A DNA stretch of 64,000 bases. It comes from Podarcis pityusensis. Taxonomy: Eukaryota. Location of the stretch: assembly GCA_964106645.2 (NCBI GenBank), contig OZ067044.1. One strand, given 5' to 3'. The translations under genes were made by a program, and so were the position numbers. Each line of letters begins with the position of its first letter. Within the stretch, counting starts at the first letter, position 1. Shown one piece after another: positions 1-64,000 of this stretch. The notes beneath the pieces were generated by a model. That model was given only the letters and a program-made list of their open reading frames with translations, ran no database searches and was not told where the DNA came from.

Positions 1-57
1 CAAGGACTAGATGATGATACTCCACTTCATGATTCTGCAAGTAGCGGACATAGAAAA
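1..57 (+). CDS. ANKRD12: ANKRD12 coding exon (5'-truncated by window edge), ankyrin repeat: QGLDDDTPLHDSASSGHRK
   Basis: Ankyrin TPLH motif matching the ANKRD12 N-terminal repeats; donor GTATGT at 58; phase 0 joins exon at 3630. Confidence 0.93.
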
Positions 58-559
58 GTATGTACCATTCATGCAGTAAATAAGCAATCCCCATATAGAT
101 ACAGTGGTCCAAACTAACTAAACAAAATCTACAGAGGATTTCTAGACACTAACTTGGGGGACTTCCAGCACACCAGTGGAACTGCCACTGCATCCTATAC
201 TGGTTCAGCCTAGGAGCAAAAGGAAAAAGGGAGACCTCAAAACATTCAAAAACAGCAGGGAAAACACGTAGTGCCCCAGTGACCTAGAAAGACCCTCAAA
301 CAAGTTATGCTGGCAACAACACCAGTATGCCAGAAATGTGCTGAGGGAGCCAGTGAACTCACAATAATGTGGGCACGCCCTAAGCACATATCTTTGCATC
401 ACAGCACAATGCGTACAGCACCAGACAGAAATCAGACACATCATGGTGCATTTGTCTCTTCGCTGCCCCCAAATTTAGCACGTTTATAGATTCCAGTAGC
501 ACCAGTGCTACAGGGGGAGTCCTAACTGGCTGAAATGGGTTATGTTCAAGGGAAGGAGA

Positions 560-685
560 GTAGAGCATCTGTTTTGCATGCAGAATGTCCCAGGTTCAGT
601 GTCCAGCGTCTCCAGATGGAACTGGGAATGCTCCCTGTCTGAAGCCTTTGATAGTCACTGCCAGGCTAGTGTAGATAATACTCAT
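560..685 (+). mobile_element. Degenerate tRNA-derived SINE fragment (second family)
   Basis: GTAGAGCATCTGTTTTGCATGCAGAATGTCCCAGGTTCA tRNA-Ala-like head; related 3' piece at ~23685-23775. Confidence 0.6.
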
Positions 686-1493
686 CCTGACCATAAGAAA
701 GGTAGGGAACACCCAATCCAATTGGGAAGAGTGCTGCATGGACCCAGAGCCTGGCTCCTGCATGGGTGAGCCAACCAGCTCACCACACCCCCTGCAACTC
801 ATATGATCAATCTACCCTCTTCCTCATTTAGCATCCCAGCAGCCCTCATTACCCTGCTCTCCATTTCTCCAACTGAGTGCTTCATTCATCCTGGTGTCAG
901 CAGTTATCCCTGTGCCTGACAAACAAGGGAACCTGAGTGAGCAGAGAGAAAGGGGGCCTCTGCTTGACAGCAACTGCTTGACAACATGGTAGCAGTTGAA
1001 GTGTTTCCTGTGGCATTAACTTTTTGTTAGGAGCACCTGTAGCATCACTGTCTATCATGAAGCTTGCCCAGGTGCAGAAGCCTGCCTGGAACTGGTAGAT
1101 TATCAACCCCTGTAGAGGAATAGCAGGGAGCATTCTTAGGTGGTGGGCCTCCTTCATGGTTTCCATAGAACAGAGTGTGGGGTGGATCCTGTACCTGTAG
1201 AGGAGCAAGCAGCAGAAAATTGGGGAGTGGGGACATAGAGGCAGTGGGTAGCTGCTGGAAAGCATAGACCCTGAACCTGGTTGCATAATAGGTGTTTGTA
1301 AGTGACAGAGAAGAGTAAATGATGCCACTTGAGTGTTCTGCTAGCGTAAATGCCTCAGCAGGCGTGGGGGAGACTGCATATACTTGCCCTTTGGGGGGTT
1401 TCACTAGAACTCTGTTTGCAAGGGATGTTACGCTTATGGATGTTTGGCCAGTAATGGCAATGTTTGGGGCAGAGTGCCTGGCCTTCATCAACA

Positions 1494-1743
1494 GAGAGCT
1501 CATCTGTAGTGTGGTGGTTAAGAGCAGTGGACTCATAATCTGGTGAACCAGGTTCGATTCCTGCTCCTCCACATGCAGCTGCTGGGTGACCTTGGGCTAG
1601 TCACACTTCTTTGAAGTCTCTCTGCCTCACTCACCTCACAGAGTGTTTGTTGTGGGGGAGGAAGGGAAAGGAGATTATTAGCTGCTTTGAGACTCCTTAG
1701 GGTAGTGATGAAGCAGGATATCAAATCCAAACTCTTCTTCTTC
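1494..1743 (+). mobile_element. tRNA-derived squamate SINE (Squam3-like), near full length
   Basis: Pol III A/B-box-like head (GTGGTGGTTAAG ... GGTTCGATTCC), CORE-like GCTGGGTGACCTTGGGCTAGTCAC, (TCT)n tail; second copy at 54156-54415. Confidence 0.85.
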
Positions 1744-2249
1744 ATCATCTGCATGTGGGAGGGACAAGTGCTTTCTCTGTGTGTGGAAGACACTGCTTCC
1801 TGCTGTTGAGGAGGGAGGTGTAAGAGGTACTAAAGCAAAACAATTCAGACAAGAAATGCTATTCACATATAACAAAGTGAGAGGAAGACATGGGTGACAG
1901 TTATAACAGTTACACTTCATAGCATGGCTGCCACCTTCTCTTGCATTTCTGGATGGGCTGCTTTGTCCTGGCAGACCCAGTTGTTGGAGTAGAGTATTGG
2001 GTGTTTTGTATCTGGAATCTGAAGCACTTGTAACGTGCAGTGTGCATAGTTTGCATAATGGTAACACATCTCTAAAGTTCATATTGGTGTTCTGGAGACA
2101 AGCAGTTTGGTATGATGTTCTCTCTTTCTTCCAGTAGTGGTGATCTATGGCATAGTGGGTTATGCTGCCCTCTTGTGCCCCAAACCAAGAAACACAGGCT
2201 GTTGACAGTTACTCTCCTCCTCCTCTTGACCAGCCAGTCTCCTGTCTAT

Positions 2250-2447
2250 GCTATGATGCTCTGCTTTCATATCTGGAGGCAGTAATACTTCTGAATACCA
2301 GTTGCTGGGAACCACAGAAGGGGAGAGTTCTCTTGTGCTCAGATCCTGCATGAGGGTTTCCCACAGGCAGCTGGCCAGCCACTGTGAGAACAGGATGCTA
2401 GACTAGATGGGCCATTGGCCTAATCCAGCAGGATCTACTTACATTTT
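2250..2447 (+). mobile_element. CR1-type LINE 3' end fragment (other copies ~40395-40488 +, ~17125-17220 -, ~63410-63490 -)
   Basis: Shared CACTGTGAGAACAGGATGCT...GGCCT(A/G)ATCCAGCAGG...TTATGTTCTTA tail motif in four dispersed copies. Confidence 0.65.
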
Positions 2448-3593
2448 ATATAGAGAGACTTAAAGAAGACTTATGTGTGAGCTCTGAGATACTGCCCCAT
2501 ATCATGCACTCTGTTTCAGTTGTAGCCACTCTCTGTGGGTGTTATATATTGGCAGTGGTGTACAGTTATTGGGTTCTGAAGTACAATGTTCTGCCGTGGT
2601 GAGATTGGCAGGGGCAGTCATTGATAAAAGGGTGGCTTAAACAACACACAACTCCTCAGTGAGACAGCAATTTTTTGCACCAGGTCTAGGGCTGGTATAA
2701 AGTTCCAGTATCAACATGAACATGGCAGCAGTCTGGAGGACTACAGAACAATGTGTAAATATGCCCAAGTTATTTAGCCTGCCATTTTTTACCAGCCTGT
2801 GATGACAGTTGTAGTCTGCATTTCCATGCTGGTCACAAGAGATGGGAAAATTCCCATCTCTATGGCCATCATGAAAATTCAGGATACCAGCTTCTCAGCA
2901 GGCCAGTTTTTATTTTTTAAGTATCTAACAAAGAAGAGATATTGCTGAGGGATGGGTTTCCCTGCACTGAAAAGCAGAAACAAAGCAGACTGGCAGAGGA
3001 AGAATGTTGAAATCCATCCCTTCTCCACCAGCCCATTAACTTTTCTCCATAGAATTCCTGGTGACCTATGGCTACCAAGCAGATAGTTAGGTACAGGGAT
3101 GGTAAGGAACATGGTGTAAATGTCCTCTACCCTTGATCCACCTCTGTCCTGTTCATGACTCCATCCTCTTCTGGCCATTCCATCAGCATATCTTTGTTGG
3201 CAGAGCTGTTCATTCAGCATATTTGGGTATTCTGCCAGCAGGACTGGCATGCCGGTGTCATATCTTGATTTCTGCCAAATACTATAGCCTCTCAGTCAAC
3301 AGAACTTAAGGAAAAGATTGCTTTGTAAAATATGTTACAAGAGTTTAATCTCCTGTGTTGCTTAATTTTTTTTATCTTTGGCACCAATCCACAGATTTAG
3401 AGCAGTCAAAATAAATCAGTGTACTGTTCTGGAGTGTGTTATGTGTGGATTTCAACACTGCTGTCCTACCCTGATTTACTTACTGGTATATAATGTCATC
3501 CATGTATATAGCATTTTACAGAGTGAGATGCTTTAAAAAAACAGGTGTCTGTTTACAATCTAATCACCTCCCAAGGCCTGTTTTTCATGTTAA

Positions 3594-3809
<216 letters not shown>

Positions 3810-4292
3810 TAGTTATACATAAGTGTGTATAGATAATACACAGACTTTCATATTGGTGTGCATATACAGAAAACAGGATCCTTGCAGATAAGTACAGTTA
3901 TACCTCTCAGTGACCTCCCACTGAGTTTTACGGGACAAAGTAATTTGCAGAGACATGGTTCTGTGAAATTATCTCCTACAACTTTGCCCTCAGCTTAGTT
4001 TTGATGAATCATTTTGCTGATTGATCCTCACATTGGACTAAATGGGGCTTACATCTGATTAGATATGCACAGGATTACACTGTTCATCTCTTATGGGCCC
4101 CCCATAACAATAGCTGGGCGTGTTTTCGAATAAAGCATATTTATTCCTTCCCTGCACACTTCCAATTAACATTTGGATGTCCTTCACATGGGCCAGGTAG
4201 ACACAAACTAAAAACTTGCCAAGCCCTTTGGGATTTAACCAGCAAGTTTTTTGTAGTTTTCCAGGTTTTAAAAATAGAGTTTCATAGAAGAC

Positions 4293-4296
<4 letters not shown>

Positions 4297-4340
<44 letters not shown>
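4297..4340. repeat. (TA)n microsatellite
   Basis: Direct reading. Confidence 0.95.
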
Positions 4341-4341
<1 letters not shown>

Positions 4342-4735
4342 CAAGCCTAATTATATATATATTTTTAATAAGCATGTTTCAATCGCTGCTCTTTGGAAAA
4401 GTTATTTTACATATCAAATAAAATGAGCTATTGTAGAGGTGATCTGTCCACTCTGTAAAAGTGTGTGATTTCCTATATATAGATCAACTGCTATTTACAC
4501 AGCTTGACAAGAAACCCCAAAAGACAACAGCAGCACCTAAACACCCACCCCAAAGCCTTTACTTGTAATGAACTTTTTTGCACTTCTTCACACAGTATGT
4601 AGTTAAACTGTGGGATCCAGTGCCAGAAAACATTTAAAAGATGGTTAAAAAGAGATAAAACACATGTAACATACACGTCGTTTTAAAAGTAATATTCACT
4701 GTCATGAATAGTAAATAAATGAATATATTTGTTGA

Positions 4736-9382
<4,647 letters not shown>

Positions 9383-10736
9383 TAATAGAGTGAATTATAT
9401 ACTCTCAGCAATCTCTTAAACTGTTCAGTTCATTCCAGTGTAAGCTAATGGAACCAGATTCCTATTCTGCATAGTAGGAGCATGCGGCAACCATGTTACT
9501 TTTTGCTTGATAGTTTTGCATGCTCCTTGCCACCCCCTGTCCCCATCCCATAACTGTCAGAGGCTTAGTGCTGTCCAGCTGGCCATAGATAAGACTCCGG
9601 GCTCCCAGCCAGTTCCAAACAATTGATTTATTTGACAAGTTCAAACGTACATCTCCAGCGTTTCCATTAGCCTCCTTCCCCTTGTGCGCAGTTGCTCCCT
9701 CTAATCTTACTTCCTCCTTTTCCGCACCCAGCATGCAAGTCTGCGAAAACTCCTCCCCTTACTTCCTCTGTGTACAGCATGACTTGTCCCAGGCTCATCC
9801 TCCTCCCCCTCTACGTCAGACTAGACGACAAGCTGCTGATAATCTCTTTAGGCTCTCTATAACTGCTGGTTTCTGTCCTTTCATCTTTTCCCATTTGCCT
9901 CTCCCTGACAATAACAATAGTATATTTTACTTTCTGCATAAACTAAATGAGAAAGGGGATGTTTTTGCGTAAGGAGAATAGCTATGCTGCTGTTTTCTAC
10001 TTTCTTATTAAATGTAAAACAAATATGTATTTTTGATGCAACCAGCTGATGCCAGAAGGGCCAAGAAAATACTCATGAGTAGCATAGTTTGCTTTCCACA
10101 TTTTTTACAAGATAACTTTACATTGCCCTTTTGGCTCCAGTGATTATGCAACTGGAAAGTTGCTAGGAGGACTTGTTAGCCAGATTTTTGGAGAAGACAG
10201 ATAATGCTGTCAAAAGGTGAAGGAGTTTGGAAGCTTCCACTTCTGTTTAAACAATACATCTGAACCTTAAACTGCAGATTAACTGTTATTATGAACTACG
10301 GTTTACTCAAGTAAGCCAGCTTCTTAAACTACAATTTGAAATTGGCTTTGTTTTTGTAAACAGTTGTTAAAACTAACTGCAGTTTGTCTGGTTCAGAAGT
10401 CAATCTGAAACAGAAACAAGCTTTCAAATTCCTTGCAAGCTGTGCCAGGGAAAAATAGACAAGGCTCACACAGACTTGTCCTGTGCCATGATTTAGTGTT
10501 ACATATGAATGCAGTCCATTGACTTGCATCTGCTTGATGTGCTGCTTTCATATATATAAAGATTCTTCAAACAATGTTTCATGTTAACACAGTAAACTTC
10601 ATATATTTAATTCCGTATTTGTGATACAAATATGTGCATTCGGTGACATTTTAAGCACCATAATTTTTTCCTCCAGTTGACTATGTTATGGCTCTTGCTT
10701 ATGTGTACAGTATTGTATATAAATGATATTGCATGA

Positions 10737-10907
<171 letters not shown>

Positions 10908-11021
10908 TAGACTGATGACTGTATAAAGATGGGCAAGTCTTTTAAAAGTTTTATCGTTTTAAAGAGAAAGGATTAGAATGAAGAAAAACTGTTACATGTT
11001 AAGATTTAAGCACAATATGTA

Positions 11022-11565
11022 CCGTACTTTTCGCTCCATTGGACGCAGTTTTTCCCCTCCAAAAACTGAGTGGAAATGTGTGTGCGTCCTATGGAGCGAA
11101 TACAGGCTTGTGCCATAGCCGCACGCAGCCCCTCCGGCAGAGAGAGGCTGCACGGGGCTATGGCTTCTTTAGCTCCATGCAGCCTCTCCCGGCAGGAGAT
11201 ATTGCGCGGGGCTAAAGAGGAAGCAAAGGCAGCGAGTGGGATGGATCCCGCTCGCTGCCTTGGCTTGTTCCATAGCCGCGCACAACCCCTCCGGCAGGGA
11301 GAGGCTGCACGGGTCTATGGCTTCTTTAGCCCCGCGCAGCCTCTCCCGGTAGGGAGGGATTGCGCGGGGCTAAAGAGGAAGCCAAAGCAGCCAGCACGAT
11401 CCATCCCGCTCGCTGCCTTGGCTTGTTTCATAGCCGCGCACAACCCCTCCGGCAGGGAGAGGTTGTGCGCAGCCTGTACGCTGCTCTTTGGAGCTGGGGG
11501 GGGGATTTTTTTTATTGATTTCCCCATCTAAAAACTAAGTGCGCCCTATGGTGCGAAAAATACGG
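11022..11565. mobile_element. Non-autonomous Tc1/mariner-superfamily (Tc2-like) MITE with internal ~157-bp GC-rich hairpin repeat
   Basis: TA|CCGTACTTTTCGC ... GCGAAAAATACGG|TA termini; units start at ~11105, 11262, 11420. Confidence 0.85.
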
Positions 11566-11926
11566 TAGTTTGTTAAGAAGTTGTTAAAAACTTGCATCTC
11601 CAATCAGAACCTATATATACCTGGGAATTCCTTTAAAGAAAAGGAGAGTTTACACTGTGCTAAGAAATTCATATAAGAAGCCATTCTTACTGGGAAGTTT
11701 TGAAAGTTCTACTTAGATTTCTAAGCCAAGTCTCATAGTATTTTCTGTATGAAATCTCTGTAAATGTGCATGTTTATTGGTATGAATTAATAGAGAGAAT
11801 TAATAGAAATATTACATTTCAAAAATCTTGAAAGTGTACTTCAGAAAAGGAAAAACAATGATCAAATAGTATTTTAATGAAATTTTGTGTTTTAAAACAC
11901 TGATTATTATTTTTTTGTTTAACTAG

Positions 11927-12079
<153 letters not shown>

Positions 12080-12178
12080 TAAAAAGACTGCTTTTAAGGT
12101 TTGGTTTGGAAATAAACCCATAGCTGAAGTTACTTTTTCAAACTAAGTCTAATAAAGTTAACATGAAAACAAGTTTTA

Positions 12179-12800
12179 CCATATTGGCCCGAATATAAGC
12201 TGCACTTTTCCCCAATTTCAGACCCTGAAAGGTTAAAGTGCGGCTTATATTCGTGACTTTTTACCATATGCTGCTGAAAGTGGCTGGGAAGCACACGCAC
12301 TCCCTAGCTGCTTGATGGCGGGAGTGGGGGGAGCAGCATCCGCCTCCCAGCTGGTTGGCAGTGTTCGCTCCCTAGCTGCTTGGTGGTGGGGGTAAGCAGC
12401 GCGACCGCCTCCCAGCTGCTTGGTGGGAGGGGGGAGTGGCACGCCTGCCTCCCAGCTGGTTGGCGGGGGGGAGCATGCGCAGGTCATCCAGCTAGGGAGC
12501 ACATGCACCGCCAAAAAGCTGGGAGGCAGGTGCACCCCCCCCCCAGCTAGGGAGTGCATGCACCACCAACCAGCTGGTAGGTGGGCACCCAGCTCCCCAA
12601 GCCGGTGCCGGCGCTCGGCTCTTGAGTGCGCTGTGTGCCCGCCTCCTGGCATTACCGCCCTGAACGGGGGCGGCCAGCACCGGCTTGGGGAGCGGGGCGC
12701 CGAGTGTCAGCACCGGCTTGGTGGCCACACCTGCAAATAAGCCTTGAATTTTAAGGGTGTGGCTTATATGTGGGTGCAGCATATATTCGGGCCAATATGG
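12179..12800. mobile_element. Tc2-like MITE with GC-rich minisatellite core
   Basis: Perfect 19-bp TIR CCATATTGGCCCGAATATA (27 bp with 1 mismatch), TA duplications at 12177-8 and 12801-2; internal CCCAGCTG(C/G)TTGG repeats. Confidence 0.85.
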
Positions 12801-13507
12801 TATTTAAATTTAATTCTAATTTTAAAAGTTGCTGATTCAGACAGCATACTGCTAGAGTTCTTTAAGAATTCACATATGAAATTGTTCGTTGAATTGTCTA
12901 AACTTCTAGCAACTTGTTCCTAAAATTATCTTCCTTGCTGGACATTTGGAAGGTACCCATTGTAAAACCAATTTGTTAAAAAGGAATCTGTTGAGGATAA
13001 ATTACTCTATTTGGCTAATCTCAGTCCTAGTTAAATTAGTGGGAAACATTAGGCTAGAATTCTTATATAGAAGAACTGGATGCTGAAGACAAATTTGCAT
13101 GGTCTGCAGAGAAGAAAGGTTTTCACTTTTAACTTTTTAAAAATATTGAAAGAGTTTGTGTAAAGTCTTGTGTAAACAGATTTAATCTGGCTCATGGGAG
13201 AATCACTTTTTTCACTCTCCACACTAGGTCAGAAACAGCCTGACTGGAAGAGGCCTTCTGCTAGCGCAGAAACGGCAAGCCTGTGGACCTCCAGGTGTAG
13301 CTAACTCCCATCAACCTCAGCCAGTATGTCCAATGGTCAGAGATGGTGGGAATTGTAGTTCCAACATCTGGTGGGCCACAGGTTCCCCATCTCTGCACCT
13401 AATGGAGACAAGGACACATTTGGATCCAAACTACTATTTTTCATCACTCTTAACATTTTAAAAATATGGGTCTACCATTTTTAGCATTGGAATAAATTAC
13501 TATATAA

Positions 13508-13684
<177 letters not shown>

Positions 13685-14772
13685 TAGAAAGCTGCAATAA
13701 ACCATCTAGCACATGGTCTCCTTCACATTCTTTGTGTCATAGCAAATTCAGGAGAAAATAGATAATACATGTCTTAATTCATTTAGTTGCTCACATGTAT
13801 GGAATAGAACAACACCTGAGTTCCTGCCTCCATGGGTTTCTCAGTTCAGGGAATTTGCAGGGATCACAAACGTGTCAATTTTATTTGTGGAACTGCCTTA
13901 ATATTGCACTGAATGAGGAAGCCAGTACTCAGTGAGTAGACTTCATGTATATCAAGGTGTCAGGAGGATATTCTTAGTGTATCCCGTGTATCCATCCAAA
14001 AGGGTGGGGTAGGGAACAATATGGAGAAGCCCTGAAGTGCACATGGAAGCATTTCCATTCACCTTAAGAATTCTTTTGAAATCATGCCATTGGCATCTAT
14101 GGAATATATGGTGTATGTCTAGAGGGCTTGGACCCAGAATTAAGTGCATGTAACAAGGTTGGCAGTAGCTGACTTCCCCACCCAACCTCCTCTCCACAGC
14201 AGTTCTCCCAAAATACCTAGAAATCTTTCAGGGGACTCTGCTAAATGGGATGGGCTGTGACACAGAGAGATGAGGGTAAAGGGAGGATACCTGAAAATTA
14301 GGTGGGGATACTTTTCATGAGCAGATGTCCTGTTCATGGAAGTTGCCTTTTTAATTACACATGCTTAGTACTGGATCTAATTCAGAGTGAACTGCATATG
14401 TACAGCGTTGAGAAAAGAAAATGGTGCAGAATGAATATCTTTTTCTAAAGACCCCCTTAAAGCAGGAATAGCCAGCATTTTAAAGCTTTAGGTAAAAGGA
14501 GCTGACGCTTTAGCATCTAATTGCTCTAGGGTTGATTTATTAAAAGTGCTAGCATTGTTTTATGGAATATTTAATTGCCTCTAGAATTACAAAAAATAAA
14601 AACCCTATTCAAAACATGAATAGGCTCACAAGTATAAGATCAAATCGTCTCAGGGGTTTGATTGGCCTGTGGACTGTCAAATTGGCCGTCCCTGTCTTGG
14701 AGAATTCAGTATGCGGTTCACATTAAGGTGTACTTGGAATAATTGACTATTCATCTGTTTATTTTGAAATAG

Positions 14773-14958
<186 letters not shown>

Positions 14959-16215
14959 CTGCTAGCATCTCTTTGCTGTCTGTTACAGCTTAACGTTGTG
15001 AAATATATATGTAATTCGTTTAAAAATATAGCACTAATGTGGAATACAGCCTTTTTCAATCTTCCATATATAACATCAAAATGCTTCACAAAATCTCATT
15101 CAATGTTGTAAATGTGCATACCATTTATTACAAATGGTATTTATTTTAGATCCTAGGTCCAAAAAGCATCTTCCCAACAGAGCTATTTATGTACAAAAAA
15201 AAAAAAATCTTTCACTGAAGTTTTAACAGCGCTGGCAGCTGTTACAAAAAAATCTGCTGAAAAGCACTTGCTATTTTATGTTCACTTTAATGATTTTTAT
15301 TAAACTTAAACTCCTACAAAAAACAAAACATCAAGCTGTGGGAAATATTACACGCTTGTGGGAATGTGGGGAGTGAGGGTCTATTCATCTTATATAATTT
15401 ATAGGTTAAATGTACAGTTTTCTTTTTGGAAAAGATGTAATATTGTTTTCATTTTTTAAAATAACTTATTTTATACATATTGCGCAATTGTAAATAATCT
15501 TGTATTTAACGTTCAACCCTGTATAAAAATAGATATTTTAATTGTAAAACTGTTTTGTCTAATGTTTTATTGGACCAAAGTTGTTGTTTCTTATGTGTAG
15601 TGTATAGGCAATTTTCTTTTAAAAGGCATGTATTTGATTTAGCTACTTGTTCCATCACCATAACTGTTAAGATTTGAGACTGAGTGGTATTGCATGCTAG
15701 CTCAGTTCAGGTTTTTTCCTACTGTGTGGTACCTAAATGATTGCAACATACGGTGCCAATCCACCAAGCACTGCTTCTGTACAGCATCCATTTATTCAGA
15801 GGAATTTGCATGAGTGTCCCTTTCAGTGTGGTTGCAGCAGTGCTTAATGGATTACACTTTGACTTCCTAGAGCCATTTGTCTTTTGCTATGCTGCTGTAA
15901 TGCCATGCCTATGACTTACTATGAAGAGTATTATGTTTAAAATCTTAAAAGATTATAAATCTGCTCTTACATTGTGGTCTCAAAACAAGCCTTTTAGTGT
16001 CCTGCTTCTCCCTTACAAATGCCTCTCAATGAAAAATTGTACATTGTCTATTTTAATATTTACCTATTAAAGCATATGTAAATAGTTGTAAATACAATGT
16101 TTAATAAATTCTATTGGTCATGCTAACAGATGGTTGAATCCTTGTGATGGTGAAATTTTCATTCTTGAAGTTTTATACACTTTGACAAAAATAAATCTTT
16201 GAAAGTTCCATGATA
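14959..16215 (+). other. ANKRD12: ANKRD12 3' UTR (AU-rich), candidate poly(A) signals AATAAA 16103-16108 and 16190-16195
   Basis: AT-rich sequence after the stop with no obvious repeats; TGTAAATA motifs at 15489, 16077, 16087; end inferred from hexamers only. Confidence 0.6.
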
Positions 16216-16454
16216 AGATTGTAGTTTTATATTCTGACCAATTCTCCATTTTTTGTGAAGAACTGACTAATAATATAATGTTCTTATTGTACTATTAGAA
16301 TGACTGCCATTATGACTGGGTATACGTTATGTGGAGGGAGGGATTCTGGATGTGCCTAGGGAGACGTGGATCCAAATCCTCAGTCACTATGTCTCAGCTT
16401 AAGCCTATCTGAGCTCCTGGGGGGAACTCTGTTAAGTTGTCCCAGGAGAGTATT

Positions 16455-16702
16455 TTTGTTGTTGTTGTTAAATCATTTTAATTAATTTTCCAATAAAAGA
16501 ACATCCAATTATCATATCAAATTATAATCCAATTAAAATAAAAAACTAAAATAAAAAGACCAAATTATCATCCAAATTATAATTATTAATTTTTCGGGAC
16601 TTCCCATAGCCTGGACCTTGAAGCATATCTCCAAGTCTCAATCCTGCTTCTCCTCGTTGTTTCCATATTTTCCACATTTCGATTTTAACGCTTTAACTCA
16701 GA
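16455..16702 (-). mobile_element. Probable 5'-truncated LINE (L1-like) 3' end
   Basis: Flanked by AGAGTATT direct repeats (16447-16454, 16703-16710); T/TTG-rich left end equals an A-rich tail on minus strand. Confidence 0.45.
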
Positions 16703-18251
16703 AGAGTATTAAAATACATTGTCCTCTGTGTCCTATCCCTGTTGGTGATGGTCAGACCACTCCACTATAAGGGAGTTTGCTCATGCTAAATTTGTCAAAA
16801 AGTTTAGTGTTTTATTTTCCCTAGTGTGAATGAATAACAAACACAAAATTAACCTTCCTTTGTAAGGTTAACAAGAACATTGAGAAACCCTAGTGACTTT
16901 GGGTGGGAGGAGGTGAAGAGGGGCAATTTTTGCTGTCTCTGATATGTCTCCCAAATTGGAGGCTCTTTGCCATCTACTCAAGGGAAGCTCATGAAAACTG
17001 AGTCCATCCCTGTCTGCATAGACTCTTTCATCTACAGAAATGTGTCCCTTAGTCATGCCAAAAGTGTGACTAATGTTTCAAGAGTGTGACACAGAGAATG
17101 TTGGAAATCGTTAGATAGATGGATTAAGAACATAAAAAGAGCCTTGTTGAACTAGATTGAGATCCATCTCACACAGCGTCCTGTTTTCAAGTATGGCCAA
17201 CCAGATCCCTCTGTGAAGCCTTCCTTATTCTTTGTCTCTGGCACTGTCTATTCCAAAGACAGAATAACTCCAAACAAGGACTTCAATTTGGCTGCTATGC
17301 TGATTGCTGTTGATAGCTATGTGATGAACTACTATTTCTTGCTATTTTTGTTTTAAACTATTTAATCAAAGTACTTTCTAAGCAGTGTAGAAATTGTAGA
17401 TGGAGCATAACTAAACTAATGTGGTCATTGTGCATTTTTGCTGCATGTAGAGGGGATCTGGTTGTAGCATCCAAGTGTATAAACATGTCAAAATTCATGT
17501 ATGTGGAATATTCACACAGAAAGTGTGTGATGCTTGTATTAATTCAGACACAGGATGCTTGTATTAATTCAGAAGCTAACCCAGCAGAATAGGCACACAG
17601 ATTCTTCATTTTCCTATTGCTGATTAAAATGGGATAAGCACAGAAGCAGCAAAGTGGCACAAAGTTTCCCAGCGCGTTTTTGTGTTTTGGCACATTGTTT
17701 GCTCCCAGAGAAATGGTGTTTGGAGTATACACGCCACAGGCAGAACACTAAGCTGGAATTTCGCTAGGAACTTCTGTTTCCCATGGACAGTATTCAACTA
17801 TCATGTCCTATCAGCACAAGAATTCCTGCTTCCACAACAGGACTTTCCACCTTCTCCCCACACTTTCCCTGAACCTTCCCTATATCTGCTCCATAGAGTT
17901 GGGGGGACTCCTAGAACAAATTGGGAGTGAAATGAAGGTAGGAGAGGGAGAAAACATTCTGTGGCACAAGCAGAAATCCTTGCACTTAAAGGATGTTCAC
18001 ATAGTACTACATTGGACACAACTCTACATGTTTATTCACCACGCGGATGTTCTTGACGTTCAGGTTTGAAAAGGATGTTGTTGCTGTTTAGAGAGTATGA
18101 TGGGCCAATAATTGCACACTGCTAGCTCTCTGGTTAAGCACCATATAATATTCTATATAGTTCCTTGGGACATCGCTCTAAAGTAAGGAATGTAAACAGT
18201 TCCCTGGGGCATCCAACATCAAATTTCAAGAGGCACCATCATGCACATTCT

Positions 18252-18273
18252 TGTGTGTGTGTGTGTGTGTGTA

Positions 18274-18318
<45 letters not shown>
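18252..18318. repeat. Compound (TG)n(TA)n microsatellite
   Basis: Direct reading. Confidence 0.95.
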
Positions 18319-18320
<2 letters not shown>

Positions 18321-20404
18321 CCTCCCTTTCCCTCATAGCTTGGGAGGGAAGGAGTTTAGTGCAGTTGTGCCACCATGCTTAAAATGCACATGTGGAGCTT
18401 GGAATCCACAAGAAAATAATAGACACTGCCCCGCCTCTCCTCTTCAGTCACACAAGCAAGTAAAGCAGCATTTGATAAGAAGAGGTTGGGTGGACAGGGC
18501 TTTAGTAGCAGCTGGTGAAAGCTATAGTAGAAGCTGCCCAGTCTCAATAATGGAGAAAACCTAGCCAGCAGACTAAAAGGATACTGCTACAAAGGACTGT
18601 GTGGCAAACTTGTTCAAAGCTAGCAAACCAGGTATTCTTTTTCTTTTTATCTCTCCCCATAGACACGTGTGTGTTTAATACCTTTACGGCAGGCAGAATT
18701 CAGCAGCTTCACTTGCTGAATTTTTGCCTCCCATGTTAAAAGAAAGGCCTAGCGCCCACTTATTTATCATTGTACAAATTACTCACTGGTGTTAGATGCA
18801 CTGAGCTCTAATAGAGACAATTATTTTACATCTAGGGAGCAAATATTGTCGGCCTGTTCCCATTTATTTTTATTTTGTCTTTAGGATATGGTTTTATTTA
18901 CACATATATGCAACCTGAGCATTGGATGGGAGGGGGTTGGTCTGTTCCCATTTACGTATATGAAACTTCTCTGTACATACGCTGCATTTTGTATGTGTAA
19001 ATATTAATAGGAATGTGAATTGGATTATCACCATTTCTTGTCATGATTCAACAAATGAAGCTTTCACTTATTTTCATGTTGGAAGAAACATCAGAATTTT
19101 ACAGCTGCTATATACATAGGAAATATACTGTGGTGGGGGAAAATGGTGGTAACCTCATCTTCATTTCAAGTTGTGTTCTAGGGTTCCTTTTCCTTCATAC
19201 TTCTGACACTTTCTTACCTGTCCCAGATGGGATTAAATAATCTACCCACCTCCCAGGGCACCCTCAGTATGACTCATGGGATGCTCTTCCTCTTATTTGC
19301 AGAGGGAAGAATTTCCCCCCTCTTATTTTCCTTTTGTAGTCTTTCTTAAATAGAAAGCCAAAATGTTTTTTCCCAGTGAATCTGTTTGACCCACTAGGAC
19401 TTCAATCCTGTGAACATTTGGGAGTAAGCCCCACTGAAAATGAGGAAATACTACAAAGGTTGATTGCCTCTTAACATGCTTTAACCAGCCACAAATGAAG
19501 TAAGATAATGTGTGAGAAAGCATTGGTTTTGCTCCCTCTTTAAAAGTATGGTTATGGATAAAATGGGACTTCTTGGAGTTTAATGGTGTTGCAGGGGCTA
19601 ATCACCTGGGTCTTAGTCTTGCAGTTGGCACTTCATGCTGTGCCGTATTATCTCTAAAAATCCACACACTTGATGTCGCTTAATGTTACAGGCCACTTAT
19701 TGACCATGTTTTAACCACTCTCTTGTAGAAAACCCATGAGAAGGCGGCAAATTTCTGTTCCACTCATCCATTATATGCTTATGAGTGAAGTGGGAATTTT
19801 AGTCCATGCTAACACTGATGGATAATCCCCATTAATAGCTTTTATGTTAGATAAAAGTTATGGTGGTAAACAATTTCTACCTGTAATTTGTAAATTTAAT
19901 TTGTAATTAATTAATTAATTGTAAATATTGAGGCAGAGATTAAATGACTTTCATATAATCGGATTAACAAAGGTGAGTCCTGAATAAGGATTGCATCTCA
20001 ATGGTAATTTTGGAACCACTGTCCTATACAGAAAGGATTGAAATACTTATGACTATGAATGAACCATGACCAAATCCATTAAATGGCAGGTCTCTTCAAC
20101 TTTCATACCCTTTCTTTCAACCTTTATTCTCTTCATTAATTTATAAAACTGGCTGGGAGCTGTACTGTACAACAGGAGACTGGTTGAATGTTGTATGAGC
20201 TTACTAATTATAAGAAACAGGGAGGGAGGCTGTTCCTGAAATAACTAGATCCAGATTACAGTGTAGCTGAAAGGAACAGAGATCTCACCATACTGAATTA
20301 CATAAGAAACCTAGTTACAGATAGGTAGCCGTGTTGGTCTGCCATAGTCAAAATAAAAAAAATCCTTCCAGTAGCACCTTTAAGACCAACTAAGTTAGTT
20401 CTTG

Positions 20405-20442
20405 GTATGAGCTTTCGTGTGCAAGCACACTTCTTCAGATAC
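20405..20442 (-). ncRNA. Minimal hammerhead ribozyme (PLE type), intact core
   Basis: Minus strand reads GUAU-CUGAAGA-A-GUGUGC-UU-GCACAC-GAAA-GC-UC-AUAC: CUGANGA and GAAA cores, 6-bp stem II, palindromic AGCU stem III, CUC cleavage triplet, GUAU/AUAC stem I. Confidence 0.8.
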
Positions 20443-20480
20443 GTATCTGAAGAAGTGTGCTTGCACACGAAAGCCCATAC
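20443..20480 (+). ncRNA. Minimal hammerhead ribozyme copy with mutated cleavage triplet (probably inactive)
   Basis: Same as the minus copy except GAAAGCCC instead of GAAAGCUC (position 20475), losing the conserved U of the NUH triplet. Confidence 0.7.
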
Positions 20481-21049
20481 CAAGAACTAACTTAGTTGGT
20501 CTTAAAGGTGCTACTGGAAGGATTTTTTTTATAAGAAACCTATGTAGCTTAACATGTTCTTGTCCATTTGCTAAGATCGGAAATGAGAGGTGTGTTATTG
20601 TGTACCTGTTGGCCAAAGAGACTACTGTCTTTTCTGTGCACAATTACTTAGGAATAAGGCACATTGACAGAACTGGAAATTACTTTTGAGCAAGCATGAA
20701 TAGGACTGCACTGCACATAAACTTCTTATTGTGGACCAGCCTATTATTTACATTCATGCCCAGATGGATCCTGGAGAAGTTATTTCTCCTTGAAATGCTA
20801 GTAAATGCCCAAATGAGTTGTGAGCTATAGTCTTTCTTAGACATATTACATTTTTTCACTTACTTTGTTCATCTCTACCCTGCTTGTCCTTGTTCTTTTG
20901 TTTAAGGTGAATTCTGGAATACCTTACATTTGGAATCTCTAGTTACTGGTGCCCATTGAAATTTGAAGGGTGGAAGGGAGACCAACAATAGGTAGAGCCA
21001 AACCCAGTGACAGGCAGAGCAAATTCTAATTTTGTTAAAGCGAATTATA

Positions 21050-21800
21050 CCACAGAGGAACGAACACCGCTTGGGCGTAAATTTAACGTTAATTCGGACG
21101 CCTATGCAATGCGCATGCGTGCTCCTGGCTCAAACCATCCCTTCGCTTCCACCCCCACTCATAAGACTACATCTCCCAAAATGCATCAAACAAAAAAAAG
21201 GGCAGGCGGGACTTTCTACCCGTTATATAAAAATAGGGAGAACAAGTGCGCAGGCGCAGGCTCCCTTCTCCTCTCCTCTTGGGTAGCTCGCTCCCTCAGC
21301 TACTACGACAGCCCCTCCCTGGGCGTCATGCGCGTGCGCTGCCTAATTCCGGCCTCTGCCCTCGATAGCCAAAGGGCTGCAAGAAACAGGCCGGAGAAGC
21401 GGGGGGGAGGAGGAGAGAAGGGCGCTCGCGCATGCGCCTCCAAACTGCCTCCTTCTGTTCCCTATACCCGACCTTGTAAGCGGGCGGCGAGGGGATGGGG
21501 CGCGGAGCGGGGCCCGGATGAGGCCGAAGAGGAGCCAAGCTCAGCACAGCCGTCCTGCCAGCGACGGGCTCCCCACCCACCCGCTCAGGTCAGTGCTGGG
21601 GCCATGCTCATGCGCGTGAGGGCTCCCCACCCGACCCGGGTTCTCCCTCACATCAGCTCCGTTGCCTCCGAGAAGGGGGTGAGGGAGGGAAATGTGGCCG
21701 AGCCTGTGGGAAAAGGGCATTAACTGAAGCGCTCTCTGCGGCGCGCATGCGCTAGTATCCCTGTGCAGCGCCCCCTAGCGCCTGGGGGCGCCTTGTGACT
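21050..21800 (+). promoter_or_regulatory. RALBP1: CpG-island promoter of RALBP1 with NRF1-type, ZNF143/THAP11-type and CTCF-type motifs
   Basis: The only non-transposon CpG-dense block seen in the window; GCGCATGCGC-like motifs at 21110, 21247, 21329, 21427, 21742; ACTACATCTCCCAAAATGCAT at 21166-21186; GCAGCGCCCCCTAGCG at 21765-21780. Confidence 0.85.
21400..21588 (+). other. RALBP1: Probable non-coding exon 1 of RALBP1 (start approximate)
   Basis: Strong donor CAG|GTCAGT at 21588/21589 inside the CpG island; exon 2 has an acceptor at 27269 upstream of the ATG, so a non-coding first exon is required. Confidence 0.6.
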
Positions 21801-22477
21801 GAGGCCCGGTTGGTTCTCAGGCTGCCACTCCCTTTTTCTCCTCAGGATTGCTGAATGGGGTGTTGGCATATTGGCACACCCTGCGGGTGGGATGAAAACG
21901 ATGCAAGCAACGTCGACATTATCAACCGCTTTGAGGTGTTTTTTTTGGGGGGGGGGTTGCACTCAAGCGGTGTATAAATTTTATGAAATAAATAAATACT
22001 CTGCAACAAGTGGTTCAGGTTGCAATCCTACGCACACTTAACATGTTAAAAAGGCCCTTTGCATGTAGTGGGGTTAACCTCTGAGTAAATGTGTGTTGTT
22101 CGAGTATCTTCCACTCACCATCATTCCCCCCACCCACTTTTGCCTGCTTAATGCTCCCAGTGACTACTTATGTGGACTCTCTTAATGCATAAACATGCCC
22201 CTTTGAGACTATGGCAGGATGGTTAAAAGATAACTAATTAATGATGTTAAACTGCAACCAGCCAGCCCCCATTCACAAGCATCCTGTTTGTAGGATCAAA
22301 TAAACTTATGAAATGGGAACACAGTGGTAACTATTGTGATTCAGGATGCATTTATGTAATGGTTTTTCTTTTTGGGGGAGTAACTGTTGCAGTCTTCCAT
22401 GTACCCTTTCTTAGTTACTTAGATGTGCAAAAATACAGGGATTTTTTTTTTTTTAAAGGATTACAGAAGCTCATATA

Positions 22478-22993
22478 CCGTATTTTTTGCCCCATAGGAC
22501 GCACTTTTTCCCCTCCAAAAATGAAGGGGAAATCTGGGTGCGTCCTATGGAGCGAATGCAGGCTTTCGCTGAAGCTTGGAGAGCGAGAGGGTTGGTGCGC
22601 ACTGACCCCTCTCGCTCTCCAGGCTTCGGGAAGACATCTGCAGCCTGCTTCCCGGAGCGCCGGGCGCACTGAAAGCAGAGCACCCGGCGCTTCGGGAACA
22701 CATCCGCAGCCTGAAGCAGAGCGCCCCTCGCGCCAGGCAGACATCCGCAGTGTGGGGAGCAGCCTGCCGCCCGGCGTGCGGCGTGCCCTGAAGCAGAGCG
22801 CCCCTCGCGCCGGGCAGACATCGGGCAGCCCCACAAGCTCGGGGGACAGCGGGGAGGCGTAGCGCCGCCATCCCACTGTTCCCCGACTTGGTTTTGGGGG
22901 AGAAATAAAGGAAAACATTTTTTCCTTTATTTCCCCCCCAAAAAACTAGGTGCGTCCTATGGGACGGAGCGTCCTATGGGACGAAAAATACGG
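22478..22993. mobile_element. Tc2-like MITE, same termini as 11022-11565 but different GC-rich core
   Basis: TA|CCGTATTTTTTGC ... CGAAAAATACGG|TA; repeated subterminal GCGTCCTATGG motifs. Confidence 0.85.
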
Positions 22994-25900
22994 TATGTGT
23001 CAGCAGCCAAAAAGAAATCAAACAGAATTGGGGATAAAAAGCAGCCCGTGGCACCCCACAGTGCAACTGCCAAAGGGGAAAACCTAATCCCCTCATGCTA
23101 TTTACTAAATCCAGCCCCTTAGGTATGAGCGGAATCGCTTCAACACAGTGCCACCAACTCACAACACAGAAGTGGCCATAGTCAAAGGTATCAGAAGCTG
23201 TTGAGGGACCAAGCAAGAGCAACAAGGTCTGTCCTGCTTCTGAAGGACATCATGTATCAGGACACCCAAAGATGATTTTGTTCCCAAACAAGGCTCAAAC
23301 CCAGACTGAAATGGGTCAATATCATCAGCTTCCTCTAAGAGTGTCTGCCAGCCCCCTCTCAAGCACCTTACCCCCAAAAGGGGATATTTGTGATAGGGTG
23401 GTAGTTGTCAAACACCTCAAGATCCAAGGAAGGCTTCTTTAGGAGCACTACTGCCTCCTTTGTGTACGTTTATAACATACTTTAGTTTCTGTATTTAATG
23501 AAAACCATAACATACCAGGATTAGTTGAAGAAACAAATACTGTGATATATTTTAAAAGATTTCTAGATTTGTGTCTATGCTCGTAATTGTATTGGTCACA
23601 CAGAATGCTTGTTATTAGCAACAGAGCAAATACTAAAGATACCAGTGCACCTTGTAAAAGAAAAAAAGTTTAAAAATACCTCTCTCTGAAATCCTGGAGA
23701 GCTACTGTCAGACAGGACTGTCCTCATTCAGGCACAGTTGGTCTGGCTTTGGAAAAGGCAGCTGCTTATATCCTTCAGCACCACAAAGAACTCTCTCTAA
23801 GAAAGGTTTCTTTTTGTATGTGTCCTGTTGGGTGCATTTGTTAACACAAGGAATTGTTTTAGCCACACAGAATGATTTCTGTATAGGTGGCTACAGTTTC
23901 CCTAAAGGTTTTGGAAGTGCTTCAAACTGTAGCTGGTTATATATTTACCCAAGCTACATGGTTGCAGCTGCTCCATGGCTGGATCTTCCACAGCTCTGGT
24001 AATATTTGAGTAACAGAGGAAGATCAGTGCAGCAGCAGGAGTGTTTAAATCAAGCTGTTATATGTAAATACAGCTTGCATAGTGCAAGTAACCCCATCCT
24101 GAAGATTGTTAAAGCACACTAAAGCAATTTCAAGTTTGCCTTCCTGGTTCACAGTGAAAGCTTTTCTTCCTCCAATCGGTGACTGATTTGGAAGTCCCAT
24201 GTTCTGTTTTGTATCCCATATCTACATTGCTTGCGCTGTGCTAGTATACCAACCACTGAGATCAAAACAGATTTCATGCCCTGACTTTCAAGGAAAAGAG
24301 ATGGGGAAGTATCATTTTTAAATTTTTCTTGTGATCAGAGAACCTTTGCTAAGCAGCAGGCAAAAACTACCATTCTTCCCACCTCCTCTCTTTCCTTTAG
24401 GAAAGGTTGGCAGGAAGCTTCTCTGGCTGCTTCTCCATAATAGGGCTCATCTGATGAGCTTTTGTGACCATAATTTTTGACTTTGCAGGCAAGGCCAGCC
24501 AAAAAATATGGACCTCTGCACAGATGTCACAAAGTAAAATGCTTCCTCAAAGCTGTGGAAAGCAGTTTTCTCCCCATTCATATTTTTTGGTGTAACCCAG
24601 CCCATTTTAGCCACAATTCAGTTTTAGATCCCACTGACTTCAGTGGGAGCTACGTATGTGCTTAGTTCTCTCTCTGAATTTAATTGAATTGTTCATCCAG
24701 ATAAGATTTTTTTCTTTTTTATTGAGGCAAACATTCTGCCAGATTTGAGCATGTGTGGACACATGATATTAGCTGTGGCTCAGCAAATGAGGAATCTGGA
24801 ATAACAAAATGTTTCCCAGAACATTTCAACACCAGAGAGAGCGGAACTGTTCAGTGTTTGTTATTTGTTGTACCATGACTTTGAAATGAACTTATGATAA
24901 AGGTTATACTGTGTCTGAATGTTTGCTAATAAACTGCTTAAAAAGCAAATTGTGTATGGACTTGAAGAGTTGCAGCTGTGCTGTAAACAAAATAGGAACC
25001 TGACATGGGTCAAATCAGGTTTGTTTATGATACATAGATTCTTTGTATTCCTTCCCTTTGACCCACTTACAGTTAAAGGCACCTTATGGACACTTTTCTA
25101 GCTTTTAGTCATTCAAGGTCAGTGGGGCTACTCAGGGCAAAGTGGTTTAAGTTTTCACTCATGAAGCTCAATTCAGTGCATATTTAGTGAGGGCTAAGTC
25201 TGTTCAGTTATGCTAGGATTGCAGGCTCAGCTGAGAAAACTTCAATTCTGAAATGCAAGGCTATGTTTTCAGAATGAGTTATCTTCTGATTAGGTAGCAG
25301 TAGCTGTTTGATTCAGGGCCAAAACTGCATGAGAGACATGGCATCTATGGTGGGAGCTCCCATTTTTATTTTTTATTTTGAAGTAATTTTAAGGGGATTC
25401 AATTTTTGTTGGAACAGTTGTGTGGAAGGAGAGAGAGATAAACTCCATGACTTCATACTCCTTATCTAAATCTCCAAGGTGTTGTTTCACTGGTGGTTTG
25501 GCACTTGCTCTTGGCTGTGCAACTTAATTGGAGGACCTTCGTAAGACTTTCATAAGCAATAGTAGGCAAGAGAGTGATTCACATGGGAGTTACGAGTTGT
25601 CCTGATAATTTTTATTCTATGATTCTGGTTTTGAAATAACAACATGTTCTACCAGTGTATAGTCTACACATGATAAACTTTAGCGCTGAGAGAGAACAGA
25701 GTGTTCTTTACATAAATGCAAGTCAGTCTGACAGCAAGGATAGCTAAGGCAAGAGATTCAAACAAGGCTTATAGTTTTGCCCTAAGACAATCCCCAGGTT
25801 CTGTGATGGAAATAAACAATGTGCATGCAGGAAATTGGCACAGACATATTTTAAACTAGTGTACTCTTATACTTCTTGTTTTAGGTTTACCTCCTGTTCC

Positions 25901-27321
25901 AAGATATAGAATTCTTCTCTCAGAATTGACATAAAAGGGGAAAGATTATGAGCTAATAGGAGTGTAGGGCAAGAACTAGGGTCCAGGGAGAAAAGGAAGT
26001 ATGAAGAGTAGGTGGGGTGGGGGATCTTCAAATTGCTAAGATTTATTGAGATTAGCAGACCTCTTTGAAAGGTACCTCTGAATATTGAAGGGTTCCCTCT
26101 TCTGCATTGAATTTTGAACTTCAGGTCCCTTTGTTTAAAGTCCTGACTTTAGAAATCCTATAATACTTCACCGCTTGCAAAAAAAAGTGCACTTGCAAGG
26201 CAGAGATGACTGATGAATTTTCTGTCTGATATACATCATTCCAACATCACATTAACCATGCTGTGCTGGGATAACATTGTATTGCATTGTTTGTATTGCT
26301 TTCTTTAAAGTACTTGTACTCTGCCCTTCCAGGCTTGCAGAAGGCAGCACACAATTAAAAAAAATAAATACATAACAGGGCTAACAGGATAGAGTAGTCA
26401 AACTTAAAAATAGCACAGTTTGCTTCAGGTCGAAAGTGGATGTCAGATTTCTCCATCTGATCCATAGTCCCTTTGCTGTAATAGACTTCTACAGGAAAGT
26501 CCATTACTAATTGAAGTTTCTACTTGGATGACATAGAAGATATAATTTGGAATGGAAAAACCCTAGGTTGCAGACGTTTTCCAAAATAGCCATTGTCATT
26601 CTCCTCCTGTCTCATGAACCATGGCATCTATATCCATAAAATTATGCCAAACTGTAAGCTTTAAAATGTTTCCACAATAGCTTCTGCTCTGTCATTTAAC
26701 ATATACAATGCCAGTAATAACCAAAATATGTAGAAGAGAATCAGAAACTTTGGGGGTGTACACTTCAAAATAAGCTTTGGGCCACCACAGATTATATGCC
26801 TACTCTTCTAGTAGAAAGTTCCCAGTGAGGTAGCATTGCATTGCATCTCTCTCTGTATCTGTTTGGGGACAAGTTATAACCAACATAGTGCCACATACCA
26901 ATCATATCCAAAATAAGCAAAATACTGGACTGAACTTGATACAGTCTCATAGAAGACACTGTCCTGGATGTATGAGTATATGATTTGTGATGAGCCAGAA
27001 TGTGGGGTGTAAAGGAAGCTACTCTTAACAAATTCTGAAAATTGAAATTGTACTTCATGGTTGCAGTTGAATTTCAGATTTTTAAACTTGAATCTGAATG
27101 TATGTGATATCATGAGTAGTCCTGTTTATATCATGTGATGAATTCTTGAGTGAAATTGAGTGTAATACATATTGAGTGTAATACATATAGAGCTGTATTG
27201 AAAGCAGTTTCTCTCCCTATAATAGTATTTTGCAGCGACAAAAATACTTTGTGTTCTTTTTATTGCAGGCATAATGGATAGGTAACAGGATATTGTTCTG
27301 CTGTGGTGCCAGAGAGTAAGA

Positions 27322-27565
27322 ATGACGGAGTGCTTCCTGCCTCCCACCAGCAGCCCCAGTGAGCACCGCAGAGTAGAGCATGGCGGGAGTCTTGCTCGGA
27401 CCCCGAGCTCTGAAGAAATCAGCCCAACAAAATTCCCTGGCTTATATCGAACTGGCGAGCCATCACCACCTCATGACAGCCTGCATGAGCCTCCAGATAT
27501 TGTGTCTGATGATGAGAAAGAACATGGGAAGAAGAAAGGAAAATTTAAAAAGAAGGAGAAAAGAA
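27322..27565 (+). CDS. RALBP1: RALBP1 first coding exon (exon starts 27269): MTECFLPPTSSPSEHRRVEH...KKKGKFKKKEKR
   Basis: Recognisable RLIP76 N-terminus; acceptor ttattgcag ending 27268; donor GTAGGT at 27566; phase 1. Confidence 0.97.
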
Positions 27566-30500
27566 GTAGGTAGTCCTTCTCTTCTTCCAATCTGTGTGCT
27601 ACTAGTGTGCTTTTTAGTATTTACGGTTTGCTTTTCATGACTCAATACTTGTGTGCATGTGTTTTAATGTACAGCACAATCACATCTTGTGCACAGTTAA
27701 CGAGTGTGATTTCAGTCTTGCGCAGTTGAAAGCAGGCCAGTTGAAATTGTGTGAATTAATTGCACACTTAAAGGCTCCTTTTGCACTGGGTTTTCCCAGT
27801 GTGGAAAGAGCTTTTAAGCTCTCCATCTTGCTTACCAGGCAAGTCCTGCTCAGTGTGCGAGTTCTGGGATGCTCTTGCAAGATCTTGTGGGAATGTGGAT
27901 GCCCCCATGAGATCTCACGAGACCACACGCTGAGCATGACTTTCCCGCTAAGCAAGGCAAAGAGCTCAAAAGCTCTTCCTTCCTTGGGTATAAGGTCCAC
28001 TTGGCACATTGGCTCGAGAAGGTAAGTATGGTCGCACAGGACAGTTTCAAGGGGGTGGGCTGAGTATATGTGCCATCTCCAGAGTCTAACCCTGTGCAAG
28101 ATGTGATTATACTGTAGCCCTTTATATAATTTATTCATTTAGTTATCAGTGTGTGTGGCACCACAAGTGTAAATGTATTTCATAAGTGTTACAGGGGTTT
28201 TTTTGTATGTAAATGTTTTCTAAGGCATAAGGTGCTATAAAATCTGTGCTAATTCTAATCAAATGTTTTGGTATGTGATGCCTTCGTATCCATCAGAGTC
28301 TTAAGATTATTTGTAAATCTGCTAAGGCTTTCATGACATCTAAAGGAGGACTATAAAAATATTTCCAAATTGCAGCAGTGACATCATGGCTGTGTATCGA
28401 CTATCATACCTCATAATTAACTGAGGTATGAACAAGCCTCATGGAGCCACCTCAGTCCTTCCCTATGATCCAGGAAGTAAACCTGGAATTCTCAGTTAAC
28501 CTATAGTTTCCTTATAGGTTTGTACTGGGAAACTATGGTTAACAAATTCCAAACAAACCAGGATATTAAACCAACTTTAAACAGTGCCTTAGTATTCCAT
28601 GCATGTTTGTAAGCATTAAGTGTAGTTTCCTGGTTTGGAAACAATGGGAAACCCTTGTTAATAGAAACTTGTTGACTTACTTGCCTGCTCATGCAAAGGG
28701 AGGGGCAAAACAGCTCTCTGCAAGTGTACGATACTCATTCATATCTTGGCTTCTTAAGCTAAAGAAAATTACAGTCTGAAGCTAATGCCATCACTTTAAA
28801 ACAGGTGGGGAACCATTTTCAGCCCAAGGGCTGAATCAGAAATTGGGCCACCCCTCCATGGGCCTCTTTTTAAGGTGGTTGGGGCAGATCAGCTTATTGG
28901 TTCTAAAAGCCCCCTTGAAGTTGTTCGTTTACAGGTGCAGTTTGGTATGAAACCTTGCTTGCAAATGGACATTTTTCTTTGGCATTTGCAGGTGCAAATG
29001 ATTAAACGATTAAATATTGCAAGGGGGAGATAGCAGCAATGCCTTTTCCCAGCCCTGTGCATGCTGTGGCCACTACTGCCATCCAACCTGTGTTTAATGT
29101 GTAGATAACTAAAGACTGATGAATCGATCTTCTGTTCATTTAAAATTGTTGACATTAATTTCTCCCTTTGGTTTCCGTTGTGACAGATTCATGTATTGTC
29201 TAGCTATCTGAAAATAAATTTATTGCAAAAAATGGCATTAGCAGTAAAATCTCCAAAGACAACTGTTTTCTAAGCCTTGTCAAAAAGTTCTGAAATTGCT
29301 TCTCTAATTGTATTGGGAGTTATGGCTTTTGGCATTTTTATCCACGTCCACTGTTTCAGCGCTAATTCTACTACATCTGTTCTCCTTCTACAAGTACCAT
29401 AGCTGTCAGAATGGCTGCTTGATAATACATTTTTTAGGGATTGCTAGTTCTCCATTTTTTGTATTTTGCAAGACACATTGGTTAATAAAAGTCTGAATTC
29501 TTTGAAAAGTTACATTTTATCTTGGTACCTTGATCTGTGGTGAACATTCTGTTCTGTACTGTGATGCTGTTATATTTTTGTGTATACAGAAGTAGCAGTA
29601 GGCATTCAGAAAAACTCAAGATGCTTAGCTTCAAATTATGGGTCTAATATTTCAATAGCTGTTTATTTATTAAATATTTTAAACAAATATGAGAGCCCAG
29701 AATTTCAGACTTCAACTGTGTGTTTTTCCTTCTTTTAAAAGTGGCAGCATTGTTTGCCTGCTGGTTTTTGAAGTAATGTGAAGAATTAGAGTTTCTTAGA
29801 GCAGAAGGCTCTGAATGTTTGCTTGGAAATAAATCCCACCATGTTCAGTGGCGCTTACTCCCAAGTAAGTGTGCATCCCTAGGTCATTTTGGATTTGATT
29901 TTTAGTGCAGGGCTGCAGCTGTTGAGTCAAGGCTTGGTTACTCTCAGTCCTAGGGCATAGCAGAAGGCAAGAGATAAAGAAAACTGATTTGTAGAAAGGA
30001 TTTGGGACATACAGTTGAGCTAAAGGAATGGGTTAAATAAAGATGTGATATAGTGGAATACTTGCTGAAAACCAGGGCCATTGGTCCAATCGGGGATCTT
30101 TTAATCTGGGGATGTTGGGTCAGGTCTTTACTGTACTGAGGCAGTTCCCAAATCTCATCTATAGTGAGACAATGGTAGGGTCTTCTCATAACAGAGAAGT
30201 TAAAAGTCAGAATTTGGGGTTTGTTAAATCCTTTTTTAAAAAAACCAAAGGCCGGAAAAACATGATTTTCTTCTTCATTGAGCATGTTTTTAAAAGGCTG
30301 TACCATGGCAATCTATTTATGGACCATATATTCTAGTTCCAAGTTGGTCCACATCTGTGGATACAGAGCTCTTACCCCCACTTTGGTGGCCTGACATTCA
30401 TGCTGGAATATCACTTCAGCGCTCTAGCACACTGGGTCTGCGTAACTCACCCAGGGCACCATTCACATAAAAACTACCATAAATATATCAAAATTTTCAA

Positions 30501-32421
30501 AAGTAGGGTCCACGGCTTGGCTTTTGAAAAACAGGGGGTCCACAGTACTTAGCTAATTGGGAACCAATGCTCTAGCAGGTTCTCCATCAAATTTAGTTCA
30601 GGTTTTTTTTAGCCATTTCCTCCTCTGTCTTAGCATATGTGCTGCAATAAGTGATGGGTGTGATTTAGATATTTATTTTCTTGTTCTTCCCTACAGGGTA
30701 GGCAGGGCTAGTTGCAGAAGAGGTGTAGCTTATTGGACTCCTGTGCATTTATTTCAGAGGCAGCAAAGTAAAGCACCTGATAATTTGCAGCAAAAGCTTT
30801 GTTTGTCTTATGGCTGTGGAATTGAACTCTCTTGTGCAGTTTATATAATCCAAATGGGCACATGTAGTTAGAGATTTGTCAGGATGATTGGGACAACTTT
30901 GCCCATGGAACTGAAAAGTAAGTTATTTCTTTTTAGAGGTTGTACATTAATTTTTTACATTGTAGAATATCTGGTTTGCCTAGAATATCTGGTCTAACCT
31001 TTTTATTCCAAGCAGTTAACTTAGTGGTTTGTGCAATGCAATCCACTTCTCATTGAAGTCAGTAGCAAAGCTCTCACTCATTTTAATGCAGCAGGATTGT
31101 ATTATTTGTATTTTTTGCAGGTTGATTTTCAGATGTGCTTGTAAAGATGTTGAACTGATGCCATGACAGTGTGTTATATTCACTGCAAAAATACATATAT
31201 TTTTGACATTCTAATTTTAATAATAATGATTCTTATAATTAATGTGTATGATGAAAATAACAAATGTACAAGTTCAAGAAGTTCTGACTAATTTTCTATA
31301 CTTTTTGCAAGTATGAACAACTGTGTTATAATGCTTCTTAAATAACAAATGAAAGTTCAAACCATTTATTAGTGGCAAATGTGTGTTGTTTGAATATTGT
31401 TTCTGATTGCAATGGTTATTAAATAATTTTATTCACTTTCATACAACTCTTCTTCCAAGGAACCCAGGGCAGGACAGTGTACATGCCCCACCTACACACA
31501 GACACACACTAATCCTTATAATAACTTTGTTGAGGTAGGTTAGGCTAAGATAGGCTTACCAGCCAAATGGCATCCATTAAATTTCCAAAGCTTAGCATGG
31601 ATTTGAATCTGAGTCTTCCTGCTCATATTCTGCTTCTTATCCGTGAGACCCTCCTGGTGGTAATAGAGACTAGCAATAGCTCTTCTACTCATCTTGTTTA
31701 ACAAACTCTTTTGTCACCATAATGAGCTTTATATATGCACTCATTCATAAATTATCACATATCGCTGTTTGCCTGTTGGCCATCTTAGAAAATGGTAACC
31801 AAACTGGAAAATTCATACAACAGGATGCAAGTGTCTACCCAAGTAAAATCACATAGGCCTGAATCATATACAAACTTCAAGATTCTCTGCACATTCTGTT
31901 TTTTTAGAAGAGTCTACAGCAGATCCTGGAATATTGCTAAAGGTTTAAGATAAGCAGATATGCGCCATTCATATCACTTTACAGCATCAGTTCTGTATTG
32001 ATTTTGATGTTACATTTTACTTTAGGAGGAAACGATGAAAAACATTAAGGTGCCAGTACTAAGTTTACTTACCAGGGAATAACTCCACTGAACACAATGG
32101 GATATTCAAGCCTTGGCTTAGGCTTTCATTGCAAGTTGGAGTTAAACTTCAAACTGTACATTTTTGCATATTGTTGTCAGCAGGTAATCAAGTGATTCTG
32201 CTTGTGTATGAAGCTTTCATACCAGAGTAATATTTTTAAAAATTCATGTACATTATTCAGGGGAAGAAAATACATCAGAATTGTCTCCAAGTCCTGCATA
32301 ATTCTGCAAATATGTGTATGTAGCACATTATTGCTGAGCATTTTTCTGCCTTTTGGCTTTTCTAGGTAGATTATGCGTTTGATATTTTCCCTCCTTCATG
32401 TCTTCCTTTTTCTCTTAACAG

Positions 32422-32880
32422 CGGAAGGCTATGCAGCCTTCCAGGAAGACAGCTCTGGGGATGAAGCTGAAAGCCCCTCCAAGTTAAAGCGCTCCAAAGG
32501 GATCCACGTTTTCAAGAAGCCAAGTTTCTCCAAAAAGAAGGAAAAAGATTTTAAGATAAAAGAAAAACCCAAAGATGAAAAACATAAAGAGGACAAGCAC
32601 AAGGAGGAAAAACATAAAGAGAAGAAATCTAAAGACTTGACAGCAGCGGATGTTGTGAAACAGTGGAAAGAGAAGAAGAAGAAGAAGAAACCAGCTCAAG
32701 AGGCAGAGATACCGCAGGTGGATATTCCCAGGCCTCGCCCTGTGTTTGGTATCCCTTTGGCAGATGCAGCAGAAAGGACCATGTTGTATGATGGCATCCG
32801 CCTGCCAGCAGTTTTCCGGGAATGTATAGATTACGTAGAGAAATATGGCATGAAATGCGAAGGCATCTACAGAGTTTCAG
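32422..32880 (+). CDS. RALBP1: RALBP1 coding exon (459 bp): EGYAAFQEDSSGDEAE...start of RhoGAP domain (EGIYRVS arginine finger)
   Basis: taacag acceptor, GTATAG donor; in frame. Confidence 0.97.
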
Positions 32881-35398
32881 GTATAGTGGCCCAACTAAAG
32901 GTAGCTTTCGTCTGCTTTGCCTCATGTCTTTTGACCCAAAGGGCATGGTGGGGCTCTCCACCTTCACATTGCCCAAAACTTCATGTGACTTTGTAAATGC
33001 CTGCAGCTTCCTAAAACCAAATATGTTTAGCTGCTGTTGAGTTTAGGCTAGCTCTAAATTTAAGGCTGGAAGGATTGCTGATAAGCAGGTATAATTGAAA
33101 AATGATTTACTCTGCTTATATATATTAAAGTTCAATAGGTTAAAGACACAATTCTATATACATCTACCATTTGTGTTCAGTGGTGCTTGCTCCTGGGTTA
33201 ATGTGCATTTTTTTTATCGAGTCCTTAAAATTTATAAATTGCTTGATTGTGGGGGTTTTTTAAACAAGTTACATATATTACCACTGCAATTAAGACTGCA
33301 AATTTTATGCCCAGTTTTCTAGAAGTAAGCCCTTTGAATTTGACTGGATTTCCTTTTCAATGAACACATAAGATTATGCCGTAAGTTAGCAAACCTAGTC
33401 TTTTGCGTTTGAGGGCACAGTGTCTTATCAGATCCATTAAAGTCATGCTTCCCTAGAGTGGCACTGATTTCCAAGCGGTTTCCTCAGCCATCTGCCACAA
33501 CCTGCTTGCTGAGTAGAGCAACTGAAAAAAACAACATGGTTCAGTCTTTGTGATAGAAAGAGAAAATTGGCACATGGCACTTCCCAACTGCATTCCTCAC
33601 AACGCTTGCTCTGGAGTAGTGACTTCAGTATGTATAATGGTATAGAGTGGTGTAAGTAGTTTGAGGACTGTGAGAATATAACCTAATCAGAGATGTTAAG
33701 AACCTTGCAGTTGTTTGCTATATATTTTTAATTATGTTGTGTAAAAGATTCAGTGCTAGCAAGTAAAATAGTGATTTGTCAAGTGGCATATGGTGGGGAG
33801 AGAACATATTCTTCAGCTGTTTTTCCCTCCTACACTTTCATTTTGACTTTCTTCCAAATGGAATTTATACACAAAGTCCTCATTAGCTGGTATCTTGAAA
33901 AAACAGGGGAAATGTTGCAATAGCAGTTGAGGATTTAGCTTGGATTTGAAGAAAACACCCCGGTGGTAATGCCAAGATAATTAGCAGCCACGGTAGTTGT
34001 GTAACCCTTGATCCACATAAAAGTAACAATGATTCGAGTCATTTATTTAATTATACAGCTGTATTTTGAATTGTGAATGCCACCTGTGAGAGGCATCATG
34101 TCCGTGATCGAAATGCAATGCACGAGCTGTTTTGACAGGAACTGAAATGCAAATTCCAAGGCGGAATTTAAAGACAAAACTGCACAGGAAGTAAATATTT
34201 TGAAGAGATATTTAGTGCAAACATTGCACATTAGTGATACATAAATATGAAAGCATAGCCACACTTTTATTGACACTATGTCACTATTTCAATCAGAAGT
34301 ATAATTTTCTGATCTTGGAGGTTCATATCCTTTACTATGCCAGGCCGTGCTACAGTATGACCATGACAGTGTAAAGTGTCCTTCTCTGGGTAGTAGATAT
34401 GGATACTGCTTGGAATTTAAGCTTGAAAGGGAATTTGTGCAAGCATTGGAAAGTGTTTGGGCAAGTCTGAACAATGCAGAGAAGTAAAGTATTCTGATTA
34501 TAACTGACTTGTAAACAAGTCCATAAAAGTTGGTATCCTGCAACCTTGCTTTATTTTATTTTTACTAACCTGCCTCCTAGCAGACTAGTGGTGTGGATGG
34601 GTGTTTAAGCCTTCTGCATTTCTGTGCCTGTCCTTCCTCTGTGGCTAGCATGGAAACCGAACACGCAGGCAGAGGACAGCAGAGCAGTTTGTCTCTCCTC
34701 CACCGGTGTGCTCATTCATCAGCATAGAATTCCATGCACTTGCCTGCATGGAATTTTAGTGGCCTTTGATGACCAGGTGTGTTCTTAGAAATAAGGATTG
34801 AAAGTGGATAGTGTACAACACATCAGACACATCAGAACATGGGTGTGGTTTATTATTATTAAAAAAATTAAAGAGATGGTTGAAATTCCGAATCAAAAAG
34901 TCACCATCCAACCACTATCTCTGCTGTTTCTCCTCTACCTGCTTTTGCTGTAAATTGGAGACCCTGGATGCACCCACAAAATACACAAAACTATGGTTTA
35001 ACACCCAAGGATGAGCCTGAGTGACTTGTCAGGCTTGCATGCATCGTTCTCTTCCGTCATGGTCTTGAGGTACATTTTGGCAGAGTTTAGTTTCACAGAA
35101 TCCTGGATCGTTACTACATTTGAAACATGGATTCTAATTTAAAACAAACTGGCAAGTTTCATAACAAGCTGGTGTCAGACTGTGGGTTTGTTCTGCTTGG
35201 ACTTGTTCTGGCTCATCCATGCCGTGCTAAACCATGCAGACGCAGCCTAGGGCTCCTTCCTGCCCTCTTCCATTGCACACACCCTTATCTGCAGTCAGCA
35301 TGCTGTAGTGTTATTTCTTGAGTTAAGAGCCCAGGGTGGTATTCAACAAGGTTTTCCTGAGAGCAGACCTATTGAAATTAATGAGCACAACTAAGGTA

Positions 35399-35806
35399 CA
35401 GTGGTGCCTCGCAAGACGAAAAGAATCCGTTCCGCGAGTCTCTTCGTCTTGCGGTTTTTTCGTCTTGCGAAGCAAGCCCATTAGCGGTTTAGCGGATTAG
35501 CGCTATTAGCGGCTTAGTGGCTTAACGGATCAGCTGTTAAGCGGCTTAGCGGATCAGCTGATGAGCGGCTTAGCGGATCAGCTGATAAGCAGTTTAGCGA
35601 CCAGCTGTTAAGCGGCTTAGCGGATCAGCTGATAAAGCGGCTTAGCGGCTTGGGAAAAAGGGGGGGGGGAGGAAAAAAACCCCGCAGGAACTCGCAAGAC
35701 ATTTTCGTCTTGCGAAGCAAGCCCATAAGAAATTCGTTTTGCGAAGCACCCTTTCGTCTAGCGGGTTTTCCGTCTTGCGAGGCATTCGTCTTGCGGGGCA
35801 CCACTG
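35399..35806. mobile_element. pogo/Tigger-like MITE with ~24-bp minisatellite (GCGGCTTAGCGGATCAGCTGTTAA)n
   Basis: TA|CAGTGGTGCCTCGCAAGACGAA ... TTCGTCTTGCGGGGCACCACTG|TA; many internal TTCGTCTTGCG motifs; CpGs intact. Confidence 0.88.
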
Positions 35807-35976
35807 TAGGTTCATTAATTTCAGTGGGTCTGCTATGAATAAAACTTACTTGAGTACTTCCCCCAGTGTTTTGTGACTTTGCAAAATGAAGATAGTGCTT
35901 TACATGTGTGATTGCTCTATTTTTGTTTGTTTTTGGAATTATTTTGTGAAATCATTTTTTTTCTCTCTTTTTTTAG

Positions 35977-36326
35977 GAATTAAATCAAAGGTGGATGAGC
36001 TAAAAGCAGCATATGACCGAGAAGAATCCCCCAACCTGGAGGAGTATGAGCCTAACACTGTAGCCAGCTTGTTGAAACAGTATCTGCGTGAACTTCCTGA
36101 GAACTTGCTTACCAAAGAGCTCATGCCTCGCTTTGAAGATGCTTGTGGGAAGAGCCTGGAGGTTGAGAAATTGCAGGAGTGCCAGCGTCTCCTGAAAGAA
36201 CTACCAGAGTGTAACTATCTCCTAATTTCTTGGCTGATTGTGCACATGGACCATGTAATTGCAAAGGAACTAGAAACAAAAATGAATATACAGAACATTT
36301 CCATAGTACTCAGCCCAACTGTTCAG
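35977..36326 (+). CDS. RALBP1: RALBP1 coding exon (350 bp), RhoGAP core: IKSKVDELKAAYDREE...NISIVLSPTVQ
   Basis: ttttag acceptor, GTATGC donor; ASLLKQYLRELPE RhoGAP motif. Confidence 0.97.
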
Positions 36327-36357
36327 GTATGCATAATAGGCTCTCTATTTCCCTACT

Positions 36358-36403
36358 TCTCTCTCTCTCTCTCTCTCTCTATGTATATATATATATATAT
36401 ATA
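36358..36403. repeat. Compound (CT)n(TA)n microsatellite just downstream of a RALBP1 donor
   Basis: Direct reading. Confidence 0.9.
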
Positions 36404-39400
36404 TCAGTGGTTTTCAGACTTATTTCTCTGGGCCAATTTCAGAATAATAATTTGCTCTTGCCACACTGAATTTTTAAGTGATAAGAAATACATTGGGACA
36501 CAAAAAGAAGCAACAACTAGCAGGGCTTCATTTTGAAAAGATCTATCCATATTCTGCAAATAAATATATATATTCTGATGCTATACTATACTATACTACA
36601 GTGGAATGTTTAGATGTTTATTTGATTGTCTTTGAATCTTCCTGCCACACTTGCTATCCTTACCTGCCACACCAACATGGCATGCCACACTCTTTGAGAA
36701 CCACTGTGCTCTCTATATCCCTGCCTACATCCATATGTTGCTGAAGGTAAGCAGAGTTGGGATCTGCGTAGGACACATATAGAAGCTGTTTATAGAGGAA
36801 GGAGGGGATGTAAATGTAATTAATTGTGCACCAAGCTATCATTTATAGTTGGTTGGGACCAACAAATCAAACTTAATGACCTTGTGATAGTACCCAGTCA
36901 CCCTCTTACATAATCCAGACCAGTGTGCAACTATGGGTACCTGCAGAGCCCATAGTTCCAGATGGTGTTCAGGCAAGGGAGCCTTGTTAGACACTCCTAA
37001 ACTGGGACTGTGTTAGTTCTCTTTGTGTCCTCCTCCCCAGCCTCCCAAGGTCTAGAACAGAATGGATATTTGTTTTGGTTGAGGGTTTATTTGACATACC
37101 CTACAGTTATACATAATTTACCATTCTTCCTGCAATGTTTTAATGGCCCTCATTCATTGCTTCTGTTGTCTCAATTAGCATTGCAGGGAAAGAAAATTAT
37201 GCAAACGAAACCCAGCTTTACCAAGCAGCAGCAGTTTTTGAGATTTTGAAGCTTAAAACAGCCATCCTTTCTTTGATATATTTAGTAATGTCTTTACAAT
37301 CTTGGATAAGATTGCCGCTGTCTTTGGCATCCCAACTGGTTGGCATTTTTAAGCCTTTGGCCATGCAGGCATGAGAAAGGGTTGCAGAAAATATACTTTC
37401 TAGGTATTAGGTCCCATTGAACATAGTGAACTAACTTTTGAGTACACAAGGGCTACGCTGTTAGTCATATGATAAGTTACATATATCAGTATAAAAGCAC
37501 TAGAACCTGGACTTTTGCTAGGTACTGAGGGCTTAACCACCTGCTACCTTCACATCTCCAAATGTAGATCACATATGTTGATCTCCTTCCAGAATGAGTA
37601 ATCACAGTAATCTCATTTTAATTTTATTATTGAATAATGATGCTGTCAAACCAGTTGTTCAAATGCTAAACAAGATATTCCAGTTGAAACTCCTTTTGTG
37701 CAATGTATCAACTAAAGTCAAGACAAAAATCAAATCATTTGATAGTGTTATACTTTTTGTTGTTTAAATTTATTCCATTATATCTTTGAATTTCAGTTAT
37801 TCCCAGTTGAGAATTGAAGTCTAGGTAATATTTGTTTTTTAATCTCACTGCCATTTTTATGTAATCCAATGAGAGAGTGAAGCTTTTTGGGCATGTGGAT
37901 TAGGTAATGTTCTTTGACGTCTTTGCTTTGCTCCATCTCCCTTCTTAGCAGCCAAAGTAAAATGAAAGCAACATGGTATTACCCTGTTATATCTTGTTAT
38001 ATATGTAGGATTAAGTTCAGTTAAAGTCATATATTCCTAGACTCCAGATTTTTTCTGGAAACTAATGTGACAGCTAGATTCCAAAACAAATCAGTTTTCA
38101 AGGCCATGAACAGTAGTATCTCTTCTCAGTGTATACTTCCTTGTGTTTTTTAAAATGACTGACTGATAAAAAATATTTCATGCTTTGAATATTCTTATTA
38201 TAGGTGGAGAGTTAAACAGGCATTTTTTTTAAATGTTGCAGGTATTCAAAGTACAATGTAAAGACTTCATAGAAAGGATCTCATTATATCAACGCTTTAA
38301 CCCAGCTGGAGATTCTGGAATTGACAGTATAAAATTTTAGCTAATTTTTTGCTTTCTAAGAGTTCTGACATTTTGGGATTGCAAGATATAAAGTTAACAC
38401 TTCGTTTGGGATCCATTTCCCAGTGCTTAGACTAACAAAGAAGGCTATAACAGCACAGGGTCTTTATTAAAAAACCTGCTCTTGCCTAGTCAATTTTATG
38501 AAGTTTGTGGGAACAGACTGGATGGATATCTCTGGTTCTCTGTTATGTAAGAACATCAAACTGGAGCATTAGGATTAGGCCGTCAGAAGTGCATGTTTGA
38601 CATGTCACCTTCATAATCCATTTATATTAAAATGTTGAATAATAGTATTGCTGTTATTTTACACTTCCAAAGCTCCTAAGATTTTCTAAGCCTATATGTG
38701 TATTAAAGATAAGGCAGCCTCTGCCTGCAGACACAACCTCTCATATACATCTCATAAAAGGAATGGGAAAGGGAGAAGTAAGCAAGCATTGGAGCAGCTG
38801 TTCCTTCTCTGATCAATGAATTAATCGTCTGTTTGCCATGGTGTTCTTCCTGGGAGGCAGAGGGTGCAGCCTCTCATTAGTAGAGGCCAGAATCTTCTTC
38901 CCTTTTGTTTTGTAGTACTAGAGCAACTGGTGTTACAATGCAGTTGGTATTGCCTACGTAAATAAGAGAAGTCCAATGGTGCTGTTTTATTGTAAAGCCA
39001 AATCATGGTAAAAAGAACAAAGGAAAGATTGTCAGAAAGGTTTTTGCAGCTTCCCTTTGTGGATTCTTCTACTGTTCTAGAACTACCTGTCATTTAGTCC
39101 ATCCTTGGCCCCTTCTCAGAACCCCTCCCATATCAGGCTAGTGGAGATGAACTCAAATATTGCTTTCAGATCATGTTGCACTGGAAGAAAATGTACTGCT
39201 ATTGCAGAGCAGAACACTCCACATTACTCTTAAAGGCAGGTCAAGGCAAAAGTTTAAAGGAAAAAGTAAAATAAAACTGTAAGATCATTTGCTCAGCCTT
39301 TCCTGGATAAAAATTTCTCCTTGCCTGAAGGTGGCAAGTGGTCAGACCCCAACGTTTAAACAAAAAACACATTTACCAGATTCCTTTGGAGCCTTTACAG

Positions 39401-39797
39401 TTACGGAGTTAACAAACAGTAGCAGCAGCCTGGAGTTGTTATTAAAGCCAGTTTGGAACTTAATTCTTATTTGCTGATGGTTACAATTGACATAAATGAG
39501 TAACTTGTTTAGGATCAAAGAGTCGGCCATTACATTTCCGCCCAGATAATTGTGTGATTTTTTTTAAGGGGAAACTACGCAATTTTAACACAATTACATT
39601 AGATTTTAACATGATTACATTTCAACAGCTAATTATTTTTAAACATGATCTCTGCGTCTTTAGCCTGTTCAGGAAGTTACAGGAAGGAATATCTTAGGTC
39701 TGTTAGAATTATTTAGCATCTATGCTGTGGATGTTTGCAGACCAAGTGATTAGAGAGGAAGGTCAAAAGTAGTAATTTGACTGTTACGTCTTTTCAG

Positions 39798-39959
39798 ATC
39801 AGCAACCGTGTCTTGTATGTGTTTTTCACACATGTTCAAGAGTTCTTTGGAAATGTGATTCTGAAACGGGTGACAAAGCCTCTACGCTGGTCTAACATGG
39901 CAACAATGCCAGCATTGCCTGAAACACAGGAAAGCATCAAAGAAGAAATTAGAAGACAG
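39798..39959 (+). CDS. RALBP1: RALBP1 coding exon (162 bp): ISNRVLYVFFTHVQE...IKEEIRRQ
   Basis: ttttcag acceptor, GTTGGT donor; in frame. Confidence 0.96.
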
Positions 39960-40548
39960 GTTGGTGCACTTATACTTTTCTTGGCGCTTTCAGTTGAATT
40001 TTTATATTGAAACAGGGCAAATTTCATACTGACCAGACAAATAATCACACAGGAGAAATTATCTTCATTTTATAAGAAATAAGTTTGGGTTTTAACATAG
40101 GATGTGATACATCTCAACTACAGAGTTGCTTCTCCTACTTCTTTAATAAAAGAGGTGGTGAAGAAGACTCCAGAATTTTTTGACTGGAAAGTAAGAACTA
40201 AAAATGAAGGAGCCTCAAGCTTCCCCTCCCATTGTAGACAATTGTGTGTTGGGGGGCAGGGGAATAACAGGGCAGGTTTACACCAGCTATCAACAGCTAC
40301 TACTCACAATGGCTATGTTCTGCCTCCACTATGCTTCTGAATGCTATTCTGGGACTCACAAGTGGGTAGACTACTATTGCATTCAGATCCTGGTTTTGGG
40401 CTTCCCATAGACATCTGGTTCGCCATTGTGATATCAGAATGCTGGATGGGCTGCTGGCCTGATCCAGCAGGCTCTTCTTATGTTCTTAAAAGTTTTTTTA
40501 AGCTTAGAAATTGAATAATATTGCTGAATATGGTGTGTGTTTTACTAG

Positions 40549-40785
<237 letters not shown>

Positions 40786-41699
40786 TAACATTGTCTTAAT
40801 CAAAATATCATGCTATCCCTGACAGGGGAGACAGAGCTGTTCTTCCTTTCTGCTATGGAGGCTTTTAACTAGTCTAGTGTGGGATTGTTTATAGTTCATA
40901 GTTCTGATGGATCAAAATGTCTCACAGCATATTACTTCTTTTCCCCATCCTTAAATAAGAGGCTCCCTTTGACCATTGCCGTCCAGCGTAGTTGTCCTTA
41001 CTTAACACAGCATCAGAGGCAGGGATTCAAGTTCCTTAAACACTGGGCACTGCTGCAAAGTGAATTCCAGGATCTCATTATTGGGATCCTTGGTACCCTA
41101 TCCTGTAATAATGAATGGCCTGGTGTACCAGCATGGTATCTGATAATGATAAAATTGTGTGTATTCCTGATATTTCACTTCTAAAGCGTGCTGAGTTTCT
41201 GTTGCAAAGGCATGGGGTAGAAATGTTGCACTAGATGACTGCTCTTCTCTTGGGACGCTTACAGTTTCTGGCTCTCAGTTTCACAGTTTGGTGTTTGAGC
41301 TTCTGACAAGGTTACCTTTCAGACTTTTGTTGTAATTGCCTTGGGCTTTATTGGCCGATGCCTTTTGTGTGGTTAATCACGATATCTTCAGGTATGTGAA
41401 AATGTCCGCTTGCCACAGTGCATAAATCAACTGATCTGTCTGGTGGGGGAACCCACAGTCTGCTTGTTCACAGAGAATCGAAAGCAGCTGCACAGATTTA
41501 ACCGCCATCTGTCCTAGAAGGGAAAGCAAGTGATTAACCTGACCCACTAATGCTACTTTAGGAAGTTTGAATAACTTCAGATATTTTCTCAGTATAATAA
41601 CAGCACAAAAACCTCTGTGAGCTCCTGTTTAGATACAATTTCATTTAACCATATGGCTATGTTTGGCAGTGGCCATTAATCAAGATTTTTTCAATGTAG

Positions 41700-41807
41700 G
41701 AGTGTGAAACAAAGATTGCACGAGAGATTGCCAGCCTTTCAAAGGAGGATGTTTCCAAAGAGGAAATGAATGAGAATGAAGAAGTTATTAATATTCTGCT
41801 CGCTCAG
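41700..41807 (+). CDS. RALBP1: RALBP1 coding exon (108 bp): ECETKIAREIASLSKEDVSKEEMNENEEVINILLAQ
   Basis: atgtag acceptor, GTAATT donor; in frame. Confidence 0.96.
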
Positions 41808-42002
41808 GTAATTTCTGATGTTGAATGCACTATTTTTTATTTTTCTTCCTCTTCCTCTTCTTCTTCTTCCCCTTTTCACTATTCATTAAGGTAACATTAA
41901 ACTGTTGCCAAACACACTTGGAGAGAAACGGACATTCATATTTGAAAGAATTCTTTGATACTTTAAGAATTCTTTGTTACTTTAATGAAACTATAATTTA
42001 TA

Positions 42003-42254
42003 CAGTGAGGGGGGAAAGTATTTGATCCCCTGCTAAATTTGCCCATTTGCCAAAGAATCAAATGCTTATTTCACTCTTTATAATGCATATCAATCTCTGA
42101 CTTTTGTCTTCTGGGTTTCTGGGGGTTTTCCTGTTGTTATTCTGTCTCTCACAGCTACAATCAACCTACCATTAAAATTGTGGACTGGTCATTTCTTTGT
42201 CAGAGGGCAAACGGGCAAATTTAGCAGGGGATCAAATACTTTCCCCCCTCACTG
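42003..42254. mobile_element. Tc1-like (IR/DR-type) deletion derivative
   Basis: 49-bp TIR CAGTGAGGGGGGAAAGTATTTGATCCCCTGCTAAATTTGCCC(A/G)TTTGCC with one mismatch, TA duplication; inner direct-repeat-like ATCAAATGCTTATTTCACTC at ~42057. Confidence 0.9.
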
Positions 42255-43300
42255 TAGGTGCATTCTAATTAATCTTATTGAGCATCTGAAAGGTGGGGCA
42301 AGGATGGCTAGAAAGATGTCATGCTTAGTTCCAGATGGTCATTTTGTTTCTGGTGACCTTGGTGAGCACTTGATGAGGCTGGTAGAACTGCTTGTTCATC
42401 CCAAAACGGACCTTTCTTAGCTCAGACCCCTGGCATCCTCACTATTTGGGAGTGGAGGGGGAAGACAGTGATTTCAACCACTGGCTTCTGAGTTAACAAA
42501 GTTGTTACAGAAATGTTGTTAATTCAAGATAACAGGATGCCTTTTCAATAGTTGCTGTATGGGTTAATTTAATGAAGTGCTGCCTTCCAGCAGTCCCTGC
42601 AATTTCTGGCACTACACTGGTCATCCCTACTGATGCTGCTTGTTCCTCAGCTACCTGCAGGAATCCCAGCCCATTCTTTACCATCCTTGGTTCTTTTTTA
42701 ATTTCTGGCCATGCACCCCAAAACAGTCCCTTAGGTGCCCAAGTAACACCCACCTCCCCATTTATTCTTCCTATGTCCCAATCTTCTCTTCATAAAAAGA
42801 GAAAATTGTGGTCCAGGGCAAGGTTATCAAAATACCGTAACTATGGTAAGTCAAGCTTAAATCATGCAGTACAGCCCAAACTCCACCAGGCCATCCTGCA
42901 TTTGCTTATTCAGGATTTCTGTGGAATGTAGTGCTTCAGTTTTCCACTGGAGCTGAGAGCATTCAAGTGGTTAGGAATCAGGAGAGGAAGTAGAGCTCCC
43001 TAAATGGTGGTTTTGTACACTAAAGAACAAACAGTACATTGAACTTCCTCCCATAAAGTTGTGCAGTTGGTGAGATAAATGCCTTGGTCTGGAAAATTTT
43101 ATGGGGAGATGTCTTGGCACGGCGAGTTTTATGCTTTCTTTCCCAGTCAGCATCCTAACCATCTCTTCCCTTCTCCACCCCCTGCCCAGCAGCTTTAGAA
43201 GCTATAGTTCATGTGTTTAGTTGAGAAAGGAAGGGTAGCAATTGCAGTGTAATATCCCTGATCCATAAACCAAAGGCTTAAGTAATCTAATCTTTTGCAG

Positions 43301-43422
43301 GAGAACGAGATTTTGACAGAACAAGAAGAGCTGCTGGCAATGGAGCAGTTTCTGCGCAGACAAATTGCCACAGAAAAAGAGGAAATAGATCGCCTCCAAG
43401 CAGAAATAGCAGAAATTCAAAG
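43301..43422 (+). CDS. RALBP1: RALBP1 coding exon (122 bp): ENEILTEQEELLAMEQFLRRQIATEKEEIDRLQAEIAEIQ
   Basis: ttttgcag acceptor, GTAACA donor; phase 2 matches next exon. Confidence 0.96.
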
Positions 43423-43859
43423 GTAACAACCTCTCTGGAATCAAGCTTTCTGAATTCTAAAATAATATTTTTAAAGCAATAAGCTCGTACTGGACTGTGA
43501 TGGAAGGATAATTACATTGCACCCTTTGGCTTTTTTTGACTACATCATCCTAACACTACACTTTGGCTTGAATCTTAGTAAAATCCAGTAAACTTAATAG
43601 GTTGTTGAATTTTACCCTATTAACAGAAGTGGTTCTATGTTTTGGTGGTTCTGTAAGTAGCTTCTTGAAAAGTGTTCTAAGTGTAATATTTGAACGTTTA
43701 TGTTTAGTGACACTTCTCCATATACAGTATACCATACAGTAAACATCTATTTGTGCTCCAGATCATGTCCATTATGTGGCAGTTGATTAATGCTGTATAG
43801 CAATCTAGGCAAATAGTGAAGTAAGCTTTAAAAAAATCAAACGTGCTCATCTGTTTTAG

Positions 43860-43980
43860 TCGGCAGCATGGTCGAAGCGAAACTGAAGAATATTCTTCTG
43901 AAAGTGAGAGCGAGAGCGAAGATGAGGAAGAGCTACAAATAATCTTGGAAGACTTGCAGAGACAGAATGAAGAACTGGAG
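43860..43980 (+). CDS. RALBP1: RALBP1 coding exon (121 bp): RQHGRSETEEYSSESESESEDEEELQIILEDLQRQNEELE
   Basis: ttttag acceptor, GTGAGA donor; in frame. Confidence 0.96.
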
Positions 43981-45245
43981 GTGAGACTGCACTACTGCAA
44001 AATATTTATTCATTGAACTTTTTGTAGAGCTGAGAGGTTTAATCAGGAGAAGGATCAGAATATTTATGGCAGGTCTGTGTATGTCATCTGAAAACACAGC
44101 CTCTGATACGCCTCATTCTGTCACCTAATGAATAACAACCTGTTTTTGGCAGGCATGAGGTTGTTTTCATTGAAAATGTCTTGAATATATGTAGTTCTGC
44201 TACAGTGCTGGCAATTTTCAGGGGGGTGGGCAGATATAGTGGTTAACTCCTTTTTACTAGTTTCCATTGCTTTAGCTTGGGAAATAGAAAAACAATATTG
44301 GAGCTACATATACAGTATGCTCTTAGGACTAGTGATACATTTCAACTGAATTGCTGCCTTACTGGTTTGACAAGTATAGAATAGACATTTTCAAATACTG
44401 GGTGTGTCTTCAGATCTAAAAACATTCTTAATTGCTTTATTATATTTTACAATAACTTGACTATCTTATGTAACTTAATAAATATTAAAATTATAATTAA
44501 AAATGTGGAAGAGTGGACACTTAAAAGATTAAATTATATTGTACTATTGCCACATTTATATTGCAAATTATGACTCTTGCCCTTCCTAGTGTTGCTTTTG
44601 TAATCTTCAATACACCTTCCCTGCTGGTCTTCCCAGCACTGGCAAGGAAATTGCACAAGTTACATAATCTCCATTACTAATGGAAACGATTGTATTATAT
44701 GTAATTATTTTAGTTACTTTATATAGTAACAATAATACATAGATATGTGAAATCACAAAAACTACATAAAAACACGTGAGAGAGACTGTTGCCAAAGAAT
44801 CACTGAATGAACTGGAAATACAAAATTCTTCTCTGAAGCTAAATCTTAGATGGGAATTTTTTCGAGTTGTTGATGAGGTCTCTGGATTATATCTTGCTTT
44901 GTTACTACCTCAAAACCAATGCAGAAATTAGGAATTTTTCAAGCTTGGGAGCTGCAAATAATCCTCTGGCTTCCTATGCATTTCTTCCAAAGCATGCTTC
45001 CTTGTGGAAAATTTGAATGCTAACAAATTAATTAAACAATTAACTTAGTTGAACAATACAAAATTACAAATATGAATCAACTACCTGATGTAAAGCATCC
45101 AAAATAACTTAACCTGCAGAATTTCCTAAATAGGGTTTTTGCTCCCTACATGTTACAATATAAAAGGTCTTAATGTTATTAACTACTGACGTTTTAAAAT
45201 AAAAACGATTTAGAGTACTCCGAGTGCTTCATACCTTGCTACATA

Positions 45246-45432
45246 CAGTCATACCTTGGTTTTCAAATGGCTTGGCTGCTAAACAAATCGGCTCCCAAAT
45301 TGTGAGTGTTCCGGTTTGTGAACGTTTTTCAGAAGCCAAACGTCTGACACAGCTTCCGCTTGGTTTTCGAACAGTTTCAGGAGTCGAATGGACTCCTGGA
45401 ACGGATTAAGTTTGAGAACCAAGGTTCCACCG
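45246..45432. mobile_element. Older Tigger-like MITE
   Basis: TA|CAGTCATACCTTGGTTTTCAAA ... TTTGAGAACCAAGGTTCCACCG|TA imperfect TIRs. Confidence 0.7.
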
Positions 45433-46030
45433 TATTATCTCTGTAATCCATTCAGCAACCTCTAAGGTAGGTTGCTGTTGCCTCCATATTGCAGGTGGAA
45501 GAGTGAGGCTAAGAGACAGTGACTCAACTAAGTCAACCCTGCACTAACTATCCTGAGAGTAAGTCCCACTGAACCTGGGATTTCACTTCTAGTACAATCT
45601 GAACTAGGGATTTGCACCTCACATTCAAAGCCACCATGTTACCTTCATTTTTGTAATACTTGTGGGCACACAGAAGTTCAGAGTAAAGTGAAAATGCAAA
45701 CTGTATAAACAAATGTAATTTCCCAGTGAATGCTAGGGAGGAAAGACCCACAATTTTAAACTTGTGATTACTGCAAGAACCTTCTCTAGTGGAGAGGGAG
45801 TTAGCAGCATCTTGTGTCGATGTTTAATCTCCTGTGGTTATAAATACCCAGTTCCTCCTGGGCTGGATTTTCCACGCGCCTCATTTCTAACCCTTCTCCC
45901 ATGAACATACTTGTGCCCCTTCCAAGGAAAAGTTACATTGTGTGATGCTCTATTAACGATTCATTAGCCGCATAAGTAGCTGTTTGTAGCTGAAGTGACC
46001 CCCCCCCCCTCCCTCTTGTGCTGGATAAAG

Positions 46031-46321
46031 ATTAAGAACAACCATCTGAACCAAGCGATTCATGAAGAGCGAGAGGCCATCATTGAATTGCGAGTGCAGC
46101 TCCGGCTCTTGCAGATGCAGCGAGCAAAATCGGAGCAGCAGGTGCAGGAAGAAGAAGAGCTTGAGAAACGGGCAGGCGCATCCCAGCAGCAGCAGCAGCA
46201 GCAGCCCCAGCAGCCAAGAGAGACTGTCCCGGAGACAAAAGCAGCGAAAGAGCAGCCAAAGGCAATCAAGGAGCCAGTGAAGCCATCGCCAAGCAAGGAG
46301 CGAAAGGAAACACCAATTTAA
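46031..46321 (+). CDS. RALBP1: RALBP1 last coding exon: IKNNHLNQAIHEEREAIIELRVQLRLLQ...KPSPSKERKETPI*
   Basis: AAG acceptor after a C/T tract; TAA at 46319-46321; the nine exons sum to 1989 nt = 662 aa + stop. Confidence 0.95.
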   Translation: MKNNHLNQAIHEEREAIIELRVQLRLLQMQRAKSEQQVQEEEELEKRAGASQQQQQQQPQQPRETVPETKAAKEQPKAIKEPVKPSPSKERKETPI

Positions 46322-47028
46322 TTGGATTACTAAGGTATTCAGACCACCTGGGGCAAAGCCAGGACTGTGCAACTTACTGTAAATCTGAGGCATGTATATT
46401 CTGTAAATAGGTTGTCTTTTACACCCTGGAGACATTTTGTCTCCTCCCTACCTGTGGCTTCTGCCTATCAGGCTCAGGTTATTTGGAAGGACAAAGCAAT
46501 TTGAGATGGGAAAGAGGGTCAGCACAGCTGTTACTTTGCGACGTCAGATACTGGCATCAGGTGACAATAAATGACTCACTAGGAAGTTTTATTTTCAAAC
46601 AGTTGGGTCTGGAGAAGTCTTGGAAATTCTCTCATGTGTTTTCTTCCTAAGGGCTACTTCATGCGTATCATTTCACTACGCTTAGTGTAGGGGGAAAGCC
46701 TACATACCCAGCCTTGTAATTGGCCACTCTTCCTGGTAGCCATAGGCAGTAGAATTTCCCGCCAGTTGTATAGGCTGGTGGGAGAGGGATGCGATTGCTC
46801 TGTTCCTTTTTCACCATACCACTTGACAGAAGGCCTTTTTTTTAGTATTGACTCTAGAGAAGGGATCTTCCTTTCCTCTGCAGCCAACCTGGAAATGTAA
46901 GCAACTAGCTTCGTAGCCTGGATTTTTTAAAAAACTAGCCTGTTAATAAGTTGTATGGGCTTATTTAAAAGGCTGCATATGTTTATGTATGTGTCATGTG
47001 CAGATCATGCTTGTTTCTATTTTGCTGT

Positions 47029-47059
<31 letters not shown>

Positions 47060-48835
47060 GGGAAGCCACAGTTGGCAGCAACAAAATAGATAAATGCAAC
47101 TATCATCCATAATAGTGTTCACATTTTTTCCACTGTGCTGGTGAAAGATAATGTGTGAAGTGGCTCTTGGGTCAGAATCAGTTCCAACCCATAACCATAC
47201 ATTTACTTGCTTCGTGAATTTCTTTGCTCTCCATTGTAATTTCTATCTTTTTACTCACTCTTGCTTGTGCTTTTGGTACAGATTATGAGCAGTGGAGCTT
47301 TACAAAGTAGATTTGTCCTGAGTGGATGGAAGGTCTCCAAGGGCAAAACATTAGTGTTATTCAGCATGTTCTCATTCTCATTTGACATTTTTAAAGCTGT
47401 ATGGAACTATACGTAAAGCTGAGATGCAAAGATTGATGAGCACAGCCCCATAAATGAAAGTTACCCACAAAGATCTGTTAAACCTTGGCAATGCACTTAA
47501 GTATAGGACTAATTAACTAGGAAATGTATGTTCCTTACAGGTGAGAATACAAGCACCGTATAAGTAAATAGCCAGCACCTCATAATGCAGACTCTGTTCA
47601 TTTCTTTTTAAAGTTTATTCCTATGTTTGTGGATAATGCTTTGATAATTTAACAGGGACCCACACATTTTCACTTAATAACCAGCCCCCAATTTGTGGTT
47701 GCCAAGCTTGGAAAGGGGCTGGAGTTTATTTTTGATGTACTGTTCTTCTGAGATGCAGAGTATTTTCAAGTACAGTGCAACACAAAGAACTCTGACCTCC
47801 TCCTGGAGCTAGGAAGGTGGTGGGATATCACCGGTGCCATTGTACTGTGCCCCTGAGAAGCATGGGAATGTCTCCAGGATTGTCACAGAAGTTGCACTGT
47901 GCTTCTGGTGCATGTGGAATGCCTAGGAGACAGCATGACACAGAGAAGCAACTGCCCCCTTCTAAGGATTGAGGCTAGGAAGGGAATGGTTGATCATCCT
48001 TGAGTCATGCAGTGATTTTGGGGCACCCTAAGCTACTCTGAAGTATAGTGTGACTACTGAGACAAATCCTTAACTCCAAGCTCAGGAGGCGGACTGTGGC
48101 TCATCGTTCTTTCCAAAGGACAATGGGACACTAGCCATGGTGAGCATATTTGTGAACTTCTGAGTAATTAAAGCTGTTGGACAATGTGGTTTACTTAATC
48201 AGGTAATATACACCTCTCTTTGTACACAAGTTCAAGCTATTCAGATGTCCTCCAACAATTCCTGATGGAGAGCTGCTTCCTTTTGCTTGATCATTTTCTG
48301 TTGCCAGCAACAAATTGTTTTGGTAACGTTTGTATTGCAGCAGCACCCATTTTTAAAAGCGCAGTTTAATTGAATTGGTCATCTCAGTAATGTAGAACAG
48401 ATCCCACAGGGTGCTTTATAGCTTATTTACCGTAGTTTCTAGTCTGCATTATTTATTTTGTTTGGTGTGGTTTTCTTTGCCTATTGCACTGCTTATGAAT
48501 CATTGGCCATGATTTTATTTTGTACAAATAACGCCTTGATATATGTTACAGAGAACAGCTTATTTTTTTAAACCTTGAAGAAAAGAATTTATGGGGACTG
48601 GTCAGATGACAGTTGTGTGTGCATAAAGCATTTTCCTTTGCCTGTTACATACATTTTATATTTTCTGGCAGTATTTAAACTTTTTTTGTTGTTTAAATTC
48701 TCACTAATTTCTATTAAATTGTCAAACCTTTATATAATCAATGTTCATCAAGCAAATATCTTGCTGCTGGTTAACTTCTATTTTGTCAATACCATGTTAA
48801 TCAAGTAAATAAATTCTACAGCCATCTGCAAGTGG
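46322..48835 (+). other. RALBP1: RALBP1 3' UTR, candidate poly(A) signal AATAAA 48808-48813
   Basis: Repeat-poor sequence after the stop, AU-rich distal part ending in AATAAA; end is inferred. Confidence 0.55.
47030..47056. repeat. (CA)n microsatellite in RALBP1 3' UTR
   Basis: Direct reading. Confidence 0.9.
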
Positions 48836-50463
48836 TTTTATTTAACTACAGGAAACAACAAATAACTTGGACAGGTTCAATACCTACCAGCTCCAGAAAG
48901 AGCTGGGAATATCCCATCTGAAAGCCTGGAGTGGTTTTACCAAGTAGCGCAGACAGTACTGAGCTCAACAGTTCAGTGATGTGATTCCATGCAAGGCAGC
49001 TTCTAGGTTGATATCCACTGCAAGCTGTAACTATCTCAAGCACTTGTTGCTGTCCAAATATGACTTGTACAGGCACATGTAAGGCTTTTGGGGAAATGGG
49101 AAAGTGTTGTGTAATAGAGACTCTGCAACTGGGAACACCCACAGACAGCATTTGCAGTCTCTTGAGATGGGAGCAAATTCAATAAGGCTTGCTTTTGAAT
49201 AGATGTGCATACATTTGCACCGTTAATTTGCAGTCAGCATTGTTGCTGCTTCATGATAGCTAAAGTAAATATTAAGCAGCTGTCTGTGTGGTAACACAGT
49301 ACAAAAAAAAATCTGGCAAGTTTGACATGTTATGATCAAAACGAGTATGTTTTTCCACTAGACGGCAGGTGATGGGAAAGAACAAGCTGAAAGAAAAAGA
49401 TTAGTCAACCACATGAATATGAAGAACTGGTTGAATTAATCACTGTACATTTATTCTAACACTTTTATGAAAGCAAGTGCAGGTTTAAACATTTTTTTAA
49501 AAGGCTGCATGAACTCAGAAATGGGTATGCTTTTTTCCAGCTTGTGGTGCTTTCTAATAGACAATATGGGGTGCACCAAGTGGTCAGATGCTGCTATAGG
49601 CCCTTGGATGAGAAACCACTGAAACTGTAAAAAGCAGGGCATGAATACAACCATTAAAAAAAAACCCAAAATGTAGCTCAAGGAATAAAGGAGCCTATAG
49701 TTCTAAAAAAGGTAAAAAGAGCACTTCAGTACAGAAACATACCAGCATTAGACACACTGAAAAAACAGTACAAAAACAAGTCAAAGGAAGGTGGTGGGGC
49801 AGCATCATGGCTCACTGTGAACATTCTCCAGGAGACTGCATGAGATTTAGGACGCTGTCTGAACTGGAACACCCCATGCCACATGGTTACAACCCAGCCT
49901 TCCTACTCCATCAGAGCATTAGTGTGCCATACTACTTTCAGGCAGCCTAGTTTTCTAATACTGATTATCAGGCCAGGATCTGGCCATGAATACTTGGTCT
50001 CTACGGATTTACAAAGTATGTTTTAGTTCAAACAAGTTCAACACATTTCTTTGAAAGGGCAGCTTCTCAGAGCTTCCAAATAACTAACACCATGGTTTTA
50101 TCTGAACATCACAAGTTGAGGTAGTAGCGTATGCATATAAATTCATGTATACATAGACAGACACATATATATGTGAAAGAACCGATATCACTAAACATAG
50201 TATATCGTAGTAGGGAGCTGCTACTACTACTATATGAAAAGAAATAAGGCAGAACCAGCATTCGTTATGCATTTCTAACCCCATGATTTTAACAGCCACT
50301 TTGCCCATCGATAACTAGCCACCATGAACATGTGCAGCATTTGTCAGTCCCCTGTCCCCTCCATTATGACTCTTGAACCAAGCTTTCAGCCTGGGGACAT
50401 ACATACACAATACCAGTTACACACATTTCTTCAGAGTAGGACATCCACCTGTCCTTGGGTAAC

Positions 50464-50486
50464 CACACACACACACACACACACAC
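50464..50486. repeat. (CA)n microsatellite
   Basis: Direct reading. Confidence 0.9.
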
Positions 50487-50619
50487 TATCGCCATGAGAA
50501 GTTAAACACACAATTTTAGACCCACATACCACCATCAGAACAGGAAAAGGAGAGACTTGATAAAAGCATTCCCTATTTGCAAGCTTTTATACGGTATTAA
50601 GAGAAGGAGATTTCATTCA

Positions 50620-51552
50620 CTCTTATTAATAAATTTTCTTTTTATTTGGACAAGGAGAGAACATTTTATCACAACAGTTTGAAATAGCATGATTAAAGAC
50701 TGCAGCCCTCCCAAGAGTGGTCACAGATATGTACAGTATATGAAGAGCCGATCATGATCTAGTTAAAAATACCTGATGTGAAGTACATGTGCTAACAGGT
50801 TTCCTTCAGGTCATGACCAGCATGAAAAACACATTAGGACACAGGTACTCAGTGGAGTTTTCTGCTAATGAGTACAGCAATATGCTGTGTTTAAAGGTTT
50901 ACAATCAAATTCTTGTTAGTGTTAGCACTGAGCCCTTAAGGGGAGAAAACAAACACCAAATCTCTACTTTTCCCTCTTTTACACACATCAAAACTATTCA
51001 CACTTAAGGAGGTGCCCAGCTGCATACAAATTAAGTCTGTTCAAGGATAAAAACTTTTAATAGCTAATACTGGAGGTGTCTCTTGCTTCTTGGTACAAAT
51101 CTGCCTTTATAGGGTATGAGAATTTCAGCTATCAGTTCCTAAGAGAGGGAAAGCTTGTTACATTAACTCCTCAGGAGAAAACAAATGCCGGTCTCTGGAA
51201 ATCACATCCCTTCTACACTGAAAATGCTCAGCCAATTCAAGTTTCACATATTCAGGAAGACAGAAGATTTAAGGCTCTGGTGGCAAATACAATCCTCTGA
51301 GCAAAGTTGTTCTAAAGTCAAGATTCAACAAGTAATGTTTATTTTTATTTTTCCTTGACTCTTAAAATCCTTGGTCTCAGGTTTAGATAACATCCAACTG
51401 AAGTTAAAAGTCTGGCAAGAAATTCCTTCCTCCATGGGAAAAAAAGAGGTTTCAGTCATCCATTTTAGGAGCACTTGAGGATTGCCCTGCGATTTTGTAA
51501 TGTTTTTGGTTTGTTTTTTAATTAAAATTATAGCAACATTCAGGGGCTACTT
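50620..51552 (-). other. PPP4R1: PPP4R1 3' UTR, candidate poly(A) signal (minus AATAAA at 50641-50646); more distal hexamers at 49450-49455 and 48837-48842
   Basis: tttatt on plus strand downstream of the stop; which site is used is not determinable from DNA. Confidence 0.5.
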
Positions 51553-51716
51553 TTAGTAAGTTGAAGAGGCTGTGCTCATGGCATCATCTGCAATTTTGGT
51601 ACTGGCAGGGTGGATGCTTGCAAAGTATTTTACGTCATTATCATTATCCATTTGGAGGGCCACAATTGTCTGCTCCACTGCTTCTTGGTGAGCACTGACA
51701 CATGTTAAAAAATATT
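51553..51716 (-). CDS. PPP4R1: PPP4R1 last coding exon: YFLTCVSAHQEAVEQTIVALQMDNDNDVKYFASIHPASTKIADDAMSTASSTY*
   Basis: Recognisable PP4R1 C-terminus (DVKYFASIHPASTKI..DAMSTASSTY); minus acag acceptor; phase 1. Confidence 0.96.
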
Positions 51717-52069
51717 CTGTATGGAGAAAAAGCAAGAGAATCTTTTTTTATAAAGGAAAAGGTAGCATCACAAAAGATATGCTTCTTATAAAACCCCAAA
51801 TTAGGATGCAAAGTCACTGCTATTTTTTTTTTGCTGCCAGTACAGAACATTTATACAAAATGCATACAAAGACTAACATTTTAAATCAATCATATATATT
51901 ATAATTTGGCATAAACAAACAAACAAAGGACCATGCTTATCATGACTGGGTTGCAGAAAGTATACAGCACAAGCTCCCACATTCTTCTGGCTCAATTTTA
52001 AGGTGTTAGTTATAATCAACATTCACTGAGAAATCATCTGTGCTGCGTAAGGTTGAGCAGGGAAAAGTC

Positions 52070-52470
52070 ACTGATCCTTAAAGCACTGTACTGGATGCCT
52101 GTGACCTACTGGGTACAGCTTAGGACCCAAGTACTTAAAGGAATGCCTGTTCCTTACCTACTGACCTTTGTTTTGAGATCAGGAGGGGAGACCCTGCTCT
52201 TGATCCCACCAATGGGCATGGTCCTTGATAATGTGGCACAACACAGGGCAATGCCCCAATGGTGGAATTCTTTCCCTGGGGAATGGCAGTTGTCCCCTGT
52301 GCTGCTAACGGCATACTTCTTCACCCAAGCTTCAATACCCTGGACCTAGCAGTGTTACCAATGTGTTTGTTGTCTCGTGCTGTTGTTTTGGTTTTGTAGT
52401 TTTTATACGTTTTAACTATGGTGCATAAGTGGCTGCAAAGGTGTAGAATGCAAGCAGAATAAATAATACT
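52070..52470 (+). mobile_element. Degenerate L2-type LINE 3' fragment
   Basis: LKALYWMPV (L2 LHWLP-like) and PQWWNSFP (P.LWN.LP-like) remnants, ending in AATAAATAATA. Confidence 0.55.
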
Positions 52471-53112
52471 ACCAGCACCTCTTTACGTTTTTCAGCCATG
52501 TCTAAAGTGAAAACTCCTGCCAATTGGATATGATTCCTCTATGGGTAGCTGACCTGGCCTGCCCCAGCAACTTTTCTGGTCCTCTAGGATTGCATCAGTT
52601 TTGGTGTCAGTGGCAAAAAGGAAGGGGAGAATAGAGACTGTGCTGAAGTGAACAAAGCCCAGCACCCTGATAGGAATGCAAATCATGCAGAGAGGCGGCC
52701 GTAACCCCCATTCTCAGCTAATGTAGACCCTGAAGTACTGGCCAAGGCCGAATGCAACTCTTAGGCCAAAAAGGTTAGCCACTCCTGCTCTAGAAGATGC
52801 ACAGAATCTTAAAGAGTTTTTCCATGTGAGGAGGAACCTTTCTTGGAGGCTTCCTGTGTTAGAATTTCCATTTCTGCTTCCAGTCTGGTACCTAGGAAAT
52901 TCCCACAACCTCCTAGATGTTAACTTTTTTTCATCCCTTGTTACAAGTATTTCAAACATCAGGAACCAGTCCAGAACAAAAGATGTGCTTGAGGAAAAAA
53001 CAATGGCATGAGAGTACATTTACTAGCTAATACTACACTGTAAGGATGCACACAGGAAATGTGTGATTTCTACAGAGCAGGAAATGCAGCAAGAGTACTT
53101 GAGTCCACAAAC

Positions 53113-53254
53113 CTTTCTCTAGAAGCGTTTGCCTTAATGTTTTTGCAAGTAGGACTCGAACGTTTGGAACTCTATCTGAGGCCAAGAGCAGTAAATGGGG
53201 CAATAGATGCTCAGCAAACTGATCCATTGGTAGGCAGTCATCTTCTATGATAGT
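53113..53254 (-). CDS. PPP4R1: PPP4R1 coding exon (142 bp), HEAT repeat: TIIEDDCLPMDQFAEHLLPHLLLLASDRVPNVRVLLAKTLRQTLLEK
   Basis: Minus tttcag acceptor, GTTTGT donor; D-x-V-P-N-V-R HEAT motif. Confidence 0.96.
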
Positions 53255-53717
53255 CTGAAAAGAAGATAAAGTAACTGTTTTAGACTTCCCCGAAAAGCAG
53301 GAGCAAAGCCTCTAAAATAGCAATAAAATATATTCTATAGGGTCATTTTGAAGCTCTCTTCTTTTTGCTTTCTTGGATTTGGGGCTGCTCCCCAACCATC
53401 CCCCTTCTCCACTGATATACACTGCTAGCCATCCACATGGAAAGCTTCAAGGAGACATATTTTTGGATAACACACATTAAATTAGGACAAGAGAATGATA
53501 ACCATCATTAGGCTCAACCTCCAAAAGTTCTTTATCTTTTTGTAAGGAGCGGAGTTCACAAATACTATCCAGTTAGCTACTCTTACTAACTTCCTATTGT
53601 ACCCATGATCAAACTTTGGAATCCAGAAATAATTCAGTGTTGAAAATGGAAAAACTTGTAACTTTGTAGCAGTGGCTTACATGTCAAGAAAATAAGAAAA
53701 ATTCATGAATCTCTTAC

Positions 53718-53852
53718 CTGGCAAATAAAGGCGAACGTTTGCCTGCCAGACCACTTTTGGCACCTGCAGAACGTTTCAACCAGTTCATTCATGAGATCGA
53801 CCACAAATGTTGGCGGTGGAGCACTATACAGCTTCTTTACCATTTCACTAAC
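53718..53852 (-). CDS. PPP4R1: PPP4R1 coding exon (135 bp): VSEMVKKLYSAPPPTF...KWSGRQTFAFICQ
   Basis: Minus ttctag acceptor, GTAAGA donor; in frame. Confidence 0.95.
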
Positions 53853-53947
53853 CTAGAAAATACGCAAAGAACCCAATACATGGATTACCTGCTAAAATGG
53901 TTACTAAGTCAAATTCCATTTTTAACGTTTACATTTATAGTTCATAC

Positions 53948-54068
53948 CAGTTTGAAGGAAATCCAACGAACAGAGGAAACCTTGTCTGCACAAAGACTGA
54001 GAGCAATAGGTCGTAGGTAATCGTATATGTCTCTGGCACTATACAGATCTAGAAGCAAGATCAGCTGC
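53948..54068 (-). CDS. PPP4R1: PPP4R1 coding exon (121 bp): QLILLLDLYSARDIYDYLRPIALSLCADKVSSVRWISFKL
   Basis: Minus ttgtag acceptor, GTATGA donor; 95-bp intron to the next exon. Confidence 0.96.
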
Positions 54069-54155
54069 CTACAAAATTAAAATAAACAAAGGACTTAAAA
54101 TTGCTAACCAATCATGAAAATGAAGCTATGTGCTGCAAGCAAAGGTGAATATTCC

Positions 54156-54415
54156 AAGAAGAAGAAGAAGAAGAAGAAGAAGAAGAAGAAGACCCCGCTT
54201 TATCACTACCCTAAGGAGTCTGAAAGCGGCTAATCTCCCTTCCCCTCCTCCCCTACAACACCACACTTTGTGAGGGGAGTGAGGCTGAGACACTTCAGAG
54301 AGAAGTGTGACTAGCCCAAGGTCACCCAGCAGCTGCACGTGGAGGAGCGGGGAATCGAACCCAGTTCACCAGATTACGAGTCCACTGCTCTTAACCACTA
54401 CACCACACTGGCTCT
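54156..54415 (-). mobile_element. tRNA-derived squamate SINE (Squam3-like) with (TTC)n tail
   Basis: Reverse complement closely matches 1494-1743; (AAG)n run at 54156-54191. Confidence 0.87.
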
Positions 54416-54965
54416 ACACACCACACTGGCATAGAAGAGCAGAGATGTGGGTTCCAGCCTGATTGAGTAGTCTCTCTGAAGAAAAGCTACAGTGCAGGAG
54501 GAACTTCCGGTATCTTACCACCTGCTCTAATGGCCACCAATTGCTGCTGGAGTGTTCATTCATTATAAGGCACCTCAGCAGCCTCTTTCTGGAGCTGAAA
54601 TGGAGCATGCCCTTGTGCTGCTGATGGGGTGGAGAGGTTTGGTTCTGCTCTTTCTTAGATCTAAAAGATCCACACACTACAATTCCACGCATGCTTACTC
54701 AGCAATAAATTCCAATGAGTTGAATTTTCTTGGGACTAAGTGCCACTGAACACACAAAAAATTACTTTTTACTTAACTATACATAGACCCTAAGTTTCAT
54801 CCTCTCATCTGGCAAGTGGAATAAAAAACAAGCAGCTAGTGGGTCTTTCCACTAGTGGGTCTTCTCAGAAGCTAAACTGTGCCCAAACAGAAGTGGTATT
54901 GTAATTCTATATTAATAATAATCAGGTCTAGCATTTAGACAGCATAGTTTACTACTAAAACTTAC

Positions 54966-55066
54966 TCAGCAAGTTCTGCTCGGAAACGCCAGTTCCTGCT
55001 GTTATCGGTGACTAAGAATTCCTGAAGCTGGTACAGATATTCCCGCCTTTTATCAGGGTGAAGAAG
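54966..55066 (-). CDS. PPP4R1: PPP4R1 coding exon (101 bp): LLHPDKRREYLYQLQEFLVTDNSRNWRFRAELA
   Basis: Minus ttccag acceptor, GTAAG donor; phase 2. Confidence 0.96.
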
Positions 55067-55380
55067 CTGGAAAAATAAAGATGAATGTTTTCAGAACCAT
55101 ACAAATTATAGTTGATTGTAGTTTATCAAATTATAGTTGAATATCAAAAAATGAGGCTATTCCAGAATTTCTATGAAATATACTGGAACAAGACAGTAAT
55201 GCAATATACAATGTGAATGATGGCAGAAATTAAACACATCTTCGGTTTCATCACATGATATCCATCAAGTTTTACTAAATACTAAAAGTTTATAAATTTA
55301 ATTATCTGTCACCACAGAAGTATGCATACAGGGAGGAGGAAAAGGGATGATTATTTTGTATGCATAAAAGGAGTATGTAC

Positions 55381-55542
55381 CTTCAGAAAATCATGCAGAT
55401 GCTTAAGCACACCAATTCTGACTTCATCAAGGTCCTTTAAGAAGCCATTGAAGACTGGAACCAGATCACCAGCTGTAAGCTGGTCTCCAAGAATGACTGC
55501 AAGTTCATGTATAGAAAATGCCAACGTTCTTCGAACTTTCCA
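55381..55542 (-). CDS. PPP4R1: PPP4R1 coding exon (162 bp): WKVRRTLAFSIHELAVILGDQLTAGDLVPVFNGFLKDLDEVRIGVLKHLHDFLK
   Basis: Minus tcttag acceptor, GTACAT donor; HEAT repeats. Confidence 0.97.
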
Positions 55543-57396
55543 CTAAGAGGAAACAATGCACAAGGCCAACTTGTTAGTAAATCATACAACTTATTCAATG
55601 TTAGGGTTAGATTTGTTGCACAGCCAAGAGTACAGCTTGATTTGAAGGCTGAAACAAGACAAAAAGGAGACGTGGTTGCTTCCATGCATCTCTTCTTTCC
55701 TCTGGTGAAGTCTAGTAACATAAAACCCATGTTGGACATAATGGTGCACTGGCAAGTCTACCCTGGCCTAACAAAATTTTCAATGCAATTAAATCACATT
55801 ATGCATTTTTATTTATTGGATATTACTGGAAACAGAGATGATGTGGGGCTGTTTTCAGCAAAAAGCCAAGCATCACTCATATCTGGTTCTGCTACCATGT
55901 TACAATTAATCAGTTAACTTACAATGAGTTAACATATTAATGCAGTTACTATTTACTGCTGAGAAAGGGGCTGGAGACGAACTTTTTATTTGAGATTTAT
56001 ATACCACTTAATCAAAAAAACCACAGCTCTAAGCAGTTTATACAAAATAGAAATTATTTGGATCAGCTTTCCTAAACAAAAAATATGTTAAGCATGTTCT
56101 CATTCCATTCAATTCCTTATTATAACATTGGGGGGGGGGTAACAGGAGAAAACAAAAGATGTCCTAACTTCCTCTACCAGTTCCCCAGAAGACCTTTTGT
56201 GTTCCTGCAAACCCAGTAGAGGAGGAACCTTTTCAAAATTCTAACACCACAGCCAAAGGATCAGGCATCCCTTGCATAGGTGTCTGAAGTACAATCCTAG
56301 GCTCTCTTCACCACTGCGAAACAACACACAATTGTGCTCTTAATTCTATTTTACTGATTTGCCTGGAATTTTAGACATAATAAGATTACTCCCATACAGC
56401 TGGTAAACTCTGGCCTTGTATGAATGCTATCGCAAACTCTTGGGATAAATGTTGGCACAGAGCAAAGTTCTTTTCTAATCCTTCCTTTGAATTATTTTAT
56501 GAGTTTAGCAGATTCATTGCACTGAATTCAAAAAGGAAAAATGCTGGGGGGTTTCAGAAATTATATTAGAGCAAGCTGTTCCTACAGCAAATCTATTAGT
56601 TGATCAGTGTAAATGGAGAAAAGAAATCCAACAGGTTACTTATGGTTTACAGAGCAATCTTACAGCAAGATCTGTCGGAATGAGTAGGTTAGGATTCAGC
56701 AGATCTCTGGCTGAACTGGGAGGTTCCCAGTACAGCCAGGCTACACTGCTTAACTCCTTCCTCTTCACCTCAGCCAGAGATCTGCCAGATTGTATTCCCC
56801 ATTCTAGCCCAGATGGAGCCCAGTTGGCTGAGCCAAGCCTAGTAGATCTTAAACCAGCATATGCCCTGGAAAAGGGGTGTGACAGGGGCTGGATCCTAAG
56901 CCTGATCATCTTGGTCATGTAATCTGGCAACCCGGTGTAAATTAAGCCAGTAAACAGGATGGTGTAACTCAAATACTATTTTAAAGGCTTACTTTCCCTT
57001 TGTCAGCCTTAAGCTGATTTAGCCAGCAACAGCCTTGCTCCTGAATGGAGTTTGGATCTGGAGTAATTTTATGCCAGCTTAATTTACACTGGTTTGCTTT
57101 ACACTAGCCTACTATGTATAGGATTCCTCCCCTGGAAAGAAAAATATGATAAAGACATGTGCAAATTCTCCTTCCAGGACACAAGTAGTTACCACCCCTT
57201 CCCCTCAGATATCCCTATTCTCAGGAAAAACATCAAGAATGCTATAGTAATGAGAAGCGGCCCAACATTTCTGCTTTCCCATTACATTAAGAACCTCAGA
57301 CTCGTTTCTGGAAGACTAGAGAAGCCAAAGCATACAATTTCAAATTGCACATTGGATCTAAGTACTTTCAGGTCTTATAAAGAGCTATAACATTAC

Positions 57397-57582
57397 CTGC
57401 ATGTCAGAGGCTAACGTCTCATAAGTATCTTTCAGACAGTGCCAGTTCTGTCTACCTAAGGTAAGTGCCACACCTGGAAGGCTGTAGGCACAGTGCTTTG
57501 CAATCTCTGTATCAACAGTCTGAGCTCGAGAGGGATCAGTCATGGATAAATACTGGTCCAGCAAGGCCTGAGGTACAATGTC
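57397..57582 (-). CDS. PPP4R1: PPP4R1 coding exon (186 bp): DIVPQALLDQYLSMTDPSRAQTVDTEIAKHCAYSLPGVALTLGRQNWHCLKDTYETLASDMQ
   Basis: Minus ttttag acceptor, GTAATG donor; highly characteristic PP4R1 sequence. Confidence 0.97.
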
Positions 57583-58408
57583 CTAAAACACAAAGCATAT
57601 GAATTTAAGTGTATGTTCTGGAAAAACTACATCGCCATAAAAAATAATTAATTAAAAATGTTAAGACTGCAGGGAAAGAGAATGAAAAAGAAAATTCAAG
57701 TACTATTTCTTAGGTTACATTATTCTTCTAATAACCAACTTGTTACAAGTATAAATGGGAACTTTTTAAGGAGAGCAGGAGCGAAGTTGCTCACCTTTCA
57801 ACAGAGCCGATGGAGGGGCCCTGCAGTCCCATCTCCCTCCCTCTCCTGCAGCCCAATAGGACGCCTGCTGATGACAGTTGAGGGAGAAGCCACAAAATGA
57901 GGATGGGAGTCATGTGCAGCCCCCATGGGTCAAGGCTGCCACATGTGCCCTAGGTCCTGAGAGTACAGCGTACAAGGGAAGCGGTGACTCAGGGCAATGG
58001 GATTAGCTACCACCTTGCTGACTATATGGGCTATGATGTTTCTGTTTTGCTTACAGGTGCCTGAAGCCATTAAGGCAAAAGGGAAACAGAAAAGCTTGTA
58101 CATAGTACAAGCCATCTCTCTCACACACTCACTAGACCGGTGTGCAGTTACTGTAATAGAAATTCTTGCCGACTGCATGTACAGGTCAGATTTGCAACTG
58201 ATGATGCTCTCAAGGGCACAACAGTAGTCTGAGTGAGGAGGCTCAGGTTTCAATTTTAAATTTCAAAGTTCAGAATTCTTTAAAAAAGAGGGAGAAACTT
58301 ACAGTGCACAATTTAAGCAAAGTAAAAATTATACTTACAGGTGTCGGATCATATATTACATGTAAAATTACTTTTAAGTTGTACAAGGAGAAAACTCTTT
58401 AAAAATAC

Positions 58409-58507
58409 CTGAATTTTAGATTTTTTTTCTTCTTCAGGGCTGAAACTACTGTTAGTGCTAAAGTCGGAATCATTATGAATATAACGCAGAGCAGATTCTA
58501 CAATGTC
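58409..58507 (-). CDS. PPP4R1: PPP4R1 coding exon (99 bp): DIVESALRYIHNDSDFSTNSSFSPEEEKKSKIQ
   Basis: Minus ccacag acceptor, GTATTT donor; in frame. Confidence 0.92.
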
Positions 58508-58679
58508 CTGTGGTGGAAAGTTAAAAACAACAACTTACAATGCAGGCATACTCTGCAGCACTATCCAATGCATATTTACTCAAAAGTAAATCCAAAGCAT
58601 ATGAAAATGAAGTTACTTGTTTTCTGACATTAACTGACAGGTGCTCAAGTGATAAAATTCATAGCAGCCAAATATTTAC

Positions 58680-58855
58680 CTCAGCAGTATCATTGATTAA
58701 AGGCACTGGGTCATCCTGAATGGATGTAAAGCTCAGGTGATCTTTGATGCTCAGCTCATTCTGAGAATCCACTGACTTGCCAATGCCTGCTGTCGTTTCC
58801 TCCTGGGGGTCCAGGCTTGAGGCTCGAAGGGCAGCAGAGAGCACCTCCACTTGTG
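58680..58855 (-). CDS. PPP4R1: PPP4R1 coding exon (176 bp): QVEVLSAALRASSLDPQEE...PLINDTAE; upstream exons lie beyond the window
   Basis: Minus gcacag acceptor, GTAAAT donor; QVEVLSAALRASSLD motif; no further PP4R1 exon found in 58856-64000. Confidence 0.92.
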
Positions 58856-59261
58856 CTGTGCATGTAAGGAAGGGGGCAAGCAGGTCAAAAACTTGTTCTA
58901 CACCCATTACACAAACATTTCAGTGGTGTAGTAGTACTTCCCCCACACCCTGCTTCATATTCCATTAACACAGCAGTTGAGAACCTCCACTGATGGAAGC
59001 AGAGCCTTTACAGAAATGCCCTGTTGCTATGGAATGATCTTGCTGCTAAGGTGTAAAGTCTTTAAATGGTTTCAGAAAGAATTACAACACACTTCTGGTT
59101 TAAGGATGGAATAAATCTGGTAGGTAAACTTTGGGAATACGCAGACTCTGGTTTTATGCTGCATTTTTATTGCTTTTAGTATTTTACCCTGATGATGGCA
59201 TGTAATCTGCTTTGTAAGCTGTTCCGAGCTTATGAAAAAATAATCTAACAATGCTCTAAAT

Positions 59262-59516
59262 CAGGGGTCAGCAAGGTTTATCTTGCCTGCACCGGATCGG
59301 TCCCGTGGAGATCCCTCCGTGGGCAAGAGCGCATGCCCCTGTAATTTCTGGCCTCTGCGCATGCGCGATTTCCGGAGCCGTGGAAGTGAGTCCCCACGCT
59401 GCGCCGGTTTAGTGCAAAACGCGAGTGGGCAGCTCGGTTTGGGGGCTGCCCGTGGGCCAGTCAAACGACCTTCACGGGCCGCTTCTGGCCCATGGGCCTT
59501 AGGCTGCTGACCCCTG
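59262..59516. mobile_element. hAT-family MITE
   Basis: CAGGGGTCAGCA ... TGCTGACCCCTG TIRs; 8-bp TSD CTCTAAAT / TTCTAAAT. Confidence 0.85.
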
Positions 59517-62194
59517 TTCTAAATGAAAGCTGTACGACAGTGCGAGATGCAGTTCCATTAGGGTTTCCAAGCATGCATACTCAAAGATAAGAGTAAATAG
59601 GTGAACAGGCAGTACACATTTGGAGGCTACCAAGGAAGCCCTTTACTTCTTTCTGCAACCATGTGGACTCTCGCAGCATTATTTGGCCCCTAAAAAAACC
59701 AGGGAGTACTATCTGGCTTCTTACATTGCTAGATATTTCTCTTCCATCCTAACACTCCCCACATCTTGGTAACCTTCTCTTTTTTCCTGCACTTTGGAAA
59801 CAATTCAAGGCATTATTCCTTGTTTTAAGTTCATAATTTCAGAAATCCATCATCTTATGGAGCCACCTAATGCCTTTAAATATGAAAGGTTATTTCTTCA
59901 AAATGTGCTGAGAACTGATGTTTCTCAGTTCTATTTAATTTAATTTTGTTTATTGCATTCACATTGTTTATTATATTTTAGTTATAACATAAATGTAAGT
60001 AAAACTGAGAAGCTACAATTCTCTTACATGGCGGTCCTAATTCTTTGGTGTGGATCTGAAAACAAACTTTCAGCCGTCATAAATAGTTTTGAAAATGTGA
60101 AACAAAAATAACTAAAAAAAGAAACCAAGAATTTATTTGACTTTTAATTTTCATGATTATGTCTTTGGCTGGTATTCAACTAAATTTTACTCAGAGCAGA
60201 GCCAATGAAATTAATGAACCTGACTAAGTTAGGTCCTTTAAATAGGCTCACTCTGACCCCTTGCATCAGCATTTTTCATTTGCTTTCTAAAATCTTGCAT
60301 ATTTTGATAGTAACAATGTAGGGGTATATATAGTATTGTCTACTCACAGCTGATTCAAAGACCTGCATGTTCATGATACGCAAATTCTGCTAATTTATAC
60401 ATCCAGAGTATTTAAAGTAGTTATGGAGCTTTATCTCATTACATATTTTCTTCTGTTCTTGTAACTGCACAAATTGACCACCATAGACTATAGGCATCAG
60501 TAGTGGCCAACAGACAAAGTTGACTGTATGGTTCTCCTCCTGCTACACAGTCAGCTGTATTAGTGGTTGTTATATTCAGCAAAGAGCTGAAAGAAGCAAT
60601 TCATCCTGGGGAAGCCATTGTTTCTGGCCATTTGCCATTTGAGACAGGGGTCACTGTGTTAGTTATGTTCTGCCTAGGTTTTTAGGCTTTTCAAAAGACT
60701 CCGGGGGGGAGCAGAATCTTCTTTTGAAGAAACCAAACAAAGCTTCAGTGTTAAATATGCAACTATAAGAACCGAGACACTGGGAACTAACTGGTGACTG
60801 AATTAGGATTTGCTAGGCACAACTAAGCAAGGTTTGGTGACATGAAATGCATGTAGCCATATAATGAATAATAAAAGCATCCATATAATAATAGTAATGA
60901 TAACATACTCTGAATGCTTAACTATTTCTCTATTCACTACTTTATTCATTCTTGTGACATCCTTAAAGAGATGCCAATTTTATTATCTCCAATTTGAGGG
61001 GAATGGGGAAGGAAAGGCTGTCTAGTGTCACAGTGGGCAGAAGTTAGATCTAGATCTACTTGTACATGCTTAGCAGTAGATTGGCATGGGCTTCTGATTC
61101 CCAATTGCGTGTGAATAATAGCAACAAACTGATACCTCTCCCTGCCACCCTAAATTATACTGCTGAAATGTAGAAAGCTTGGGGTAACCCAAATTAGAGT
61201 TTTGTGTGAAAGATTGTGAGCTCCATTCAGGATGCCTAGGCCCCAAATTATTTTATGTGCCTGCCTTGTGCACTAGGCAGCTTTGAGTAGATCTTGGGGT
61301 TTAGTAAAAAATACAGTATATTTTGCAAGCCTTAAGTCTGTCTACCCTGGTGTAGTGAACTCACAGTTGAGGTGATATTTGATTTTAAGACAGTTTGGAA
61401 AGCAGCCTCTCAGGTATGATTTTGATTAAGGGACTAATGCTTTTGCAAAGGATTTTAAAAGATTTTTAAAAAATGACTGGTAATACTGTGTGATGAGTTG
61501 TGAGGTAGGGTTCAATTATTCAAAGGAACTAGATACTGCAATTTCAGGACCATTTTTTTAGGTCCTGAAAGTGAAAGAATTTATTGTGAAACTTTAAGGA
61601 AATAAATGTCATTCAGGTTTAGAATAATTTGGGGGCACCACCACTAATTGGTACTGGCTTTTATCCTTATCTGACTCTGCAACTTCATGTGAATCATACC
61701 TCGGTTAGCATCAATACCAAAACACATTGCTTTTGGCTCCTTTCCCATTCAGTTGAAACTTCCCCAACTCCCCCGGTTCAAATCAAAATGTATCTCTCTC
61801 AGACTACCTAAAACCTGGCACCTACCAACCATTACACGAGACATGTCATGCTGTTCTCTCTAATGCAACATGTGCATTATATGACATTGGCTGTGACAAC
61901 CCATGTGATTTTTATTAACATTTATTATGTAATCACATCCAATGTAGTACTGTGGCATTAAAAAACCAACATGTTAGCCACTACAGGGAATAAGATTAAA
62001 GATTAAATAAGATTTTAAGCACGGGGAACACGGCAGATGACTGTAAGGGCAAAGGAAGAAAAGCAGCAGAGACAATTATGGCTTTAAAGGAATATAAATG
62101 TGTACAAGTATCTGAGAATGCGATGGAAAGCACTTTCATCTACTTATTAAAACAAGCATAAAATGAGGTAGGTAGAGCTCAGACCTAGTTCAAA

Positions 62195-62460
62195 CTGACC
62201 TTAATAGACTGGAGAACTGGGTCCAAATGAACAAAATGAATTTTAATAGGGACAAATGTAAGGTTTTATACTTAGGCAGGAACAGCCAGCTGCATAAATG
62301 GGGGAAACCTGGCTTACCAGTAGTACCTTGTGAAAAGGATTTAGGGGTCTTAGTAGACCCTAAACAGCAAAAAAAGCTTATGAATCAACAGAAGTCTAGT
62401 GTCCTGATCAAGGGAAGTCATAGTACTGCTCTATTTTGCCTTGGTCAGATCACATTAGGT
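62195..62460 (+). mobile_element. CR1 LINE ORF2 (RT C-terminal) fragment
   Basis: Translates as DLNRLENWVQMNKMNFNRDKCKVLYLGR ... EKDLGVLVD, typical of CR1 ORF2, with deletions. Confidence 0.8.
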
Positions 62461-62502
62461 TATCTGGGGAAATTTCAGGGCAATGATCTGTTTAGTCGAA
62501 TT

Positions 62503-62642
62503 CAGGGTTTCCTAAACATGGGTCTCCAGCTGTTTTTGGATGACAGTTCCCATCATCCCTGACAACTGGTCGTATCCTACCAGCTAGGGATGATGGGAGT
62601 TGTAGATCAAAGCAGTTGGAGACTCAAGTTTGGGAAGCCCTG
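62503..62642. mobile_element. Short palindromic hAT MITE (related fragment at ~13275-13395)
   Basis: CAGGGTTTCCTAAAC ... GTTTGGGAAGCCCTG termini; internal TTCCCATCATCCCT / AGGGATGATGGGAG inverted repeat. Confidence 0.7.
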
Positions 62643-64000
62643 ATTTAATTTATACTACCTCTTATTTCCTTCATTTAGTAAATTCTATTTATTATTTTAG
62701 TTGTGTGTGTAGTTGCTAAAATACAATGCTTGCACAGCAATACAACATCCTCCTGTTTTTTTATCATCTGCAGCTTCTGTTTCCTGAAGTGCTCTTTCTT
62801 ACTTCCTTTCTACTTCACAACACAGTATGTTGCTATGTGATTACTTCACGGAGGAGCATAATTTTAAAACGCTTCCTGTGGTGCATTCGCATAGGGAACA
62901 TTTCTAGTATTGAAAGTCATCTAATAGATACAATACTTAAGAAGCTACTCAGTAGTACTCATGTTGGCAAGCTGCCTGCAAGTGAAAATTCATTTAAGCA
63001 AATCCGCTGTAAAACACAAGGGTGGGAAGCTTCCTAATAAAGTATATTTTGAGATTCTGTATTCAAACCCAAGCCAACTGAGTTGAGACTATAATAAGCT
63101 GTCCAGAGTCACTATTTGGTATCTGACATCATTAATGGATCAAGTAGTTCATTTTCTAGCCCATTTTCTGCAATTAACCATTTATGGATTAAATTAGTAA
63201 ATTAGCACAATGACCAACGGGAGTAATCCAAGATTCAAGAGACATACTTGGAAGGGCTAAGTAGTAGTAATGAAATGGACAAACTGGTTTTTGTTTTGGA
63301 TGTAAGAGGCAGCTGACCTGTTTCTTCCATAGTTCATAAAGAGGTGTACTGCAACCAACACCCCTAATATGGTGATGGATCCTGCTACCAGAACTTTTAT
63401 CTTTCATATGAACATAAGAAGAGCCCTGCTGGAAAAGGCCTACCTAATCCTGCATTCTGTTCTCACAGTGGCCAATCAGATGCCTATGCAATGTCAACAA
63501 ACTGGACACATGAGCACCCTTCCACTCATGATTCTCAGCTAGTATAGAGGTTTCTGGAACTGATGCTGAATTACATTACACTAGCTGTCTCAGACCCAGC
63601 ACTGCTTGGGAATTCTAAGAAACAAAACAGTGAGTACTGTCTTGAAATTGGTGATGAAAATTTGCACAGTTTTGAAAGGTTCAGTACGCCATTTTGATTC
63701 AAAATGGTGTCCAATTATATCAATAGACAAAAACCTGCTCTCAGGAACCATCATGCAAGCTTTCTTAAGAGGTGTCCAAATTCATAGAGATGAGCTAAAG
63801 AGACCATCTTCCAAAATACATGGTAGATTCAGCAGCACCTAGGAACATTCAGTAACTTTACAGAAAAAAACTGCCAAGAAGAGGGTTTGTAAACCAGTCC
63901 TGAGGGCAACTGTATTCAGGTGGAGACACAGATTTCTGCAAATTATTATGAAATACAACCACATAAAGACCTTCACATGCCACACCATATTTAAAAGTGA

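What the first reader, a model, noticed from the sequence alone, without database searches (positions are those of the whole stretch)
16200..21050. TWSG1 is missing from the ANKRD12-(TWSG1)-RALBP1-PPP4R1 block
Established: in human the order is ANKRD12, TWSG1, RALBP1 (same strand), then PPP4R1 (opposite). Seen: ANKRD12, RALBP1 and PPP4R1 keep this order and orientation. Only ~5 kb, gap-free and repeat-rich, separates the ANKRD12 3' end from the RALBP1 CpG island. It has no second CpG island, and I found no intact cysteine-rich TWSG1 exon (CNKALCASDVSKC, CCKECMLC, WFHNACCEC) in the window. Inference: this BMP/chordin modulator was lost or relocated in this lineage, possibly compensated by a paralog.
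Basis: partly seen in the sequence, partly recalled or inferred. Interest (0 to 1): 0.8.

Follow-up and report, generated by a model that had tools for sequence, protein, structure and literature searches.

The report
TWSG1 moved, not lost, in lizards
The BMP-control gene TWSG1 really is gone from its usual place in this wall-lizard genome, but wall lizards and worm lizards keep an intact copy on another chromosome and a scrap of its old tail-end DNA still marks the empty site, so this is a gene move rather than a gene loss.

Summary
The window is Podarcis (ANKRD12 99.6% to P. lilfordi). TWSG1 is truly absent between ANKRD12 and RALBP1, and an independent Zootoca assembly shows the same gap, so misassembly is excluded. 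The gene is not lost: five lacertid assemblies and the amphisbaenian Rhineura carry a full TWSG1 on a different chromosome from ANKRD12. It keeps its introns, CpG promoter, all 24 cysteines and dN/dS about 0.007, and groups with TWSG1 orthologues, not TWSG2-like paralogues. Hummingbird, leopard gecko and viper keep it in place. Window 19,814-20,632 holds single-copy DNA that also lies 5-10 kb downstream of the moved gene, so the block was most likely copied elsewhere and the old copy then deleted at about 19,110-19,810, near the lacertid-amphisbaenian split. Unexpected extra: the agamid Phrynocephalus also lacks TWSG1 here (decayed exon left behind), and leopard gecko has a recent second copy, so the gene may have moved repeatedly in squamates. 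I could not search this assembly itself for the moved copy. No paper on it was found; the scan had not noted it elsewhere.

The parts
4758..9358 (+). ANKRD12 large coding exon (identifies the genome as Podarcis)
   Evidence: 99% to P. muralis, 99.6% to P. lilfordi pieces
14773..16210 (+). ANKRD12 last exon: stop at 14,956-14,958, conserved 3' UTR, polyA signals at 16,103 and 16,190
   Evidence: aligns to bird, gecko, viper, agamid and Rhineura 3' UTRs
16699..19109 (+). Ancestral spacer that lay between ANKRD12 and the TWSG1 promoter (5' flank left behind)
   Evidence: colinear with Rhineura old site at 66-75%
18029..18250 (+). Single-copy element of that 5' flank; upstream of the TWSG1 promoter in gecko and Pogona
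   Evidence: profile hits only window, Zootoca, Rhineura old site, gecko L002 95,182-95,405, Pogona L008 3,051-3,283
19110..19813 (.). Interval holding the deletion junction where TWSG1 (promoter to 3' UTR) was removed; exact base not resolved
   Evidence: between last 5'-flank match and first 3'-flank match; inferred
19814..19870 (+). 3'-flank relic, piece 1 (weak)
   Evidence: 16.4 bits, E 0.001, to an element downstream of TWSG1 in Podarcis, Rhineura and gecko
19925..20004 (+). 3'-flank relic, piece 2
   Evidence: 73% to Rhineura L006 39,980-40,060, colinear
20070..20632 (+). 3'-flank relic, main piece (about 330 bp, split by the insert below)
   Evidence: 69-79% to DNA about 9 kb below the stop of the moved TWSG1 in P. 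muralis (L004 30,011-30,338) and Rhineura (L006 41,187-41,493); also upstream of the RALBP1 island in Phrynocephalus (L009 71,676-71,952); no other copy in 579 kb
20314..20530 (.). Later insertion: 217-bp palindromic repeat with hammerhead-like cores, 12-bp target-site duplication at 20,302-20,313 and 20,531-20,542; unrelated to the move
   Evidence: site empty in Zootoca, Rhineura, Phrynocephalus and the moved copies
21050..21900 (+). RALBP1 promoter CpG island (RALBP1's own, not a captured TWSG1 promoter)
   Evidence: GC 0.61, CpG o/e 0.73; matches the island after the relic in Phrynocephalus, not the TWSG1 promoter profile
27322..46321 (+). RALBP1 coding span
   Evidence: translations, RhoGAP hit, homologues named RalA-binding protein 1

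Best explanation
TWSG1 was moved by copy-then-delete. Step 1 (inferred from shown homology): a DNA block running from the TWSG1 CpG-island promoter to about 10 kb past its stop (24 kb in Podarcis today, 36 kb in Rhineura) was duplicated into a site 3-4 Mb from the end of another chromosome. Step 2 (inferred): the old copy was deleted from promoter through 3' UTR, joining the old 5' spacer to the far 3' flank at window 19,110-19,810, so the last stretch of flank now exists twice. Step 3 (shown at sequence level): the new copy is the working TWSG1, a secreted two-domain BMP/chordin binder with all 24 cysteines and the whole BMP-binding helix unchanged, under strong purifying selection. Timing (inferred): after the split from snakes and iguanians, close to the lacertid-amphisbaenian split, probably once in their common ancestor. 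The trigger is not shown; ectopic recombination or break repair into a subtelomeric region is the likeliest.
For: Absence at the old site in window and Zootoca; no TWSG1 call or profile hit in 10 kb after Rhineura ANKRD12. In place in hummingbird, leopard gecko, viper. TWSG1 vs ANKRD12 contig lengths differ in P. muralis (63.5/91.9 Mb), P. raffonei (61.4/92.5), P. lilfordi (59.1/89.6), L. agilis (56.7/86.6), Zootoca (59.6/88.8), Rhineura (91.9/323.6), but are equal in Vipera, Erythrolamprus and Gekko. Same intron positions and homologous promoter exclude a retrocopy. Relic present at old site and below the moved gene, single copy, colinear, same strand, and at the old site of an independent lineage. 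dN 0.008, dS 1.2 between Podarcis and Rhineura. Relic divergence rejects a long shared branch for the two new copies (2dlnL 13.3 for 0.10; 0.10 is the stem length seen). Both moved copies point towards the near chromosome end.
Against: The moved copy was not looked for in this very assembly. No neighbouring gene was reached at either new site, so a shared destination is not proven; the relic tree slightly prefers window+Podarcis-new over Podarcis-new+Rhineura-new (AU p 0.07 for the single-event tree; only 282 columns). Only 10 kb of the Rhineura old site was seen.
Confidence: 0.8

Rival explanations
1. Same copy-then-delete route, but it happened separately in lacertids and amphisbaenians (or one duplication was followed by gene conversion between old and new flanks).
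For: Relic quartet: 5 sites join the two new copies against 10 and 11 for the other pairings; best tree joins window with the Podarcis new copy. Agamids and a gecko show separate events, so the locus moves easily.
Against: Both new copies have the same block limits as far as seen (promoter to relic), both lie 3-4 Mb from a chromosome end in the same direction; the single-event tree is not rejected (p 0.07).
Confidence: 0.1
2. One old duplication before snakes, iguanians and lacertoids split, with snakes keeping the old copy and lacertoids and agamids keeping the new (hidden paralogy).
For: Phrynocephalus also lacks the old copy; the gene tree for Pogona, viper and lacertoids is unresolved (AU rejects none).
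Against: Relic divergence predicts a long internal branch that is not there. Pogona's TWSG1 carries the 5' element and not the 3' relic within 10 kb, with a tRNA-Ile island downstream, the reverse of the lacertoid copies.
Confidence: 0.05
3. TWSG1 is truly lost in this species or replaced by an ancient paralogue.
For: Absent from the window; the rest of this assembly could not be searched.
Against: Three Podarcis species, including the closest match P. lilfordi, and two other lacertid genera have an intact orthologue elsewhere; the gap is shared with Zootoca, which has the gene.
Confidence: 0.03
4. Assembly collapse or misjoin removed TWSG1 from the window.
Against: Zootoca is colinear at 88-96% across the whole interval into the RALBP1 island, with no N.
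Confidence: 0.01

Closest known systems
Vertebrate TWSG1 (Pfam Tsg_N PF23782 + Tsg PF04668; structure in PMC11167000)
   Same: The moved lacertid gene has both domains, 24 cysteines, the BMP-binding residues Lys28, Ala32, Ser33, Asp34, Val35, Lys37, Ile40, Glu42 named in that paper, and the same intron positions.
   Different: Sits on another chromosome; a few lacertoid-specific changes at otherwise constant positions (G to V in the N-domain loop; E to G, N to H, two residues before the C-domain cysteine, I to S in the C-domain), untested.
Gene relocation by segmental duplication and loss of the parent copy (duplicative transposition; from my own knowledge of the field)
   Same: Intron-containing copy with promoter at a new site, duplicated flank left at the old site, parent copy deleted or decayed.
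   Different: This instance was not found in the paper searches, and the same gene seems to have done it more than once within squamates.
Squamate-wide gene losses by segmental deletion (PMC13005343)
   Same: A gene missing from a conserved syntenic block through a clean deletion.
   Different: TWSG1 is not mentioned in that paper's main text; here the orthologue survives elsewhere and the change is limited to some squamate lineages.
TWSG2-like paralogues (Xenopus, newt, coelacanth)
   Same: Same Pfam families.
   Different: Separated from the lacertid gene by a fully supported long branch; not the source of the lacertid copy.

Membership tests
TWSG1 orthologue (for the moved lacertid gene) | Tsg_N and Tsg domains above Pfam cut-off, 24 cysteines | tested here: met
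TWSG1 orthologue (for the moved lacertid gene) | Groups with TWSG1, not TWSG2-like proteins, in species-tree position | tested here: met
   Lacertids + Rhineura + tegu form a clade (92/90); TWSG2-like split 100/100
TWSG1 orthologue (for the moved lacertid gene) | Purifying selection and intact BMP-binding helix | tested here: met
   dN/dS 0.007; helix identical to bird and turtle
TWSG1 orthologue (for the moved lacertid gene) | Expressed and binds BMP and chordin | not testable with these tools
True gene loss | No orthologue anywhere in the lineage's genomes | tested here: not met
   intact orthologue in five lacertid assemblies and Rhineura
True gene loss | No orthologue in this particular assembly | not testable with these tools
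   no whole-assembly search offered; findings look-up blank means nothing
Retroposed gene copy | Introns and parental promoter absent | tested here: not met
   all coding introns and the promoter island retained
Duplicative transposition with loss of parent | Ancestral site shown by outgroups | tested here: met
   bird, gecko, viper in place
Duplicative transposition with loss of parent | Flanking DNA present at both old and new site | tested here: met
   relic 19,814-20,632
Duplicative transposition with loss of parent | One shared destination in all descendants | tested here: inconclusive
   same block, same direction near a chromosome end, but no neighbour gene within 10 kb
Promoter capture (RALBP1 using the old TWSG1 promoter) | Window island homologous to the TWSG1 promoter | tested here: not met
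   best hit 3.5 bits on the wrong strand; island matches Phrynocephalus island after the relic

The most novel reading that the evidence does not exclude
TWSG1 is a repeatedly mobile developmental gene in squamates: it left the ANKRD12-RALBP1 block independently in lacertid/worm lizards and in agamids and was recently duplicated to another chromosome in leopard gecko, each time as an intact promoter-plus-gene unit landing within 3-8 Mb of a chromosome end. That would be a natural, replicated test of whether a BMP modulator needs its ancestral long-range enhancers.
Probability: 0.5. Interest if true: 0.5.

Novelty: new member of a known kind. Interest (0 to 1): 0.33.

Why it matters
A real loss of TWSG1 would have been striking, but it did not happen. 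What remains is a clean, apparently unreported gene move that (a) is a rare genomic character for lacertids plus amphisbaenians, testable in teiids, (b) shows how a synteny gap misleads loss screens, and (c) hints, through the agamid remnant and the gecko duplicate, that this small gene travels as a self-contained unit, which says its regulation may be mostly local.

Tried and rejected
Cysteine-rich six-frame scan of the window: only chance or repeat hits. Promoter capture by RALBP1: rejected. Retrocopy: rejected. Assembly collapse: rejected. Gecko second copy as the same event as the lacertid move: rejected, it is 97% identical to the in-place copy over 1,370 bp of promoter DNA and shares no upstream flank with lacertoid or Pogona loci. 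Shared breakpoint from 46-75 bp common to both new copies beyond the window match: dropped, since Phrynocephalus old site has it too. Gene tree to place Pogona: unresolved. A weak intron-2 profile hit in Zootoca (8 bits) was not confirmed in reverse. Search for full-length RALBP1 loci through one exon gave only short contigs; clusters that might be human were not opened. Two locus look-ups failed on isoform choice.
Full report
Identity and layout. The large ANKRD12 exon (4,758-9,358) is 99% identical to Podarcis muralis and 99.6% to P. lilfordi pieces, 97% to Lacerta and Zootoca, 88% to Rhineura. The window is a wall lizard. ANKRD12 ends with stop 14,956-14,958 and polyA signals at 16,103 and 16,190; a CpG island at 21,050-21,900 precedes RALBP1 (ATG 27,322); a PPP4R1-like exon lies on the minus strand near 53,100 (the PPP4R1 name is from memory). 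There are no N.

DNA profiles of the promoter, four coding exons and two conserved non-coding blocks, built from five squamates, find nothing in the interval, although the exon-2 profile detects a heavily decayed remnant in another lizard at 1e-24. The independent Zootoca assembly is colinear at 88-96% from the ANKRD12 UTR through the RALBP1 island and also has no TWSG1, which excludes a collapse. The interval is less repeat-rich than stated: most of 16,700-19,100 aligns to Rhineura.

The ancestral state. TWSG1 follows ANKRD12 directly in hummingbird (5.8 kb after the stop), leopard gecko and viper; contig lengths also agree for Gekko and Erythrolamprus.

The gene is elsewhere. The one large protein search (used because the claim rested on absence) gave a full-length query, and the word search then returned TWSG1 from P. 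muralis and Rhineura. Cluster members add P. raffonei, P. lilfordi, Lacerta agilis and Zootoca. In all six the TWSG1 contig differs from the ANKRD12 contig: 63.5 vs 91.9, 61.4 vs 92.5, 59.1 vs 89.6, 56.7 vs 86.6, 59.6 vs 88.8 and 91.9 vs 323.6 Mb. The P. muralis (L004) and Rhineura (L006) loci are colinear over the gene and flanks, keep every coding intron at the ancestral position and a promoter island homologous to those of gecko, viper and Pogona. The proteins have both Pfam domains, 24 cysteines and an unchanged BMP-binding helix including Ile40 (residues from PMC11167000); dN is 0.008 against dS 1.2 (exon by exon). In the protein tree they group with tegu inside TWSG1, far from TWSG2-like proteins. 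So the survivor is the orthologue, neither a retrocopy nor an ancient paralogue. I could not search this assembly itself; its having the moved copy is inferred from its closest relatives.

The scar. Window 20,070-20,313 and 20,543-20,632 match, colinearly and on the same strand, DNA about 9 kb below the stop codon of the moved gene in both P. muralis (69-75%) and Rhineura (77-79%); two weaker pieces at 19,925-20,004 and 19,814-19,870 extend the match in order. A profile of the main piece finds no other copy in 579 kb of fetched DNA. The same piece lies upstream of the RALBP1 island in the agamid Phrynocephalus, so it is ancestral DNA of this site. On the other side, 18,029-18,250 is an element that sits between ANKRD12 and the TWSG1 promoter in gecko. 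The window therefore joins the old 5' flank (to about 19,109) to the old far 3' flank (from about 19,814). DNA present at both old and new site means copy first, deletion afterwards; the order is inferred, the duplicated flank is shown. The RALBP1 island is RALBP1's own.

Timing. The three lacertoid copies of the relic are about equally distant (74-81%) and closer to each other than to Phrynocephalus (65-71%). An internal branch as long as the lacertid-amphisbaenian stem seen in the gene blocks (0.106) is rejected (2dlnL 13.3). The duplication thus falls near the lacertid-amphisbaenian split, not before the split from snakes and iguanians. With 282 columns this cannot separate one event just before the split from two just after; the best tree even leans to the latter. 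One event is preferred because both copies span the same block and lie 3-4 Mb from a chromosome end in the same direction.

Other squamates. Phrynocephalus has, after ANKRD12, a decayed TWSG1 exon 2 with frameshifts and stops (L009 68,731-69,146), then the relic, then the RALBP1 island, all within 10 kb. Pogona has an intact TWSG1 with the 5' element upstream, no ANKRD12 UTR in the 7.7 kb above its promoter, and a tRNA-Ile island rather than the relic downstream. This fits a separate agamid move but rests on one side from each of two genera; the gene tree does not decide. Leopard gecko has a second, intact-looking copy beside RXYLT1 on another chromosome, 97% identical to the in-place copy over the promoter.

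Comparison with what is known. Relocation by duplication and loss of the parent is a known kind of event (own knowledge). Seven paper searches found no account of it for TWSG1; a recent squamate gene-loss survey (PMC13005343) does not name the gene in its main text (supplements not held).

Limits and handling. For one tree, separately aligned genomic blocks were put side by side inside a script. Primate and possibly human entries in the hit lists were not followed.

Verdict. Observation confirmed; loss and paralogue compensation not supported; relocation by copy-then-delete well supported. Interest 0.33, most of it from the sign that the gene has moved more than once in squamates.

Noticed in passing
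L009:68731-69146, 71676-71952, 75251-75874 (Phrynocephalus forsythii): ANKRD12 is followed by a decayed TWSG1 exon 2, the same 3' relic and the RALBP1 island within 10 kb: agamids also lost the old copy. Whether this species has TWSG1 elsewhere was not checked.
   Followed up: partly
L008:3051-3283 and 32796-32890 (Pogona vitticeps): Intact TWSG1 with the ancestral 5' element upstream but a CpG island with an intron-bearing tRNA-Ile(TAT) gene downstream; probably a moved copy with different block limits.
   Followed up: partly
L005:9431-36473 (Eublepharis macularius): Second TWSG1 next to RXYLT1 on a different chromosome, 97% identical to the in-place copy over 1,370 bp of promoter DNA, exon 2 intact: a recent duplication (or an assembly duplicate; not tested).
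   Followed up: partly
window:20314-20530: 217-bp near-perfect palindromic insertion with a hammerhead-like core on both strands and a 12-bp target-site duplication; absent in Zootoca; related pieces occur in the gecko and P. muralis loci, so it is a mobile repeat. No Rfam or cleavage test was done.
   Followed up: partly
L004 exon 4 (18394-18660): Third-position GC of the moved gene is 0.79 in Podarcis against 0.52 in Rhineura and 0.38-0.45 in viper, Pogona and gecko, with a doubled branch length: likely GC-biased conversion near the chromosome end.
   Followed up: partly
P0197, P0305, P0311: Lacertid and Rhineura TWSG1 share changes at positions constant in other amniotes, several in the chordin-binding C-terminal domain; effect unknown.
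   Followed up: no
window:11105-11462, 12368-12471, 22475-22995, 35480-35648: GC-rich repeats with short tandem units; copies also flank the P. muralis TWSG1 locus. Look like lacertid transposon families.
   Followed up: no
L007:32400-35846 (Vipera latastei): A Gypsy-like LTR element with gag-pol-like sequence sits downstream of TWSG1 and mimics a CpG island; left as seen.
   Followed up: no
window:16455-16698: AT-rich insertion just after the ANKRD12 polyA site, absent in Zootoca and Rhineura.
   Followed up: no

What the first reader, a model, noticed from the sequence alone, without database searches (positions are those of the whole stretch)
20302..20542. Head-to-head double hammerhead ribozyme palindrome upstream of the RALBP1 promoter; its only mismatch hits the cleavage triplet
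Seen: a spacer-less palindrome of ~90-bp arms centred at 20442/20443, bounded by a 12-bp TSD (ATAAGAAACCTA). Each arm holds CTGAAGA-A-GTGTGC-TT-GCACAC-GAAA-GC(T/C)C-ATAC closed by GTAT. The arms differ at one position (20410/20475), which changes CUC to CCC in the plus copy and leaves the minus copy intact. Established: Penelope-like retroelements carry minimal hammerheads with a palindromic stem III that cleave as dimers, and often leave inverted pLTR insertions. Inference: the intact copy lies on the strand of upstream-antisense transcription from the RALBP1 CpG promoter ~0.6 kb away, and the dead copy on the ANKRD12 read-through/RALBP1 strand. It could act as a strand-specific self-cleavage or termination element. 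Alternatively the 90-bp hairpin sequesters both cores and gives an ADAR/Dicer substrate or a DNA cruciform. The single substitution may be chance.
Basis: partly seen in the sequence, partly recalled or inferred. Interest (0 to 1): 0.85.

Follow-up and report, generated by a model that had tools for sequence, protein, structure and literature searches.

The report
Young palindromic Penelope-like retroelement insertion
The palindrome is a very recent 229-bp insertion of an abundant Penelope-like retroelement: two truncated copies joined head to head, each with the element's usual minimal hammerhead motif. This is a normal footprint of that transposon class and not a regulatory device of the RALBP1 promoter.

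Summary
There is a spacerless inverted repeat at 20353-20442 / 20443-20532 with one mismatch (20410/20475), flanked by a 12-bp direct repeat.

A contig from a related species (organism D) runs from 20301 straight to 20531 with one copy of the 12-mer. So 20302-20530 is a true 229-bp insertion with a target-site duplication. In organism A, contig geometry suggests that filled and empty alleles coexist.

The inserted sequence belongs to a very abundant repeat. Summed depth is 10^5-10^6 inside the insertion against about 30 in the flanks.

Each arm fits the published minimal, dimer-type hammerhead of metazoan Penelope-like elements (PMC4209133). No Rfam hammerhead model matches.

The left arm runs 39 nt further than the right. 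That matches the one-sided 30-40-bp "tail" and the inverted 5'-truncated copies typical of these elements (PMC8557442, PMC11167929).

Local ribozyme function is unlikely:
- Each transcript holds one sense hammerhead, preceded by its own antisense.
- The hairpin is about -165 kcal/mol, and opening it for the hammerhead costs about 55 kcal/mol.
- No RNA reads lie on the flanks (organism D only, which lacks the insertion).

The single mismatch is at chance level. Verdict: an ordinary new member of a known kind, of low to moderate interest.

The parts
20302..20313 (.). Left copy of the 12-bp target-site duplication (ATAAGAAACCTA)
   Evidence: Direct repeat D1. Organism D's contig has a single copy at the empty site (X7 record 17).
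20314..20352 (-). 39-nt 'tail': the 3' extension of the minus-sense element copy, absent from the other arm. It contains an AC-rich stretch (CAGACCAACACGG).
   Evidence: Sequence. Other genomic copies end at 20311-20315 with unrelated flanks (table 7). The depth drop in bin 20301-20341 relative to 20342-20382 fits an optional tail. The literature describes a 30-40-bp tail at one end of PLE insertions (PMC8557442) lying between two reverse-transcription start sites (PMC11167929).
20353..20442 (-). Left palindrome arm, a 5'-truncated element copy that is sense on the minus strand
   Evidence: Inverted repeat I1. High-copy repeat (table 2).
20405..20442 (-). Complete minimal type-I hammerhead motif: helix I GUAU/AUAC, C3-A9 CUGAAGA, an extra A, helix II GUGUG/CACAC with loop CUUG, G12-A14 GAA, and A15.1-G-C-U16.1 (palindromic AGCU). 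C17 is at 20409, so the predicted cut lies between 20409 and 20408.
   Evidence: Descriptor scan, mapping, and comparison with the features listed in PMC4209133. No Rfam hammerhead hit.
20443..20530 (+). Right palindrome arm, a 5'-truncated element copy that is sense on the plus strand and ends at the tail-less terminus
   Evidence: Inverted repeat I1. Its end at 20530-20532 mirrors 20353-20355, where 146 RNA reads from other copies leave the element (table 7).
20443..20480 (+). The same hammerhead motif but with C at position 16.1 (20475), so A15.1-U16.1 and the AGCU palindrome are lost
20531..20542 (.). Right copy of the target-site duplication
21200..21900 (+). Context: GC-rich island (65-68% GC), the presumed RALBP1 promoter. 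No transcription start site was mapped.
35886..36536 (+). Context: open frame holding a RALBP1 RhoGAP-domain exon
   Evidence: Pfam RhoGAP 1.4e-31. Best solved structure is RalA-binding protein 1, 2mbg, E 5.6e-67.

Best explanation
A single, very recent retrotransposition event inserted 229 bp of a highly abundant Penelope-like (PLE-type) retroelement into an AT-rich intergenic site about 0.7 kb upstream of the RALBP1 GC-rich island.

The insert is two 5'-truncated copies of the element's 3' module (hammerhead to reverse-transcription start), joined head to head without a spacer. The minus-sense copy starts at the distal start site and so carries the 39-nt tail. The plus-sense copy starts at the proximal site and has no tail.

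The likeliest origin is inferred, not shown. Both DNA strands of a 10-12-bp staggered cut primed cDNA synthesis, both cDNAs reached the same 5' point of the template, and one was extended on the other.

The hammerhead motifs are cargo of the element. Where they function at all, they do so in tandem or multimeric element transcripts and with the element's protein. At this locus they are not expected to cleave. Any transcript across it would fold into a 90-bp perfect hairpin, and the DNA is a potentially unstable perfect palindrome.
For: 1. Insertion and duplication. X7 (organism D) record 17 aligns 19850-20301 and then directly 20531-20938, with 229 bp missing and one 12-mer.
2. Youth.
- The duplication is 12/12 identical and the arms differ at 1 of 90 positions.
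- In both organism A runs the left flank contig ends exactly at 20313. The right contig carries exactly 18 unaligned letters beyond 20531, which equals (k-1 = 30) minus 12. That is the geometry expected if empty and filled alleles branch there (table 8).
- Both arms share two variants that are common in A and under 3% in D (20381/20504 and 20424/20461, table 3).
3. High-copy family. 4479-9622 contigs were laid, with summed depth of 0.3-2.5 million inside 20301-20546 against 27-52 in the flanks.
4. The palindrome is not a family feature. Other copies continue past 20442 with a shared sequence (329 RNA reads, agreement 0.81, table 7).
5. Hammerhead anatomy. [quoted passage not shown]
6. Published PLE signatures. 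Inverted 5'-truncated copies and a 30-40-bp tail at only one end are described in PMC8557442. Two start sites and extension of both DNA strands in vitro are described in PMC11167929.
7. Geometry against Anolis Poseidon_Ac. In that element the cut site lies about 55 and about 89 nt from the two start sites. Here the distances are 56 and 95 nt.
8. No local ribozyme capacity.
- The hairpin is -167 / -164 kcal/mol (z = -26).
- Keeping hammerhead helices I and II costs +55 to +58 kcal/mol.
- The pair probabilities are 0.
- The trans helix III is worth only -3.9 kcal/mol.
Against: - No full-length family copy could be fetched, so the link to a reverse transcriptase / GIY-YIG open reading frame is inferred from architecture and not shown.
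- Rfam's hammerhead models give no hit even at E <= 10 on 96 nt. Cleavage competence of this motif type is low in vitro according to the literature.
- The internal structure of the insert (centre of the palindrome, the single mismatch) could not be checked in independent reads, because its words are high-copy.
- Heterozygosity in organism A is deduced from contig ends, not seen directly.
- The RNA run is from organism D, which lacks the insertion, so it says nothing direct about transcription of the filled allele.
Confidence: 0.85

Rival explanations
1. One reading: the pair is a strand-specific self-cleaving or termination element. The intact minus-strand hammerhead would cut upstream-antisense RNA from the RALBP1 promoter, and the plus-strand copy would have been inactivated.
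For: The intact motif is on the minus strand and RALBP1 is on the plus strand. A GC-rich island lies about 0.7 kb away. The mismatch does remove U16.1 in the plus copy.
Against: - This hammerhead type needs two sense copies to build helix III (PMC4209133). Each transcript here has only one, preceded by its antisense, so the hairpin zips up as the sense copy emerges.
- The hammerhead fold costs +55 to +58 kcal/mol.
- The insertion is absent in organism D and probably polymorphic in A, so it has not been selected.
- The flanks have zero RNA reads in the one RNA run laid, and there is no pile of read ends at the cut site among family reads.
- One mismatch falling among the 12 invariant core positions out of 90 has p of about 0.13. 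Falling anywhere within the 38-nt motif has p of about 0.42.
- The Anolis PLE hammerhead needs the element's protein, and no cleaved ends were seen in vivo (PMC11167929).
Confidence: 0.03
2. The insert matters as a hairpin rather than as a ribozyme. If transcribed, the 90-bp perfect dsRNA stem would be a Dicer or ADAR substrate, possibly yielding small RNAs against the abundant family. At the DNA level the spacerless palindrome would be a cruciform or fragile site.
For: The RNA hairpin is -167 kcal/mol with z = -26. The DNA hairpin is -104 kcal/mol per strand. Generic miRNA-precursor models score 40-66 bits, all below their gathering thresholds, simply because it is a long hairpin. The family has roughly 10^4 copies as potential targets.
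Against: There is no evidence of transcription across the site (different species, one library). No small-RNA data were available. The insertion is too young to have been selected. The miRNA hits are below threshold and unspecific.
Confidence: 0.07
3. The family is not the 3' end of an autonomous PLE but a short non-autonomous hammerhead-bearing element (a retrozyme-like or SINE-like monomer) mobilised in trans by PLE machinery.
For: Copy number is extremely high. DNA contigs agree for only about 16 nt upstream of the arm start and then diverge (agreement 0.43-0.53, table 7). Animal non-LTR retrozymes are reported to derive from PLE pseudo-LTRs and to occur in reptiles with short consensus lengths (bioRxiv 10.64898/2026.07.22.740005).
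Against: Heavy 5' truncation of autonomous PLEs gives the same picture. The RNA reads continue upstream with agreement 0.81. No tandem arrangement is present here. This cannot be decided without full-length copies. It would change the label but not the conclusion about this locus.
Confidence: 0.25
4. The palindrome, or its single mismatch, is an assembly or polishing artefact inside a real repeat insertion.
For: Perfect palindromes and high-copy repeats are hard to assemble (noted for PLEs in PMC8557442). No independent contig spanning the centre or position 20475 could be singled out.
Against: - The flanks are collinear with organism D's uninterrupted contig, so this is not a fold-back chimera.
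- Flank contigs of two organism A runs from different studies break exactly at the insert boundaries.
- The arms are unequal, and each ends at a terminus also seen in other copies.
- At 229 bp the insert is far shorter than any long read.
- Another spacerless palindrome of the same family, centred in the AGCT, exists elsewhere in the genome (table 7, X1 at 20413).
Confidence: 0.05

Closest known systems
Minimal (dimer-type) hammerhead motifs of metazoan Penelope-like elements (Cervera & de la Pena 2014, PMC4209133; Lunse et al. 2017, cited through PMC6765202)
   Same: Type-I topology, a CUGANGA and GAAA core, an unpaired nucleotide between A9 and G10.1, a G10.1-C11.1 pair, a long helix II (5-6 bp) and a short helix I (4 bp). 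There is no helix III hairpin, only a palindromic A-GC-U. The motif is very abundant and mostly occurs as solitary truncated copies. Pairs on opposite strands are also reported there.
   Different: The two motifs here abut head to head with no spacer (the paper mentions opposite-strand pairs 100-700 bp apart). One copy has C at position 16.1. Activity was not tested.
Poseidon_Ac (PAc) of Anolis carolinensis: two internal reverse-transcription start sites and the 'tail' (Frangieh et al. 2024, PMC11167929)
   Same: The order hammerhead, then about 55 nt, then start site 1, then a 34-39-nt tail, then start site 2. There is an AC-rich segment in the tail and an AT-rich target. Both DNA strands can be extended, which would give inverted copies.
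   Different: There is no recognisable sequence identity to the PAc consensus (read by eye). In PAc the open reading frame starts at helix II, and here there is no ATG at that point. The tail is 39-41 nt against about 34.
Canonical PLE insertion architecture (Craig et al. 2021, PMC8557442)
   Same: High 5' truncation, an inverted 5'-truncated copy forming inverted repeats, and a 30-40-bp tail at only one end.
   Different: Here the whole insertion is only the two short inverted ends. There is no open reading frame and no pseudo-LTR tandem.
Animal non-LTR retrozymes (PMC7229834; bioRxiv 10.64898/2026.07.22.740005)
   Same: Short, abundant, hammerhead-bearing, PLE-related sequences in non-avian reptiles, amphibians and fishes.
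   Different: Retrozymes are tandem direct repeats with type-I hammerheads that have a helix III and give rise to circular RNAs. Here there is an inverted pair, a minimal helix III, and no tandem.
Rfam hammerhead families (types I, II, III, HH9, HH10)
   Same: The same catalytic boxes.
   Different: No match at E <= 10 and none at gathering score. The models expect an intramolecular helix III.

Membership tests
Hammerhead ribozyme (catalytic motif) | Core boxes C3-U4-G5-A6-N7-G8-A9 and G12-A13-A14 | tested here: met
   CUGAAGA and GAA are present in both arms.
Hammerhead ribozyme (catalytic motif) | A15.1-U16.1 pair followed by H17 at the cleavage site | tested here: inconclusive
   The minus copy has A...U then C17, but the pair can form only between two molecules. 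The plus copy has C at 16.1, so the feature is not met there.
Hammerhead ribozyme (catalytic motif) | Three helices around the core (I, II, III) | tested here: inconclusive
   Helix I (4 bp) and helix II (5 bp, G10.1-C11.1) are present. There is no intramolecular helix III, and the trans AGCU/AGCU duplex is worth only -3.9 kcal/mol.
Hammerhead ribozyme (catalytic motif) | Match to a curated covariance model | tested here: not met
   No Rfam hammerhead family matches at E <= 10 on 2 kb or on 96 nt, and none at gathering score.
Hammerhead ribozyme (catalytic motif) | Self-cleavage | not testable with these tools
   This needs in vitro transcription. Among RNA reads from family copies, no excess of ends was seen at the predicted site (table 6).
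Min-hammerhead of metazoan PLEs (PMC4209133) | Extra nucleotide between 9 and 10.1, G10.1-C11.1, palindromic 15.2-16.2, short helix I and long helix II | tested here: met
   All are present in the minus copy. The plus copy fails only the palindrome (criteria read).
Min-hammerhead of metazoan PLEs (PMC4209133) | Occurs as a large genomic family | tested here: met
   Thousands of contigs and 10^5-10^6 summed depth in two species. No variant reaches 10% in the core positions (tables 1-3).
Penelope-like element insertion | Family encodes a telomerase-like reverse transcriptase plus a GIY-YIG endonuclease | not testable with these tools
   There is no other copy in the window and none in the metagenome, prokaryote-genome or viral collections.
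Penelope-like element insertion | Optional 30-40-bp tail, often at one end only | tested here: met
   A 39-nt extension is present on one arm only. Termini of other copies lie at 20311-20315 and near 20355.
Penelope-like element insertion | Inverted 5'-truncated copy adjacent to a sense copy | tested here: met
   Head-to-head arms. Other copies extend past the centre, so both arms here are truncated (table 7).
Penelope-like element insertion | Bona fide transposition: target-site duplication and an empty site | tested here: met
   Empty site in organism D (X7 record 17) and the 12-bp duplication.

The most novel reading that the evidence does not exclude
The locus is a newborn, still-segregating hairpin-RNA gene. 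When read by divergent transcription from the RALBP1 GC-rich promoter, the spacerless 90-bp perfect inverted repeat of an active retroelement family with roughly 10^4 copies would yield double-stranded RNA and small RNAs that act in trans on that family. The same locus is also a clean in vivo footprint of two-strand priming at the two alternative start sites of PLE reverse transcription.
Probability: 0.05. Interest if true: 0.55.

Novelty: new member of a known kind. Interest (0 to 1): 0.27.

Why it matters
- It shows that what looked like a designed 'double ribozyme' next to a promoter is the standard scar of Penelope-like retrotransposition.
- The family is, or very recently was, active in this vertebrate lineage. 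The insertion is absent from a sister species and probably heterozygous in two sequenced individuals.
- The locus is a compact natural example of three PLE features that are still poorly explained mechanistically: the inverted copy, the one-sided tail and the two start sites. It could serve as a test case for the two-strand priming seen in vitro.
- It gives no support for a host function of the hammerhead motifs.

Tried and rejected
- Rfam at permissive thresholds on 2 kb and on 96 nt, and at gathering score on the whole window. There was no hammerhead hit, only sub-threshold generic miRNA or snoRNA hairpin matches, which reflect the long stem.
- Looking for other copies. There were none in the window and none in metagenome, prokaryotic-genome or viral contigs with two different patterns. 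No alignment, covariation test or link to an open reading frame was therefore possible.
- Full-text search for the motif strings found no papers. The supplements of PMC4209133 are not held, and PMC5785218 is not held.
- This scan's earlier notes held nothing near the site and nothing under the words tried.
- Identity of the 1526-aa open frame at 4805-9385 as ANKRD12 was not established. It has no Pfam family, and the atlas best score of 0.77 is uninformative.
- Folding of single arms gave z-scores near 0, so thermodynamics alone does not single out the hammerhead.
- Rejected: a fold-back assembly chimera, because the flanks are collinear with the empty site in organism D.
- Rejected: the palindrome as a family feature, because other copies run through the centre.
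- Rejected: the mismatch as a meaningful event, because it is at chance level and the insertion is too young for selection.
Full report
**1. What is there**

The sequence and the repeat finder confirm three things:
- a spacerless inverted repeat, 20353-20442 / 20443-20532, with 90-nt arms and 99% complementarity;
- a single mismatch at 20410/20475;
- a 12-bp direct repeat, ATAAGAAACCTA, at 20302-20313 and 20531-20542.

Read outward from the centre, each arm begins GTAT-CTGAAGA-A-GTGTG-CTTG-CACAC-GAA-AGC(T/C)-C-ATAC.

The two arms are not equal copies. Read on the minus strand, the left copy continues for 39 more nucleotides (20352 down to 20314) before reaching the direct repeat. The right copy stops at its T-run. 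The last two palindromic bases (AT) overlap the direct repeat, so the duplication is 10-12 bp.

**2. It is a true and very young insertion**

I laid the contigs of three DNA runs and the reads of one RNA run on 19850-21050.

- *Empty site in organism D.* In organism D (run X7), one 1857-nt contig at normal depth (51.6) aligns 19850-20301 and then continues directly at 20531-20938. This is the empty site. It lacks exactly 229 bp and has one copy of the 12-mer. That proves an insertion with a target-site duplication, and it excludes a fold-back assembly chimera, because the two flanks are collinear elsewhere.
- *Probable heterozygosity in organism A.* In organism A (X1 and X2, from different studies), the left flank contig ends exactly at 20313. 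The right flank contig aligns from 20531 and carries exactly 18 further unaligned letters.
  - With 31-letter words, neighbouring contigs overlap by 30 letters, and 30 minus the 12-bp duplication is 18.
  - This is the geometry expected if the right contig follows the empty allele and the left contig stops at a branch between the empty and filled alleles.
  - A homozygous filled site should let both contigs run about 30 letters into the element.
  - A homozygous empty site should give one contig, as in organism D.
  - I therefore infer, without seeing it directly, that both individuals are heterozygous.
- *Shared lineage-specific variants.* Both arms carry two variants (20381/20504 and 20424/20461) that make up a third to a half of the family in A but under 3% in D (table 3). 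The source subfamily therefore expanded in A's lineage.

**3. It belongs to a very abundant repeat**

- Inside 20301-20546 the summed contig depth is 0.3-2.5 million, against 27-52 in the flanks. Between 4479 and 9622 contigs were laid per run. The tool warns that this is not a copy number, so I read it only as 'of the order of 10^4 copies'.
- Other copies leave the alignment at 20311-20315 with unrelated sequences (agreement 0.41-0.46), so 20314 is a family terminus.
- 146 RNA reads leave at 20355, which mirrors the end of the right arm. The depth drop across the tail fits a tail that only part of the copies carry.
- Copies also continue past 20442 with a shared sequence (329 RNA reads, agreement 0.81). 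So the palindrome is not a family feature, and both arms here are 5'-truncated at the same base.

**4. The hammerhead motif**

- No Rfam hammerhead model matches, even at E <= 10 on a 96-nt query. Nothing in the window reaches any gathering score. The sub-threshold miRNA-precursor hits only reflect the long stem.
- The motif nevertheless has the features that Cervera and de la Pena list as emerging, beyond their search descriptor, in the minimal hammerheads of metazoan PLEs (PMC4209133). These are:
  - a nucleotide between A9 and G10.1 (here an A);
  - a G10.1-C11.1 pair;
  - a palindromic 15.2-16.2 (here A-GC-U);
  - a short helix I (4 bp) and a longer helix II (5-6 bp).
- A neutral descriptor of my own is met once in the window, by the minus copy, and never in 300 random 64-kb sequences.
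- Among the thousands of family contigs, no variant reaches 10% in the core. The only common variant within the motif is in loop 2 (table 3).
- That paper also reports such motifs in turtles and snakes, mostly as solitary truncated copies and sometimes as pairs on opposite strands.

**5. The tail and the inverted arrangement**

- Craig et al. (PMC8557442) describe PLE insertions as heavily 5'-truncated, often with an inverted 5'-truncated copy, and with a 30-40-bp tail often at only one end.
- Frangieh et al. (PMC11167929) show for the Anolis element Poseidon_Ac that reverse transcription starts at two internal sites, that the tail is the sequence between them, that the start lies in an AC-rich stem-loop, and that the protein extends both DNA strands.
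- In Poseidon_Ac the hammerhead cut site is about 55 and about 89 nt from the two start sites. Here the distances are 56 and 95 nt, and the tail holds an AC-rich stretch.
- By eye there is no sequence similarity to the Poseidon_Ac consensus, so this is a different family with the same layout.

**6. How the palindrome most likely arose (inference)**

- A staggered cut 10-12 bp apart gave two 3' ends.
- The plus-strand end primed a cDNA from the distal start site (129 nt, with tail). The minus-strand end primed one from the proximal start site (about 90 nt).
- Both cDNAs reached the same 5' point, and one strand was completed by copying the other. That gives a spacerless joint.
- The laid contigs hint that such joints recur in the family. 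Several contigs join variable positions of an antisense copy to exactly 20443. One contig shows another spacerless palindrome centred in the AGCT (tables 5 and 7). These are short matches and I did not follow them up.

**7. Function at this locus**

- A head-to-head pair puts one sense hammerhead in each transcript, not two. The dimer that this ribozyme type needs cannot form within one RNA.
- In either direction the antisense copy is transcribed first, so the stem can zip up as the sense copy emerges.
- The 241-nt transcripts fold at -167 kcal/mol (minus) and -164 kcal/mol (plus), with z = -26.
- Keeping hammerhead helices I and II costs +55 to +58 kcal/mol, and their pair probabilities are 0. 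The trans helix III is worth only -3.9 kcal/mol.
- The one RNA run available is from organism D, with about 12% of the run read. It has no read on the unique flanks and no pile of ends at the predicted cut site among family reads. This is weak evidence, because D lacks the insertion.
- Published work finds low in vitro activity for these motifs (PMC4209133). For the Anolis element it finds dependence on the element's protein and no cleaved ends in vivo (PMC11167929).
- An insertion this young cannot have been shaped by selection.

**8. The mismatch**

- One difference in 90 pairs falls among the 12 invariant core positions with p of about 0.13, and within the 38-nt motif with p of about 0.42. 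The narrow 'cleavage triplet' framing (3 of 90) is post hoc.
- Given the insertion's youth, the difference is as likely to date from reverse transcription, or to be a polishing error, as from later mutation.
- Which letter is commoner in the family could not be read. The aligner sorts contigs to whichever arm they fit best.

**9. Context**

- RhoGAP-domain frames at 32373-32996 and 35886-36536 on the plus strand match RalA-binding protein 1 (2mbg, E 5.6e-67). RALBP1 is therefore confirmed.
- A GC-rich island lies at about 21200-21900.

**10. Verdict**

- This is a new member of a known kind: an ordinary, recent, probably polymorphic PLE-type insertion.
- Its modest interest lies in documenting current activity of the family, and in being a compact natural example of the inverted-copy and one-sided-tail signature.

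Noticed in passing
window 20443 (joints from 20332, 20392, 20396, 20402 and 20406 to 20443) and 20413: In other genomic copies of the family, contigs join variable positions of an antisense copy to exactly the first base of the sense arm (GTAT), sometimes with 1-8 filler letters. One contig shows another spacerless palindrome centred in the AGCT of helix III. This suggests a recurrent 5' end at the hammerhead's first base and recurrent palindromic joints. The matches are short (18-28 nt).
   Followed up: no
window 20976-20999: GGGAGACCAACA followed by ATAGGTAG resembles the AC-rich core of the element's tail, with the next block inverted (repeat finder I3). Contig depth there is about twice that of the flanks. 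It may be an old, degraded fragment of a related element.
   Followed up: no
window 20314-20442, minus strand: One reading frame of the 129-nt sense copy is open throughout and has an ATG inside the tail (ATGGCAGACC...). This recalls Poseidon_Ac, where the open reading frame starts in the hammerhead and tail region. It is not significant on its own (about a 40% chance for 42 codons across three frames).
   Followed up: partly
window 20333-20340 and 20383-20390, minus strand: An 8-bp complementarity (GUUGGUCU / AGACCAAC) would close a stem-loop that holds the U-run and the proximal terminus in its loop and the AC-rich tail segment in its 3' half. It is analogous to the AC-rich stem-loop at the start sites of the Anolis element. 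The overall fold has a z-score of about 0.
   Followed up: partly
window 21100-21760: The GC-rich island carries at least five GCGCATGCGC-like palindromes (near 21110, 21330, 21430, 21610 and 21745). From memory these look like NRF1-type promoter motifs. A second GC-rich block lies at 22400-23000.
   Followed up: no
window 4805-9385, plus strand: A 1526-aa uninterrupted open frame has no Pfam family, and its atlas score (0.77) is uninformative.
   Followed up: partly
window 20929-21050: In organism D's run the contig over this stretch has half the depth (25.8 against 51.6) and carries G>A at 20978 and C>T at 21003, so that individual is heterozygous there. Fixed differences between D and the window in the 1.2 kb laid number about seven, roughly 0.5-1% divergence.
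   Followed up: no
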